This document shows, in pieces, positions 1-32,000 of a stretch of 32,000 nucleotides of DNA; within the stretch, counting starts at the first letter, position 1, and the number at the start of each line of letters is the position of its first letter. The stretch comes from Candidatus Kuenenia stuttgartensis (GTDB lineage Bacteria; Planctomycetota; Brocadiia; Brocadiales; Brocadiaceae): the NCBI RefSeq assembly GCF_900232105.1, contig NZ_LT934425.1, forward strand, positions 1,890,001 through 1,922,000, in the 5' to 3' direction. A program made the position numbers and the translations under genes. The notes below the pieces were generated by a model that was not told where the DNA came from, searched no databases, and saw only the letters and a list, made by a program, of their open reading frames with translations.

Positions 1-509
1 TCGTAACCGCTCCCTTCATTATCCAGAAAATTGCCCCAACCCCCTGCCCTTGCCGTTTTCCCGTCAAAACGTTCTCCATACACGATGGAACCAGTGCCGG
101 AAATTACAACAATTCCATGCCGATTGCCAGCCCCGGCAACAAGAGAAATAATTGCATCCGTATACACCTCAATCTGCATATCTCCGGCAAATAAATGTTT
201 ATACCGTGAATCCGCACCATAACGGTCTGTTACCTGACAAATTACCTTTCTCATTGTATGCCTTGTCTCTTCCTCTACACCCCCGGCTATGCCTGCACAC
301 AAGGCCTCTATCCTGAATTCGGGAACGGACGAAGAGTGGATGGCACCGGAAATGGACTCCTGCATTGCGGCTCTTATATCGTCATTATTAACCAGATTGG
401 GATTCGCAGGGCCCCCCCTTCCCTGCCCGATTATCTTTCCTGTATCATCAGAAAGGAGGCAAGTGGTTTTTGTACCCCCGCCATCAATTCCCAGTACACA
501 ACTTTTCAT
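1..509 (-). CDS. BadF/BadG/BcrA/BcrD-type ATPase, N-acetylglucosamine-kinase-like (5' part only; gene runs off the left edge)
   Basis: Absent from the ORF track because it is truncated. The reverse complement from ATG (509-507) reads MKSCVLGIDGGGTKTTCLLSDDTGKIIGQGRGGPANPN...HGIVVISGTGSIVYGE...ARAGGWGNFLDNEGSGY. This shows the GIDGGGTKT, GTGS and GGWG-x-L-x-x-EGSG motifs of the ASKHA BadF/GlcNAc-kinase family. Confidence 0.8.
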   Translation of the reverse strand, partial: MKSCVLGIDGGGTKTTCLLSDDTGKIIGQGRGGPANPNLVNNDDIRAAMQESISGAIHSSSVPEFRIEALCAGIAGGVEEETRHTMRKVICQVTDRYGADSRYKHLFAGDMQIEVYTDAIISLVAGAGNRHGIVVISGTGSIVYGERFDGKTARAGGWGNFLDNEGSGY

Positions 510-837
510 TATTGACTGCACCCTCCCATTCATCTTAAAAAGGTGTCTGCAAGACATATAATGTAGTCAAAGAATCTATGCTTTCAAAATAAGCTCTACT
601 CTTTTATGGTCTTAGTGAAAGACCTAGTTTACCATTTAAAATACCCGTTTGTCGAACACTCTTCATAAACATATTTCTTGCATGTACAAGAATACATTTG
701 TAGAATCATTTTTTTGTTTTTTAAATCCTTTTTTCACATGGTAACTATTTCCTGTAAAATACTTTATCAGGAAATACGTAATCATATATTTTGTTTAATC
801 AGTAAAATCATTCTTTTTTTGAAGGGTACGCGGGATT

Positions 838-2142
838 ATGCGCAGAGGCATTGAACATGAAGGTTGGAGACATCTTACATATGAAATTAGAGCTATCGTA
901 GCGGTAGCAAATGAATTAAAAAAATTAGGCGTTGAAATAACCTGGGAGAACATAGGGGATCCTGTTCAAAAAGGAGAGAAAATCCCTCAATGGATAAAAG
1001 ACATTGTTATTCAATTGGTATCAGAAGATAAGACATATGGATACGTAGCAACACAGGGCGTTCCGGAAACGAGAAAATTCCTTGCCGATCTGGTAAACAA
1101 ACGCGGCGGGTATCAAATTTCGCCGGACGATATTATCTTTTTCAACGGATTAGGCGATGCCGTTTCCACCATCTTCAGTCTTTTGAAGAGGGAAGCACGT
1201 GTAATTGGACCTTCGCCTGCATATTCCACACACTCATCAGCAGAGGCAGCCCACTCCGGGTATGATCACCTTACGTATGATCTTGACCCTGAAAACAATT
1301 GGCTGCCGGATCTTAATGATATTGAAAATAAAATAAAGTATAACGATTCCATTGCCGGCATGCTTATCATCAATCCCGACAATCCTACAGGATCGGTATA
1401 CCCGCGCTCCTTCCTTGAAAAGATTGTTGAAATCGCAAAAAGGTATGAGTTGTTTCTCATCTGTGACGAAATATATGCAAATATCGTTTATAACGGCGCG
1501 GAAACGGCAAATCTCAGCGAAATAATCGGCGGAGTGCCCGGCATGGCAATGCGCGGCATTTCCAAAGAATTTCCATGGCCTGGTTCCAGGTGCGGATGGA
1601 TTGAGGTATTCAACCAGGAATCAAATCCGGAATTCAAGAACTATATCAAAAGTTTAATTAACGCAAAAATGCTTGAAGTATGTTCCACCAGCCTGCCCCA
1701 ATATGCTATTCCGCTGATAATGGGTAATCCCAATTATCCGGCACATCTGAAAATGCGTAGGGAGAAGTATGAATACCGTGCGTATGAGGCATGCGAAATC
1801 TTTTCAAAGGTAGATGGCATACGAGTGGTAAAACCCCAGGGGGCATTCTATATGTCCATCGTATTTAAGGATGGTGTTTTAAATGCCCAACAAACCCTGC
1901 CGATCGAAAACATTGCTGTTAAAAAATACATCCTGGATAAGGTAAGTGGTGTGGAGGTAGATAAAAGGTTTGTTTATTATCTTCTCGGGGCAACGGGGAT
2001 ATGTGTTGTGCCATTAACAGGCTTTTGCTGCACAAGGAAGGGATTCCGCATCACGCTACTGGAAGCCGATGATGAAAAACGAAAATGGACGTGGAATACT
2101 ATTGCTGAAAATATAAATAAATATGTAACCCCCTGCAATTGA
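838..2142 (+). CDS. PLP-dependent class I/II aminotransferase, AlaA-like
   Basis: 434-aa ORF with fold-type I hallmarks: IINPDNPTG, ICDEIY, and ISKEFPWPGSRCGW (Schiff-base Lys). The N-terminal YEIR...WENIGDP resembles AlaA-type alanine transaminases. Confidence 0.85.
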   Translation: MRRGIEHEGWRHLTYEIRAIVAVANELKKLGVEITWENIGDPVQKGEKIPQWIKDIVIQLVSEDKTYGYVATQGVPETRKFLADLVNKRGGYQISPDDIIFFNGLGDAVSTIFSLLKREARVIGPSPAYSTHSSAEAAHSGYDHLTYDLDPENNWLPDLNDIENKIKYNDSIAGMLIINPDNPTGSVYPRSFLEKIVEIAKRYELFLICDEIYANIVYNGAETANLSEIIGGVPGMAMRGISKEFPWPGSRCGWIEVFNQESNPEFKNYIKSLINAKMLEVCSTSLPQYAIPLIMGNPNYPAHLKMRREKYEYRAYEACEIFSKVDGIRVVKPQGAFYMSIVFKDGVLNAQQTLPIENIAVKKYILDKVSGVEVDKRFVYYLLGATGICVVPLTGFCCTRKGFRITLLEADDEKRKWTWNTIAENINKYVTPCN

Positions 2143-2229
2143 TTTTTAAAAAACGAGAACCATTCATTTGGAATGTCCTGCGGGTAAAAAGCAGTATGGA
2201 CATGTTTTGAATACCCCCATTTTCAGGTA

Positions 2230-2257
2230 TTGACAGGAAAAAAAAACTGTTTATATT
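2230..2257 (+). promoter_or_regulatory. Candidate sigma70-type promoter (TTGACA-16 nt-TATATT) about 320 nt upstream of the first DUF11 gene
   Basis: ttgaca at 2230-2235 and tatatt at 2252-2257. It implies a long 5' leader. There is no experimental support. Confidence 0.35.
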
Positions 2258-2575
2258 TGAATATAGAGAAAAAGCCTCTGCTGCACAGTATAAATTGAGA
2301 AAACTAAGTAATTTGCCAAACTACCGGAGTGTAAAGCGAACCTGTTTCCAAACCTTGTGCTGAACATAGTGAAGTATCTGCTTGGGAAGGAAGCATATAT
2401 TGTTTTACGCTGAATAGTTACGTTTGCGGAGAAATATAGAAATCATTTGTTTAGATTAAATCAAAAAAATAATTTTTTACCATGCTGGAAGGGGCATTAA
2501 AACCGGTTCTGATTTTGTGGGGGGTTAAGTATTTTAGTCCAGACGATTTTACCTTTATTGAAAGGAGGCATCACT

Positions 2576-4225
2576 TTGAAAATTAACCATTTAAGAAAGA
2601 TGTTCTTGGTTGTACCGCTTTTTATATTGTGGGCTGTTATTGGAAGCAATTCATGGGGAAGTGGTATTAAACACGATCCTGACGAAAAAGGAAAACATTA
2701 CCACGGTCATATTAACGATGAACCAGGTCCCAGGCATTATGAAACGATACATAGCGAAAAAGAAAAACCCAAACCCAAACCCAAACCTGAGCCTAAATCT
2801 GACATGTTAATAACCTCTATGGCATACCCAACAGGCAATAAGGACTGTTGCAGCGTTATTTATATGGAAAAAATAGCACCCAGGACAGGCGCAGTGGGCG
2901 TTCCTTATGAATATGTTATAAAAGTAACAAACCTTATTGACAGCAAGATTGATGATGTAGAGGTTATTCATAGCCTGCCAGGCAATTTTAACATAACAGG
3001 GTCAGACCCTGATATGTTAAAAAGTATAAACGACAGCATGAAAGAAGGTATTGCTGTATGGGAACTAGGCACACTGCAGCCTCATGAAACTAAAATTATC
3101 CGGTTAGCAGGTACCCCTACCAAAGAGGGTAAGATGCCGTTTTGTACCGACCTTGAATATCAATTGCCGGATATTTGCCTCGAACCGGAAATATTGCAGC
3201 CAAAGTTGTTGCTTTCCAAAAAGGCTCCGGAATCTGTATTGCTTTGCGATACCATACCATTGACTTTTGTAGTACAGAACAGCGGAACGGGAATGGCCAG
3301 GGATGTTCAGATAAAAGAATCATTGCCTGACGGATTAACTACCCAGGACGGACATGCCAGTGTGATCATGAAGATCGGCACCCTTGCGCCTGGAGAGTCG
3401 AGAACGGCGACACTAAATGTTACAGCAGAAAGAATTGGTGAATATCATAACATTGCAACAGCAGTTGCGGATGGCGGATTAAGCATTGAGTCAAACAAAA
3501 CAAGCACGGTTGTATTACAGCCCAAGTTGGAGATTGTAAACACAGGACCTGACAACATCTATCTTGGACGTAACATTACCTATGATATATCGGTAAGTAA
3601 CATAGGAAATGGTCCGGCATCGGCAACAGTAGTAACAGATACCATCCTTGCGAATGCTACATTTTTGAATGCGACCAATGGCGGAGCAATGTCGGCAGGT
3701 GGTGTAAAATGGAATCTGGGTACTTTACAGCCAAACGATTCAAAAAAATTAAGTATTACCGTACAGCCAAATGGTATTGGTACCGTTGAGAACAAGGCTA
3801 CTGCCGAGGCGGTATGTGCAGAAGCGGTATTTGCAACCGTAACTACAGATGTTGCTGGTATTTCCGCTATATTGCTTGAGGTTGTTGACGTACATGATCC
3901 AATTGAGGTGGGACATGATGAGATATACATTATTACCGTTACCAACCAGGGAACTGACCACAGCAGAAATATCAGGATAACCTGTACACTGGAAGATAGT
4001 ATGGAATATATATCCTCCGGCGGTGCAACTAGCGGGACAATCGATGGTGAAGGCAGGACTGTAACATTTAGTCCATTGCCAAGCCTGGCTCCAAAAGCAA
4101 CGGCAACATGGAAGGTTGAAGTAAAGGCCTTGAGCGACGGCGACGCGAGGTTTAAAGTTAATATGACCGATGATCGTTTGACAAGGCCGGTAGAAGAAAC
4201 CGAGGCCACCCATTTCTATGAATAA
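2576..4225 (+). CDS. Secreted DUF11-repeat (OmcB-like) surface protein, paralog 1
   Basis: The ORF track gives 2558-4225. I prefer the TTG at 2576 because AAAGGAGG (2561-2568) lies 7 nt upstream. It has a signal-peptide-like N-terminus (MFLVVPLFILWAVIGSNSWG) and a KPKPKPKPEPK linker. About four DUF11-type Ig-like repeats follow (YVIKVTNL..., LTFVVQNSGTGMA..V.I.ESLPDGL, ITYDISVSNIGNGPA, IYIITVTNQGT). Confidence 0.85.
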   Translation: MKINHLRKMFLVVPLFILWAVIGSNSWGSGIKHDPDEKGKHYHGHINDEPGPRHYETIHSEKEKPKPKPKPEPKSDMLITSMAYPTGNKDCCSVIYMEKIAPRTGAVGVPYEYVIKVTNLIDSKIDDVEVIHSLPGNFNITGSDPDMLKSINDSMKEGIAVWELGTLQPHETKIIRLAGTPTKEGKMPFCTDLEYQLPDICLEPEILQPKLLLSKKAPESVLLCDTIPLTFVVQNSGTGMARDVQIKESLPDGLTTQDGHASVIMKIGTLAPGESRTATLNVTAERIGEYHNIATAVADGGLSIESNKTSTVVLQPKLEIVNTGPDNIYLGRNITYDISVSNIGNGPASATVVTDTILANATFLNATNGGAMSAGGVKWNLGTLQPNDSKKLSITVQPNGIGTVENKATAEAVCAEAVFATVTTDVAGISAILLEVVDVHDPIEVGHDEIYIITVTNQGTDHSRNIRITCTLEDSMEYISSGGATSGTIDGEGRTVTFSPLPSLAPKATATWKVEVKALSDGDARFKVNMTDDRLTRPVEETEATHFYE

Positions 4226-4303
4226 TTTCTTATAAAAGCCGGGAGTTATTTATTGGTCGGTTAATGTGGTTAGTATGATATTTATGGGTACTCATAAATA
4301 GAA

Positions 4304-4338
4304 GCAAAAAAGCCAGCTCTTTTTGCTGGCTTTTTTGC
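4304..4338 (+). terminator. Rho-independent (bidirectional-type) terminator after DUF11 paralog 1
   Basis: Perfect 14-bp stem, gcaaaaaagccagc (4304-4317) / gctggcttttttgc (4325-4338), with a 7-nt loop. An A-tract and a T-tract are built into the arms. Confidence 0.8.
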
Positions 4339-4386
4339 TTTCTATAAAATTGTTTAAATAGCATGCATTTAATGGAGATACTATAT

Positions 4387-5979
4387 ATGAATAAATTTAA
4401 AAGAGCCGTATTTTTGCTTTATATTCTTTTCGCAACTTTACCATTTTTATACGGGTGTAGTTATACAAACAGGTATTTTTCGAATGAGAAGGAAGTTGTT
4501 TCCGCGCGAGGATACGATGAAACCCAGGCAGCATCGGAAAAAAAATCTTCCGTAAAAAAAGAAACAAAATCGGAAGCCGCAGCCGAATATAAAAGACTTC
4601 ATATGTCGGATAAACAGCATGGGCTTGTTCTTATCGATAAAAACCTTCCTTCGGAACCTCAGGTAGGGCAATTATTCGACTATGTTATCACGATAACCAA
4701 TGTTTCAGGCCAGAAGCTGATGGATGTAAAGGTAATCGAAACGCTTTCAAATAATTTTGAAATGAAAAACGCCACTCCAAAAGCTGATATAACAAAGGAA
4801 AATGTTATACAATGGAACATGGGAGAATTGTCTCCGGATGAAAACAAATCATTTCGGGTATTTGGTATTCCGGTGAAAGAGGGATCCATATCTTTCTGTA
4901 CGGATGTCACCTATAATCTGCCTCCATTCTGTTCCATTGCAAATGCAGTACAGCCAAAGTTGCTGCTTACCAAAAATGCGCCACCGGCGGTATTGATTTG
5001 TGATGTGATACCTTTTACGTTTGTTGTGCAGAATTCAGGAACCGGATATGCCAAAAATGTCGAGATAAAAGAATCTTTGCCTGAAGGTCTCAAAACGCAC
5101 GATGGGCTTTCCAATGTTGTATTGAAAATTGGTACTCTTGCTCCAGGTGAATCAAGGACGGTTACATTGGACGTAACCGCCGATAAAACAGGAGAGTACC
5201 GTAACGTTGCAACGGTAGTTGCCGACACTGGATTAAGCGCTGAATCTAACAAAACAACCACTGTTGTGCAAAAACCGGAATTGCAGATTACAAAGAAAGG
5301 GCCTGGCAAGATATACATCGGACGTGATATAACATACGACATAGCAGTGAAAAATGTAGGAGATGGTAATGCCGGAACAACGGTAGTGGAGGATACAATA
5401 CCCGCAAATGCAACATTTTTAAACGCAAGTTCCGGCGGTGTACTGTCTGACGGCTCTGTCGTTTGGAACCTGGGTACATTGTATTCAAAAGATACGAGAA
5501 AGCTAAGTATTACCTTGCGTCCTAACGGACTTGGGTCTGTATTAAACAGGGCCACTGCCGAGGCAGTCTGTGCGGATGCCGTATCGGTAACAGCAGCGAC
5601 TGATGTCTTAGGTATTGCTGCTATATTGCTGGAAGTAGTTGATGTACATGACCCGGTTGAGGTTGGGGAGGACGAAACTTATATTATTACGGTAACGAAC
5701 CAGGGATCTTCCCATAGCAAGAATGTTAAAATGTCATGTACGCTTGAGGACGAGATGGAGTATGTGTCATCATCGGGCGCAACCGGTGGTAGTCTTTCAG
5801 ATGATGGCAAGGTTTTCAGCTTTGATCCGCTACCAAGTTTGGCTCCAAAGGCAAAGGCAACATGGAAGGTTGTTGTAAAAGCACTAAGCGAAGGGGATGT
5901 ACGGTTTAAAGTTTCGATGCAGGATGATCGCCTTGACAGGCCAGTAGAAGAAACAGAGGCCACTACTTTCTATAAATAA
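4387..5979 (+). CDS. DUF11-repeat (OmcB-like) lipoprotein, paralog 2
   Basis: The ORF track gives 4363-5979. The ATG at 4387 yields MNKFKRAVFLLYILFATLPFLYGC, with a lipobox-like LYGC. The C-terminal ~350 aa are colinear with paralog 1 (76/107 identical in a stretch I counted by hand). Confidence 0.85.
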   Translation: MNKFKRAVFLLYILFATLPFLYGCSYTNRYFSNEKEVVSARGYDETQAASEKKSSVKKETKSEAAAEYKRLHMSDKQHGLVLIDKNLPSEPQVGQLFDYVITITNVSGQKLMDVKVIETLSNNFEMKNATPKADITKENVIQWNMGELSPDENKSFRVFGIPVKEGSISFCTDVTYNLPPFCSIANAVQPKLLLTKNAPPAVLICDVIPFTFVVQNSGTGYAKNVEIKESLPEGLKTHDGLSNVVLKIGTLAPGESRTVTLDVTADKTGEYRNVATVVADTGLSAESNKTTTVVQKPELQITKKGPGKIYIGRDITYDIAVKNVGDGNAGTTVVEDTIPANATFLNASSGGVLSDGSVVWNLGTLYSKDTRKLSITLRPNGLGSVLNRATAEAVCADAVSVTAATDVLGIAAILLEVVDVHDPVEVGEDETYIITVTNQGSSHSKNVKMSCTLEDEMEYVSSSGATGGSLSDDGKVFSFDPLPSLAPKAKATWKVVVKALSEGDVRFKVSMQDDRLDRPVEETEATTFYK

Positions 5980-6055
5980 AAGTGCCGAATAACAGTTCGT
6001 TGTCGGTGAATTGTTTTTCCACGTTTTTAATCAGTATTTTATTAAGAGATAACCG

Positions 6056-6087
6056 TCCTTCCTCATTTCAAGTGAGGAAGGATTTTT
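6056..6087 (+). terminator. Rho-independent terminator after DUF11 paralog 2
   Basis: tccttcctca (6056-6065) / tgaggaagga (6073-6082), a 7-nt loop, then TTTTT (6083-6087). It lies 77 nt past the stop codon. Confidence 0.8.
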
Positions 6088-6150
6088 ATCTTTGTCCAAT
6101 ACAAAGATATAGTCAAACAAATCCGATTTTAGGCAACACTTTAGCCTTTT

Positions 6151-6199
6151 GAAAAATTCATGTAGTGCGACGAGGTTCGTCGCACTACATGAATTTTTC
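6151..6199. repeat. 49-nt perfect palindrome (23-bp arms, ggt loop), family copy 1; possible bidirectional terminator or REP-like element
   Basis: gaaaaattcatgtagtgcgacga-ggt-tcgtcgcactacatgaatttttc. It shares the 27-nt core gtagtgcgRcgaggttcgtcgcactac with 7424-7470. Confidence 0.8.
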
Positions 6200-6202
6200 G
6201 TT

Positions 6203-6427
6203 CTCGCTACCAAGCTCTGCAGACGGGGTCAAAATTAACTTTGTTTGTCTCAAAAGTGGGGATGAACTACTATAAACCCCCGTTTTTACTCATATTTTAC
6301 CGTTTTTCATCAACAAAGTGGGGAGATTAGACCCATAAAACAAAGCAAAATTACCCATTTGGCCAAGTATGTCCGGTTTGGGAACGAGCGTTTTTACCTT
6401 TTCAAAAATCTAATCTGTTGCAAAAAT
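6203..6427. repeat. MITE-like repeat, degenerate copy (same family as 29339-29558)
   Basis: Colinear by eye with 29339-29558. Shared blocks are ...ccaagc...cagac.gggtcaaa.t.aactttgtt.gtctcaaaagtgggg... and ...tttgggaacgagc.ttttt....ttcaaaaatcta.ctgtt.caaaaa. Confidence 0.65.
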
Positions 6428-6541
6428 TCCAATAATAGCGATGTTTGCCGCGCAGTTTTTACACAGTCGCGCCATCTGCGCCTTAGTGGTTATGAAGCAC
6501 TTCGTTTGAAAAGAACCTATATAAGCACAGACGGAAAAGAT

Positions 6542-7177
6542 ATGAAAAGAAGCCATGCTCTTTATTCAGGCAGTCTTGCCTTACTAATCATTCTTGTGTT
6601 AATTGCAATAGTACCTGCTAATAGCATTGTGTCTGCGGCAATGGAGACTTATGCTATTAAATCAACGGGCAGTGTAGTTACGGCAATATTCCTTCGCAAT
6701 ACCCCGGAAAATGGCTTATCACCGGAAAAGATACAATCCGTATTGAAAGAAAAAGGACTATTTGATTCGCGAAGAAATCCTTTAGGAAAAGGAATTACCC
6801 ACGCGTATGAAATACAAAAAGCGGGAAAAGTTGTGCATGACCGGGTTGTTCATATTATATGGCAGCAATCCGGTTCACAAAAAAAAATGAATTACGCAGG
6901 GGCAAAACACTATATTTCTAAACTAAACAGTGACCAATTTGCGGGTTATAACGACTGGCGTTTGCCAACCACCGAGGAAGCCATGTCGCTAATGCAATCA
7001 GTAAAGAAAAAGTGCGGATTAAACATCGATGAGGTATTTGATCCCCTCCAGGAAAGAGCCTGGACTTCAGATATAAGAAAAGAAGGGACGGCATGGGTTG
7101 TCAGGTTTGATTCGGGATATTGCGACTACACCTATACAGATGCCAACATCAAATACCACGTTCGCGCCGTAAGGTAG
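6542..7177 (+). CDS. DUF1566 (Lcl C-terminal domain)-containing exported/membrane-anchored protein
   Basis: ATG at 6542 (MKRSHALYSGSLALLIILVLIAIVPANS, a signal/anchor). The signature is ...AGYNDWRLPTTEEAMSLM...AWTSD...AWVVRF.SG.......KYHVRAVR. The track's upstream extension (6359) reads through the MITE-like repeat and I reject it. Confidence 0.8.
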   Translation: MKRSHALYSGSLALLIILVLIAIVPANSIVSAAMETYAIKSTGSVVTAIFLRNTPENGLSPEKIQSVLKEKGLFDSRRNPLGKGITHAYEIQKAGKVVHDRVVHIIWQQSGSQKKMNYAGAKHYISKLNSDQFAGYNDWRLPTTEEAMSLMQSVKKKCGLNIDEVFDPLQERAWTSDIRKEGTAWVVRFDSGYCDYTYTDANIKYHVRAVR

Positions 7178-7423
7178 CAAAGAAAGAGGGGCATCGGCTC
7201 CCTTGCGGGAGAGAGGCTGATTGCGAGGATTAAAAAACTCGTATGATCCTGCGGAGCGCTGCGTACCTATAATTGGCCAATGACGAAGCACATTCTAATT
7301 ACAAAGCATAAGATTCAAATCCTATTCAAAACATTACAAAGCTTTAATTCTTTGAAACCGTAGTGACGAAGCATTTGCGACAAACGGTTGCTGCTCGCTA
7401 TTCACGTAATAGCTAATTCCAAT

Positions 7424-7470
7424 AAATTTTCAAGTAGTGCGGCGAGGTTCGTCGCACTACTTGAAAATTT
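7424..7470. terminator. Palindromic hairpin, family copy 2; plausible bidirectional terminator between the convergent DUF1566 gene and hpnN
   Basis: aaattttcaagtagtgcggcga-ggt-tcgtcgcactacttgaaaattt, 22-bp arms with 1 mismatch. It sits between the stop at 7177 (+) and the stop at 7542 (-). Confidence 0.6.
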
Positions 7471-7541
7471 CCAGTTTCAAAAGACAAAGATGTTGCGATA
7501 AGTTACTAATGCATTCCCTTACAAAATGTGGTTGCCTGCCC

Positions 7542-10292
7542 TTAGGCAGCTTTTTCACCATAAAGGCGGCGCGTGCATTTTTTTCTGTATTCATGTATGA
7601 GTGAAAGGGTGAAAGGCAGGACGAATATGGACGTCACAAGGCTGCATGAGAGGCTGATTGCGAGGATCAATCCAAGGCTTGAGACCCCCCGGTGTGAGGC
7701 TAACGCCAAAGACCCAAATCCTATTATGGTTGTGAGTGAAGATATGATGATAGCCTTTCCCGTGCTGGTTTGATGTATCCAAAGGCCTTCCTTTTCATTT
7801 AACCGCATCATGGTGTGGATGCTGTTATCAATGCTGATGCCCAGTATTAGTGGAAATGCGATTACATTTGCCGGGTTTGGCTGAATACGGAACAATTTCA
7901 TAAATCCGATTGTCCATAAAATCGTCAGAAGCAGGGGATAAAGGGTGGTCAGGGTAAGTATTATATTTCTATAGGTTAAGAGGAGGATCGAAAAAATAAT
8001 AGCCAGTGTGTAGCCTCCGGCGATCAAAAACCCCCGCTTGATTAATCTGTTTGTATCATAAATCTGAAATGGCGCACCAGTAGCTTCAGGCTGTATACTC
8101 CGTATTTCAGATACAAACTCGCCCAGTTTTCCTTCCGTCCAGATGTCTTCTTTGGGAAAGATATATACCATGTTTTTCCCCGTTTTCCCGACAAATCGTT
8201 CTTTCAGGCCGTAGGGCAAATCGTCTATGGTCATGGGTTCGGGAACCATTCCATGCTTCAGGTATTCAAGATGTTTGCGAATAGTCCGTTGTCCTTTGGA
8301 TAATCTTTCCACAATTTCTGCTTCCGGCAAAGTTTCTGCATTCCGCAAAAAGGTATCTATTTTGTTGTTAAGGATGAGGAGGCGGTCGGCAAGGGGACCG
8401 CTACCCTCTTTCAGCAGCCCCATATTTTTGCCGAAAGTGAGCCGGAATCGCAGCCGTTCAAGAATGGTTTTCAATTCCTGATATCGTATCGCATCGCCGG
8501 CATTCCCGGGAATGGGTATAGTTTGTGCGAGGGCTTTCAACTCTTTTATAATGCCCACCTTTTTTTCCTGCTCGTCGGGAAGCACCGAAGCAATGCTTTC
8601 TACCTTTCCCACGCTTTTGAGCCGCAGGAGCTGTTCGGACACCCTCTCCGCTTCTTCAGGAGTATCTGCGACAATCGCCCCAAACCATGTGGCAGTGCCG
8701 GTTGATTGAATAATTTTTATTGCGTATCGGGTCGATTCCAGGTTGGGTGGCAGGAGGTTCAGCAGATTGTCGTCAAATTTTATGTGCCTTACAAAGAAGC
8801 ATGAACCAATTGCAAACAATATGGAAACAATCGTCAGGGGGACTTTGCATGAAACTACTATACTGAACATCCAGTTTTTTACCGGTGTACATAATGAAGC
8901 CGCCGGAAACATTTTTTTCTCTGCAGTAATGAATTTGTCACATAAGATGATAAGCGAGGAAAGCAAAAACAGCGTGGAGATCAATGCGAGCAAAATGCCC
9001 GTTCCCGCGATTAGCCCTAGCTCGCTTAATCCTTTAAAATCGATTAACAGAGTGGAGTAAAACGATATTGCCGTGGTAACAGCGCCCAGGATGATGCCTT
9101 TTCCGGTATTTTCCATTGATTTACATAATGCGTCCCTTTTCTCATGACCGAGCTTCCTGCATTCTGTGTAACGTAACATGAGGTGGATGCTGAAATCTAT
9201 TCCCAGACCGATTAAAACAACGGCAAATACAATGGAAAAGAGATTTAAGTACCCTATTGCCAATGTTGTAAAGCCAAACGTCCAGCTTATCGAACACAAA
9301 AGGGTGAGCATGCCGAGTAACGGCATTACGATTGAATTGAACGAGATGATAAAGAGTATAGCAACTCCCACAAGTGCGGCAATGGAAATGTATAACATTT
9401 CTTTCTGAGAAATTTCCATTTCGTCGGCTTCCATAGCAACGGTTCCTGTAAGGCCGATATCGACTCCGGGACACATTTCTTTTGCTGCTGCAACTTGTTT
9501 TCTGATAAAACTGGTGGAATCCGTACCCGTCAACAATCCGTCAATATCATTAACCGTTATCTCCATCAAGAGAATGCGTCCGTTGTCAAAGAGATTATAA
9601 TATGCGGTATCCGGCGAATCGCCGAAAGCCATAGCAGCGGGGGAAAAAGGTATTCCGCCGTGAGCTTGCATCGCTGTTTGCAATGGAGATTCCGGCATGA
9701 CATTGTTTTCACGGAGGTTGTTATTCATGTCCTGAAGAAGGGCGATAAGCCTGTCGATGTCTTCCGTGATGTTGCTGTCGTCTGTTGTTTGTGCATGGGT
9801 TTTCTGCGTCAGTGAATGCTCAAATTGGGCGAAAATATCTTCGTATTGGTATGCTTGGGGTAGTTGCGCCCTGTTTTCCATGGTATGTAACAAATCTGTT
9901 TTTATTTTGAGAAGTTCTTCAACATCAAGATAAAAGAGCCCCTTTTTCTCAAAATCTGTTTTGTTCACTTTATAGAAAATGTTTTTAATAAGGCGTGGAC
10001 TGTTCTTTAGCCTTTTTGCAATTTGTTCCGCAGCGTTAATAAGAGCATCCGTATTATCTGATTCCATTACGATGATATGGTTATCAACCTGGCCAAATTC
10101 GTCCATTAGTTTCAGGAATCTTTTATTATATTCCTTTTCTTTCGAGATAAGGGAGTTTCGGTCAGGGTTAAATGTTAAATACTTCACCGTATAGAGCGAA
10201 GAAATGAGCGTAAGCAGGAGGGCAACGAATAATACTATTTTAGGACGGGAGCACGCAATGGCAGCGATTTTTCTGGCAATGATTTCAAACAC
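7542..10292 (-). CDS. hpnN: RND/MMPL-family hopanoid transporter HpnN-like
   Basis: 916 aa. Two 6-TM bundles each follow a large soluble loop. The RND TM4/TM10-type motifs are duplicated (LIGLGIDFSIH and ILGISIDNSIH). It lies adjacent to hpnK/I/J. Confidence 0.75.
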   Translation of the reverse strand: MFEIIARKIAAIACSRPKIVLFVALLLTLISSLYTVKYLTFNPDRNSLISKEKEYNKRFLKLMDEFGQVDNHIIVMESDNTDALINAAEQIAKRLKNSPRLIKNIFYKVNKTDFEKKGLFYLDVEELLKIKTDLLHTMENRAQLPQAYQYEDIFAQFEHSLTQKTHAQTTDDSNITEDIDRLIALLQDMNNNLRENNVMPESPLQTAMQAHGGIPFSPAAMAFGDSPDTAYYNLFDNGRILLMEITVNDIDGLLTGTDSTSFIRKQVAAAKEMCPGVDIGLTGTVAMEADEMEISQKEMLYISIAALVGVAILFIISFNSIVMPLLGMLTLLCSISWTFGFTTLAIGYLNLFSIVFAVVLIGLGIDFSIHLMLRYTECRKLGHEKRDALCKSMENTGKGIILGAVTTAISFYSTLLIDFKGLSELGLIAGTGILLALISTLFLLSSLIILCDKFITAEKKMFPAASLCTPVKNWMFSIVVSCKVPLTIVSILFAIGSCFFVRHIKFDDNLLNLLPPNLESTRYAIKIIQSTGTATWFGAIVADTPEEAERVSEQLLRLKSVGKVESIASVLPDEQEKKVGIIKELKALAQTIPIPGNAGDAIRYQELKTILERLRFRLTFGKNMGLLKEGSGPLADRLLILNNKIDTFLRNAETLPEAEIVERLSKGQRTIRKHLEYLKHGMVPEPMTIDDLPYGLKERFVGKTGKNMVYIFPKEDIWTEGKLGEFVSEIRSIQPEATGAPFQIYDTNRLIKRGFLIAGGYTLAIIFSILLLTYRNIILTLTTLYPLLLTILWTIGFMKLFRIQPNPANVIAFPLILGISIDNSIHTMMRLNEKEGLWIHQTSTGKAIIISSLTTIIGFGSLALASHRGVSSLGLILAISLSCSLVTSIFVLPFTLSLIHEYRKKCTRRLYGEKAA

Positions 10293-10718
10293 CTTGCAAT
10301 CTCCGTATCTTAACCATCAATGACGAAACAGCGCTTCCGATGTAGAACAACACTGCAGTGGACAAGTCAGTGCTTTGAAAAGAAGGTGCAGCAAAATAAA
10401 TTGAACTATTTTTATAGAAGGTGTTTAACATTTTTTTCTCTTTTTCAGTTAGTGCGGGAAATATTCAGTACAACATTTGTTTTATAAGGGCTATATTATT
10501 ACACAATGCCTTATCTATGAAATACCCATACAAATACGTATTGTATATTTCTACCCTATAATAATGAATAACTTCAACTTAAAAATGAGTAACAATGCCG
10601 TCTGCCCGAAATACATGCAGAATAACAACCGGTAATTTCTTTGCATTTTTTGGAAAAATATTTAATGGTGAATTCCGGATTTTTGTAACAATTTAGTTTT
10701 TTGAAAAATGTATTACCT

Positions 10719-10856
10719 ATAAGCTCCGCAGGAGCGACCTGTCTCTTGTAAATCCATATTAAACAGGTCTGCCGGAATACGTACAGGCCGCTCCTACGGA
10801 GCTATTTACTCTATTGAATTTTATTGTGCTACAAACAGACCGCCCCTAACGGGGCG
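10719..10856. repeat. Dispersed intergenic repeat: long imperfect hairpin plus a GC mini-hairpin
   Basis: The arm ataagctccgcaggagcgacctgt (10719-10742) pairs with acaggccgctcctacggagctat (10783-10805). cgcccc-taac-ggggcg lies at 10841-10856. The left arm recurs at 24622-24648. Confidence 0.7.
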
Positions 10857-11035
10857 ACATGGTATTTTTTCTATACCGTGAATTTTTTAAAAAGTTAAAA
10901 TGTTACGAATTTTTTATTTTTTGTCTGTTTGGTTCCGGCTTGTCCATTTTAGGGGGGCTGCCATAAAACACATATATATGAACTATTACAAAAATAATTG
11001 TAAGAGCAGGGTATTTATAGTATCTTTGTTCCGAT

Positions 11036-11857
11036 ATGAAAAAGTGCGTTATTAATGCCGATGATTTTGGAAAATCTGATGCCGTGAATGTATGCGTGGA
11101 AACAGCGTTCAGGGAAGGTGTTTTATCCAGTGCCAGCATAATGGCGGGGGGGCTGGCGTTTCCCGGAGCCTGCAGCATTATTAAGGGGAACCCCGGACTT
11201 GGCGTGGGCATTCATCTTACACTGCTCCAGGGGCATTCGGTGTTAAAGCATAAGGATATTCCCGGACTTGCGGATGTTAAGGGAAATTTTTGCGAAAACC
11301 CTTTCTTTGCAGGGATGAATCTTTTCTTTAAAAGGGGAATTGCGGATCAGATACGACGCGAAATCAGGGCTCAAACAGAAAAGGCTTTAGAGTCGGGAAT
11401 ATCTCTGGGGCATTTGGACGGTCACTTAAACATACATCTTCATCCATCGGTAATATGGCATGCAGTGGAATTATGCAAGGTATATAACATCCCCTATATC
11501 AGGATACCCCGTGAGCCTCTATTTATGAATTTGTTCGTATCGGGGAAGAAGTTGTTGTATAAAATAAGCCATAAAATTATTTTTGAAATACTCGCCCGCA
11601 GGGCAGCGCCGTTACTAAAGGAATACGGCATCGGACATATTCCCCTGGTAATAGGCCTTCTGGAATCGGGGAATATTACGGCTGATTACCTGAAGAAGAC
11701 CCTTCCGGGAATTGATAAGACGCCTTTTGAAATATATTGTCATCCGGAGCCAAATAATGCTGACTTCAGCGCACTTATGGATAAGGATGTAAAAAAATGT
11801 ATTGTGGAAAATGGTATCAGGATTATTACTTATAGAGAAATAAAGGTGCAACAATGA
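11036..11857 (+). CDS. hpnK: YdjC/ChbG-family deacetylase, hopanoid biosynthesis protein HpnK-like
   Basis: 273 aa. The N-terminus CVINADDFGKSDAVNVCVETAFREGVLSSASIMAGG...GVGIHLTL fits the YdjC pattern (DDFG...N.gi......G.l.s.s.m). Clustered with hpnI/hpnJ. Confidence 0.8.
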   Translation: MKKCVINADDFGKSDAVNVCVETAFREGVLSSASIMAGGLAFPGACSIIKGNPGLGVGIHLTLLQGHSVLKHKDIPGLADVKGNFCENPFFAGMNLFFKRGIADQIRREIRAQTEKALESGISLGHLDGHLNIHLHPSVIWHAVELCKVYNIPYIRIPREPLFMNLFVSGKKLLYKISHKIIFEILARRAAPLLKEYGIGHIPLVIGLLESGNITADYLKKTLPGIDKTPFEIYCHPEPNNADFSALMDKDVKKCIVENGIRIITYREIKVQQ

Positions 11858-12225
11858 TAAAAACGTTCGGGTTCCTGTTTTTCATGCTCATAGCGCAAGC
11901 CTTCGGGCACACCTTCTTGAGCAAAGGGATGGTTGGGATAGGAGAACTTACCGCATACAGTGTAAGGGAAATACTTTTTTACGCCCTGGTTGTCATGAGA
12001 AATCCATGGATCGTTTTCGGGATATTTTTTCATGCGATCGGATTTTTTTCATGGATGTATATTCTTTCTTTCTCGAAATTAAGCCTGGTGCTTCCACTGA
12101 CGTCTCTCTGTTATATAATGACCGCCTTTTTAGCTACATTCATGCTCGGAGAAGAGGTTAGCCCTCTCAGGTGGGCAGGGACCGCAGTGATAGTATTTGG
12201 CGTTTACCTTGTTACTCAGGGTTGA
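11854..12225 (+). CDS. Small 4-TM DMT/EamA-like membrane protein (ArnE/ArnF-size), translationally coupled to hpnK
   Basis: 123 aa. The ATGA overlap at 11854-11857 joins the hpnK stop to this start. An EamA half-domain-like ending is present (LPLTSLCYIMTAFLATFMLGEEVSPLRWAGTAVIVFGVYLV). Confidence 0.7.
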   Translation: MIKTFGFLFFMLIAQAFGHTFLSKGMVGIGELTAYSVREILFYALVVMRNPWIVFGIFFHAIGFFSWMYILSFSKLSLVLPLTSLCYIMTAFLATFMLGEEVSPLRWAGTAVIVFGVYLVTQG

Positions 12226-13345
12226 TTTGAGCAATCGTTCCGTCTTTGCCAAGGACAAATTTTTTATTTTTCCAGGTAATTTTGTTGCCGCAAAAACTCA
12301 ATAACCATGTATAAAATCCCAAAAATTCCTGTATAGGAACGAGCAAATACACCCATGAAAATGGAATCTTGCTCAGCAGGGTTCCTGTTAGGGTAATGCT
12401 AAGAAAACGCAGAATGATTGCCGTGCCAAAAAGAGAGATAGCGGGGAGAGAAAAAGAGGTAAAAAAACACAATAGCAGCGACCAGACAGAACCAAAAGAT
12501 ATGCCAAATAAAAAATATCCGACAGGTTCTGAGACCCTGTACGTCTTGCATAATCGTAATTGACGTACAAAATAATTCTTAAAATTCGATTTCCCGACAA
12601 CGGTATTTACCAGAATTGTTGAGAGCGTAACGGGATTTCCGTTTTTACTGATTTTGTTTCCGAGATGGTAATCATCCGCCAGCATATTGCCTAACGCTTC
12701 GTACCCGCCAATCGATTCCAGCGACTGTTTTGTAAGAAACATTGAAGCCCCAAAACCGTAATTTATCCCATGAAAAATTTTTGCCATACACACGCCCTGG
12801 AATATATCAGAGAGTATGGTGATAACCTCGAGGTGCCCCCCGATCCCTTCGTTGTGTATTCCCCGATACAAATTGGTGACCATGCCGGCGTTCTTTATGT
12901 GGGTCAACGATTGCAGGAAGTCCTGTGGTACTAATACATCGGCGTCGGAAATATTAATGATATCATACCGTGCATGTTCCGTAAGGGTAATGAGTTTCCC
13001 CACCTTTTCGTTTGAATATTTCTTATGGTTGCTGCACAGGATTATTTTGCAGATGCCGGGAAATTCATTTTCCAGCTTTGTTAAAATGCCATAGGCGGGA
13101 TCGTCTTTTGAACTGACACCAAACAGAATTTCTATGGGAATGGCTCTTAAATCAAGGAAGGATTTGATATTGTTGTATAAATTGTATACCTCGCCGGTAA
13201 TGGGTTTTAAAAAACTGATCCCCTCGAAATGAGGCATCTCTGTTTCCTCTCCCTTCTCTCTGAATACCGTCAAAGTACATAAAAACGCAGCAATATAATA
13301 GGTAAACGATAAGAATGTGAGTATGGAGAAGCAATATACGGCCAT
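12212..13345 (-). CDS. hpnI: GT2 (ceramide-glucosyltransferase-like) glycosyltransferase HpnI-like
   Basis: 377 aa with an N-terminal TM, then ISFLKPITGE, a DAD motif (NISDADVLVP) and C-terminal TM helices. Its 3' end overlaps the convergent DMT gene by 14 nt (12212-12225). Confidence 0.75.
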   Translation of the reverse strand: MAVYCFSILTFLSFTYYIAAFLCTLTVFREKGEETEMPHFEGISFLKPITGEVYNLYNNIKSFLDLRAIPIEILFGVSSKDDPAYGILTKLENEFPGICKIILCSNHKKYSNEKVGKLITLTEHARYDIINISDADVLVPQDFLQSLTHIKNAGMVTNLYRGIHNEGIGGHLEVITILSDIFQGVCMAKIFHGINYGFGASMFLTKQSLESIGGYEALGNMLADDYHLGNKISKNGNPVTLSTILVNTVVGKSNFKNYFVRQLRLCKTYRVSEPVGYFLFGISFGSVWSLLLCFFTSFSLPAISLFGTAIILRFLSITLTGTLLSKIPFSWVYLLVPIQEFLGFYTWLLSFCGNKITWKNKKFVLGKDGTIAQINPE

Positions 13346-13600
13346 GGTTGATTAACGATGCATCATTATAAGCAACAAAAGGATAAAATTACACACGACG
13401 GAGATCGTTTGCAATACGGAAGGTAAAATAATTACATTTTACAAGCACTTCCTGAACAACAATGTTTGGCAAAAACCTCTCCGGTTTCTAACTATTTGTT
13501 ATTATAGACCTTGCACGTGGTTGTATGTTTATTTTTGCAAAGTGTTGATAATACAAAAAAAAGATTGCAAATCAAATAAAAAAATGCGTTAATTTTAAAC

Positions 13601-15034
13601 ATGATGAAAAAGACACTTTTATTAAATCCACCCTGTTTCGACCAATTTGACGGCGGCGCCGGCTCCCGCTATCAGGCTCGCAGGGAAGTGCGTTCCTTCT
13701 GGTATCCCACGTGGTTGTGTTATACCGCGGGACTCATCCCTGGAAGCAAAGTAGTTGACGCACCGGCGCAAGGGCTGCAGATTGATGAGGTCGTTTCCCT
13801 TGCAGGGGACTATGAGCTGGTTGTGATGTACACAAATACCCCCACATTATCCATTGACAGAGAAACTGCCAAAAAGATAAAGGCTGCCAATCCGGAATCG
13901 GTCATTTGTTTTGTTGGTCCGCACGTTACTATACAGCCGGAAGATGCGTTGCGTGAGGACAGGATTGTGGACATTGTTGCAAGGGGGGAGTTCGACATTA
14001 CCGTTAAGGAACTTGCGGAAGGCAAAGCGTTGCAAGAGGTGAAAGGGATAAGTTACCTGAATGGTTCGGGCGTTGTTCATAATGCTGACCGTGGATTTAC
14101 TACCGATCTGGACTCCCTTCCCTTTGTTACGAAAATCTATGAGCGTGATTTGAACTATAAAGATTACGAAATCCCTTATTTGCGCTATCCGTACCTGTCG
14201 ATTTATTCCGGACGGGGTTGTCCCTCACAATGTATTTACTGTCTTTGGCCACAAACGATGATGGGACATCAGTATCGCGTAAGGAGCGTTGATAATGTTA
14301 TCAGGGAGCTGATGTATTGCAAGGAACGGTTTCCCGAAGTGAAAGAGATTTTTTTTGACGACGACACATTTACCGCAAACAGAAAAAGGGTGCAGGAGTT
14401 TAGCCGGAAGGTAAAGGACCTTGGAATTACATGGTCTGCCACATCAAGGGCAAACCTCGACCGCGAAACGTTACAACAGATGAAGGAAGGCGGCCTCAGA
14501 TTGCTCGTAGTAGGCTATGAATCCGGCAATGATGAAATTCTGAAAAACGTTAAAAAAGGGATTACGATTGATCAGGCCAAACGGTTTACCGGCGAATGTA
14601 AAAGTCTCGGCATACAAATTCATGGCACTTTTATGCTGGGATTGCCGGGGGAGAACAGGTCTTCAATGGAAGACACCATCCGATTTGCCATAGAGATGGA
14701 CCCTGACACGATGCAGGTATCTATAGCATCGCCTTATCCGGGCACTGAATTTTATGATTATTGCGAAAAGAACGGATACTTAAAGACCGGCACTATGTTA
14801 AGTTCTTCCGGACATCAGCTATGCAACATAGAGTATCCGGACCTCCCTGCAGAAGAAATCATCCTCTGGACGGAAAAATTCTATAAAAAATTCTACTTCA
14901 GACCACGCATTATTCTGAGAATAGTAAAAAAAATGCTTCAGGACCCCGTGGAACGGAAAAGAAGATTAAGGGAAGGGCGGCAGTTCTTCAAAACAATGCG
15001 CTCGCGCAGAAAATATACGAAAAAAAGCTGCTGA
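13601..15034 (+). CDS. hpnJ: B12-binding-domain radical SAM protein HpnJ-like
   Basis: 477 aa. The N-terminus LLNPPCFDQFDGGAGSRYQARREVRSFWYPTWL matches my memory of HpnJ. The radical SAM cluster motif is GRGCPSQCIYC (CxxxCxxC). Confidence 0.8.
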   Translation: MMKKTLLLNPPCFDQFDGGAGSRYQARREVRSFWYPTWLCYTAGLIPGSKVVDAPAQGLQIDEVVSLAGDYELVVMYTNTPTLSIDRETAKKIKAANPESVICFVGPHVTIQPEDALREDRIVDIVARGEFDITVKELAEGKALQEVKGISYLNGSGVVHNADRGFTTDLDSLPFVTKIYERDLNYKDYEIPYLRYPYLSIYSGRGCPSQCIYCLWPQTMMGHQYRVRSVDNVIRELMYCKERFPEVKEIFFDDDTFTANRKRVQEFSRKVKDLGITWSATSRANLDRETLQQMKEGGLRLLVVGYESGNDEILKNVKKGITIDQAKRFTGECKSLGIQIHGTFMLGLPGENRSSMEDTIRFAIEMDPDTMQVSIASPYPGTEFYDYCEKNGYLKTGTMLSSSGHQLCNIEYPDLPAEEIILWTEKFYKKFYFRPRIILRIVKKMLQDPVERKRRLREGRQFFKTMRSRRKYTKKSC

Positions 15035-15135
15035 GCCAGCGGTTTTGTATATCTCTCCATCCGTTTTTGAAATCACAGGCTATTTGCAATAATATTACGG
15101 TAAATTAACCTATTGGCGCAATGTAGGAGCGTACC

Positions 15136-15252
15136 ATGAAAACAAAGATGACCATGGTTTATTGGAAGGGTGAAAAATATTGGCCTGGAAAACTTCTTGA
15201 GCGCCCGGAAATTATGACACAGGGCGAAAGGCGTTTGTCCGTCAGCTTATGA
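15136..15252 (+). pseudogene. HicB/UPF0150-like antitoxin N-terminal stub (38 codons)
   Basis: MKTKMTMVYWKGEKYWPGKLLERPEIMTQGE then unrelated RRLSVSL*. As I remember it, the family pattern (...YW...kyWlGkLle.PeimTQGEtleEL...) continues about 30 aa further. It overlaps the tail of the HNH ORF on the other strand. Confidence 0.4.
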
Positions 15253-16007
15253 ATAGCATGACATCTAGTTACTGTATCATCATAACTCGCACTAAATGGA
15301 ACGATGTGGCAAGCATCCACCATTGATACAGAAATGGTAGCATCTATTCTCATTCCAGAAATACAACAAGTGTTGTTGTAGATTTTTGGTATTTCTCTTT
15401 TAAACAAACAACATCTTAAAAAAATCCCTTCCTCATTCTTTTGCTCCATTAAGTTCTTTATTTCTTGCCTGTATTCTTCCGATGGTTCGTTTAAAATTTT
15501 ATTCTCAATATCATTAAATAGTTTTTGATGCCCACCTGACGAATTACCAAAATTGCATTAAGTTTCAGGGAAGTATTTATCCAATAAAAACTGCTGTAAT
15601 ATTCCATTACTTTTTTTATCATTCATTAAAGCAAGTAAATCTTCATCTGTAACAGCAAAATCAACTGCTGCATTTAGGTTTGCAAAACTTCGCAGGGATG
15701 CAGAGAGTTGAAGAATATTTTCAAAGCCCGGTTTTGGAATTAGTTTCCAAAACTTATCGCTTGTTAAATGATAAAATGGTAATGCAAATCGGCAATCGTG
15801 ATTTGAAATAACCAATAAACTCCAATTGGATTTGAATAAAGCAACTAATTCGGGACTGATGTAAATTCTTTGGGAGTTGTTTATTCCGATCTGAAATGTT
15901 TGTAATATAGAAAGTAGAAGAATGGGTTTATGCGGAGCAATGCCGTGTGCTCTATCTATTCTTAGTTTTTCAAATGCTCTGAGATATTTCTGTAATGTTT
16001 CTTGCAC
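15159..16007 (-). pseudogene. HNH endonuclease (HNH_2-type with N-terminal recognition-like domain) interrupted by an in-frame TAA
   Basis: ORFs 15558-16007 and 15159-15449 are in the same frame (16007 and 15449 both = 2 mod 3). One TAA (15558-15560) separates them, and sense codons continue after it (CNFGNSSGGHQKLFNDIENKILNEPSEEYRQEIKNL-MEQKN...). The HNH core is CCISGMRIDATISVSMVDACHIVPF. The C-terminus looks degenerate. Confidence 0.7.
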
Positions 16008-16012
16008 ACTTG

Positions 16013-16516
16013 TTATGTTGTTATTTGCGTTAGGGATTGTAGCGGAAATCCTTTTTGCAGCGCTAACAGGTCTTGGATTAACTCCACATCCTTTGGCTCC
16101 TGCTTGCAGGACTTTTTAAGCAGGCCTGCCTCTTGTTTGAATTTTTCTTCTTGTTTGCTCACTTCAATTTGAGTTTTGAATATGTGATTATAAATTTGGG
16201 ATACTTTGGTTTTGAAAAAACTATCTCTGAACCAATAGTATTGAATCAGCACCATTTCCTGATGTGTGATTAATTCAATGCATTCGGTAGCCTGTATTGT
16301 TCGCTGTGCTTTTAAAATTCGTTTTAAAATTTCAACTCGTGTTTCAAATTTGTAAGGACCCCAAAAGTTTTCTTTTATTTCACAGTTCCGCCTGCGTTTA
16401 TCTCTCCAGATTTCGGGGTTGTCTCTTGTTTCAATTAAAAAGTTTCTGATGTCTGCCATGGATTGTAACCCTGAACCCGCAGGGAGTCGTGTAATGTTTA
16501 TGCTGAATAGCTCCAA
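16013..16516 (-). CDS. Hypothetical protein (167 aa; likely start at MADIRNF, 16459); possibly a fragment of a larger gene
   Basis: Its stop lies 5 nt from the HNH start. I recognise no motifs with certainty. WGPYKFETRVEILKRILKAQ...LITHQEMVLIQYYW vaguely recalls the C-terminal region of DndC/PAPS-reductase-associated proteins. That is recollection only. Confidence 0.4.
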   Translation of the reverse strand: MELFSINITRLPAGSGLQSMADIRNFLIETRDNPEIWRDKRRRNCEIKENFWGPYKFETRVEILKRILKAQRTIQATECIELITHQEMVLIQYYWFRDSFFKTKVSQIYNHIFKTQIEVSKQEEKFKQEAGLLKKSCKQEPKDVELIQDLLALQKGFPLQSLTQITT

Positions 16517-16606
16517 GGGTTTTCCATTGGGATTTTGCTTTCTTGAATTTGTTTCGTATTTCGTGCTTCGTATTTTTTATCTCATGCTATGCTGGCTTGC
16601 AAAAAA

Positions 16607-17731
16607 TCAGTCTACATGTGCCATTCCACCTAAATGGCTTTGCAGGGTGTCATACGACGCGTAACATTTCCTGGCGAAACGTACCTGCCAATAAAAGCCT
16701 GCCTTTTCCTTCGATAGTATTTCAAAATGTACCTTGCGTTTCTGCAAATGATCCATCATCCGTTGAATGTTTTCCTCTTCACGAAAACGGAGAAGAAACT
16801 CTTCCCTGATAAGTTCTCCGTCCGCAGCCTTTTTCACACTTTCGTAAATGGGTTTTAATAATGCTTCACCCAGGGCAGTAAAATCTTTAGGGTTTAATTC
16901 ATGGGATTGCTCATAACGATACATAGCTGCCCGGATTATACGATGAGTAAAGTATTCTGACGCTATTTCCGCCATGAGTGGAGCGTTGCAGCGTATATCG
17001 CGCAGGCATGACCCGAAAGTAACATATTTCAGGGTCTTTTCTTCTTTACACGTTGGTTTGAAAACAATACCCTCGCTGCCTGCATCATCTAATTCTTTAA
17101 CAATCTCTTTTAGGGCAAGGATATCTGCAGAAGAAAAACGCCCGAATCGCCTTACGGTAGGCATGCCATATTTATCGAAGATTCGTAACCGCTCTTCAAC
17201 AGGAAGGTTTCGAGAAGTATTTTTCAGCATTAAATCAAAGGCAAAAAAGCGTATATCTTCCTTAACGTAAGGGGGACATTCAATATTGTAAGGATTATCG
17301 GGACCCGCAAATTCCCCGCAAACAATTAGGTCGGGGTGATCGGCAAATATTTTTTGTATATCCAGAAAATCAGCTATCCTGTCTGTAGAAAAGGGGCAAA
17401 CATATCCACCTCGTGAAAAGACGAGTACTTTTCCCCGGATACAAACAATTCTCACATTATAACCATCAACCTTTTCTTCAACATAAAAAGGTTGCGCATA
17501 CGCATTCTTTAATCCGTTCTCCAGATGCAATATTCTTGCAATCCTTGGAAAGTCAAAAATAATGCCCGCACAGGTAACGATTGAGCATTTTCCCAAAGGG
17601 CCGACCTTTCTCATTATCCGGTAATAGGAGATGCCCTCATACTCTTCTCTGGCAACATCATGTTTGTCAATAGATTCCTGCCACCGGTCTTCAGAAATGC
17701 CTGCTTTTTTGATGACTTCGGTTAATGACAT
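16607..17731 (-). CDS. ATP-dependent RNA ligase, Rnl3 / Pab1020-like
   Basis: 374 aa. The nucleotidyltransferase motifs appear in order: I EEKVDGYNVR (Lys87), III IRFFAFDLM, IV SEGIVFKP, V TLKYVTFG. Size and N-terminal extension match the archaeal homodimeric Rnl3 type. Confidence 0.75.
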   Translation of the reverse strand: MSLTEVIKKAGISEDRWQESIDKHDVAREEYEGISYYRIMRKVGPLGKCSIVTCAGIIFDFPRIARILHLENGLKNAYAQPFYVEEKVDGYNVRIVCIRGKVLVFSRGGYVCPFSTDRIADFLDIQKIFADHPDLIVCGEFAGPDNPYNIECPPYVKEDIRFFAFDLMLKNTSRNLPVEERLRIFDKYGMPTVRRFGRFSSADILALKEIVKELDDAGSEGIVFKPTCKEEKTLKYVTFGSCLRDIRCNAPLMAEIASEYFTHRIIRAAMYRYEQSHELNPKDFTALGEALLKPIYESVKKAADGELIREEFLLRFREEENIQRMMDHLQKRKVHFEILSKEKAGFYWQVRFARKCYASYDTLQSHLGGMAHVD

Positions 17732-17957
17732 AGTGAAATATCCGAAAAAAAAGGGGTTAAAAATAGCGGCGGAATGAAGCCTCTGTCTGATAAAAAGACC
17801 TTGAAAATATTCGATACATGATGTTACTTAACACCAAGCCTTTTATTCAAGGCAAAACTAGTGTATAATTTCAGCAAAACAAGTATTTTGCCCCCTTGTT
17901 TTTATTGTAACCTCAATATTTGTAAAAGGTTAAATTTATTGTCCGTTGTTTTTAATG

Positions 17958-17986
17958 TTGACTTGAAAAAAACATATTCGTATAAT
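17958..17986 (+). promoter_or_regulatory. Near-consensus sigma70 promoter (TTGACT-17 nt-TATAAT)
   Basis: ttgact at 17958-17963, a 17-nt spacer, tataat at 17981-17986. It points toward the DHH gene (start 18201). Confidence 0.55.
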
Positions 17987-18018
17987 TGGCTAACGTTTTG
18001 TTGAATTATCAGGATAGT

Positions 18019-18056
18019 GTCCGGTAAAAAAATTTTTTACCGGACTCGCTTTTTTT
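18019..18056 (+). terminator. Terminator-like palindrome plus T7 tract inside the leader (possible attenuator or short RNA end)
   Basis: gtccggtaaaaaa-a-ttttttaccggac (18019-18045), then tcgc and TTTTTTT (18050-18056). It lies about 30 nt downstream of the predicted TSS. Confidence 0.45.
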
Positions 18057-18200
18057 ACAATCCCCTTGTTCCTCCCCCTTGTTCACTCACGTCTGCCATG
18101 CCCGGCATGGATAGAGGCAGGTTTTCTTACGAGGGATTTTGCTGCTTGCTTACTGCGTTGCGTTATGAAATAGGATTCAATCTTTTAAGGAAATAAAATT

Positions 18201-19676
18201 ATGTATATAATCCTTGGTTGCGATTGTGTTGCTAGGGCGTTGGTTAAAAATTTAAGCAAATCCGGTGAAGAGGAAATACTTGTAATAGACAAGGATGAAC
18301 AGGCCTTAAATGCCTTAAAAGAATTTAATATCACCACGATAACCGCAGATATTTATGACTACAACTTCAGTTCTTTGCCGGGGAAAGACCCCGTAGCCTT
18401 TATTATTTTACAAAAAAATCCTAAAGAAAACCTTGCCTTAATAAAACGCATCAAGGAATTATTCCCTGATAAATTTGTTTTAACGCAAGTGACAGACGAT
18501 AAAGAATCCTCTGAATCAATGGCTGCCGGAGCCGACCGTGCTGTTGAATCCGTCAGGATACTTTCGGATGCGATTCTCAATGAACTGGAATCTGCAAAAC
18601 TAAGAAGGTCTGCCTCGAAACTGGTTAAAGTTCTCCGGGAGGCAACGAATAACGGATTGGCTATTTTTTTACAGAACAATCCCGACCCCGATGCTATTGC
18701 CTCCGGGCTTGCGCTCAAACGTATTGCCGGGGAATACGGCATTAAATCAAAGATTTATTATGGGGGGAACATTGGCCATCAGGAAAATAAGGCGCTGGTC
18801 AATTTGTTGCAAACAGACCTTATCAGACTCAATACTCCCGACGAATCGCTAAGTATTATTAACTCTGTTGATAAAATAGCGTTAATAGAAGCCTCTATAC
18901 CTTCGAAAAATAATATATTGCCGCCCGATACGAACGTTCATGTCATTATAGATCATCACCAAACGGATATTAGCCTTGTAAAAGGGGAATTTGTTGAAAT
19001 AATGCCTGGTATTGGCGCCAATTCTTCCATTATGACAAGGTATTTAAGGTATCTGGGAATAGCGCCGGACGTTCCGCTTGCGACCGCACTTCGCTATGGT
19101 ATAAGAGTAGATACCAGTGGATTTACAAGGAACACAACCACTGAAGACCTTGACGCGGCAGCCTATCTTTCTCCATTGGTAGATGTGGGGCTCTTAAACC
19201 AAATTGAAAATCCCCCCATGAGCGCAGAAACGATGGATATCATTGGAAGAGCAATAAGAAACCGTGAAGTACGAGGGGCATACTTAACCTCATTCGTAGA
19301 ATTCATAACCGACCGCGATGCGCTACCGCAGGCAGCCGAACTGATGCTGCAAATGGAAGGTATTTCTACGGTGCTCGTCTTCGGCATTGACAAAGACAAG
19401 GTCCAGTTATCGGCGAGGAGTGTAGATTCCAGGATTAATCTCGCGTCATTATTGCAAAAAGCATTTGGCTTTATGAACGCGGGTGGGCATGCTACCATGG
19501 CTGCAGGCTGTATTGAACTTGGCATATTTGGAGATGTTACAGATAAAAGATCGCTTTCGAAAATCACTTTTGATGCTGTCAGAAAGAAGTTTTTCTCTGC
19601 CGCCGGAGTGGATATAGAGAAGAGAGAAATACCGGATGATCTGGAATCGATAATGAATTATAGCGTGAAAGATTAG
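18201..19676 (+). CDS. DHH/DHHA1 phosphoesterase (NrnA/RecJ-like) with N-terminal degenerate TrkA-N-like domain
   Basis: 491 aa. MYIILGCDCVARALVKNL...ILVIDKDE is Rossmann-like, with the GxGxxG motif degenerate. DHH motifs: NNPDPDAIAS, VIIDHHQTD. DHHA1: MNAGGHATMAAG. Confidence 0.8.
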   Translation: MYIILGCDCVARALVKNLSKSGEEEILVIDKDEQALNALKEFNITTITADIYDYNFSSLPGKDPVAFIILQKNPKENLALIKRIKELFPDKFVLTQVTDDKESSESMAAGADRAVESVRILSDAILNELESAKLRRSASKLVKVLREATNNGLAIFLQNNPDPDAIASGLALKRIAGEYGIKSKIYYGGNIGHQENKALVNLLQTDLIRLNTPDESLSIINSVDKIALIEASIPSKNNILPPDTNVHVIIDHHQTDISLVKGEFVEIMPGIGANSSIMTRYLRYLGIAPDVPLATALRYGIRVDTSGFTRNTTTEDLDAAAYLSPLVDVGLLNQIENPPMSAETMDIIGRAIRNREVRGAYLTSFVEFITDRDALPQAAELMLQMEGISTVLVFGIDKDKVQLSARSVDSRINLASLLQKAFGFMNAGGHATMAAGCIELGIFGDVTDKRSLSKITFDAVRKKFFSAAGVDIEKREIPDDLESIMNYSVKD

Positions 19677-19711
19677 TTATCTTTAATTTGTTAAAAAGGA
19701 GAAAAAAAGGA

Positions 19712-20560
19712 ATGAAAAAGGGCTATTTAGTGGTTGCCGCGTTAATAGGCATGTCGTTTTCCCTCGCATCTTGCGTTTCCACGCAAACACAGGTGGAAGA
19801 AGAGGCGCCGGAAGTAAAGATAGAAGTTGTGCCTTATGACGCTCCTGCGGTAGAAACGGCGGAACCTGTTGCTGAACCAGTGGAAATAGAAGGGATCGTT
19901 GAAGAGGAAGAAATAACGGAAGTGGCTCCTGCGGAAGAAACAGTAGAAGCTGTTCCGGAACCGGTAGAAGCAGAAACAATAGAAGAAGCGGCAGAACCTT
20001 TAGGGGTTAAAGTACCGGAAGAAGATGTTGTGACAGAGGAGAAGAAAGAAGAAGTCGTGACAGAAACACCTTCTGCCGCAAAAACGGAGGTGTCTGCTGC
20101 AAAAACAAGCACCTGTTCCATATGTGGCAAAGTCGTGGGAGAAAATCATATATGCGGCATTACTACCTATTGCAGTCAATGCGGAAGGGAAGCAGGTTCC
20201 GGGCATATTTGCGGCACAACGCAATTTTGCCATGAATGCGTCGAAGAAGTTGGACCTAATCATATCTGTGATTTGACATTTTTTTGTCCCGATTGCAAAA
20301 AAGAGGTGGGAGATGGGCATATTTGCAACGTAACAACACTTTGTCTGAACTGCGAGGAGGAAGTAGGCGCTGGACATATTTGTGATTTAACGTATTATTG
20401 TTACGAGTGTGAAAAAGAAGTCGGGGATGAACACATTTGCGGCCTTACCCATTTCTGCTATGCCTGCAAGGAGGAGGTGGGCGAGGGTCACAAGTGCGGT
20501 GTAACGTATTTTTGTTTTGAATGCGAAAAGGAAGTAAGTAAGGACCACAAGCACGAGTAA
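19712..20560 (+). CDS. Exported lipoprotein with acidic E/P/V/A-rich spacer and eight tandem CxxC-x7-HxC repeats
   Basis: The ATG at 19712 gives MKKGYLVVAALIGMSFSLASC (lipobox LASC). About 110 aa of low-complexity acidic sequence follow. A 19-aa unit is then repeated 8 times (CSICGKVVGENHICGITTY, CSQCGREAGSGHICGTTQF, ... CFECEKEVSKDHKHE). Confidence 0.8.
   Translation: MKKGYLVVAALIGMSFSLASCVSTQTQVEEEAPEVKIEVVPYDAPAVETAEPVAEPVEIEGIVEEEEITEVAPAEETVEAVPEPVEAETIEEAAEPLGVKVPEEDVVTEEKKEEVVTETPSAAKTEVSAAKTSTCSICGKVVGENHICGITTYCSQCGREAGSGHICGTTQFCHECVEEVGPNHICDLTFFCPDCKKEVGDGHICNVTTLCLNCEEEVGAGHICDLTYYCYECEKEVGDEHICGLTHFCYACKEEVGEGHKCGVTYFCFECEKEVSKDHKHE
20114..20557 (+). repeat. Intragenic tandem repeat: 8 x 57 nt (last unit short) encoding the CxxC-x7-HxC unit
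   Basis: The first Cys of each unit falls at ORF-track residues 143, 162, 181, 200, 219, 238, 257 and 276, an exact 19-aa period. The DNA units have diverged while the protein motif is kept. Confidence 0.85.
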
Positions 20561-20586
20561 ATACAAATATAAATGGATTTCGGAGA

Positions 20587-20624
20587 CTCCGTATTGCGCT
20601 TAATGTATCAAGTGCAATACGGAG
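20587..20624 (+). terminator. Hairpin downstream of the Cys/His lipoprotein gene (no T-tract)
   Basis: ctccgtattgc (20587-20597) / gcaatacggag (20614-20624), an 11-bp stem with a 16-nt loop. It is followed by gtaccttccc, so it is not a canonical intrinsic terminator. Confidence 0.3.
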
Positions 20625-20903
20625 GTACCTTCCCATAAGCATTAAGTTGTTTTTGATATTTTTTAAATGGACTCCAATAACTAATATCGAACAAGGAATA
20701 TCGAATTATGAAGTTTTCTTATACTTCGATATTCGTTATTCATTAGCTTCTATTTGCGTGTATCGCGGTTAATAAAATAACCGCCAATGAACGCTAATAA
20801 ACGTGCATATGGAAATTTTATAAGAGGAACCCTTCCCCAGGTCATCGATCCAATCCAGCGCCTTTCATTGACAAATCGCAATTAACCTATACCCGATAAG
20901 CAA

Positions 20904-21392
20904 TCACTTTTCAATGATGAGTAACAATCCGCAGTCAGGGCATTCTTTCGTATCAGCACGAATACTATAACCGCAAGCAGGGCATCTTCCCAGCGATTCC
21001 CAGTCTTTAGAAGCCTTGATTTCAGGATACTTTTGTGTATGGAATTCCTCAATACAGTTATGTGCGGCGAGTGCATCCCCTTTTGTTGTCAAGAGAAGAT
21101 ACCGGCATCCACACTTTCCCGTACTACAGCCAGGGGCTAAGACAATTTTAGAAAAAAACCCTTTTCTTAAAAGTAAATCCGATAACTCACGAACGCTTTC
21201 TCTCCCTTCTTCCCTGATGGTGACCAATTCATCGTGGTGAGACGCGGGAATGTCCGGCTTTTTCTTTCTTTCTTTTTCAACCTCTTCCGGCATTATCAGG
21301 AGAACTCCGCAGTCGGCGCATAAAGAAATATGCGCATAATACTCGGATTCGCATTTTGGGCAAATTTTTACATTTTCAGTAGTCATGAACAA
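20904..21392 (-). CDS. Double zinc-ribbon protein with central DUF2007-like domain
   Basis: 162 aa. N-terminal CPKC-x13-CADC, C-terminal CPAC-x11-CPDC, and a middle segment ELVTIREEGRESVRELSDLLLRKGFFSKIVL. Confidence 0.65.
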   Translation of the reverse strand: MFMTTENVKICPKCESEYYAHISLCADCGVLLIMPEEVEKERKKKPDIPASHHDELVTIREEGRESVRELSDLLLRKGFFSKIVLAPGCSTGKCGCRYLLLTTKGDALAAHNCIEEFHTQKYPEIKASKDWESLGRCPACGYSIRADTKECPDCGLLLIIEK

Positions 21393-21514
21393 TTAACCAA
21401 AAAACACTATTACAAAAAGTCTCTGCCAGTTTAAATTATACATAGAGCGATAACGCCGCAATCAATGGGATTTTAACCGCAAAGCACACGCGCGTACACA
21501 AAGTTCGTCAATGT

Positions 21515-23527
21515 TTATATACCCCACTTTTTTTCAATCTCATTTAAAATATTTTTTGTGGTAAATCCAAAGTGTTCTGCCAGGGCCTTTGCGGGAGCAG
21601 ATGCACCAAAGTGGTCAATTCCGATGATAAGGCCATTGATGCCAGTAAATTCATGCCAGATTCCTTTTGCCGCTGCTTCAATGGAGACACGCCTTGTACA
21701 TGACGGTGGAAGGATATTGTCTTTATATGCCTCCGGGTTGTTCCTGAATAATTCTAAACAAGGAAAGCTTACGAGACGTGCAGCAACGCCCTTTTCCTGC
21801 AGTTTTAGTGTTGCTTCAAGGGCGATTGATACCTCGGACCCAGACGCCATGAGGATTATATCCGGAGTACCCATGGAATCCTTTAGTATGTAGGCGCCGT
21901 GTTTTAATCCCTCTGACGAAGGATACACAGAGCGGTCAATAACCGGAATATTCTGGCGGGTAAGTATCAGTGCTGTTGGACCGTTTTTGTGATTCAGCGC
22001 CGTTATCCAGGCCGCAGCCGTTTCGGTTGCGTCCGAAGGCCTTATTGTCAACAGGTTTGGAATAAGCCTCAAGGAGGGTAGCTGTTCAATCGGCTGATGC
22101 GTTGGGCCGTCTTCTCCGAGAAATATGCTGTCATGGGTAAATACATAAATTACCTGAAGCTTCATCAACGCAGCAAGCCGGATAGAAGGTCTCATGTAGT
22201 CGGAAAATATCAGAAACGTGGAACCATGGGGAATAATGCCGCCATAAAGCGCCATGCCGTTGAGAACAGCGCCCATGGCGTGTTCTCTAACCCCGAAGTG
22301 GATATTTTTTCCAATAAATGAATTTTTGTTGATGGCAGGCGACCCCTTAATAAACGTTTTAGTGGAGGGGTTAAGATCGGCAGAGCCGCCGATGAAGGAC
22401 GGTATTTGCTGTGCAATTATCTGCATCATATCTCCGGAAGCAGCCCTTGTTGCGACTGAATCTTTTTTGATGGTCTCAAGCAGCTTAGATTCAAGGTTGT
22501 CCGGGATAGCTTTATTCATATAAGCATTCCACTCTCCGGAAAAATCCGGATCCTCTTTTAAGCGGGTATGAAAGGCATTTTGCCAGTTTTCGTAAACATC
22601 TTTTAACTCTTTTACGCGGCTAGCGCATAGTTGCCTTACTTCATCAGGAACGTAAAAAGCCGGGTTTTTTGACCAGCCGATATTTTCCTTTGTTAATGCA
22701 AGTTCTTTTTCTCCAAGCGGCTCCCCGTGAGCGGACGCATTGTTCTGCTTATTCGGACTCCCTTTTCCAATATGGGTTGTCGCGATAATAAGAGAGGGTC
22801 TTTCTTTTTCATTTTGAGCAGATTGTATGGCATTCGCAATTTCATTATGATTGTGCCCGTCAATTTTAAAAACCTTCCATGAGTATGCTTCAAAACGTTT
22901 TGCCACGTCTTCTGTAAAAGCAAGTGAGGTGTTTCCCTCTATCGTGATGTGGTTGTTGTCGTAAAGGTAGATAATGTTGGAAAGCCCAAGATGCCCCGCA
23001 ATGGAAGCAGCCTCGGAGGAAATTCCTTCCATCAGATCTCCATCGCTTACAACCCCGTAAATGGTGTGACCGATAATTTTTTTGCCAACTTTATTAAACC
23101 GTGCCGCAAGCAAACGTTCTGCTATTGCCATTCCAACGCCATTTGCAAATCCTTGCCCCAAAGGGCCTGTAGTGACTTCCACGCCAGGGGTATGGCCGTA
23201 TTCCGGATGTCCCGGTGTTTTACTGTTAAGCTGCCGGAATTGTTTTATTTCATCCAGCGACAGGTCATATCCATAGAGGTGCAATAAGGAATAGAGCAGC
23301 ATAGAACCATGGCCTGCGGAAAGGATAAACCGGTCCCGGTTGGGCCAATTCGGGTCTTCCGGATTAAATTGTAAAAACTGTGTCCAAAGAACAAACGCAA
23401 CATCCGCACACCCCATAGGCAATCCCGGATGCCCTGATTGCGCCTTTTCAACTGCGTCGGCGGAAAGCATTTTTAATGTATTGACTGCAAGTTCTGCTGT
23501 TTCTTTTTGTATGGCGCTTATTTTCAT
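21515..23527 (-). CDS. tkt: Transketolase
   Basis: 670 aa with [60 protein letters not shown] and [19 protein letters not shown]. Confidence 0.95.
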
Positions 23528-23528
23528 G

Positions 23529-24344
23529 TTATAATAATTCTCCCAATTTTTTAGATTTTAAAGCGGCGGCTTCTACTGCATTTATGACAGCGGCACGTAA
23601 TCCGCCATCTTCTAATTTGCTCACACCTTCAATAGTTGTTCCTGCAGGCGAGGTGACGGCGTCCTTTAACTGTGCGGGATGTTGCCCGGTTTCCAGCACC
23701 ATTTTTGCTGCGCCCAATGCTGTCTGCGCCGCAAGGGCCGTTGCTATTTCTCTTGGAAGTCCCATTTTTACCCCGCCGTCTGATAATGCCTCAATAAACA
23801 TATACACATAGGCAGGCCCGCTCCCGCTTACCCCTGTAACTGCATCCAAATATTTTTCCTCAAGTTGAAAAACCTTTCCGACGGCATTAAATATCGCGTG
23901 CGCCAATTTCTTATCACCTTCCGTTGTATGTTTCCCTGGTGCAAAGGCCGTCGCCGAAGAGGCAATCAGGCATGGTGTATTAGGCATGACCCTGATAACA
24001 CGAACGTTTTCTCTGAGTTTTGATTCAATAAAATGCAGGGGAATGCCTGCAGCGATGGATATGATTAAATGACGGGGAGTTATGTCGTTTTTTATATTCT
24101 CAAGCGCTTCACCGATAATTTGCGGTTTCACCGCGAGGATAATAACGTCTGCAAAGGCGGCAATATCATGATTGTCTTGTGTAGTTTGGACGCCAATTTC
24201 TTCTTTTAATAAACGGCATCGCTCTGCAAGGACATCGCTAACAATAATGTTGCTGCCGGCGCTAAGGCCTGCCCTGATAATGCCTTTGCAAAGCGCCTCC
24301 GCCATCTTACCGCCGCCGATAAAGCCGAACTTTTCTTTTAACAT
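23529..24344 (-). CDS. proC: Pyrroline-5-carboxylate reductase
   Basis: 271 aa with [11 protein letters not shown] (Rossmann), VMPNTP and [11 protein letters not shown]. Its stop TAA (23529-23531) lies 1 nt from the tkt ATG (23527), suggesting tight coupling. Confidence 0.9.
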
Positions 24345-24604
24345 TACGCATTTCCTGAATAATTTAATTTTTGAAACACCTTAGTGTGTTTGAGGAGATT
24401 GTTTTATTCCCGCTATCTGGAGAAAAAAATAAGGGATTAATTTTCACCCGTGGATTATATCGCAGAATAAAAAAAGGTCAAGGATGGATTGCCCGATACT
24501 GCATGAGGATGAAAAGTCGATTTCACACACCTGAAAATACCTTTTATCCGCAGATATAGGTAGAGTCGCGCAGATAAAAAACTTCTTGCAACACTTTGGT
24601 CTTT

Positions 24605-24660
24605 CGAAAAACATATTACCGATAGGCTCCGCAGGAGCGACCTGTCTCACTGTCAATCAT
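24605..24660. repeat. Second copy (truncated) of the CTCCGCAGGAGCGACCTGTCTC dispersed repeat
   Basis: cgaaaaacatattaccgataggctccgcaggagcgacctgtctcactgtcaatc compared with 10702-10755 ttgaaaaatgtattacctataagctccgcaggagcgacctgtctcttgtaaatcc. About 45/54 positions are identical by eye. Confidence 0.75.
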
Positions 24661-24787
24661 ATGCAGGCCGATGCCAGGAGTAAAGACTTGACCCTTTTCA
24701 TGGTTTCTTGTTGATATATGTGTTTTGAGGTGATATAACTCTTTATAAACCAATGCTTAATGTCTTACTTTTTGGCTTCCCGTTCCC

Positions 24788-26491
24788 TATAGTATTACCC
24801 TGTAAAAACTTCTTTTTTTGTAAGTTTTCCTTCGTGTTCTTTGTACTACTATCCATCAATTTCTTGTTTTTTATGCGTGTTTTTCATGCCGCCATTTCCG
24901 TAAGTGCTTTAATATCAAGGGCTGAAGCGGTCATCAGTGAACAAGAGAACTTCTGGCCTTTCTCCGTCAAAACATAGCGGTTGGCCCTCGGAACTTTGCG
25001 GATTAGACCGTGTGCCCGCAGCATCTTTATCCGTCGGGTCGTTCGTCCGGAATATTTCTTTTGCTGATCCTTGCCGGATTGTTCGGATTCCCGGTAAAGC
25101 CACTTACGCAAATCATGGTTGCGGAATCCATTTATCGCGTTTTCGCCTTTGGACAGGAACATCAGCATCTGGTAATCATCCTGCTGCCAGGGATTCAAAC
25201 CTCGATACCTCTTGCCCTCTTTGACAACCTTGTTACAAGCGCTGCTCACCACTTCTTTCAGTTTCTCCTCTACCTGAGCCGCCGCCAAAGCATCCCCATA
25301 ACGATCATTGCATTGTTGGCTCACCTCACACCGTCGATGAAGATCGCTTACGCCCTTACGCATCTTCTGCCATGACGCCGGTTTGCCTTCATCATCATTG
25401 GGACTCCGAAAGACCTTAAAGTCCCGCGTATTATTGATCGTTGTCTCAATACGCAAGAGACTACCGCTCTTGTTATACATCTTCACTGAATTATAATTCA
25501 CACTGTGCTTGACCCGTATACCTTCATAGCGTCTTCGATAGTCGCTGATAACCTCATCAGGGGCAGCGCCTGCAAGGTTACGCCTACCCAAATACTTCAT
25601 CACCGAAGAACTGTCGCAAACCCGCATCGCATGATGAACAAACGATGGAAACAACTCCTCCAATGCCTCAACCGATTTAAACATGATGTCCGTCGCCCAC
25701 TCCGTCTCATCCGCAGACCAGTAATACTCCGGTTCCAACGGACGAAGAATCTGCGACAATGCCGGGCAACTGCCCAACGCAAGCCCGTTCAGCAGCTTCG
25801 CCCAGTCAGTCTTAAGCTGCTCATGGAGCAGAACCTGCGCAGCCGCAATATCCTCTATACGCACAAAACAGTTGCCGTCCTTAACATAATCAATACCTTG
25901 CTTCTGAAGTTGCCGCTCCAGCCAATGACGACCATTGAGACAAATGAAAATATTAAACGGCGCCCAACTCTGGATACGAACATGACCAAAACCAAACACT
26001 GGATCGTTAAAATAATGATACACAAAGACACACTTGCGGGGCGCCATTACCAACTCGAGCTTCTTGCTGGCCTTGTTGCCCTTGACCATCGGCGCAATAC
26101 AAGGCTCTACCACACTCAACAGGCAGATGGAACCTTCCGTAATCCTCTTATCCGCCGCGATCTGGCGAGCCAACTTCTCCTTATCAACACCGCTGCTCAT
26201 CAAATACCGCACCTCGATACCCAAATCTTTCGCCCGCGATTCACAACTGTCTCGCACCTGTGCCGTAAGCCCATTGACCCAACCGGAAAAATCCTTAAGC
26301 AGAATTCTCGCTTGGTTCATGAATGTTCCCATCCCACGCTCACTGGCCAACCACCGCAATGTCCCGCGAAAACGAATCCTGTCCAGACCGCTTATTGCAC
26401 CCACGATCCTGTCTCGATATAATTCCATCAACTTATTCATAAGTAGTGTCCTCCAAATTGTCTGATTACTATTTACGAGGATACTACTATA
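24788..26491 (-). mobile_element. Tentative IS-like single-gene insert (about 1.7 kb) bounded by imperfect ~20-bp inverted repeats
   Basis: tatagtattaccctgtaaaa (24788-24807) compared with the reverse complement of 26471-26491, tatagtagtatcctcgtaaat (about 17/21 with one gap). Codon usage differs from the neighbouring genes. I found no target-site duplication. Confidence 0.3.
24884..26440 (-). CDS. Conserved-looking hypothetical protein (518 aa) with C-terminal winged-helix-like tail; possible novel transposase or mobile-element protein
   Basis: Long uninterrupted ORF. The C-terminus RTTRRIKMLRAHGLIRKVPRANRYVLTEKG is wHTH-like. I recognise no catalytic motif. Lys codons run AAG:AAA about 15:2 in the first ~290 codons, whereas neighbouring genes are AAA-dominant. 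Confidence 0.7.
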   Translation of the reverse strand: MNKLMELYRDRIVGAISGLDRIRFRGTLRWLASERGMGTFMNQARILLKDFSGWVNGLTAQVRDSCESRAKDLGIEVRYLMSSGVDKEKLARQIAADKRITEGSICLLSVVEPCIAPMVKGNKASKKLELVMAPRKCVFVYHYFNDPVFGFGHVRIQSWAPFNIFICLNGRHWLERQLQKQGIDYVKDGNCFVRIEDIAAAQVLLHEQLKTDWAKLLNGLALGSCPALSQILRPLEPEYYWSADETEWATDIMFKSVEALEELFPSFVHHAMRVCDSSSVMKYLGRRNLAGAAPDEVISDYRRRYEGIRVKHSVNYNSVKMYNKSGSLLRIETTINNTRDFKVFRSPNDDEGKPASWQKMRKGVSDLHRRCEVSQQCNDRYGDALAAAQVEEKLKEVVSSACNKVVKEGKRYRGLNPWQQDDYQMLMFLSKGENAINGFRNHDLRKWLYRESEQSGKDQQKKYSGRTTRRIKMLRAHGLIRKVPRANRYVLTEKGQKFSCSLMTASALDIKALTEMAA

Positions 26492-26647
26492 CTTTATAAT
26501 AAACTAAAAATCACCTTTTTGGTTGCGGCCAAAGGCCGCGCTAGGCCCTTTGTGGTTAAAGGACAGACGCACGGCCGGTGCGTCTCTACATTTTGGTTGC
26601 GGCTTTGCTGCGATATGAAATAAAATGCATGAAAAGAGGGAGTATGA

Positions 26648-27262
26648 TTGAAAGGTATTGAAAAACCGATTACACCTGAAGATACAGAAAATGGCAATCC
26701 GATGAAACAGCAGGGCGAGATGAAACATTCCGGGAAAAAGGGTACAGAACAAACCACCATTACAGAAATGCTTGCATCCCACAACGTTTTATTGGAAGAA
26801 GTGAAATCACTGATTGAAACCCGCCTGTCTTACGACGAAACAAAAGAAAAGACCATTGAGAAACTCCACGAAGAACTGAAACTCTATCGTGACAATTTCA
26901 TTTCCCAGTCGCAAAAACCTATTTTCATTGACCTGATTATGCTTTATGATGATTTCATGCAGGTACTCTCGGTTTTCGAAGAGAAGCAGGATATGACAAA
27001 GGATGATATTGCAGCAATGAGGCATAATATGCATACGATAAAGGAAGGGCTTCTGGAAATTCTGTATCGTAGAGAGGTAACACTGTATCACAAACATCCG
27101 GATTTTCTTGATTATAAACTTCACAAAACGATAGGTACGGTACCAACCAGCATAGAAAGCGAAAATAACCAGGTGGCGAAGATTGTAAAACCGGGTTTTT
27201 GCTGGAACGGCAAGACGCTAAGGCCTGAGGAAGTAATAATAAAGAAATATCGTAAAGAATGA
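26648..27262 (+). CDS. Divergent GrpE-like nucleotide exchange factor
   Basis: 204 aa. TTG start with AGAGGGAG 5 nt upstream; an alternative ATG lies at 26702. LHEELKLYRDNF...PIFIDLIMLYDDFMQVL fits the GrpE helical region. The ending VAKIVKPGFCWNGKTLRPEEVIIKK fits the GrpE beta-domain ending. Confidence 0.65.
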   Translation: MKGIEKPITPEDTENGNPMKQQGEMKHSGKKGTEQTTITEMLASHNVLLEEVKSLIETRLSYDETKEKTIEKLHEELKLYRDNFISQSQKPIFIDLIMLYDDFMQVLSVFEEKQDMTKDDIAAMRHNMHTIKEGLLEILYRREVTLYHKHPDFLDYKLHKTIGTVPTSIESENNQVAKIVKPGFCWNGKTLRPEEVIIKKYRKE

Positions 27263-27360
27263 TGCAGCGTACGGCACGCATCTTTGCCGGTGGAAAGTAC
27301 CCGTGTCGGTTTTTCTGAAAAACGATGCTCTGGAAAAAACAAAAACAGGAGAAGAGAACT

Positions 27361-28962
27361 ATGTCGCCTAAAAAAACAACCGTAGTGGGAATTGATCTGG
27401 GCACTACTTTTTCAGCCATTGCGCACATTAATGAGGACACCGGCAAAGCAGAGATTATTCCCAGTCCCGAACAAGACCGTATCACGCCTTCTGTGGTCCT
27501 TATTGAAAAGGTGAATGATATTATTGTAGGAGAAATAGCAAAACAGAATGCTGTAGCGGAACCAAACAAGGTCGTTGAGTTTGTAAAAAGACAAATGGGA
27601 AAACCAAAAGAAGATAAAAAGGATGAGCAGGGGAATATACTGGTAAAGGGCTGGTGTTTTGAGCATGAGGGGAAAAAGTACAGCGCCCAGGAAATTTCGG
27701 CGTTTATCCTGAAAAAACTGAAAAATGACGCCGAAGAGCGGCTGGGAACAATGATAACAGATGCGGTAATTACATGTCCGGCCTATTTTGGGGATCCCGA
27801 GAGGGCTGCAACCAAAGAGGCTGGCGTCATTGCGGGATTTAACGTGTTGGCGGTAATTGACGAACCGGTGGCCGCCGCGCTTTCTTATGGACTCGATAAA
27901 CTCAAACAGGATCAAAATGTCTTTGTCTTTGACCTTGGCGGTGGAACATTTGACGTGGTTATCCTTGAAATCAAAGGCGGAAAAATACGGGAGGTGGTGG
28001 TTAATGGCGACCACTTGCTTGGTGGCAAGGACTGGGATGATGAAATCATCCGGTATGCATCAAAGATTTTTAAGGAAAAATACGGAACATACCCGCTGGA
28101 TGATCTTTCAGCGTATCAGGATTTGCAATTACGCGCAATTAAGGCAAAAGAAGAACTCACAAAACGCGAAAAGACAAAGATTATGTGCGTGCACGCGGGA
28201 AATACCCTCCTGGTAGAATTGACCAGAGATACGTTTGAAGAAATTACAAAATATCTCATTGACCGTTGCAAGGTATTATGCGGAATAGCGCTGAGCGATG
28301 CAAACATGACGTGGCAAGACGTCGGGGCGGTTCTCCTGGTGGGCGGTTCTACAAGAATGCCCATGATAAGGAATATGATTGCAGAAATAAGCGGAAAAAC
28401 GCCCAGCGATGAACTAAACCCTGATGAATGCGTAGCCCTTGGCGCTGCCTGGCACGCCGCAATGTTAAGTATTTCCAGCGGCGATATGCCCGTTGAAGTG
28501 GTGAAGAGGCTCGCCGGAGTGGAAGTGCAAAAAGTCGCTTCACATAATCTGGGCATCATCGCATTGGACGGAGATGGGAATGAGCGGAATTTTCTAATGA
28601 TACCAAGGTTTACTCCCCTGCCGTTTGAAAAAAAGGATATTTTTAAAACACTCACCGACAACCAGACTTCCATTCTTCTGCGGATTATGGAAGGCGGAAT
28701 TATGGGAGAAAACGATACATGCGACCCCCTGGACTGCAATATGATCGCGCAAGGTTCGATACGGGATATCCCCCCTTCACCAAAAGGCAGCCCCATCGAG
28801 GTGGCCTATAAATACAATGATATTGGAATACTGGAGGTGCACGGTATTCATCTCCCATCAGGAAAAGAGGTAGTTATAACAGTGGAGCATACCGGCGGTC
28901 TGACTGCCCAGGAAATAAAAGCTGCAACTATGAACATTGAAAAAGCCTCAATAACAAGTTAA
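27361..28962 (+). CDS. Hsp70-family ATPase lacking the C-terminal helical lid (HscC-like size)
   Basis: ATG at 27361 with AGGAG upstream; 533 aa. Motifs: VVGIDLGTTFS, DAVITCPAYF, IDEPVAAALSYG, FDLGGGTFDV, GDHLLGGKDWD, LLVGGSTRMP, NPDECVALGAA. A beta-sandwich SBD follows and the protein ends there. Confidence 0.9.
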   Translation: MSPKKTTVVGIDLGTTFSAIAHINEDTGKAEIIPSPEQDRITPSVVLIEKVNDIIVGEIAKQNAVAEPNKVVEFVKRQMGKPKEDKKDEQGNILVKGWCFEHEGKKYSAQEISAFILKKLKNDAEERLGTMITDAVITCPAYFGDPERAATKEAGVIAGFNVLAVIDEPVAAALSYGLDKLKQDQNVFVFDLGGGTFDVVILEIKGGKIREVVVNGDHLLGGKDWDDEIIRYASKIFKEKYGTYPLDDLSAYQDLQLRAIKAKEELTKREKTKIMCVHAGNTLLVELTRDTFEEITKYLIDRCKVLCGIALSDANMTWQDVGAVLLVGGSTRMPMIRNMIAEISGKTPSDELNPDECVALGAAWHAAMLSISSGDMPVEVVKRLAGVEVQKVASHNLGIIALDGDGNERNFLMIPRFTPLPFEKKDIFKTLTDNQTSILLRIMEGGIMGENDTCDPLDCNMIAQGSIRDIPPSPKGSPIEVAYKYNDIGILEVHGIHLPSGKEVVITVEHTGGLTAQEIKAATMNIEKASITS

Positions 28963-29130
28963 CACCGATGCACCTAACTTCTCAATAAGTTGAGGTAGAC
29001 AACCCACTCGCTTCCTTTGTTAATGGTAAATTACGCAAGATTAACCCTGCGTTGGGTGCATTCCCGATTTTTTGTATATTTTCACATATTTTGTTTTTTT
29101 ACAAAGAATTGTAATACTTTAGTCCTATGA

Positions 29131-29558
29131 AAAAAACCGCTCGTTCCCAAGCTCCGGCTTGGGAACGGGATTGTTTGAGAAGCTCCAGCTTCGAATGGAA
29201 AAGGGAATGAACCCATTATGTTAGCTTGGAGGCTTTTCAGTATGTTACCCAAGATATTTGGAAACCTCTTTTGAATCGAATAATACACGAAGCTTCGCTT
29301 ACCGGCTAAATGGAAGCTAGAGCTTCCAACGCAATTACGTTCCCAAGCCGGACAGACTGGGTCAAATGAACTTTGTTGTCTCAAAAGTGGGGGCAACTCC
29401 TCGCATTATGCCTGTTTTAGACCCTATTTAGTGCTGTTTTACCATTAAAGTGGAGAATGCCTGTCGTAAAATAGGATAAAATTGTTCATTTGACCCAGTC
29501 TGCGGAGCTTGGGAACGAGCATTTTTGTTTTTCAAAAATCTAAACTGTTACAAAAAAT
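29131..29558. repeat. Nest of MITE-like repeats: core 178-bp element 29339-29516 with 33-bp terminal inverted repeats, plus an abutted-ends mini-palindrome at 29144-29167
   Basis: Left TIR gttcccaagccggacagactgggtcaaatgaac (29339-29371). The right TIR (29484-29516) has reverse complement gttcccaagctccgcagactgggtcaaatgaac, differing only in a 4-nt block. gttcccaagc-tccg-gcttgggaac lies at 29144-29167. The flank 29517-29558 is also shared with 6385-6427. Confidence 0.7.
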
Positions 29559-29648
29559 CAGGAATGCTCCTCCCTGCGTTTATGCGGTTGATTTCGTGGT
29601 TGTTTGTCCATTTAAAACAGAACTTTTCAACAAACAGAAAAACAAGCC

Positions 29649-31253
29649 ATGGCTACGTCGTTTGATCCTGATAAATATTTCCACAACAATGAATGGAAAA
29701 GCGCCATCGACCCTTCTAAAAACCACTATGAACGTTTGGGATTAAGGTTCGGCGAAAATTATTCCGCCCAAAATATAACAAAATCTTTTCAGCAAAGATA
29801 TGACTGGTGGCGCGAAGCGAACAAACGATACAACACAAACCCCGCCAACACGAAAACAAAAGAAACAGGGCCCGCCTCTGCCGAAGCAATGGGAAAACTG
29901 CAGGAGGCGTATGTAGTATTGACCAATCCTTCAAAAAAATCAGCATACGACAAACAACTCTCAACCGACAGCGGTAAAAAGGCAGGAGAAGAATTTAAAA
30001 AAATGATTCATATTGTTGCAAGCGACAACGCGCTCACGCAGGAGGGGAAAAAGATACTTCTTAATTACGCTGATACCCTGGGACTTAGCCAGGCAACAGC
30101 TTCCGATATGATAACAACAGAAACAGACAAGATGGGGGTGAGGCAACATCAACCATCTTCTCATTCAAGGCCAATTATTGTCGTCAGACAGTCCGGCACT
30201 TCTCAACAACCTGAGCTCCCAAACTATTATGCTCTTTTGGAAATAGACGCAACTGCCGGAGAGCATGAAATTCTGGAAGCATATAAAAGAAAAGTGTCTC
30301 TTTGGGAAAGCCTGAGTTCAAACCCAAAATTCAGGGACTTTGCCCTGCGAAGAATAGGTACCTTGCGGGAGGCCGTTGATATACTCCTCAATCATGACCG
30401 GCGAAGGAGATATGACTATGAATTATTTGGCAAAGGGAAAAAACCTGTCCGGAAAGCCTCGCAAGGAAAAAACAAAACCATAACGGCTGTCCTTGGCGGT
30501 GTAGCAATGGTAACTGTGGCGGCAATGATTGCCGTTGTTTTAAACAAGGGCAAGAATTTTCCTCCGGCAATAGTTGCCCCCGAGCCGTATATTTCCAAAA
30601 ACAAGGACATGCATGATGTTTTGGTGCAGGAAGATGTATCTCCATTTTATAAGGGGTGGCTGGGCGCAACAATCCAGGAGATTGACCCTGCACTGGCGGA
30701 GGCTTTTGGTGTTGACATTACAGAAGGAGTCATTGTGACGGAGGCACTGGGTAACTCTCCCGCGGAATCCGCAGGACTCCGGAGCGGTGATATCATTGTT
30801 GAGTTTGACGGGACGAAGTTGCGGCACGCAAATCACCTGAATTTCATGGTGGAACAAACAGGAGCAGGGAAGCATGTTGCGATGAGAATCATACGAGACC
30901 GCAAAGAAATGGAGCTAAATGTGATTCTTGGCGAACGACCAACTGTACTCTATTCTGCTACGTCACCGGAAACGATACCTCCCGAAAAGAACATTGGCAT
31001 AATGGTACAAAACGTATCCGAAAATGAAAACGGGGGTGAGGGGGTATTGGTTATTGATGTGCAACCGGAAAGCGCGGCTGCAAAATATAATATAGAAAAA
31101 GGTGATATCATTACGGAAATAAATAGAAATAAAATTTCAAATGTCGCTGAATTTATAAGGGCATTGATCTCTGCTGATGCCGATGAAAAAATACTCCTGC
31201 ATATAAAGAAAAGCGATATTTCGCTTTATCTTACCATCGATCCTGCGGAATAA
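29649..31253 (+). CDS. Membrane protein: two HPD-less J-like domains + TerB/DjlA-like segment (cytoplasmic), one TM helix, two HtrA-type PDZ domains (periplasmic)
   Basis: 534 aa. J-like 1: HYERLGL...ITKSFQQRY...KLQEAYVVLTNPSKKSAYDKQL, with NTNP where HPD is expected. J-like 2: NYYALLEID...ILEAYKRKV...LREAVDILLNHDRRRRYDYELF, with SSNP. TM helix TITAVLGGVAMVTVAAMIAVVL (aa 277-298) preceded by a K/R-rich stretch. PDZ1: GWLGATIQEIDPALAEAFGV...GVIVTEALGNSPAESAGLRSGDIIVEFDG. PDZ2: GVLVIDVQPESAAAKYNIEKGDIITEINRNKI. Confidence 0.8.
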   Translation: MATSFDPDKYFHNNEWKSAIDPSKNHYERLGLRFGENYSAQNITKSFQQRYDWWREANKRYNTNPANTKTKETGPASAEAMGKLQEAYVVLTNPSKKSAYDKQLSTDSGKKAGEEFKKMIHIVASDNALTQEGKKILLNYADTLGLSQATASDMITTETDKMGVRQHQPSSHSRPIIVVRQSGTSQQPELPNYYALLEIDATAGEHEILEAYKRKVSLWESLSSNPKFRDFALRRIGTLREAVDILLNHDRRRRYDYELFGKGKKPVRKASQGKNKTITAVLGGVAMVTVAAMIAVVLNKGKNFPPAIVAPEPYISKNKDMHDVLVQEDVSPFYKGWLGATIQEIDPALAEAFGVDITEGVIVTEALGNSPAESAGLRSGDIIVEFDGTKLRHANHLNFMVEQTGAGKHVAMRIIRDRKEMELNVILGERPTVLYSATSPETIPPEKNIGIMVQNVSENENGGEGVLVIDVQPESAAAKYNIEKGDIITEINRNKISNVAEFIRALISADADEKILLHIKKSDISLYLTIDPAE

Positions 31254-31794
31254 TAGTATAAGGAGGATAAGAAAATTTCACAATTCTAAATTCCTACGCT
31301 GGTATATGCTCAATCAGGTTGAAACCACGGGTTTCAGCTTCCGGAAATTATCATTAATTCTGTCTGTCAAATCAGGTAAGATAGTATTTCAAGTTGAACT
31401 AAAAACTTACGGATTTTAGCTTTGAACCCAGTAAATGAATCGAATACCTTTGCTTTTGCCGAAAAGGAGTACAACGCTTGCCAGGCACGGCTCGATATCT
31501 TTTGTACCCAGAAAAGAGTGGTGTTTTAAAGCAACACAATCTTTTCTGCGATTGCCTATGTGTTCGCAAACAGGAATTGCCGGATAACGCCCCGGTTTTT
31601 CGGGTAATACGTTTTTATTTTCCATAAATAAGTCCTTTTTAAAAAAAATGGTTGTTGTTTTCGTTCCGCTTTCAGTATCATTATTGTCTCATAAGCTTCC
31701 TGTTTTTGGTATTTGAAACTCAAGCCAGAGGCCTGCGTTACTTTGCAAGATATTTCTGAATTATAGTCAAACAAATAAGGTTTTCGAAAAATTT

Positions 31795-31867
31795 ACACCC
31801 CCCCGGCCCCTCTTTTTAGAGGGGAGATGAGAAGTCCCCTCTATCAAGAGGGGATTTAGGGGTGTGT
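31795..31867. repeat. Structured GC-rich element: two tandem cccctc/gagggg hairpins enclosed by an acacccc/ggggtgt outer stem
   Basis: acaccccccggcccctc-ttttta-gaggggagatgagaagtcccctc-tatcaa-gaggggatttaggggtgtgt. Confidence 0.5.
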
Positions 31868-32000
31868 TTGATAGTATGCTTAGTCAAATAAATCTATTTT
31901 TCAGAAAGCCATTTTATCGCCAAATTTCTAAAATCATATTTATTTGGCTATAACTCAATAACCATGAAAAAAGAATTTGTTCTCAATACTAACACTTTGG

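Follow-up and report, generated by a model that had tools for sequence, protein, structure and literature searches.

A divergent Rnl3-type RNA ligase and TrkA_N-DHH-DHHA1 phosphoesterase gene pair of Kuenenia probably derives from a three-gene island of anammox bacteria

RNA ligases of the archaeal Rnl3 (Pab1020) type are uncommon in bacteria and were counted in 164 bacterial genomes among >1 million prokaryotic genomes (PMC12153264). Their co-occurrence with HARP across domains has already been published (Seshadri and Gopalan, 2025, mBio; PMC12153264), and Table S1 of that work, which also includes Brocadia, KSU-1 and Scalindua, lists Kuenenia as containing both HARP and the ligase, not co-localized. 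PbHARP, encoded in a planctomycete MAG, cleaves pre-tRNA (PMC9051087). Among phosphoesterases, PyaPDE of P. yayanosii has a TrkA_N-DHH-DHHA1 layout, is adenine-specific and converts c-di-AMP via pApA to AMP (PMC12699388).

The window analyzed here comprises 32,000 nt of Candidatus Kuenenia stuttgartensis (GCF_900232105.1, NZ_LT934425.1:1,890,001-1,922,000, forward strand), and all positions below refer to it. A sequence-only reading of this DNA had described a divergent pair of an Rnl3 ligase, a type it held to be uncommon in bacteria, and a TrkA-N/DHH/DHHA1 phosphoesterase, and had interpreted them as an RNA-repair or RNA-circularization pair. The observation of the genes is confirmed by the present analysis and the interpretation of the pair is partly supported.

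The ligase gene (16607-17731, minus strand) encodes a protein of 374 aa, close to the ~375 aa given before, which was identified as an ATP-dependent Rnl3 (Pab1020-type) RNA ligase. TIGR01209 matched it over residues 9-374, its full length, with 343.3 bits (cut-off 136.9), and the Pfam models RNA_ligase (PF09414) and Lig_C (PF18330, the Pab1020 C-terminal region, residues 250-369) scored 96.8 and 119.6 bits, respectively. Its nearest solved relative is Pab1020 (2VUG, E = 5e-79, aligned over residues 4-374). Since DNA-ligase models reached only 17-28 bits compared with 343.3 bits for TIGR01209, the protein is not a DNA ligase, an outcome that had been named as a possible objection to the Rnl3 assignment. 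An N-terminal domain, a nucleotidyltransferase core with K87 as the nucleophile and a Pab1020-type C-terminal domain could be distinguished. The motifs quoted in the sequence-only reading, EKVDGYN (K87), FFAFDL (162-167), EGIVFKP (220-226) and LKYVT (234-238), are all found in the translation in the right order, but FFAFDL, which had been taken as motif III, is motif IIIa in Rnl3 numbering, whereas the CGEFAG segment, which contains the invariant E140, represents motif III; nucleotidyltransferase motifs I (KxDG), III, IIIa, IV and V are thus all present in order. In an alignment of 12 diverse homologues, including those of Brocadiales, Thermocrinis and Pyrococcus, residues K87, E140, F163/F165/D166, E220-G221-K225 and K235 were unchanged, and dN/dS values of 0.10-0.12 within Kuenenia indicate strong purifying selection. 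From ~40% identity to enzymes with this activity (PMC4797309), we infer that the ligase is homodimeric and circularizes ssRNA in an ATP-dependent manner. As a member of this family, it would be adenylylated at K87 and transfer AMP to an RNA 5'-phosphate, after which attack by a 3'-OH would seal or circularize ssRNA. To our knowledge, archaeal C/D-box sRNAs are absent from bacteria and cannot be the natural substrates of the Kuenenia ligase.

The second gene (18201-19676, plus strand) encodes a TrkA_N-DHH-DHHA1 phosphoesterase of 491 aa, and its previous assignment was supported by Pfam domains, invariant motifs, a match to GdpP and the predicted fold. The three domains are located on one soluble polypeptide, TrkA_N at residues 2-115 (52.8 bits), DHH at 154-283 and DHHA1 at 360-439 (40.7 bits). 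The DHH domain scored 26.6 bits, slightly below the cut-off of 28.1; nonetheless, the DPD, DHH, D304 and GGH motifs are invariant, and in alignments of 14 and 37 sequences this was the case for D162, D164, D251-H252-H253, D304, R372-D373, R406 and G428-G429-H430. In motif II, Asp is replaced by Glu, which is also the case for some of the archaeal homologues. As noted before, the Rossmann N-domain is degenerate: the GxGxxG motif reads GCDCVA in Kuenenia, and the canonical motif is absent. This degeneration is confined to Kuenenia, Brocadia and Loosdrechtia, whereas Scalindua and the archaeal homologues keep GCGxxG. In the Brocadiaceae, TrkA_N has lost its canonical dinucleotide-binding motif. 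GxGxxG is a trait of the TrkA_N domain and is not known as a requirement for phosphodiesterase activity.

By sequence, the catalytic domain of GdpP was the top solved match of the DHH protein (E = 1e-9), followed by TmPDE, and the same order was obtained with Foldseek (GdpP, E = 6e-21) for the AF2 model (pLDDT 87.9). The pApA phosphodiesterases are, with GdpP, among its closest solved relatives, and NrnA-type nanoRNases are structurally close in the fold comparison. RecJ and pyrophosphatases ranked below GdpP and TmPDE both by sequence and by fold, and the pyrophosphatase NCBIfam model gave 34.8 bits versus a cut-off of 283. Within Kuenenia, dN/dS was 0.02-0.07, again indicating strong purifying selection. 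No kinase or 2',3'-phosphatase domain was found in the protein by Pfam and NCBIfam profile searches, and neither the protein nor its neighbours contain polynucleotide 5'-kinase, 2',3'-cyclic-phosphate esterase or 3'-phosphate esterase domains. The previously proposed role as an RNA end-processing partner is contradicted by this lack of end-healing domains, together with the PyaPDE architecture and with GdpP and pApA phosphodiesterases as closest relatives. From sequence and model, the protein is predicted to hydrolyze cyclic or linear dinucleotides or nanoRNA; as a GdpP/PyaPDE-class phosphodiesterase of the Mn2+/Co2+ type, it would release 5'-NMPs from c-di-AMP and/or pApA or from very short RNAs. 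Because a diadenylate cyclase (DAC) domain is absent from the 32-kb window by domain search and no literature on c-di-AMP in planctomycetes was found, c-di-AMP is a putative substrate, predicted from architecture, sequence and fold. The window likewise yielded no c-di-AMP receptor and no match to a c-di-AMP riboswitch, and no c-di-AMP genes were observed among the recurrent neighbours of the archaeal homologues.

The two genes are indeed divergent with 469 nt between them, but the shared control region proposed for this interval was not borne out. A putative ligase promoter, assigned from consensus and conservation, is located at 17821-17850 (minus strand), ~80-90 nt before the ATG of the ligase gene, with a -35 element TTGAAT (17850-17845), an 18-nt spacer and a -10 element TAACAT (17826-17821). 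The corresponding block, CTTGAAA-N17-GTAACATC, was found just 5' of the ligase gene in 31 loci of the Brocadiaceae, including one without the DHH gene (L018), and L023 contains a near-variant of it. The DHH promoter (17958-17986, plus strand) reads TTGACT-17-TATAAT, matching the consensus at 11/12 positions, and TTGAC(T/A)-N17-(G)TATAAT was present in 44/44 Brocadiales loci with a complete intergenic region and also precedes the DHH gene at its new location in L096, a Brocadia locus in which the pair is split. A conserved AAGGTTAAATTT block (17926-17937, plus strand), ~20 nt 5' of the -35 hexamer of the DHH promoter, is unchanged across the Brocadiaceae alignment and stays with the DHH gene in L096; it is possibly an UP element or activator site of this promoter. 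The conserved ligase and DHH promoter blocks are ~110 nt apart, and each moves with its own gene upon splitting; the promoters are autonomous. Since the blocks segregate in this way, they give no evidence of a shared operator. The 5' leader of the DHH gene contains a perfect 12-bp hairpin, GTCCGGTAAAAA/TTTTTACCGGAC, with a T-run after it (18019-18055, plus strand). The hairpin occurs once in the window, within a Kuenenia-specific insertion of ~150 nt, and is not conserved in other genera; the leader fold has a z of -2.1, and no Rfam match was obtained at E <= 1. The hairpin may be either an attenuator or the scar of an insertion.

Downstream of the DHH gene, and probably co-transcribed with it, an exported Cys-repeat lipoprotein is encoded (19688-20560, plus strand; likely true start ATG 19712), which has a lipobox signal peptide, an acidic linker and 19-aa repeats of the form C-x2-C-x7-H-x-C, of which seven are full and one is partial. 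No Pfam family matched it above cut-off. It lies 3' of the DHH gene in Brocadiaceae loci, not in Scalindua and not in L096.

The neighbourhoods of both genes were compared across genomes, with 10 kb considered on each side. Co-occurrence, which the sequence-only reading had proposed to check, is strong within the anammox order, as the pair is retained in 45/52 evaluable Brocadiales species loci, but it does not extend further: TrkA-DHH was next to the ligase in 0/14 evaluable non-anammox ligase loci, and Rnl3 or HARP was present in 0/90 other TrkA-DHH loci. Only DHH, Rnl3 and HARP are common to the Brocadiaceae and Scalinduaceae within this distance. A convergent HARP gene (PIN_5/PF08745) was identified beside the ligase in 41/52 evaluable Brocadiales loci and in 14/25 loci of Nitrospirota, Desulfobacterota and Thermococci, and this PIN_5 neighbour matched solved HARP structures with E = 1.5e-78. 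HARP, the already published partner of the ligase (PMC12153264), had been overlooked in the earlier reading. All three genes were together in 33 loci, six loci were HARP-only and nine DHH-only; in a complete Brocadia genome the DHH gene is away from the ligase. The Brocadiales (100% bootstrap for the ligase, 96% for HARP) and the split into Brocadiaceae and Scalinduaceae were recovered in both trees, which is consistent with vertical inheritance. Because the adjacency of DHH and ligase outlived the reshuffling of other genes within 10 kb in both deep families, it exceeds the usual neutral synteny and suggests selection for the cluster. In Thermococci, a different DHH/DHHA1 gene is located 2-5 kb from Rnl3/HARP, and the link between DHH and Rnl3 may thus be recurrent; this gene belongs to another subfamily, inside a conserved ribosome-biogenesis/tRNA gene run, and the arrangement in L062 is explained by simple inversion of the ligase-HARP segment.

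The new finding is a modest one, namely that an island of three genes, DHH, Rnl3 and HARP, recurs across the anammox bacteria. The best explanation as a whole, which we consider rather likely, is that the Kuenenia pair represents two intact, separately transcribed housekeeping genes of archaeal type that derive from this ancestral island, and neither an end-healing and sealing repair system nor a defence system. In the ancestral anammox island, inherited vertically, Rnl3 would have been transcribed away from TrkA_N-DHH and towards HARP, a protein-only RNase P and, as far as is known, the functional partner of the ligase. The persistence of the DHH-ligase adjacency in both deep families, the DHH/DHHA1 gene near Rnl3/HARP in Thermococci and the negative c-di-AMP results given above count against the explanation preferred here. 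The identities of the genes, their intact motifs, the purifying selection on them, the pattern of synteny and the autonomy of the promoters are shown by the analysis; the substrates of both enzymes, and any cooperation between them, we infer.

A single RNA-processing module, in which HARP would cut the 5' leader and leave a 5'-phosphate, DHH, as an accessory exonuclease or nanoRNase, would trim ends or clear the excised leader fragments and Rnl3 would circularize the product, is regarded as unlikely. The restriction of the shared neighbourhood to these three genes, the 33 complete loci and the NrnA-like DHH gene near Rnl3/HARP in Thermococci agree with it, as do the structural closeness of NrnA-type nanoRNases and the call of the published HARP-Rnl3 model for 'other nucleases' in 3' trimming (PMC12153264). 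However, TrkA-DHH and Rnl3/HARP were not found together outside the anammox loci (0/14 and 0/90), the two promoters are separate and act autonomously, and the three genes come apart in both directions without gene loss; moreover, the characterized enzyme with the architecture of the DHH protein is an adenine-specific c-di-AMP phosphodiesterase, and the Thermococci and L062 cases have the other explanations given above. It is similarly doubtful that TrkA_N-DHH-DHHA1 is a third conserved component of the HARP-Rnl3 pair in anammox, and that DHH enzymes supply the nuclease still lacking for trimming or clearing, or else a nucleotide-signal input. If this were true, and considered along with the NrnA-like DHH gene close to Rnl3/HARP in Thermococcales, it would point to a conserved RNA 5'-processing/circularization pathway that also works in bacteria.

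Less probable still is a regulatory coupling without shared chemistry, in which DHH would degrade c-di-AMP as an osmotic or K+ stress signal and the compact divergent promoters would co-ordinate the stress response with ligase and HARP. The PyaPDE-type architecture with its GdpP-like catalytic domain, the conserved promoter blocks ~110 nt apart and the enrichment of HARP and Rnl3 in organisms of harsh environments, for which a stress-related role was proposed (PMC12153264), would fit such a coupling. Against it, the blocks follow their own genes when the pair splits and leave no shared operator evident, no diadenylate cyclase, c-di-AMP receptor or c-di-AMP riboswitch was found in the window, and in Kuenenia TrkA_N has a degenerate nucleotide-binding motif.

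Returning to the ancestral island, its HARP end has been displaced in Kuenenia. HARP lies directly next to the ligase in Nitrospirota/Desulfobacterota, in Thermococci and in most of the other anammox genera, and in the last of these groups its position corresponds to what is here a rearrangement junction at the ligase 3' end (16517-16606). Since a PIN_5 homologue is absent from the 32-kb window, co-localization fails there; the Kuenenia HARP would have its gene at another place in the genome, as the 3' end of the ligase gene is now adjoined by the junction of a rearrangement or mobile element. DNA similarity to the nearest Kuenenia locus stops at 16552, 55 nt beyond the stop codon of the ligase; past this breakpoint other Kuenenia genomes contain an integrase or DUF72/Tae4/topoisomerase genes, and other genera HARP. 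The defence-gene remnants reported downstream of the ligase are present as decayed phosphorothioation-defence genes outside the system (15159-16516, minus strand), namely a 5'-truncated dndC (16013-16516, minus strand) corresponding to the C-terminal third of DndC, and a split phosphorothioate (PT)-dependent restriction endonuclease (15558-16007 and 15159-15449, minus strand). They are missing from L001-L003 and not common even to the nearest Kuenenia genome, and are unrelated, strain-specific debris at the junction. PADLOC matched only the DndC and HNH fragments, and none of its models matched the Cys-repeat protein, HARP or either member of the pair. The reading of the two genes as an RNA-repair pair of end-processing enzyme and 5'-P/3'-OH ligase that survives as the core of an RNA-damage countermeasure or defence island is very improbable and largely refuted by the synteny data: a phosphoesterase gene does adjoin an RNA ligase gene, with decayed DndC and PT-restriction genes beside it, but these remnants lie past the breakpoint, no defence model matches the pair, neither polynucleotide kinase nor 2',3'-phosphatase domains occur in the DHH protein, and the pair is in an ordinary chromosomal setting (hopanoid genes, transketolase and proC around it), inherited vertically across the whole order.

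Compared with known systems, the Kuenenia pair shares with Pnkp-Hen1, RtcA/RtcB and T4 Pnkp-Rnl1 a phosphoesterase gene beside an RNA ligase gene. Unlike in bacterial RNA repair systems, there is no 5'-kinase, 2',3'-phosphatase (HD/calcineurin-type) or methyltransferase here, and the genes are divergent with separate promoters instead of an operon and are not associated with defence or mobile elements. The DHH protein is likened to PyaPDE by its TrkA_N-DHH-DHHA1 architecture, and the metal-binding and GGH motifs of GdpP/DhhP/TmPDE are intact in it too. It differs from GdpP in having no PAS/GGDEF domains or membrane anchor, and from the PyaPDE/GdpP class by Glu for Asp in motif II and, like the Brocadia protein, by the degenerate GxGxxG in TrkA_N. 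The ligase is ~40% identical over its full length to Pab1020/MthRnl/KOD1Rnl (2VUG, 5D1O, 8UCE; also 3QWU) and has the same three-part architecture, catalytic motifs and length; the archaeal enzymes come from (hyper)thermophilic archaea, whereas the host of the Kuenenia ligase is a mesophilic anammox planctomycete. The published convergent HARP-Rnl3 arrangement (PMC12153264) is present in most anammox genera, and the absence of an adjacent HARP in the Kuenenia window agrees with the 'co-localised: No' of its Table S1. To this pair, the anammox bacteria add TrkA_N-DHH-DHHA1 as a third conserved neighbour, and the term 'DHH' occurs 0 times in that paper and its supplements.

The divergent ligase (16607..17731, minus strand, 374 aa) and DHH genes (18201..19676, plus strand, 491 aa) postulated by the sequence-only reading could be recovered at these coordinates, and all the ligase motif strings that it quoted were found in the translation. 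The top matches of both proteins were from Candidatus Kuenenia (99% identity), with K. hertensis, Brocadia, Jettenia, Loosdrechtia and Scalindua next, which places the window in an anammox planctomycete. Base composition around the two genes was unremarkable. In a profile search, the ligase matched TIGR01209 over its full length with 343 bits (cut-off 137), compared with only 17-28 bits for DNA-ligase models, so that the proposed assignment to Rnl3 was favoured. It contains the Pfam RNA_ligase and Pab1020 C-terminal domains, and is nearest, among solved structures, to Pab1020 (2VUG, E = 5e-79), then to 8UCE, 3QWU and MthRnl. Residues K87 (KxDG), E140, F163/F165/D166, E220-G221-K225 and K235 were invariant in an alignment of anammox, Thermocrinis and Pyrococcus homologues, and dN/dS within Kuenenia was ∼0.1. 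By these sequence criteria the ligase is a bona fide Rnl3 family member, and we infer that it would dimerize and circularize RNA.

Conservation of the gene pair was studied in a scan for Rnl3 with one genome per species, in which 219 species had a relative; the best 80 loci from these 219 species were analyzed. Brocadiales, the anammox order, account for 55 of the 80, including one mislabelled locus, and the others belong to Desulfobacterota/'Deltaproteobacteria', Nitrospirota, Thermocrinis and Thermococci. In the mislabelled locus (CAXMPV010000113.1), assigned to 'Thermodesulfobacteriota' by binning, ligase and DHH gene are Scalindua-like (53% and 51% identity, respectively) and stand in the anammox arrangement; it is probably a mis-binned Scalinduaceae contig. 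Among the best 80 of 219 loci, a divergent DHH gene adjoined the ligase in 45 of the 52 evaluable Brocadiales loci, in Brocadiaceae and Scalinduaceae alike, but in 0/14 evaluable loci outside the order. Conversely, neither Rnl3 nor HARP, a protein-only RNase P, was found near other TrkA-DHH genes, either in 6 inspected archaeal loci or in 90 loci covering 896 kb. The expected co-conservation of the pair in other genomes was therefore borne out within the anammox order and not beyond it. When 10 kb on each side of the ligase were compared between the two families, DHH, ligase and HARP were the only common genes. Both DHH and HARP neighbour the ligase in 33 loci, only DHH in 9 (including Kuenenia), only HARP in 6 and neither in 1. 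Such one-sided loci, and a complete Brocadia genome in which DHH and ligase genes lie apart, show that either neighbour can be separated from the ligase without gene loss.

In neighbour-joining trees, the Brocadiales formed one clade for the ligase (100% bootstrap; best 80 of 219 loci) and for HARP (96%), with a clean split between Brocadiaceae and Scalinduaceae in both, which is consistent with vertical descent of the two genes from an anammox ancestor. The apparent 'all bacteria' split is trivial, being the complement of the Thermococci in the sample. An archaeal donor of the ligase was considered and not retained: the Brocadiales are monophyletic, but bacterial (Nitrospirota/Desulfobacterota) and Thermococci sequences are not separable as nearest relatives (62% bootstrap, best 80 of 219 loci).

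In most loci, a PIN_5 (PF08745) gene was located 3' of the ligase, convergent with it and abutting or overlapping its 3' end (41/52 evaluable Brocadiales loci and 14/25 others, including Desulfobacterota, Nitrospirota and Thermococci, among the best 80 of 219). PIN_5 proteins are the HARP family of protein-only RNase P (PMC6380272). The Brocadia protein matched solved HARP structures with E = 1.5e-78; among these is PbHARP, which originates from a planctomycete MAG and cuts pre-tRNA 5' leaders (PMC9051087). Rnl3 was reported in 665 of 751 HARP-positive genomes, and the two genes were co-localized in 80% of bacterial cases, typically in convergent orientation (PMC12153264). In Table S1 of that study Brocadia fulgida, B. 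sapporoensis, KSU-1 and Scalindua japonica are listed as co-localized, and Ca. Kuenenia stuttgartiensis as HARP-positive and ligase-positive, not co-localized; in agreement, no PIN_5 homologue was found within the 32-kb window. Archaea that also possess an RNA-based RNase P can dispense with HARP, knockout of the ligase gave no growth phenotype, and the term 'DHH' is absent from the paper and its supplements (PMC12153264). The HARP accession printed in its main text, PF09745, is probably a typographical error, as PIN_5/PF08745 is used in the earlier literature and here.

In Thermococci, Rnl3/HARP ends a conserved co-oriented gene run (L066, 5130-11758; also L062, L068, L069, L079 and L080), which comprises Brix-like and prefoldin-like proteins, a 326-aa stand-alone DHH/DHHA1 protein of the GGGH type, a Zn-ribbon protein, a 359-aa protein without Pfam family and an Alpha_Helical + tRNA_bind protein. 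Compared with this run, the ligase-HARP segment of L062 seems to be inverted. The possibility that the DHH protein of the run is the characterized pApase was rejected: PyapApase carries GGGK, against GGGH in this neighbour, and its gene belongs to a sulfate-assimilation cluster.

The DHH protein of the window was assigned by Pfam to TrkA_N (52.8 bits), DHHA1 (40.7) and DHH (26.6, slightly under the 28.1 cut-off). In alignments of 14 and 37 homologues DPD (D162/D164), DHH (D251-H253), D304, R372-D373, R406 and GGH (G428-H430) were invariant; in motif II, Glu replaces Asp, which is also seen in some archaeal members. At the GxGxxG motif of TrkA_N the sequence is GCDCVA, with the same decay in Brocadia and Loosdrechtia, but GCGxxG is retained in Scalindua and archaeal homologues, and the remark that the Rossmann domain is degenerate is thus right for Brocadiaceae. 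A sequence search of solved structures gave GdpP catalytic domains as the closest (5XSI, E = 1e-9) and, for the N-terminal domain, 3LLV, an entry with the name 'exopolyphosphatase-related protein'. A fold search with the AlphaFold model (pLDDT 87.9) also ranked GdpP at the top (E = 6e-21), then the T. maritima pApA phosphodiesterase and the NrnA/Rv2837c/DhhP nanoRNases, with family II pyrophosphatases and RecJ lower. Identity of the DHH protein as a family II pyrophosphatase, the annotation given to some homologues, was rejected, since NCBIfam scores were far under cut-off and such enzymes came after the dinucleotide phosphodiesterases in the fold search. Pfam and NCBIfam profiles revealed neither a polynucleotide kinase nor a 2',3'-phosphatase domain. 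From sequence and model, the protein is predicted to be a phosphoesterase of the cyclic/linear-dinucleotide or nanoRNA class.

The same architecture forms a large archaeal family. A search at E ≤ 1e-20 gave 4,816 proteins, from ANME-1/Methanophagales, Syntropharchaeia, Methanocellales and Methanosarcinales, and one at E ≤ 1e-30 gave 275 representatives. Recurrent neighbours at the 90 archaeal-type loci were MptE-like pterin diphosphokinase-like (29 loci), PRC-barrel (28), radical-SAM + HHH (17), S2P/CBS protease (15), Thg1 (10) and Nnr (9) genes, with no diadenylate cyclase among them, and none is diagnostic of function. In Scalindua L039 and in Kuenenia L001, pabB/pabC genes are located close to the cluster; a pterin/folate connection is possible.

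The spacer between ligase and DHH gene is 469 nt long. A near-consensus promoter facing the DHH gene, TTGAC(T/A)-N17-(G)TATAAT, was found in the window (17958-17986) and in 44/44 anammox loci with a complete spacer, and immediately upstream of it lies a AAGGTTAAAWTT block common to Brocadiaceae. On the opposite strand, Brocadiaceae have CTTGAAA-N17-GTAACATC in common; read as TTGAA(A/T)-N18-TAACAT (17850-17821 in the window), it is a plausible ligase promoter. In the complete Brocadia genome with the split pair (L096), the DHH promoter and the AAGGTTAAA block travelled with the DHH gene, and the ligase-side block is kept at the ligase in B. sapporoensis, and as a near-variant in B. pituitae, both without a DHH neighbour. 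Because each conserved block stays with its own gene on splitting, two autonomous back-to-back promoters are proposed instead of the shared control region suggested earlier. The DHH leader is long in Kuenenia because of a genus-specific insertion of ∼150 nt. Inside it, 30 nt 3' of the promoter and 145 nt 5' of the start codon, lies a hairpin (18019-18055, plus strand), a perfect 12-bp palindrome with flanking A- and T-runs, which looks like an intrinsic terminator or attenuator. A conserved ncRNA or riboswitch in the spacer was rejected: the hairpin and T-run are Kuenenia-specific and single-copy in the window, and Rfam gave no match for the whole window at gathering thresholds or for 17650-18300 at E ≤ 1.

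Directly 3' of the DHH gene, a Cys-repeat lipoprotein is encoded (19688-20560, plus strand; likely true start ATG 19712), with a LASC lipobox, an acidic E/V/P/T-rich linker and seven full and one partial 19-aa repeats C-x2-C-x7-H-x-C; no Pfam family matched above cut-off. Brocadiaceae have its gene next to the DHH gene, the linker being PE-rich and much longer in Brocadia, but it is missing beside the DHH gene in Scalindua and L096. The lipoprotein is probably exported and co-transcribed with the DHH gene, and may bind metal. The remaining window is ordinary chromosome, with a hopanoid cluster (HpnJ, MMPL transporter, YdjC, GT21 glycosyltransferase), transketolase, ProC and two DUF11/CARDB surface proteins. 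At 20904-21392 (minus strand), a 162-aa double zinc-ribbon protein is encoded; it scored 77 bits (cut-off 130) to NCBIfam 'zinc ribbon-containing (seleno)protein DG', and its gene is conserved beside transketolase in the nearest Kuenenia locus. A 518-aa ORF (24884-26440, minus strand) without Pfam families at E ≤ 0.001 is overlapped by long antisense ORFs in the most GC-rich part of the window.

Taken together, we consider it rather likely that the pair represents two independently transcribed enzymes of an ancestral anammox island DHH / Rnl3 / HARP. The ligase would seal or circularize 5'-P/3'-OH RNA in a link with HARP, which in Kuenenia would act from another genomic site, and the DHH enzyme would hydrolyze c-di-AMP/pApA or nanoRNA. 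The main alternative is that the three genes form a single RNA-processing module with DHH as accessory nuclease. A module of this kind is suggested by the retention of only these genes where the surroundings were reshuffled, and by another, unrelated DHH/DHHA1 gene at 2-5 kb from Rnl3/HARP in Thermococci, but the linkage is absent elsewhere, the promoters are autonomous, and PyaPDE, a characterized enzyme of the same architecture, is known to be c-di-AMP-specific (PMC12699388); we therefore regard it as unlikely. A purely regulatory coupling of DHH with ligase/HARP via c-di-AMP seems more doubtful still. Searches of the literature for a diadenylate cyclase, or for c-di-AMP itself, in planctomycetes, anammox bacteria included, gave nothing relevant.

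On the ligase side, the window is similar at the DNA level to the nearest Kuenenia locus (L001, 93% identity) as far as 16552, 55 nt beyond the ligase stop. Decayed phosphorothioation defence genes follow (15159-16552, minus strand): dndC, of which only the C-terminal 167 aa are left at the very junction with the ligase flank, and a PT-dependent, PT-DNA-binding restriction endonuclease in two pieces, N-terminal (149 aa) and HNH (96 aa). The same spot holds a tyrosine recombinase in L001 (11413-12309 of that locus) and DUF72, Tae4 and topoisomerase genes in K. hertensis. Because the flank differs among Kuenenia genomes, the remnants are regarded as strain-specific debris at a rearrangement hot spot and not as partners of the ligase. 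HARP adjacency appears to have been lost in Kuenenia at this mobile-element breakpoint, which is apparently a new observation. PADLOC models matched the Dnd/HNH fragments only, and none of the ligase, DHH, Cys-repeat and HARP proteins, which argues against the pair as the surviving part of a countermeasure island; the reading as RNA repair or defence is thus hardly credible.

The finding is incremental under either view of the DHH protein. It is a modest lead to the joint role of HARP and Rnl3, for which the third gene, kept with the two across the anammox order, is a concrete candidate for assays, and the three-gene cluster nominates anammox enrichments for circRNA-seq. To our knowledge, C/D-box sRNAs are absent from bacteria with the HARP-Rnl3 pair. 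Should the DHH protein turn out to be no more than a c-di-AMP phosphodiesterase, it would give a first pointer to archaeal-type c-di-AMP signalling in planctomycetes. Published work already covers the ligase family, its occurrence in Kuenenia and the HARP link; the apparently new element is the back-to-back arrangement of TrkA_N-DHH-DHHA1 with Rnl3/HARP across the whole anammox order. The DHH architecture itself has been characterized in archaea, and in its TrkA_N-DHH-DHHA1 arrangement the Kuenenia protein equals PyaPDE of Pyrococcus yayanosii (Jin et al.; according to PMC12699388).

Follow-up and report, generated by a model that had tools for sequence, protein, structure and literature searches.

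The closest described systems each share part of the locus considered here. The DnaK-DnaJ-GrpE triad of E. coli comprises the same three folds. DjlA of E. coli is tethered to the membrane with a cytoplasmic J-type domain, as is the third protein of the locus, but it has a single J domain with an HPD motif, an N-terminal anchor and no extracytoplasmic domain, serves the housekeeping DnaK, and is not encoded beside an Hsp70 and GrpE of its own. HscC, likewise from E. coli, is a specialised Hsp70 paralog encoded beside dedicated membrane-anchored J-type partners (DjlB and DjlC); a function at the membrane is presumed for it as for our locus, yet HscC retains R167 and a shortened lid, bears a large deletion in the NBD, and has no GrpE partner. 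The mitochondrial PAM (mtHsp70, Pam18, the HPD-less Pam16, and Mge1/GrpE) import motor brings together, at a membrane surface, an Hsp70, an exchange factor of the GrpE type and a membrane-tethered J/J-like pair, with the differences that Pam18 contains one true HPD J domain, that the Hsp70 is full-length and lidded, and that the TIM23 translocation channel is involved. In the HtrA family, DegP and DegQ carry an extracytoplasmic PDZ1-PDZ2 tandem and DegS has an N-terminal anchor with a periplasmic sensor PDZ, in each case with a trypsin-like protease domain. Lastly, Kaur et al. (2020; PMC7159879) described systems, mainly from Actinobacteria and Firmicutes and defined by a GAP1-N2 GTPase, in which an accessory Hsp70 and GrpE occur with DnaJ-fused FNIII proteins and sometimes with an extra Hsp70-NBD protein; lid loss, HPD loss, and PDZ or FGE fusions are not reported in the part of that account drawn upon here.

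The window analysed, a stretch of 32,000 nucleotides from Candidatus Kuenenia stuttgartiensis, contains three open reading frames, all on the + strand, whose profile matches bear out the originally predicted module of a GrpE-like protein, a lidless Hsp70, and a J-like/PDZ membrane protein. The first gene (26648..27262, + strand; 204 aa, TTG start) encodes a GrpE-like nucleotide-exchange-factor homologue, whose Pfam GrpE match spans profile positions 13-165 of 165 and, at 54.4 bits, clears the cut-off of 25.8. It is divergent, as had been proposed, since it reaches at most 25 bits against the NCBIfam GrpE equivalogs, whose cut-offs are 137-348. An ATG occupies the position of this TTG in a sister Kuenenia species (L075), which supports the start. 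The subfamily is marked by a C-terminal beta-domain motif, K[VT][LIF]RPEEV, backed by a family alignment and shared by 73 loci, and 633 cluster representatives of the protein were found at E<=1e-10.

The second gene (27361..28962, + strand; the longest ORF begins at 27325) encodes an Hsp70 of 533 aa with 36% identity to E. coli DnaK (Foldseek E=6e-59), from which it differs in having no alpha-helical lid. Its Pfam HSP70 match (422 bits) covers only profile positions 1-516 of 599, the alignment to DnaK stops about 20 residues into helix A, and the protein stays well below both of the main DnaK equivalog models of NCBIfam, scoring 431 and 427 where 648 and 822 are required. The high-confidence AlphaFold2 model (pLDDT 91.9, pTM 0.88) shows the NBD and beta-sandwich in full and, after them, one 13-residue helix, resembles docked DnaK, and superposes on lid-truncated DnaK (7kzu) with a TM of 0.84. 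The original reading of intact NBD signatures and a beta-sandwich SBD without a helical lid thus holds: the NBD is complete, the catalytic residues are all kept (D8, K70, E171, D194, and T199 are conserved in 72-73 of the 73 short Hsp70s of the wider family described below), the SBD is intact, and its peptide-binding pocket is normal and hydrophobic. Other parts of DnaK are changed. R167, the partner of the HPD aspartate in the J-domain/Hsp70 contact, is Ala in Kuenenia and is replaced in 73/73 of the short Hsp70s, a loss specific to these proteins given that upstream Hsp70-vWA paralogs have R or K there in 10 of 11 cases. The interdomain linker reads VEVQK in place of VLLLD, is less hydrophobic, and is altered in the family as well. 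The DnaK cleft salt bridges K55-E267 and R56-E264 are absent from the Kuenenia protein; under a published rule (summarised in PMC8215388) tying such bridges to nucleotide release and the need for GrpE, fast intrinsic release and little GrpE need are predicted, so the GrpE homologue may have another role.

The third gene (29649-31253, + strand) encodes a membrane protein of 534 aa in N-in/C-out orientation, here termed the adaptor, which matches Pfam DnaJ at 40.8 bits (cut-off 27.8; best stretch residues 192-256) and ends in two PDZ domains. Two J-like segments reading NTNP and SSNP at the HPD position had been proposed, and both are confirmed, the positions (YNTNPAN and LSSNPKF) being conserved in an alignment of 16 family members; the top matches in a fold search with the N-terminal region were all J domains. 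J-like domain 1 (29649..29978, + strand; residues 1-110) has its helices arranged as in a J domain, and the loop at the HPD site is enlarged and reads NTNPANTKTK. It forms the second Pfam DnaJ stretch, matches the J domain of E. coli DnaJ by phmmer, has a weak hhalign match and AF2 helices at 40-63, 74-92, and 94-123, and is conserved in homologues from Acidobacteriota and Verrucomicrobiota, the domain and the helical module after it being homologous across phyla. That module (29979..30143, + strand; residues 111-165) carries the motif ADG/LTxEGKxxLxxxAxxLGI, found once or twice per homologous adaptor, and is similar to the final pair of TerB-like helices in DjlA. J-like domain 2 (30210..30434, + strand; residues 188-262) is a full-length match (Pfam DnaJ profile positions 1-63 of 63) with SSNPKF at the HPD site. 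Adaptor residues 121-248 are collinear with residues 138-266 of E. coli DjlA by hhalign (86.7% probability, E=4e-6), a span comprising the last TerB-like helix pair, linker, and J domain. The proposed TerB/DjlA-like segment therefore stands as a likeness to DjlA, but Pfam TerB gave no match in the adaptor and the NCBIfam DjlA match is weak. Disorder is predicted in the cytoplasmic part at residues 168-188 and 267-274.

A K/R-rich juxtamembrane stretch and a single TM helix follow (30435..30542, + strand), the helix occupying residues 277-298 (nt 30477-30542) with flanking charges of +5/0 on the N-terminal side and +2/-1 on the C-terminal side. No signal peptide was found in the adaptor, and the orientation analysis agrees over 15 family members. 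Hydropathy and flank charges thus assign the J-like domains to the cytoplasm and the two PDZ domains to the far side of the membrane, as anticipated; whether the latter face the periplasm, as the original prediction had it, is less certain, because the anammoxosome lumen is an alternative in an anammox cell. The HtrA-type PDZ1-PDZ2 tandem (30645..31253, + strand; residues ~333-530) matches Pfam PDZ families, TIGR02037 (profile positions 233-434), and DegQ/DegP structures, with adaptor residues 329-529 and DegQ 233-426 aligned end to end (E=2.5e-19). Its carboxylate-binding loops, GWLG and NIGI, are intact. No protease domain was found in the adaptor, in agreement with the earlier description; where HtrA proteins have one, the adaptor has its TM helix and cytoplasmic J-like domains, and the database labels "serine proteinase HtrA/DegQ/DegS" are misannotations.

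Set against E. coli DnaJ, the adaptor lacks not only HPD but also the G/F region, the zinc finger, and the client-binding C-terminal domains, and is instead membrane-anchored with PDZ domains outside. As R167 and the hydrophobic linker are lost from the Hsp70 and HPD from the adaptor, canonical J-stimulation appears unlikely from both sides, and the J-domain/Hsp70 contact is, on sequence grounds, lost on both sides in this uncharacterised type of Hsp70 system. HscC with DjlB/DjlC had been put forward as the nearest analogue; this did not survive comparison: the Hsp70 is nearer to DnaK (36% identity; HscC, 30%), and DjlA comes closest to the J2 region. With respect to PAM, no channel partner is evident for the Kuenenia trio and both of its J-like domains lack HPD. 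No description of a system with this composition was found in the literature, as had been surmised. A large J-domain survey from 2023 discarded proteins lacking HPD or containing multiple J domains, filters that would have excluded this adaptor family.

The order of the trio is kept across anammox genera although the flanking genes differ, is seen amid varying flanks in Kuenenia, other Brocadiaceae, deep-lake Planctomycetota, and Scalindua, and recurs in every related locus with enough sequence, so that the arrangement is not due to chance. The genes accordingly belong together as a dedicated unit, rather than being a housekeeping pair with an unrelated neighbour. Within anammox bacteria the trio is strongly conserved (68-79% Hsp70 identity between genera) and seems to have been passed on vertically. 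No conserved output component (regulator or protease) was found adjoining it in anammox genomes, and no CIRCE operator was found at the trio, which therefore probably lies outside the HrcA heat-shock regulon.

Its PDZ domains mark the trio as one branch of a much larger cassette, an Hsp70 system that is widespread and uncharacterised; the sample taken here spans 73 loci and at least seven phyla. In every locus with enough sequence the core is a gene for a divergent GrpE with that for a short Hsp70 directly behind it, and the third gene specifies a J-like adaptor whose C-terminal domain varies: it is FGE-sulfatase in 42/71, PDZ in 10, WD40 in 5, and PEGA and others, Lcl_C among them, in the rest. 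HPD is absent from all 69 cassette adaptors, and 44 of the 69 lack a TM segment and are soluble, so transmembrane coupling is not the common denominator of the family. The original notion of a membrane-tethered Hsp70 machine with periplasmic modules hence fits the topology of the trio but does not extend to the wider family, where the general principle is a J-like adaptor plus a variable binding domain and not a periplasmic relay.

For the trio itself, our favoured reading, to which we assign a probability of roughly 0.55, is that of a dedicated, non-canonical Hsp70 machine working at the membrane, with an adaptor that couples both sides; domain content, topology, the gene order kept amid varying flanks, and the close spacing of the genes in most species (23-35 bp) speak for it. 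Counting against it are the missing cleft salt bridges, the many soluble adaptors of the wider family, the lack of a conserved output component, and the repeat that separates two of the genes in K. stuttgartiensis. It is gene neighbourhood and the matching losses that link the J-like domains to the Hsp70, and we infer that they would serve as a docking platform tethering the lidless Hsp70 to the adaptor, and not as a canonical ATPase trigger. Being lidless, the Hsp70 would exchange clients fast and could cycle quickly at the membrane, its nucleotide state presumably reset by the GrpE homologue. Across the membrane, in the periplasm or possibly the anammoxosome lumen, the PDZ tandem may capture exposed C-termini or unfolded segments; with the Hsp70 tethered inside, the adaptor would couple extracytoplasmic polypeptide recognition to cytoplasmic ATP-driven action. 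Candidate targets of the Hsp70 are the adaptor itself, membrane-spanning or translocating clients, or a sequestered regulator, and the outcome could be quality control, or sensing, of envelope or organelle proteins; the relay of envelope stress and the membrane-protein quality control proposed at the outset are likewise putative functions. Elsewhere in the family, a swapped C-terminal domain (FGE-sulfatase, PEGA, WD40, Lcl_C) might redirect the same GrpE/Hsp70 core.

It is rather unlikely that the cassette serves in conflict, defence, or surface recognition, in the manner of the systems described by Kaur et al. (2020); the NTPase chaperone core (Hsp70, GrpE, and sometimes Hsp70-vWA) would then set a response threshold and the variable ligand-sensing domain (FGE/C-type-lectin-like, Lcl_C, PEGA, WD40, or PDZ) would detect an invader or foreign molecule. 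A constant core with a highly variable C-terminal domain is in keeping with this, as are the patchy spread across phyla, the two cassettes in some genomes (e.g. L031 with L071, L037 with L079), the Hsp70-vWA fusion in 13 loci, and the defence-type genes at L013 (AbiTii, TIR, Nmad2), L014 (AAA_15/AAA_21), and L091 (helicase and Fic); a theme of Hsp70 and GrpE with DnaJ fusions is reported by Kaur et al. for GTPase-centred conflict systems. However, PADLOC returned no match for any of the three trio proteins, the conserved core lacks an effector domain (nuclease, TIR, pore-former, or protease), no GAP1-N2 GTPase adjoins the Kuenenia trio, and the apparently vertical inheritance in anammox bacteria, beside housekeeping genes such as proC and transketolase in Kuenenia, argues against it.

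It is unlikely, too, that the lidless Hsp70 is a co-chaperone of the housekeeping DnaK and not itself a chaperone, whether as an Hsp110-like NBD-NBD exchange factor or in a stable complex with the J-like adaptor that resembles the Ssz1-zuotin RAC and regulates or recruits DnaK at the membrane. A 2026 review proposes such a role for truncated bacterial DnaK paralogs and points to the stable pairing of the eukaryotic lidless HspA14/Ssz1 with a J protein; the canonical VLLLD linker is gone as in Hsp110, and a J/Hsp70 contact without HPD and R167 would more readily be static than catalytic. Against this, the GrpE homologue always lies directly upstream, which is difficult to reconcile with an Hsp70 that is itself the exchange factor, the catalytic residues and the pocket are preserved, and no adaptor offers an HPD J domain to stimulate DnaK, unlike zuotin. 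It is more doubtful still that the third protein is simply the client of a private GrpE/Hsp70 folding or insertion system, its J-like region acting as an Hsp70-binding handle, as strict one-to-one gene linkage, known client-specific systems such as HscA/HscB with IscU, and the partly disordered cytoplasmic region might suggest. The partners are structurally unrelated beyond the J-like module, some being soluble FGE fusions and others membrane proteins with several passes, which makes a shared folding problem improbable and a shared docking module the simpler account; the J fold is, moreover, a known Hsp70-NBD-binding fold and not a client motif. That GrpE and Hsp70 are the housekeeping pair of the organism, with a PDZ protein adjacent by chance, is scarcely credible despite the "chaperone protein DnaK" label in some database records, since every curated DnaK/GrpE equivalog cut-off is missed (the PGAP name is "Hsp70 family protein"), lid, R167, and CIRCE are wanting, the three-gene order is conserved over genera and phyla with two copies in some genomes, a 2026 survey saw derived DnaK paralogs exclusively in genomes that also have a bona fide DnaK, multigene dnaK families were already recognised in 1997 for Planctomycetales and Verrucomicrobiales, and Kuenenia proteomics reports GrpE-DnaJ-DnaK, yet no gene of the trio is annotated as DnaJ.

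One peculiarity is confined to K. stuttgartiensis, where the operon is split by a MITE-like repeat insertion of ~650 bp (28965..29614, boundaries approximate). The gap before the third gene is 686 bp in the window and 676-686 bp across K. stuttgartiensis strains, as against 23-35 bp in L007, L009, L015, L016, and L075. As this repeat, with its terminator-like hairpin (13-bp stem, 29140-29169), parts the adaptor gene from that of the Hsp70, their co-expression is uncertain in this species. The insertion, whose junctions were compared with L075, holds nested inverted repeats, and related copies occur elsewhere in the genome.

The three open reading frames of the original prediction, all on the forward strand, were confirmed as a divergent GrpE (26648-27262; 204 aa), an Hsp70 that lacks the helical lid and keeps a beta-sandwich SBD (27361-28962; 533 aa), and a third protein, hereafter the adaptor (29649-31253; 534 aa), which comprises two J-domain-like segments (J1 and J2), a K/R-rich stretch, a single transmembrane (TM) helix, and two HtrA-type PDZ domains without a protease. 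Synteny across related genomes, originally put forward as a check, was likewise upheld, and the three genes form a unit: the order of GrpE-like gene, 531-533-aa Hsp70, and J/PDZ gene recurs in other Kuenenia species, several Brocadiaceae MAGs, and deep-lake Planctomycetota, with unrelated flanking genes in each of these lineages, and is found in an extended form in Scalindua. The exact 534-aa adaptor is encoded on the complete genome CP049055.1 and in several other K. stuttgartiensis assemblies, being identical and intact in all six K. stuttgartiensis loci. Scanning species-representative genomes for the C-terminal motif of the GrpE-like protein returned 73 loci of a wider cassette in Brocadiaceae, Poribacteria, Chthoniobacterales and other Verrucomicrobiota, Acidobacteriota, Myxococcota, Latescibacterota, and NPL-UPA2, where the short (lidless) Hsp70 gene lies directly 3' of the GrpE-like gene in every locus with enough sequence.

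The GrpE-like protein belongs to the Pfam GrpE family PF01025 (54.4 bits against a threshold of 25.8, profile positions 13-165 of 165), and its best score of 25.3 bits against the NCBIfam GrpE equivalogs lies far under every cut-off (137-348), which sets it apart from housekeeping GrpE; 633 cluster representatives among 1.84 billion were matched at E<=1e-10. The Hsp70 similarly falls outside housekeeping DnaK, reaching 431 of the 648 bits and 427 of the 822 bits required by the NCBIfam DnaK equivalogs (NF001413 / TIGR02350), or approximately half to two-thirds of the cut-offs. Absence of the alpha-helical lid (SBD-alpha, helices A-E) and of the C-terminal tail was evident by three routes: the Pfam profile match ends at position 516 of 599, the alignment with E. 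coli DnaK ends about 20 residues past the start of helix A, and the AlphaFold2 model (pLDDT 91.9, pTM 0.88) displays a full NBD and beta-sandwich followed at the C-terminus by one 13-residue helix (516-528). The model superposes on an engineered lid-truncated DnaK with a TM score of 0.84. In E. coli DnaK numbering, K70, E171, D194, and T199 are present in 73/73 short Hsp70s and D8 in 72, the remaining position being an alignment gap; the predicted ATPase site is thus intact, as is the peptide pocket of the Hsp70 at the sequence level, and with its catalytic residues and beta-sandwich SBD the protein qualifies as an ATPase-competent, two-domain member of the Hsp70 superfamily. E. coli HscC, first suggested as the nearest analogue, is not the closest relative, the identity being 36% to DnaK vs 30% to HscC. 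HscC carries a large NBD deletion (DnaK 76-101) and a shortened lid, retains R167, and has no GrpE partner, whereas the cassette Hsp70 has lost R167, has no lid at all, and always adjoins a dedicated GrpE homolog; on these features and the identity values, HscC was rejected as its nearest relative or type.

J2 (residues 192-256) covers Pfam DnaJ positions 1-63 of 63, with a whole-protein DnaJ score of 40.8 bits vs 27.8, and provides the four-helix J fold, the J-type evidence for J1 (residues ~25-105) being weaker than this above-threshold match. AlphaFold2 models adaptor residues 1-274 as helical throughout (pLDDT 80.6), and every top fold match of the model is a J domain, with TM scores of up to 0.83. 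The HPD positions read YNTNPAN in J1 and LSSNPKF in J2, in agreement with the predicted NTNP and SSNP, and the HPD tripeptide that bona fide J-domain proteins carry between helices II and III is consequently missing. The label “TerB/DjlA-like”, given initially to the segment between J1 and J2, turned out to be partly right: TerB membership was rejected because Pfam TerB has no match there, yet the middle segment and J2 align collinearly with the C-terminal portion of DjlA from E. coli (hhalign 86.7%, E=4e-6), over its final helix pair, its linker, and its J domain. The adaptor resembles DjlA here without qualifying as a member, since DjlA possesses a TerB-like domain, an HPD-bearing J domain at its C-terminus, a membrane anchor at its N-terminus, and housekeeping DnaK as its partner, whereas the adaptor has no TerB match, no HPD, an anchor at another position, and a different partner.

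Downstream of the K/R-rich stretch, the single TM helix occupies residues 277-298 and is followed by a PDZ pair which aligns over its whole length with the PDZ1-PDZ2 tandem of DegQ and DegP (E=2.5e-19). The similarity extends over positions 233-434 of TIGR02037 and 233-426 of DegQ, the PDZ half alone. Members of the HtrA family carry a trypsin-like protease with a His-Asp-Ser triad; the adaptor has no Trypsin or Trypsin_2 match and shares only the DegQ-like PDZ half, which places it outside the HtrA/DegP/DegQ serine proteases. Public databases label it “serine proteinase HtrA/DegQ/DegS”, “CbpA”, or “PDZ domain-containing protein”, and the present analysis corrects the first two of these labels as well as the annotation of the Hsp70 as DnaK.

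Across the cassette family, the adaptor N-terminus contains regions homologous to J1, to the helical motif, or to J2, and the C-terminus varies (n=71): 42 adaptors end in an FGE-sulfatase (formylglycine-generating-enzyme-like) domain, 10 in PDZ, and five in WD40, the rest carrying PEGA/CarboxypepD_reg and other domains. Such swappable FGE-sulfatase, PDZ, PEGA, and WD40 domains suggest the modular aiming of one chaperone core, including across a membrane. The 10 PDZ adaptors are confined to anammox bacteria, and TM segments are present in 25 and absent in 44 of 69 adaptors. A profile of J1 plus the helical motif recovered 493 protein clusters, essentially all of them unnamed and without Pfam domains. 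The commonest adaptor type, J-like plus FGE-sulfatase, is usually soluble (L014 and L023-L087, loci of Poribacteria and Chthoniobacterales). Both lineages are rich in sulfatases, and it is therefore possible that the Hsp70 of the FGE-type cassette would be dedicated to keeping sulfatases unfolded while formylglycine is introduced. Upstream of the cassette, a fusion of an Hsp70 with a von Willebrand A domain (Hsp70-vWA; 665-755 aa) was found in 13 loci, namely L011 (3548-5638), Scalindua L090 (3326-5356), L091 (3308-5350), L020, L044, L045, L047, L059, L071, L079, L081, L082, and L086; the gene has been lost from Kuenenia and Brocadia-type loci. In Scalindua L090 the adaptor is split, with J1 on a separate 124-aa ORF (7631-8005), while an 1142-aa protein (8015-11443) carries the helical motif together with J2, PDZ, Lcl_C, and several TM segments; the split may be genuine or may reflect a frameshift in the MAG.

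Another explanation, supported by the variability of the sensor domain, by the vWA partner, and in some loci by neighbours typical of defence islands, is that the cassette serves in conflict or recognition like the systems of Kaur et al. (PMC7159879), against which stand the lack of a PADLOC match and of an effector, together with the apparent vertical conservation of the trio in anammox bacteria. PADLOC-DB 2.0 gave no match for the trio save one of 12.9 bits at chance level, and its identity as a known anti-phage defence system was rejected on this result. The systems of Kaur et al. 2020 have a linked GAP1-N2 GTPase with HSP70/GrpE, whereas the Kuenenia trio has none: no GTPase was found within 10 kb in the six Kuenenia loci or in the related loci L008 and L009, and L007 alone has a dynamin-like GTPase, on the opposite strand. 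Defence-type genes do occur beside some other cassettes, with AbiTii, a TIR-domain protein, and Nmad2 at L013 (11843-15406), AAA_15/AAA_21 ATPases at L014 (192-3068), and a DUF87/ResIII helicase and Fic at L091 (1-1398 and 11557-12717); the Kuenenia trio does not lie beside such genes.

The function of an Hsp70 is thought to depend on its lid and on the contact with a J domain in which R167 of DnaK pairs with the aspartate of HPD. R167 is replaced in 73/73 short Hsp70s, by Q (56 cases), A (10, Kuenenia among them), S (four), or G, H, or M (the rest), and the hydrophobic linker VLLLD has become V-x-V-x-[DKN], so that the two features required for canonical J-domain coupling, R167 and a VLLL linker, are missing. 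None of 69 cassette adaptors has an HPD in its J-like domains, nor do the Scalindua and L091 versions. The upstream Hsp70-vWA paralogs have R or K at position 167 in 10/11 cases, and the loss is therefore specific to the short Hsp70. With both sides of the canonical trigger gone, the sequences argue for a J-like/Hsp70 contact that would serve for docking rather than for classical stimulation of the ATPase. The cassette constitutes a natural and widespread family that lacks the lid, HPD, and R167 alike but has kept the ATPase site, the peptide pocket, and a private GrpE, making an alternative control of Hsp70 directly testable.

The private GrpE and the wholly missing HPD also tell against the view that the lidless Hsp70 is a co-chaperone of housekeeping DnaK, as in Hsp110 or RAC; the adaptor being a client of the chaperone pair was considered too. 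That the trio represents housekeeping genes beside an unrelated neighbour is essentially excluded. Indirect evidence for a canonical dnaK-dnaJ-grpE set elsewhere in Kuenenia is provided by the failure of the trio proteins at the equivalog cut-offs and by the PGAP name of the Hsp70, “Hsp70 family protein”; in addition, a 2026 survey never found a derived DnaK paralog in a genome without a bona fide DnaK, a 1997 report described dnaK multigene families in Planctomycetales and Verrucomicrobiales, and Kuenenia proteomics mentions GrpE-DnaJ-DnaK. The linkage of the GrpE-like and short Hsp70 genes is strict. Cleft salt bridges make DnaK depend on GrpE, according to the rule summarised in PMC8215388, and both are gone from the short Hsp70, where E267 has become I, L, or V and R56 has become Q or N; this may be taken as a caveat on the part played by the ever-present GrpE homolog as an exchange factor.

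The domain composition, topology, and conserved linkage of the trio, along with its intact ATPase site and peptide pocket, are established, and they are consistent with a mechanism in which the J-like module would tether a fast-cycling lidless Hsp70 and its private GrpE to the adaptor, the other end of which would select the target. In anammox bacteria, this target-selecting end would be the DegQ-type PDZ tandem across a membrane, which may be exposed either to the periplasm or to the lumen of the anammoxosome. Given its place beyond the membrane, the quality control or sensing of extracytoplasmic polypeptides would be the most likely role of the PDZ-type system. Anammox bacteria are slow-growing organisms used in wastewater treatment, in which protein homeostasis of the envelope or anammoxosome is poorly understood. 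The PDZ version has been conserved between Scalindua and Kuenenia, which suggests a putative role in this process. The dedicated Hsp70 machine of the original prediction holds good as a conserved unit; as a whole, the interpretation is only partly supported and has been substantially extended.

Reviews divide prokaryotic Hsp70s into DnaK, HscA, and HscC. We tentatively propose, at a probability of roughly 0.3, that the cassette may represent a fourth class of system beside these. This class would combine an Hsp70 devoid of both lid and R167 with a divergent GrpE of its own and with J-like adaptors that lack HPD and make a non-canonical contact; its membrane-spanning versions, among them the PDZ form of anammox bacteria, would link ATP turnover in the cytoplasm to a binding domain on the ATP-free side of the membrane (periplasm or anammoxosome lumen). 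Such a class, if real, would work either as a transmembrane sensor built on a chaperone or as an energised holdase/release device. The system holds real mechanistic interest for the chaperone field. A large-scale J-domain survey of 2023 left out any sequence that lacked HPD or had multiple J domains, a filter that would exclude the cassette adaptors. No published description of the cassette was found, an earlier mention in the survey of bacterial J proteins and Hsp70s by Barriot et al. (2020) being possible, and literature searches found nothing on a J domain with FGE-sulfatase, or on Hsp70 with GrpE, von Willebrand, and J domains.

The spacer between the Hsp70 and adaptor genes measures 23-35 bp in the related loci L007, L009, L015, L016, and L075 (a sister Kuenenia species), 333-368 bp in L008, L018, and L019, and 676-686 bp in K. 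stuttgartiensis, where the two genes are split by a species-specific MITE-like repeat insertion of ~650 bp (28965-29614) with nested inverted repeats, directly after the Hsp70 stop codon. The core of this repeat family is TTCCCAAGC...GCTTGGGAA, a strong terminator-like hairpin with a 13-bp stem lies within the insertion (29140-29169), and related (partial) copies occur in the window at 6220-6429 and 10672-10708 and in the K. stuttgartiensis locus L001 at 12342-12791. Rfam gave no match at E<=1 in the 686-bp spacer and its flanks, and no CIRCE heat-shock operator was found in the window.

Between proC and the GrpE-like gene lies a strain-variable insertion of 1,700 bp (24845-26544), present in the window and in two further K. 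stuttgartiensis loci (L003 and L004), with L001, L002, L005, and L006 having the empty site in which TTCTTTGT is joined to GCCCTTTG. It has no terminal inverted repeats, bears a GC hairpin at one end, and looks like an unclassified mobile element. Its 518-aa ORF (24884-26440, minus strand) matched no Pfam, PHROG, or PADLOC family, with a weak winged-helix match at the C-terminus, and was rejected as part of the system because the insertion that carries it is missing from 4/6 K. stuttgartiensis loci. The best sigma70-like promoter match of the region (26472-26500) lies inside the end of this insertion and points at the GrpE-like gene. Elsewhere in the window, two tandem paralogous DUF11/CARDB repeat surface-type proteins of 555 and 538 aa (2558-5979) are followed by a 272-aa Lcl_C protein (6359-7177), of the same Lcl_C type that ends the Scalindua adaptor, and an envelope/lipid-related group (7542-15034) comprises an MMPL-family transporter (916 aa), a YdjC-like protein, a family-21 glycosyltransferase, and a B12-binding radical SAM enzyme.

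Follow-up and report, generated by a model that had tools for sequence, protein, structure and literature searches.

HPD is generally regarded as the defining motif that no functional J-domain can do without, and a locus of the anammox bacterium Candidatus Kuenenia stuttgartensis raises the question of what J-like domains do when this motif is lost. HPD-less "type IV" J-proteins have been called enigmatic in reviews that ask if they are evolutionary accidents or products of selection (PMC13254874), large J-protein censuses discard HPD-less and multi-J proteins (PMC10410713), and the lid-less bacterial "DnaK derivates" have been called unexplored dark matter (PMC13580251). The window analyzed here, the whole stretch of 32,000 nucleotides, links two of these puzzles, as it encodes a member of an HPD-less J-like family beside a private Hsp70 without the HPD-reading residues. 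With a conserved loop in the J family as well, "accident or selected" becomes testable in a three-gene system, in which the sequences of a J-protein/Hsp70 pair suggest that a supposedly universal contact has been rewired.

Domain architecture of the J-like protein

The J-like gene and the parts of its product are as follows (positions in the window).

29649..31253, + strand: J1-hairpin-J2-TM-PDZ1-PDZ2 protein, 534 aa, ATG start
29649..29720, + strand: conserved N-terminal extension, aa 1-24, "FDPDxYF..GEWK.A.D" (alignment)
29721..29957, + strand: J1, J-fold domain, aa 25-103 (profiles, hhalign, AF2, Foldseek)
29958..30143, + strand: helical hairpin between the J units, aa 104-165, weakly DjlA/TerB-like (AF2, NCBIfam)
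30144..30218, + strand: disordered linker, aa 166-190 (AF2 pLDDT, identity)
30219..30422, + strand: J2, J-fold domain of canonical length, aa 191-258 (profile against PDB, Pfam)
30480..30548, + strand: predicted single transmembrane helix, aa ~278-300, N-in/C-out (hydropathy, flanking charges)
30651..30938, + strand: PDZ1, aa 335-430, carboxylate-binding loop G-W-L-G (Pfam PDZ_6/PDZ_2)
30990..31250, + strand: PDZ2, aa 448-534, loop N-I-G-I (Pfam PDZ_2, stretch 449-530)

An earlier note on this DNA had proposed two J-like domains, and J folds were found in both by Pfam, by profile searches against the PDB, by hhalign, and by Foldseek. The Pfam DnaJ profile (PF00226) matched the whole protein in two stretches with 40.8 bits (gathering cutoff 27.8; E 2.4e-10). 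The J2 family profile covered solved J-domains end to end (E 2.5e-15; Pfam stretch 192-256). J1 alone fell below the PF00226 cutoff, and its PDB profile matches were weaker than those of J2 and specific, since all 39 of 39 were J-domains (best E 8.9e-6). Aligned with each other by hhalign, J1 and J2 gave a probability of 95% and an E-value of 3.2e-8. The note had also suggested a structure prediction. AF2 modeled J1 alone with a pLDDT of 87, confident in only one of the five models, and the 11 best Foldseek matches of this model were J-domains, with weak E-values (0.016-1.3). Helix II of J1 is longer by 16 residues (YDWWREANKRYNTN).

The segments around the J units differ widely in conservation. 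In the N-terminal extension, F5, P7, D8, Y10, F11, W16, and D21 are invariant in the family alignment, the mean pairwise identity over aa 1-24 is 70%, and the conservation extends to distant relatives. In the hairpin region, AF2 placed helices at residues 94-123, 131-143, and 148-162 (pLDDT 80-90), and the NCBIfam DjlA model NF006948 matched aa 120-217 with 29.2 bits against a cutoff of 162. DjlA itself is a membrane-anchored J-protein with a TerB-like helical region beside its J-domain, as in the J-PDZ protein, but it differs in having an N-terminal TM helix and a single C-terminal J-domain with an intact HPD, in working with the housekeeping DnaK, and in lacking PDZ domains. The linker shows 30% identity, with a pLDDT below 50 at residues 168-188.

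Only in the transmembrane segment does the mean Kyte-Doolittle value exceed 1.6. It is preceded by seven K/R residues and followed by three, which points to an N-in/C-out orientation, and this predicted topology places the J-like modules in the cytoplasm. Only ~35 residues separate the helix from PDZ1. The C-terminal half aligned with TIGR02037 (Do/DegP family) over profile positions 233-433 of 434 only (E 1e-39; 136.8 bits against a cutoff of 416), and with E. coli DegQ over residues 233-426 of 436 (E 7.4e-20). "GLLG" of DegQ (4a8a) stands opposite "GWLG" of PDZ1, where W337 does not vary and conservation reaches at least 90% at G336 and G339. A search with Pfam found no PF13365 or PF00089 protease-domain match in the protein. 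The note's picture of a DegP/DegQ-type half in which a TM helix takes the place of the protease therefore holds: the PDZ1-PDZ2 matches and the helix are present, and protease-domain matches are zero. The protein shares with the HtrA family (DegP/DegQ/DegS) the extracytoplasmic PDZ1-PDZ2 pair with a carboxylate-binding loop, whereas the trypsin-like domain and the catalytic triad are missing, and the pair is membrane-tethered and fused to cytoplasmic J-like modules.

Cluster look-ups yielded hardly any names, and orthologs carry "PDZ domain-containing protein" as their sole annotation. What stays constant across the family is the J1 module rather than the PDZ domains. All 51 of 51 members have J1 and only 26 have J2, and the C-terminal domains of the relatives differ (PEGA, FGE-sulfatase, LamG-like). 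One relative, P0100, consists of J1, the hairpin, and an FGE-sulfatase domain; it has no obvious TM helix and appears soluble. The literature searched on anammox proteomes offered nothing usable on the localisation or expression of the J-PDZ protein.

Replacement of the HPD motif in both J units

The HPD columns were located by alignment with E. coli DnaJ and CbpA and with human class B J-domains.

29847..29855, + strand: HPD-equivalent of J1, N67-T68-K69 (MAFFT with E. coli DnaJ and CbpA)
30306..30314, + strand: HPD-equivalent of J2, E220-S221-L222 (phmmer/hmmsearch to DNAJB2 and DNAJB8; MAFFT census)

In J1, N67 lies 17 residues before Leu84 of helix III, a spacing identical to that from H33 to I50 in DnaJ, and the sister clades carry HP(V/T/Y/L/I) or NP(L/V/K) in the same columns. 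Two other placements were considered for J1, namely R55-E56-A57, obtained with hhalign, and "NP" (N64-P65), a by-eye guess at an HPD remnant; both were ruled out by the HP-plus-hydrophobic pattern of the sister clades, the +17 spacing, and the MAFFT alignment. In J2, "WHP-DKNP" of the canonical domains stands opposite "WESLSSNP", with a one-residue insertion. In the MAFFT census, none of the 51 J1 domains has D or E at the third HPD position, which is equivalent to the D35 that contacts R167 of DnaK. Neither HPD nor H[PA][DE] occurs in either J-like segment of the 19 family members aligned (19/19). The only two H[PA][DE] matches among these proteins lie outside the scanned J-like segments, at aa 193 of P0013 (helix I of J2) and at aa 697 of P0018 (C-terminal domain). 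Hence, the central claim of the earlier note, that HPD is missing from both J units, was borne out: the alignments put no HPD-equivalent elsewhere in a protein whose PF00226 score exceeds the cutoff, and the absence extends across the homologs.

The term type IV, or pseudo-JDP, denotes a clearly recognizable J-domain with a non-conservatively replaced HPD (PMC13254874), and J1 and J2 both fall under it. A J fold with a replaced HPD is common to the J-PDZ protein, Pam16/Tim16, DNAJB13, and the P. falciparum type IV JDPs (PMC13254874), and Pam16 is also membrane-associated. Unlike the type IV JDPs, the J-PDZ protein is of bacterial origin and has two pseudo-J units per chain, with the 16-residue extension of helix II and the N-terminal extension in or beside J1; moreover, it has no HPD-bearing partner J at the loci examined, and its private Hsp70 also has replaced HPD-receptor residues.

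Are these segments simply degenerate relics, with the protein working via its PDZ pair only, for example as a periplasmic scaffold or a protease regulator, and with the Hsp70 adjacency being historical? According to reviews, a J-domain without HPD is normally no longer functional, and such departures may be "accidents of evolution" (PMC13254874); in addition, it is suspected that bacterial DnaK derivates no longer respond to J-proteins (PMC13580251). The conservation pattern argues against relics. Conservation in the protein peaks in J1, with 69% identity overall and 74% in helix II and the loop, compared with 48-55% in the PDZ domains and 53% in J2, indicating that J1 is maintained rather than decaying; this suggests strong purifying selection on J1. 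The J1 module also stays constant while the C-terminal domains vary, and the Hsp70/GrpE synteny is kept across phyla. We therefore regard the relic explanation as very improbable.

The adjacent Hsp70 and GrpE-like genes

Two genes upstream of the J-like gene, a context that the earlier note did not mention, complete the module.

26648..27262, + strand: GrpE-like gene, 204 aa from a TTG start, first of the module (PF01025, E 1.5e-14)
27325..28962, + strand: lid-less Hsp70 ("DnaK derivate"), 545-aa ORF (PF00012)
27850..27870, + strand: Hsp70 "AVIDEPV", aligned with DnaK R167-T173, with R167->A, N170->D, and T173->V (DnaK alignments)
28519..28533, + strand: Hsp70 linker "VEVQK" (DnaK V389-LLL-D393), with an insertion of ~11 residues before it (alignments)

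The Hsp70 matched PF00012 over profile positions 1-516 of 599 (E 4.5e-126) and remained below the NCBIfam DnaK cutoff (431 against 648 bits). Its true start is probably the ATG at 27361 (M13), where the orthologs begin, and the true start of the GrpE-like gene may likewise lie further downstream. The Hsp70 was aligned with the Geobacillus, M. tuberculosis, and E. coli DnaK proteins. Residues are numbered by a 638-residue sequence which we take to be that of E. coli DnaK; its length and its residues at all 27 of the 27 sites checked match published descriptions, and its key segments are consistent with alignments to DnaK structures in the PDB. The module Hsp70 retains D8, K70, E171, D194, T199, and D201 for ATPase catalysis, as well as P419, and ends near DnaK residue 525, which leaves it without the helical lid.

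The residues that contact the J-domain are a different matter. In the DnaJ-DnaK pair, H33 contacts L391, P34 contacts P419, D35 contacts R167 and Q378, K48 contacts D477, and D211 is a further contact residue (PMC8215388). R167 forms a network with D393 and D481, and DnaK with R167, D393, or D481 changed has uncoupled domains and has lost stimulation by J-proteins (PMC7289447). None of the 14 module Hsp70s has R at position 167; the residue is A in the 11 close orthologs and at locus L012, G at L014, and Q at L013. D393 is replaced by K or N in all module Hsp70s, the linker in the window reading GVEVQK where canonical DnaK has DVLLLD, and D477 is replaced by K or R. The loop that holds D211 has a four-residue deletion. 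Lacking R167, D393, and D477, the adjacent Hsp70 could not read an HPD motif. R167, N170, T173, and D393 are kept in E. coli HscC and in an Hsp70-VWA fusion at locus L003, and another Hsp70-VWA fusion, next to the L012 module, has Q167 and N393. A charge swap between the K48-equivalent of the J-domain and D477 of the Hsp70 was also considered and proved inconsistent, leaving a weak lead only: most anammox J1 domains have E82 against K/R477 of the Hsp70, the window has G82, and in the P0018 clade the J-domain keeps K at the K48-equivalent while its Hsp70 also has K477.

The module Hsp70 also lacks the "GrpE signature" segment (DnaK 290-295), a loss that in HscA is accompanied by independence from GrpE (PMC8215388). 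The presence of a GrpE gene dedicated to the module implies that the nucleotide cycle is regulated, and, given the missing signature, it is synteny alone that points to the GrpE partnership. The Hsp70 gene lies directly upstream of the J-like gene at 14 of 14 loci, and a GrpE homolog lies upstream of the Hsp70 at 12 of these 14 (9 of the 11 close loci and 3 of the 3 distant ones), from Kuenenia and other Brocadiaceae (anammox Planctomycetota) to a Verrucomicrobiae MAG. The gene order is unchanged where the C-terminal domains of the J partner differ (PEGA, FGE-sulfatase). A reference-genome scan with close alignment returned Brocadiales loci only, and evidence for how far the wider family extends taxonomically comes from metagenomic proteins and three loci.

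A comparable known arrangement is that of HscC with DjlC/DjlB, a short specialised Hsp70 beside membrane-anchored class C J-proteins with the motif HPE. HscC and the module Hsp70 have in common the D211-loop deletion, the absence of the 290-295 "GrpE signature", and the L1,2 insertion (PMC8215388), but HscC keeps R167, N170, T173, and D393, has a shortened lid, and is believed not to depend on GrpE. The module Hsp70 is 30% identical to E. coli HscC and 37% identical to DnaK; these identities, together with A, D, V, and K at positions 167, 170, 173, and 393, rule it out as an HscC ortholog. DjlC/DjlB differ from the J-PDZ protein in keeping H and P, in their C-terminal anchor, and in having no extracytoplasmic domain, and they show no significant similarity to it. 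Bacterial DnaK derivates, for example those of Myxococcus, resemble the module Hsp70 in their conserved NBD, altered linker, and missing lid, and form a loosely defined, uncharacterised class (PMC13580251). Unlike other members of the class, the module Hsp70 has a defined, conserved partnership with GrpE and an HPD-less J-like adaptor and shows a specific substitution pattern at the J-receptor site; in the literature searched, we found no description of this combination. Myxococcus grpS-sglK was set aside as a precedent, because SglK is a complete DnaK (PRK00290) and can stand in for DnaK in an E. coli dnaK mutant (PMC8265645).

The gene neighborhoods bear on a comparison drawn in the earlier note, which had invoked Pam16-style logic. 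In the mitochondrial import motor, Pam16, with DKE in place of HPD, is a pseudo-J paired with the HPD-bearing Pam18 (PMC13254874), so HPD-less J folds with a function are known, and a chain with two J folds might in principle form a J/J pair by itself. By analogy, the HPD-less domains here would pair with, restrain, or position a J-protein that does carry HPD and stimulates a normal Hsp70. Among the gene calls of the six loci annotated with Pfam, none is a J-domain protein with HPD, and none was found among the neighbors of the window, so the comparison is unsupported. Both J units lack HPD, which excludes an intramolecular Pam16/Pam18 pair, half of the family has no J2, the neighboring Hsp70 is without R167, D393, and D477, and the Pam16 profile PF03656 had no match in the protein at E-values up to 10. 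Taken together, a Pam16-like arrangement is very improbable.

Some relatives (L003, L012) have Hsp70-VWA fusions, a rhomboid, and a TraG-like gene nearby, and VWA-NTPase pairs occur in conflict systems. The module might accordingly be read as belonging to an anti-phage or conflict system centered on an ATPase of the Hsp70 type. PADLOC gave no significant match for the GrpE, the Hsp70, the J-PDZ protein, or the Hsp70-VWA fusion (best E 0.007), an effector domain is absent, and the anammox module is a conserved chromosomal locus amid housekeeping genes. We give this possibility hardly any weight.

Candidate roles of the module and a window-specific insertion

The absence of HPD throughout the family and the predicted cytoplasmic location of the J modules make a role other than canonical HPD-triggered ATPase activation likely. 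The earlier note had suggested a regulatory, inhibitory, or tethering J-like protein; the non-canonical role stands and tethering is a live possibility, whereas the inhibitory part does not hold up, since an Hsp70 that has lost its HPD-reading residues, next to conserved J-like domains, argues for a maintained, rewired partnership over an inhibitory decoy.

We consider it somewhat better than an even bet that the J-PDZ protein acts as the membrane adaptor in an Hsp70 system of its own, in which J-domain and Hsp70 meet at a co-evolved interface independent of HPD. Such a system would consist of three gene products: the GrpE-like exchange factor, the lid-less Hsp70, and the J-like membrane adaptor. 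The cytoplasmic N-terminal half of the adaptor (J1, hairpin, and J2) would serve as a docking platform for the private Hsp70. The canonical trigger, the contact of Asp35 of the HPD with Arg167 within the R167-D393-D481 network, appears to have been lost on both sides, and a co-evolved replacement interface may be centered on the nearly invariant J1 segment "RYDWWREvNKRY..NPANTKTK.TGP". The TM helix would join the platform to the DegQ-type PDZ1-PDZ2 pair in the periplasm or possibly the anammoxosome lumen. With both peptide-binding loops intact, the PDZ pair most likely binds peptides, presumably C-terminal or unfolded segments. An ATP-driven cytoplasmic chaperone cycle, reset by GrpE, could thus be coupled to protein binding in an ATP-free compartment. 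The sequences show the domain anatomy, the missing HPD, the topology, the synteny, the matching Hsp70 substitutions, and the conservation pattern, whereas the binding of J1/J2 to the Hsp70, its outcome as stimulation or tethering, the ligands of the PDZ pair, and the direction of information or force are inferred. As changes at R167, D393, and D481 uncouple the domains of DnaK, the module Hsp70 could also be J-independent, with the J-like domains serving otherwise.

In a bolder version, which we hold to be unlikely, the proteins would form a natural orthogonal J-Hsp70 pair, in which a different, co-evolved interface has taken the place of the HPD-Arg167 trigger in both partners and still drives a GrpE-reset ATPase cycle, a motor wired via the TM helix to a PDZ "holdase" in the ATP-free periplasm or anammoxosome lumen, and J1 would be a general adaptor. 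If so, cytoplasmic ATP hydrolysis would power or gate protein binding and release across the membrane, and the J1 module would plug a private Hsp70 into varied domains (PEGA, FGE-sulfatase, LamG-like) in several phyla.

The direction of control might also be reversed, with the Hsp70 as the regulator and the J-like protein as its target, as BiP acts on Ire1 or as in DjlA/DnaK-Rcs. The J-like domains would then bring the private Hsp70 to the cytoplasmic part of the adaptor itself and keep this transmembrane sensor in one state, and the switch would be a PDZ ligand outside or titration of the Hsp70 by clients inside. Several features are consistent with this idea: the membrane anchor with a sensor-type PDZ pair like that of DegS/RseP, the weak DjlA-like segment, extracytoplasmic domains that vary across the family as in sensor families, a disordered and poorly conserved linker (aa 166-190) that might be an Hsp70 substrate site, and a lid-less SBD, which would bind fast and reversibly. 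On the other hand, neither the protein nor the conserved adjoining genes encode a kinase, protease, DNA-binding, or cyclase output domain, and some relatives, such as P0100, appear soluble. The idea overlaps with the adaptor explanation, from which only the direction of control separates it, and we likewise regard it as rather doubtful.

Should binding or stimulation hold for the adaptor explanation that we favor, the module would offer a natural orthogonal J-Hsp70 interface, from which both the study of Hsp70 allostery and the engineering of insulated chaperone pairs could profit. For anammox bacteria, which have an extra membrane-bounded compartment, the module further points to a possible way of linking chaperones in the cytoplasm with the handling of proteins on the far side of a membrane.

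The spacing of the module in this strain differs from that in a close relative.

28963..29612, no strand assigned: window-specific insertion of ~650 bp with nested inverted repeats (comparison with L004, repeat search)

The insertion lies after the stop codon of the Hsp70 gene and ahead of the J-like gene and is absent from the 93%-identical locus of a Kuenenia MAG (L004), where the gap is ~36 bp. It holds the inverted repeats I1-I4 and four exact CGTTCCCAAGC cores, all within the insertion, and Rfam returned no family match for the 650 bp, only sub-threshold noise. A terminator-like hairpin lies inside the insertion at 29140-29169, and co-transcription of the Hsp70 and J-like genes may therefore be broken in this strain.

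Architecture of the J-PDZ protein

The module genes and the membrane segment considered here are:

26648..27262, + strand: GrpE-like gene (PF01025, E 1.5e-14), upstream of the Hsp70 gene
27325..28962, + strand: Hsp70 gene (PF00012, E 4.5e-126), immediately upstream of the J-PDZ gene
29649..31253, + strand: J-PDZ ORF, 534 aa, placed as in the earlier note
aa ~278-300 of the J-PDZ protein: single TM helix

Two J-like domains had been proposed in the earlier note, and both profile searches and structure prediction bear this out. The protein scored 40.8 bits (E 2.4e-10; two matched stretches) against the Pfam DnaJ model, passing the curated cutoff of 27.8 bits. Judged by its sequence, J2 (aa 191-258) is unambiguously a J-domain, and a J2 profile from 12 orthologs matched solved J-domains over their whole length (E 2.5e-15). 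The evidence for J1 (aa 25-103) is weaker than that for J2 but specific: all 39 PDB matches of the J1 profile were J-domains (best 8.9e-6), and hhalign aligned J1 with J2 at a probability of 95% (E 3.2e-8). The AF2 model of aa 1-272 (pLDDT 78) placed a helical hairpin between the two J units and showed residues 168-188 as a disordered linker, and its confident structural matches were J-domains only (e.g., 5nro_B, TM 0.82, rmsd 2.0 Å). J1 alone was modeled with a pLDDT of 87, confidently in only one of five models, and the 11 best Foldseek matches to the J1 model were J-domains (probability 0.75-1.0, TM 0.5-0.66, E 0.016-1.3).

Three Pfam PDZ models each matched the protein twice. The NCBIfam Do/DegP model matched over PDZ1-PDZ2 only (query 333-529, profile 233-433 of 434, E 1e-39), and residues 233-426 of E. 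coli DegQ also aligned with the protein (E 7.4e-20), the carboxylate-binding loop GLLG of DegQ corresponding to GWLG. No protease domain was detected with the Pfam and NCBIfam profiles, in agreement with the earlier description of HtrA-style PDZ domains without a protease, and the protein is thus not a member of the HtrA proteases. The TM helix, only ~35 residues from PDZ1, is flanked by seven K/R before and three after, from which the N-terminal 277 residues are predicted to be cytoplasmic and the PDZ pair extracytoplasmic.

The HPD position and its conservation

When J1 was aligned by MAFFT with DnaJ and CbpA of E. coli, its HPD-equivalent was N67-T68-K69, and helix II carried a 16-residue extension. 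In the sister clades, found by an exhaustive HMM search, the J1 loop is HP plus a hydrophobic residue, and this HP precedes the Leu of helix III by 17 residues, which equals the H33-to-I50 spacing in DnaJ. R55-E56-A57, suggested by hhalign, was dropped, since the sister-clade HP, the spacing and MAFFT favor N67-T68-K69. In J2, WESLSSNP lies opposite WHP-DKNP of DNAJB8/B2. HPD was absent anywhere in all 19 aligned homologs, none of which had H[PA][DE] inside either J-like segment. Among 51 non-redundant family members, the J1 triad had H in 9, P in 37 and D/E at the third position in none; J2 was present in only 26, with a triad that was never H or P and read I-N-D in three. The claim that both J-like domains lack HPD therefore stands, and neither the alignments nor the census placed an HPD-equivalent elsewhere.

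Mean pairwise identity along the J-PDZ protein (15 non-redundant anammox orthologs)
N-terminal extension: 70%
J1: 69% (helix II + loop, 74%)
Hairpin: 53%
J2: 53%
PDZ1: 55%
PDZ2: 48%
Linker: 30%
TM helix: 28%
Juxtamembrane segment: 19%

Constraint on the protein is strongest where the HPD loop has been replaced. J1 is, on this comparison, maintained and not decaying; the idea that the J-like segments are relics is at odds with the conservation pattern and appears quite unlikely.

The module Hsp70 and its genomic context

The earlier note had not used the GrpE-like gene and Hsp70 as context. The window Hsp70 stops near DnaK residue 525, indicating that it has no helical lid. All of its orthologs begin at the 13th codon of the listed ORF (ATG at 27361), and the true start is probably 27361, not 27325. 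Full-length J-PDZ homologs (n=17), the named ones all from Kuenenia, Brocadiaceae or Planctomycetota, were accompanied by eight loci from a scan of species-representative genomes, all in Brocadiales-type MAGs; orthologs are annotated at source only as 'PDZ domain-containing protein'. The nearest locus, in a Candidatus Kuenenia MAG, is 93% identical to the window. The Hsp70 gene lies directly upstream of the J-PDZ gene in 11/11 close loci, with GrpE upstream in nine, and the order GrpE, short Hsp70 (520-540 aa), J1 protein recurs in three distant loci (L012, L013 and L014, one a Verrucomicrobiae MAG). A role of the module in defense found no support in PADLOC and is extremely improbable.

The J1-hairpin(-J2) module also reaches beyond proteins with PDZ domains: at 50% identity, 28 representatives have E ≤ 1e-30, a breadth based on metagenomic representatives and three loci. 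The C-terminal parts of these proteins vary and include an Ig-like beta domain with a multi-TM region, PEGA, PDZ, FGE-sulfatase-like, LamG-like and SH3-like domains. The J1-hairpin family (homologs P0056-P0130) is apparently unnamed; some members have no J2, and some are seemingly soluble. An Hsp70-VWA fusion is encoded just upstream of GrpE in the close locus L003 (3548-5638) and in L012 (3616-5649). A rhomboid protease is also encoded upstream of GrpE in L003, and in L012 a TraG-like gene and one for a PEGA protein lie downstream.

In the window, the Hsp70 and J-PDZ genes are separated by an insertion of ~650 bp (28963-29612), which starts right after the Hsp70 stop codon and has no counterpart in the 93%-identical Kuenenia locus (L004). 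Four inverted-repeat pairs, nested around a CGTTCCCAAGC core, make it up; the core occurs in four exact copies, all within the insertion, and a hairpin at 29140-29169 resembles a terminator. In appearance the insertion is a palindromic or MITE-like repeat element, and 28963-29612 had no matching family in Rfam.

In the DnaK-J-domain co-crystal, H33 bonds the carbonyl of linker residue L391, P34 touches P419, D35 bonds R167 and Q378, K48 pairs with D477, and D211 is a further J contact (PMC8215388). D35 perturbs the R167-D393-D481 network, and changes at any of these three residues make J stimulation ineffective (PMC7289447).

DnaK positions and their equivalents in module Hsp70s (11 close loci; three distant loci)
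R167: close A; distant A (L012), Q (L013), G (L014)
N170: close D; distant D (L012, L014), N kept in L013
T173: close V/I; distant V (L012, L014), T kept in L013
D393: close K; distant K, N, K
D477: close K/R; distant R, R, K
D481: close I/A/M/T/D; distant S, N, N
D208: close K; distant alignment ambiguous
E209-D211: close deleted; distant D211 loop shortened too
E217: close R/T; distant Q, K, R
Linker VLLL: close V(E/H/Q/T)(V/M)(Q/E); distant similar

As read from these alignments, the module Hsp70 has lost the residues that read HPD, while the ATPase residues D8, K70, E171, D194, T199 and D201, together with P419, are kept. Two controls, E. coli HscC (30% identical to the module Hsp70) and the L003 Hsp70-VWA fusion, keep R167, N170, T173 and D393; in the L012 fusion, position 167 is Q. 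The E. coli DnaK sequence used as reference fits the published numbering in its length and at 27/27 checked residues, and alignments with DnaK entries of the PDB bear out its key segments.

The K48-equivalent is Glu in most anammox orthologs, with K/R at the D477-equivalent of their Hsp70. The window has Gly (G82, 29892-29894) and an Hsp70 Lys at the 477-equivalent (aa ~496), and the clade of the homolog P0018 keeps Lys. The K48-D477 salt bridge could be charge-swapped, in a pattern that the window Gly and the P0018-clade Lys make inconsistent. In addition, the six-residue 'GrpE signature' (DnaK 289-294 equivalent) is missing from the module Hsp70s of the window and L001-L014, although these almost always directly follow a divergent GrpE-like gene. 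Loss of this signature in HscA and HscC has been taken to mean GrpE independence (PMC8215388); the module GrpE either binds Hsp70 differently or does something else.

A proposed docking mode and related systems

The simplest account, which we hold with moderate confidence, is a dedicated Hsp70 system with a membrane adaptor bearing a rewired J-type docking module. In this model, an interface that co-evolved and needs no HPD would let J1, helped by J2 where present, dock on the private Hsp70 where NBD, linker and SBDβ meet, and GrpE would reset the Hsp70 cycle. Beyond the cytoplasm, in the periplasm or the anammoxosome, the PDZ pair may bind the peptide termini of exported or unfolded proteins. 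Altered allostery is suggested by the loss of the R167-D393-D481 network, and a regulated cycle by the dedicated GrpE and the extremely conserved J1 loop. J1 might stimulate hydrolysis or only tether. The main rival, in which Hsp70 reversibly regulates the adaptor as a sensor, as in BiP/Ire1 or DjlA/Rcs, is weakened by the lack of any output domain and seems considerably less probable. Pam16-style regulation, suggested in the earlier note, is very unlikely: the protein matched no Pam16 profile and is not a member, and no HPD-bearing partner J was found in the six loci with Pfam-annotated gene calls or among the neighbors of the module in the window.

The J-PDZ protein falls under the published definition of type IV, or pseudo-, JDPs (PMC13254874), and the module Hsp70 can be counted among the 'DnaK derivates', a loosely defined group (PMC13580251). 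The J-PDZ protein belongs to neither DjlA (29 bits against a cutoff of 162) nor DjlC (no similarity). The closest functional analogy to the dedicated system is HscC-DjlC/DjlB, a specialized short Hsp70 with membrane-anchored variant-motif J-proteins; that pair retains H, P and R167. No description of the module was found in the literature searched, and sequences with several J-domains or without HPD were explicitly excluded from a large JDP census (PMC10410713).

Upstream of the module, a 518-aa ORF (24884-26440, - strand) has no Pfam match and is not conserved beside it in other loci. Elsewhere in the window, two paralogous genes in tandem (2558-5979) code for probable cell-surface proteins of 555 and 538 aa with DUF11/CARDB repeats, and a gene for a protein with an Lcl C-terminal domain (6359-7177) comes next. 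At 7542-15034 lies a gene cluster, possibly devoted to the biosynthesis of lipids or the envelope, that encodes an MMPL-family transporter, a YdjC-like protein, an EamA fragment, a family 21 glycosyltransferase and a B12-binding radical SAM enzyme. Also encoded in this anammox bacterium are members of two families better known from archaea, a Pab1020-type RNA ligase (RNA_ligase + Lig_C; 16607-17731, - strand) and a small double-zinc-ribbon protein (20904-21392, - strand).
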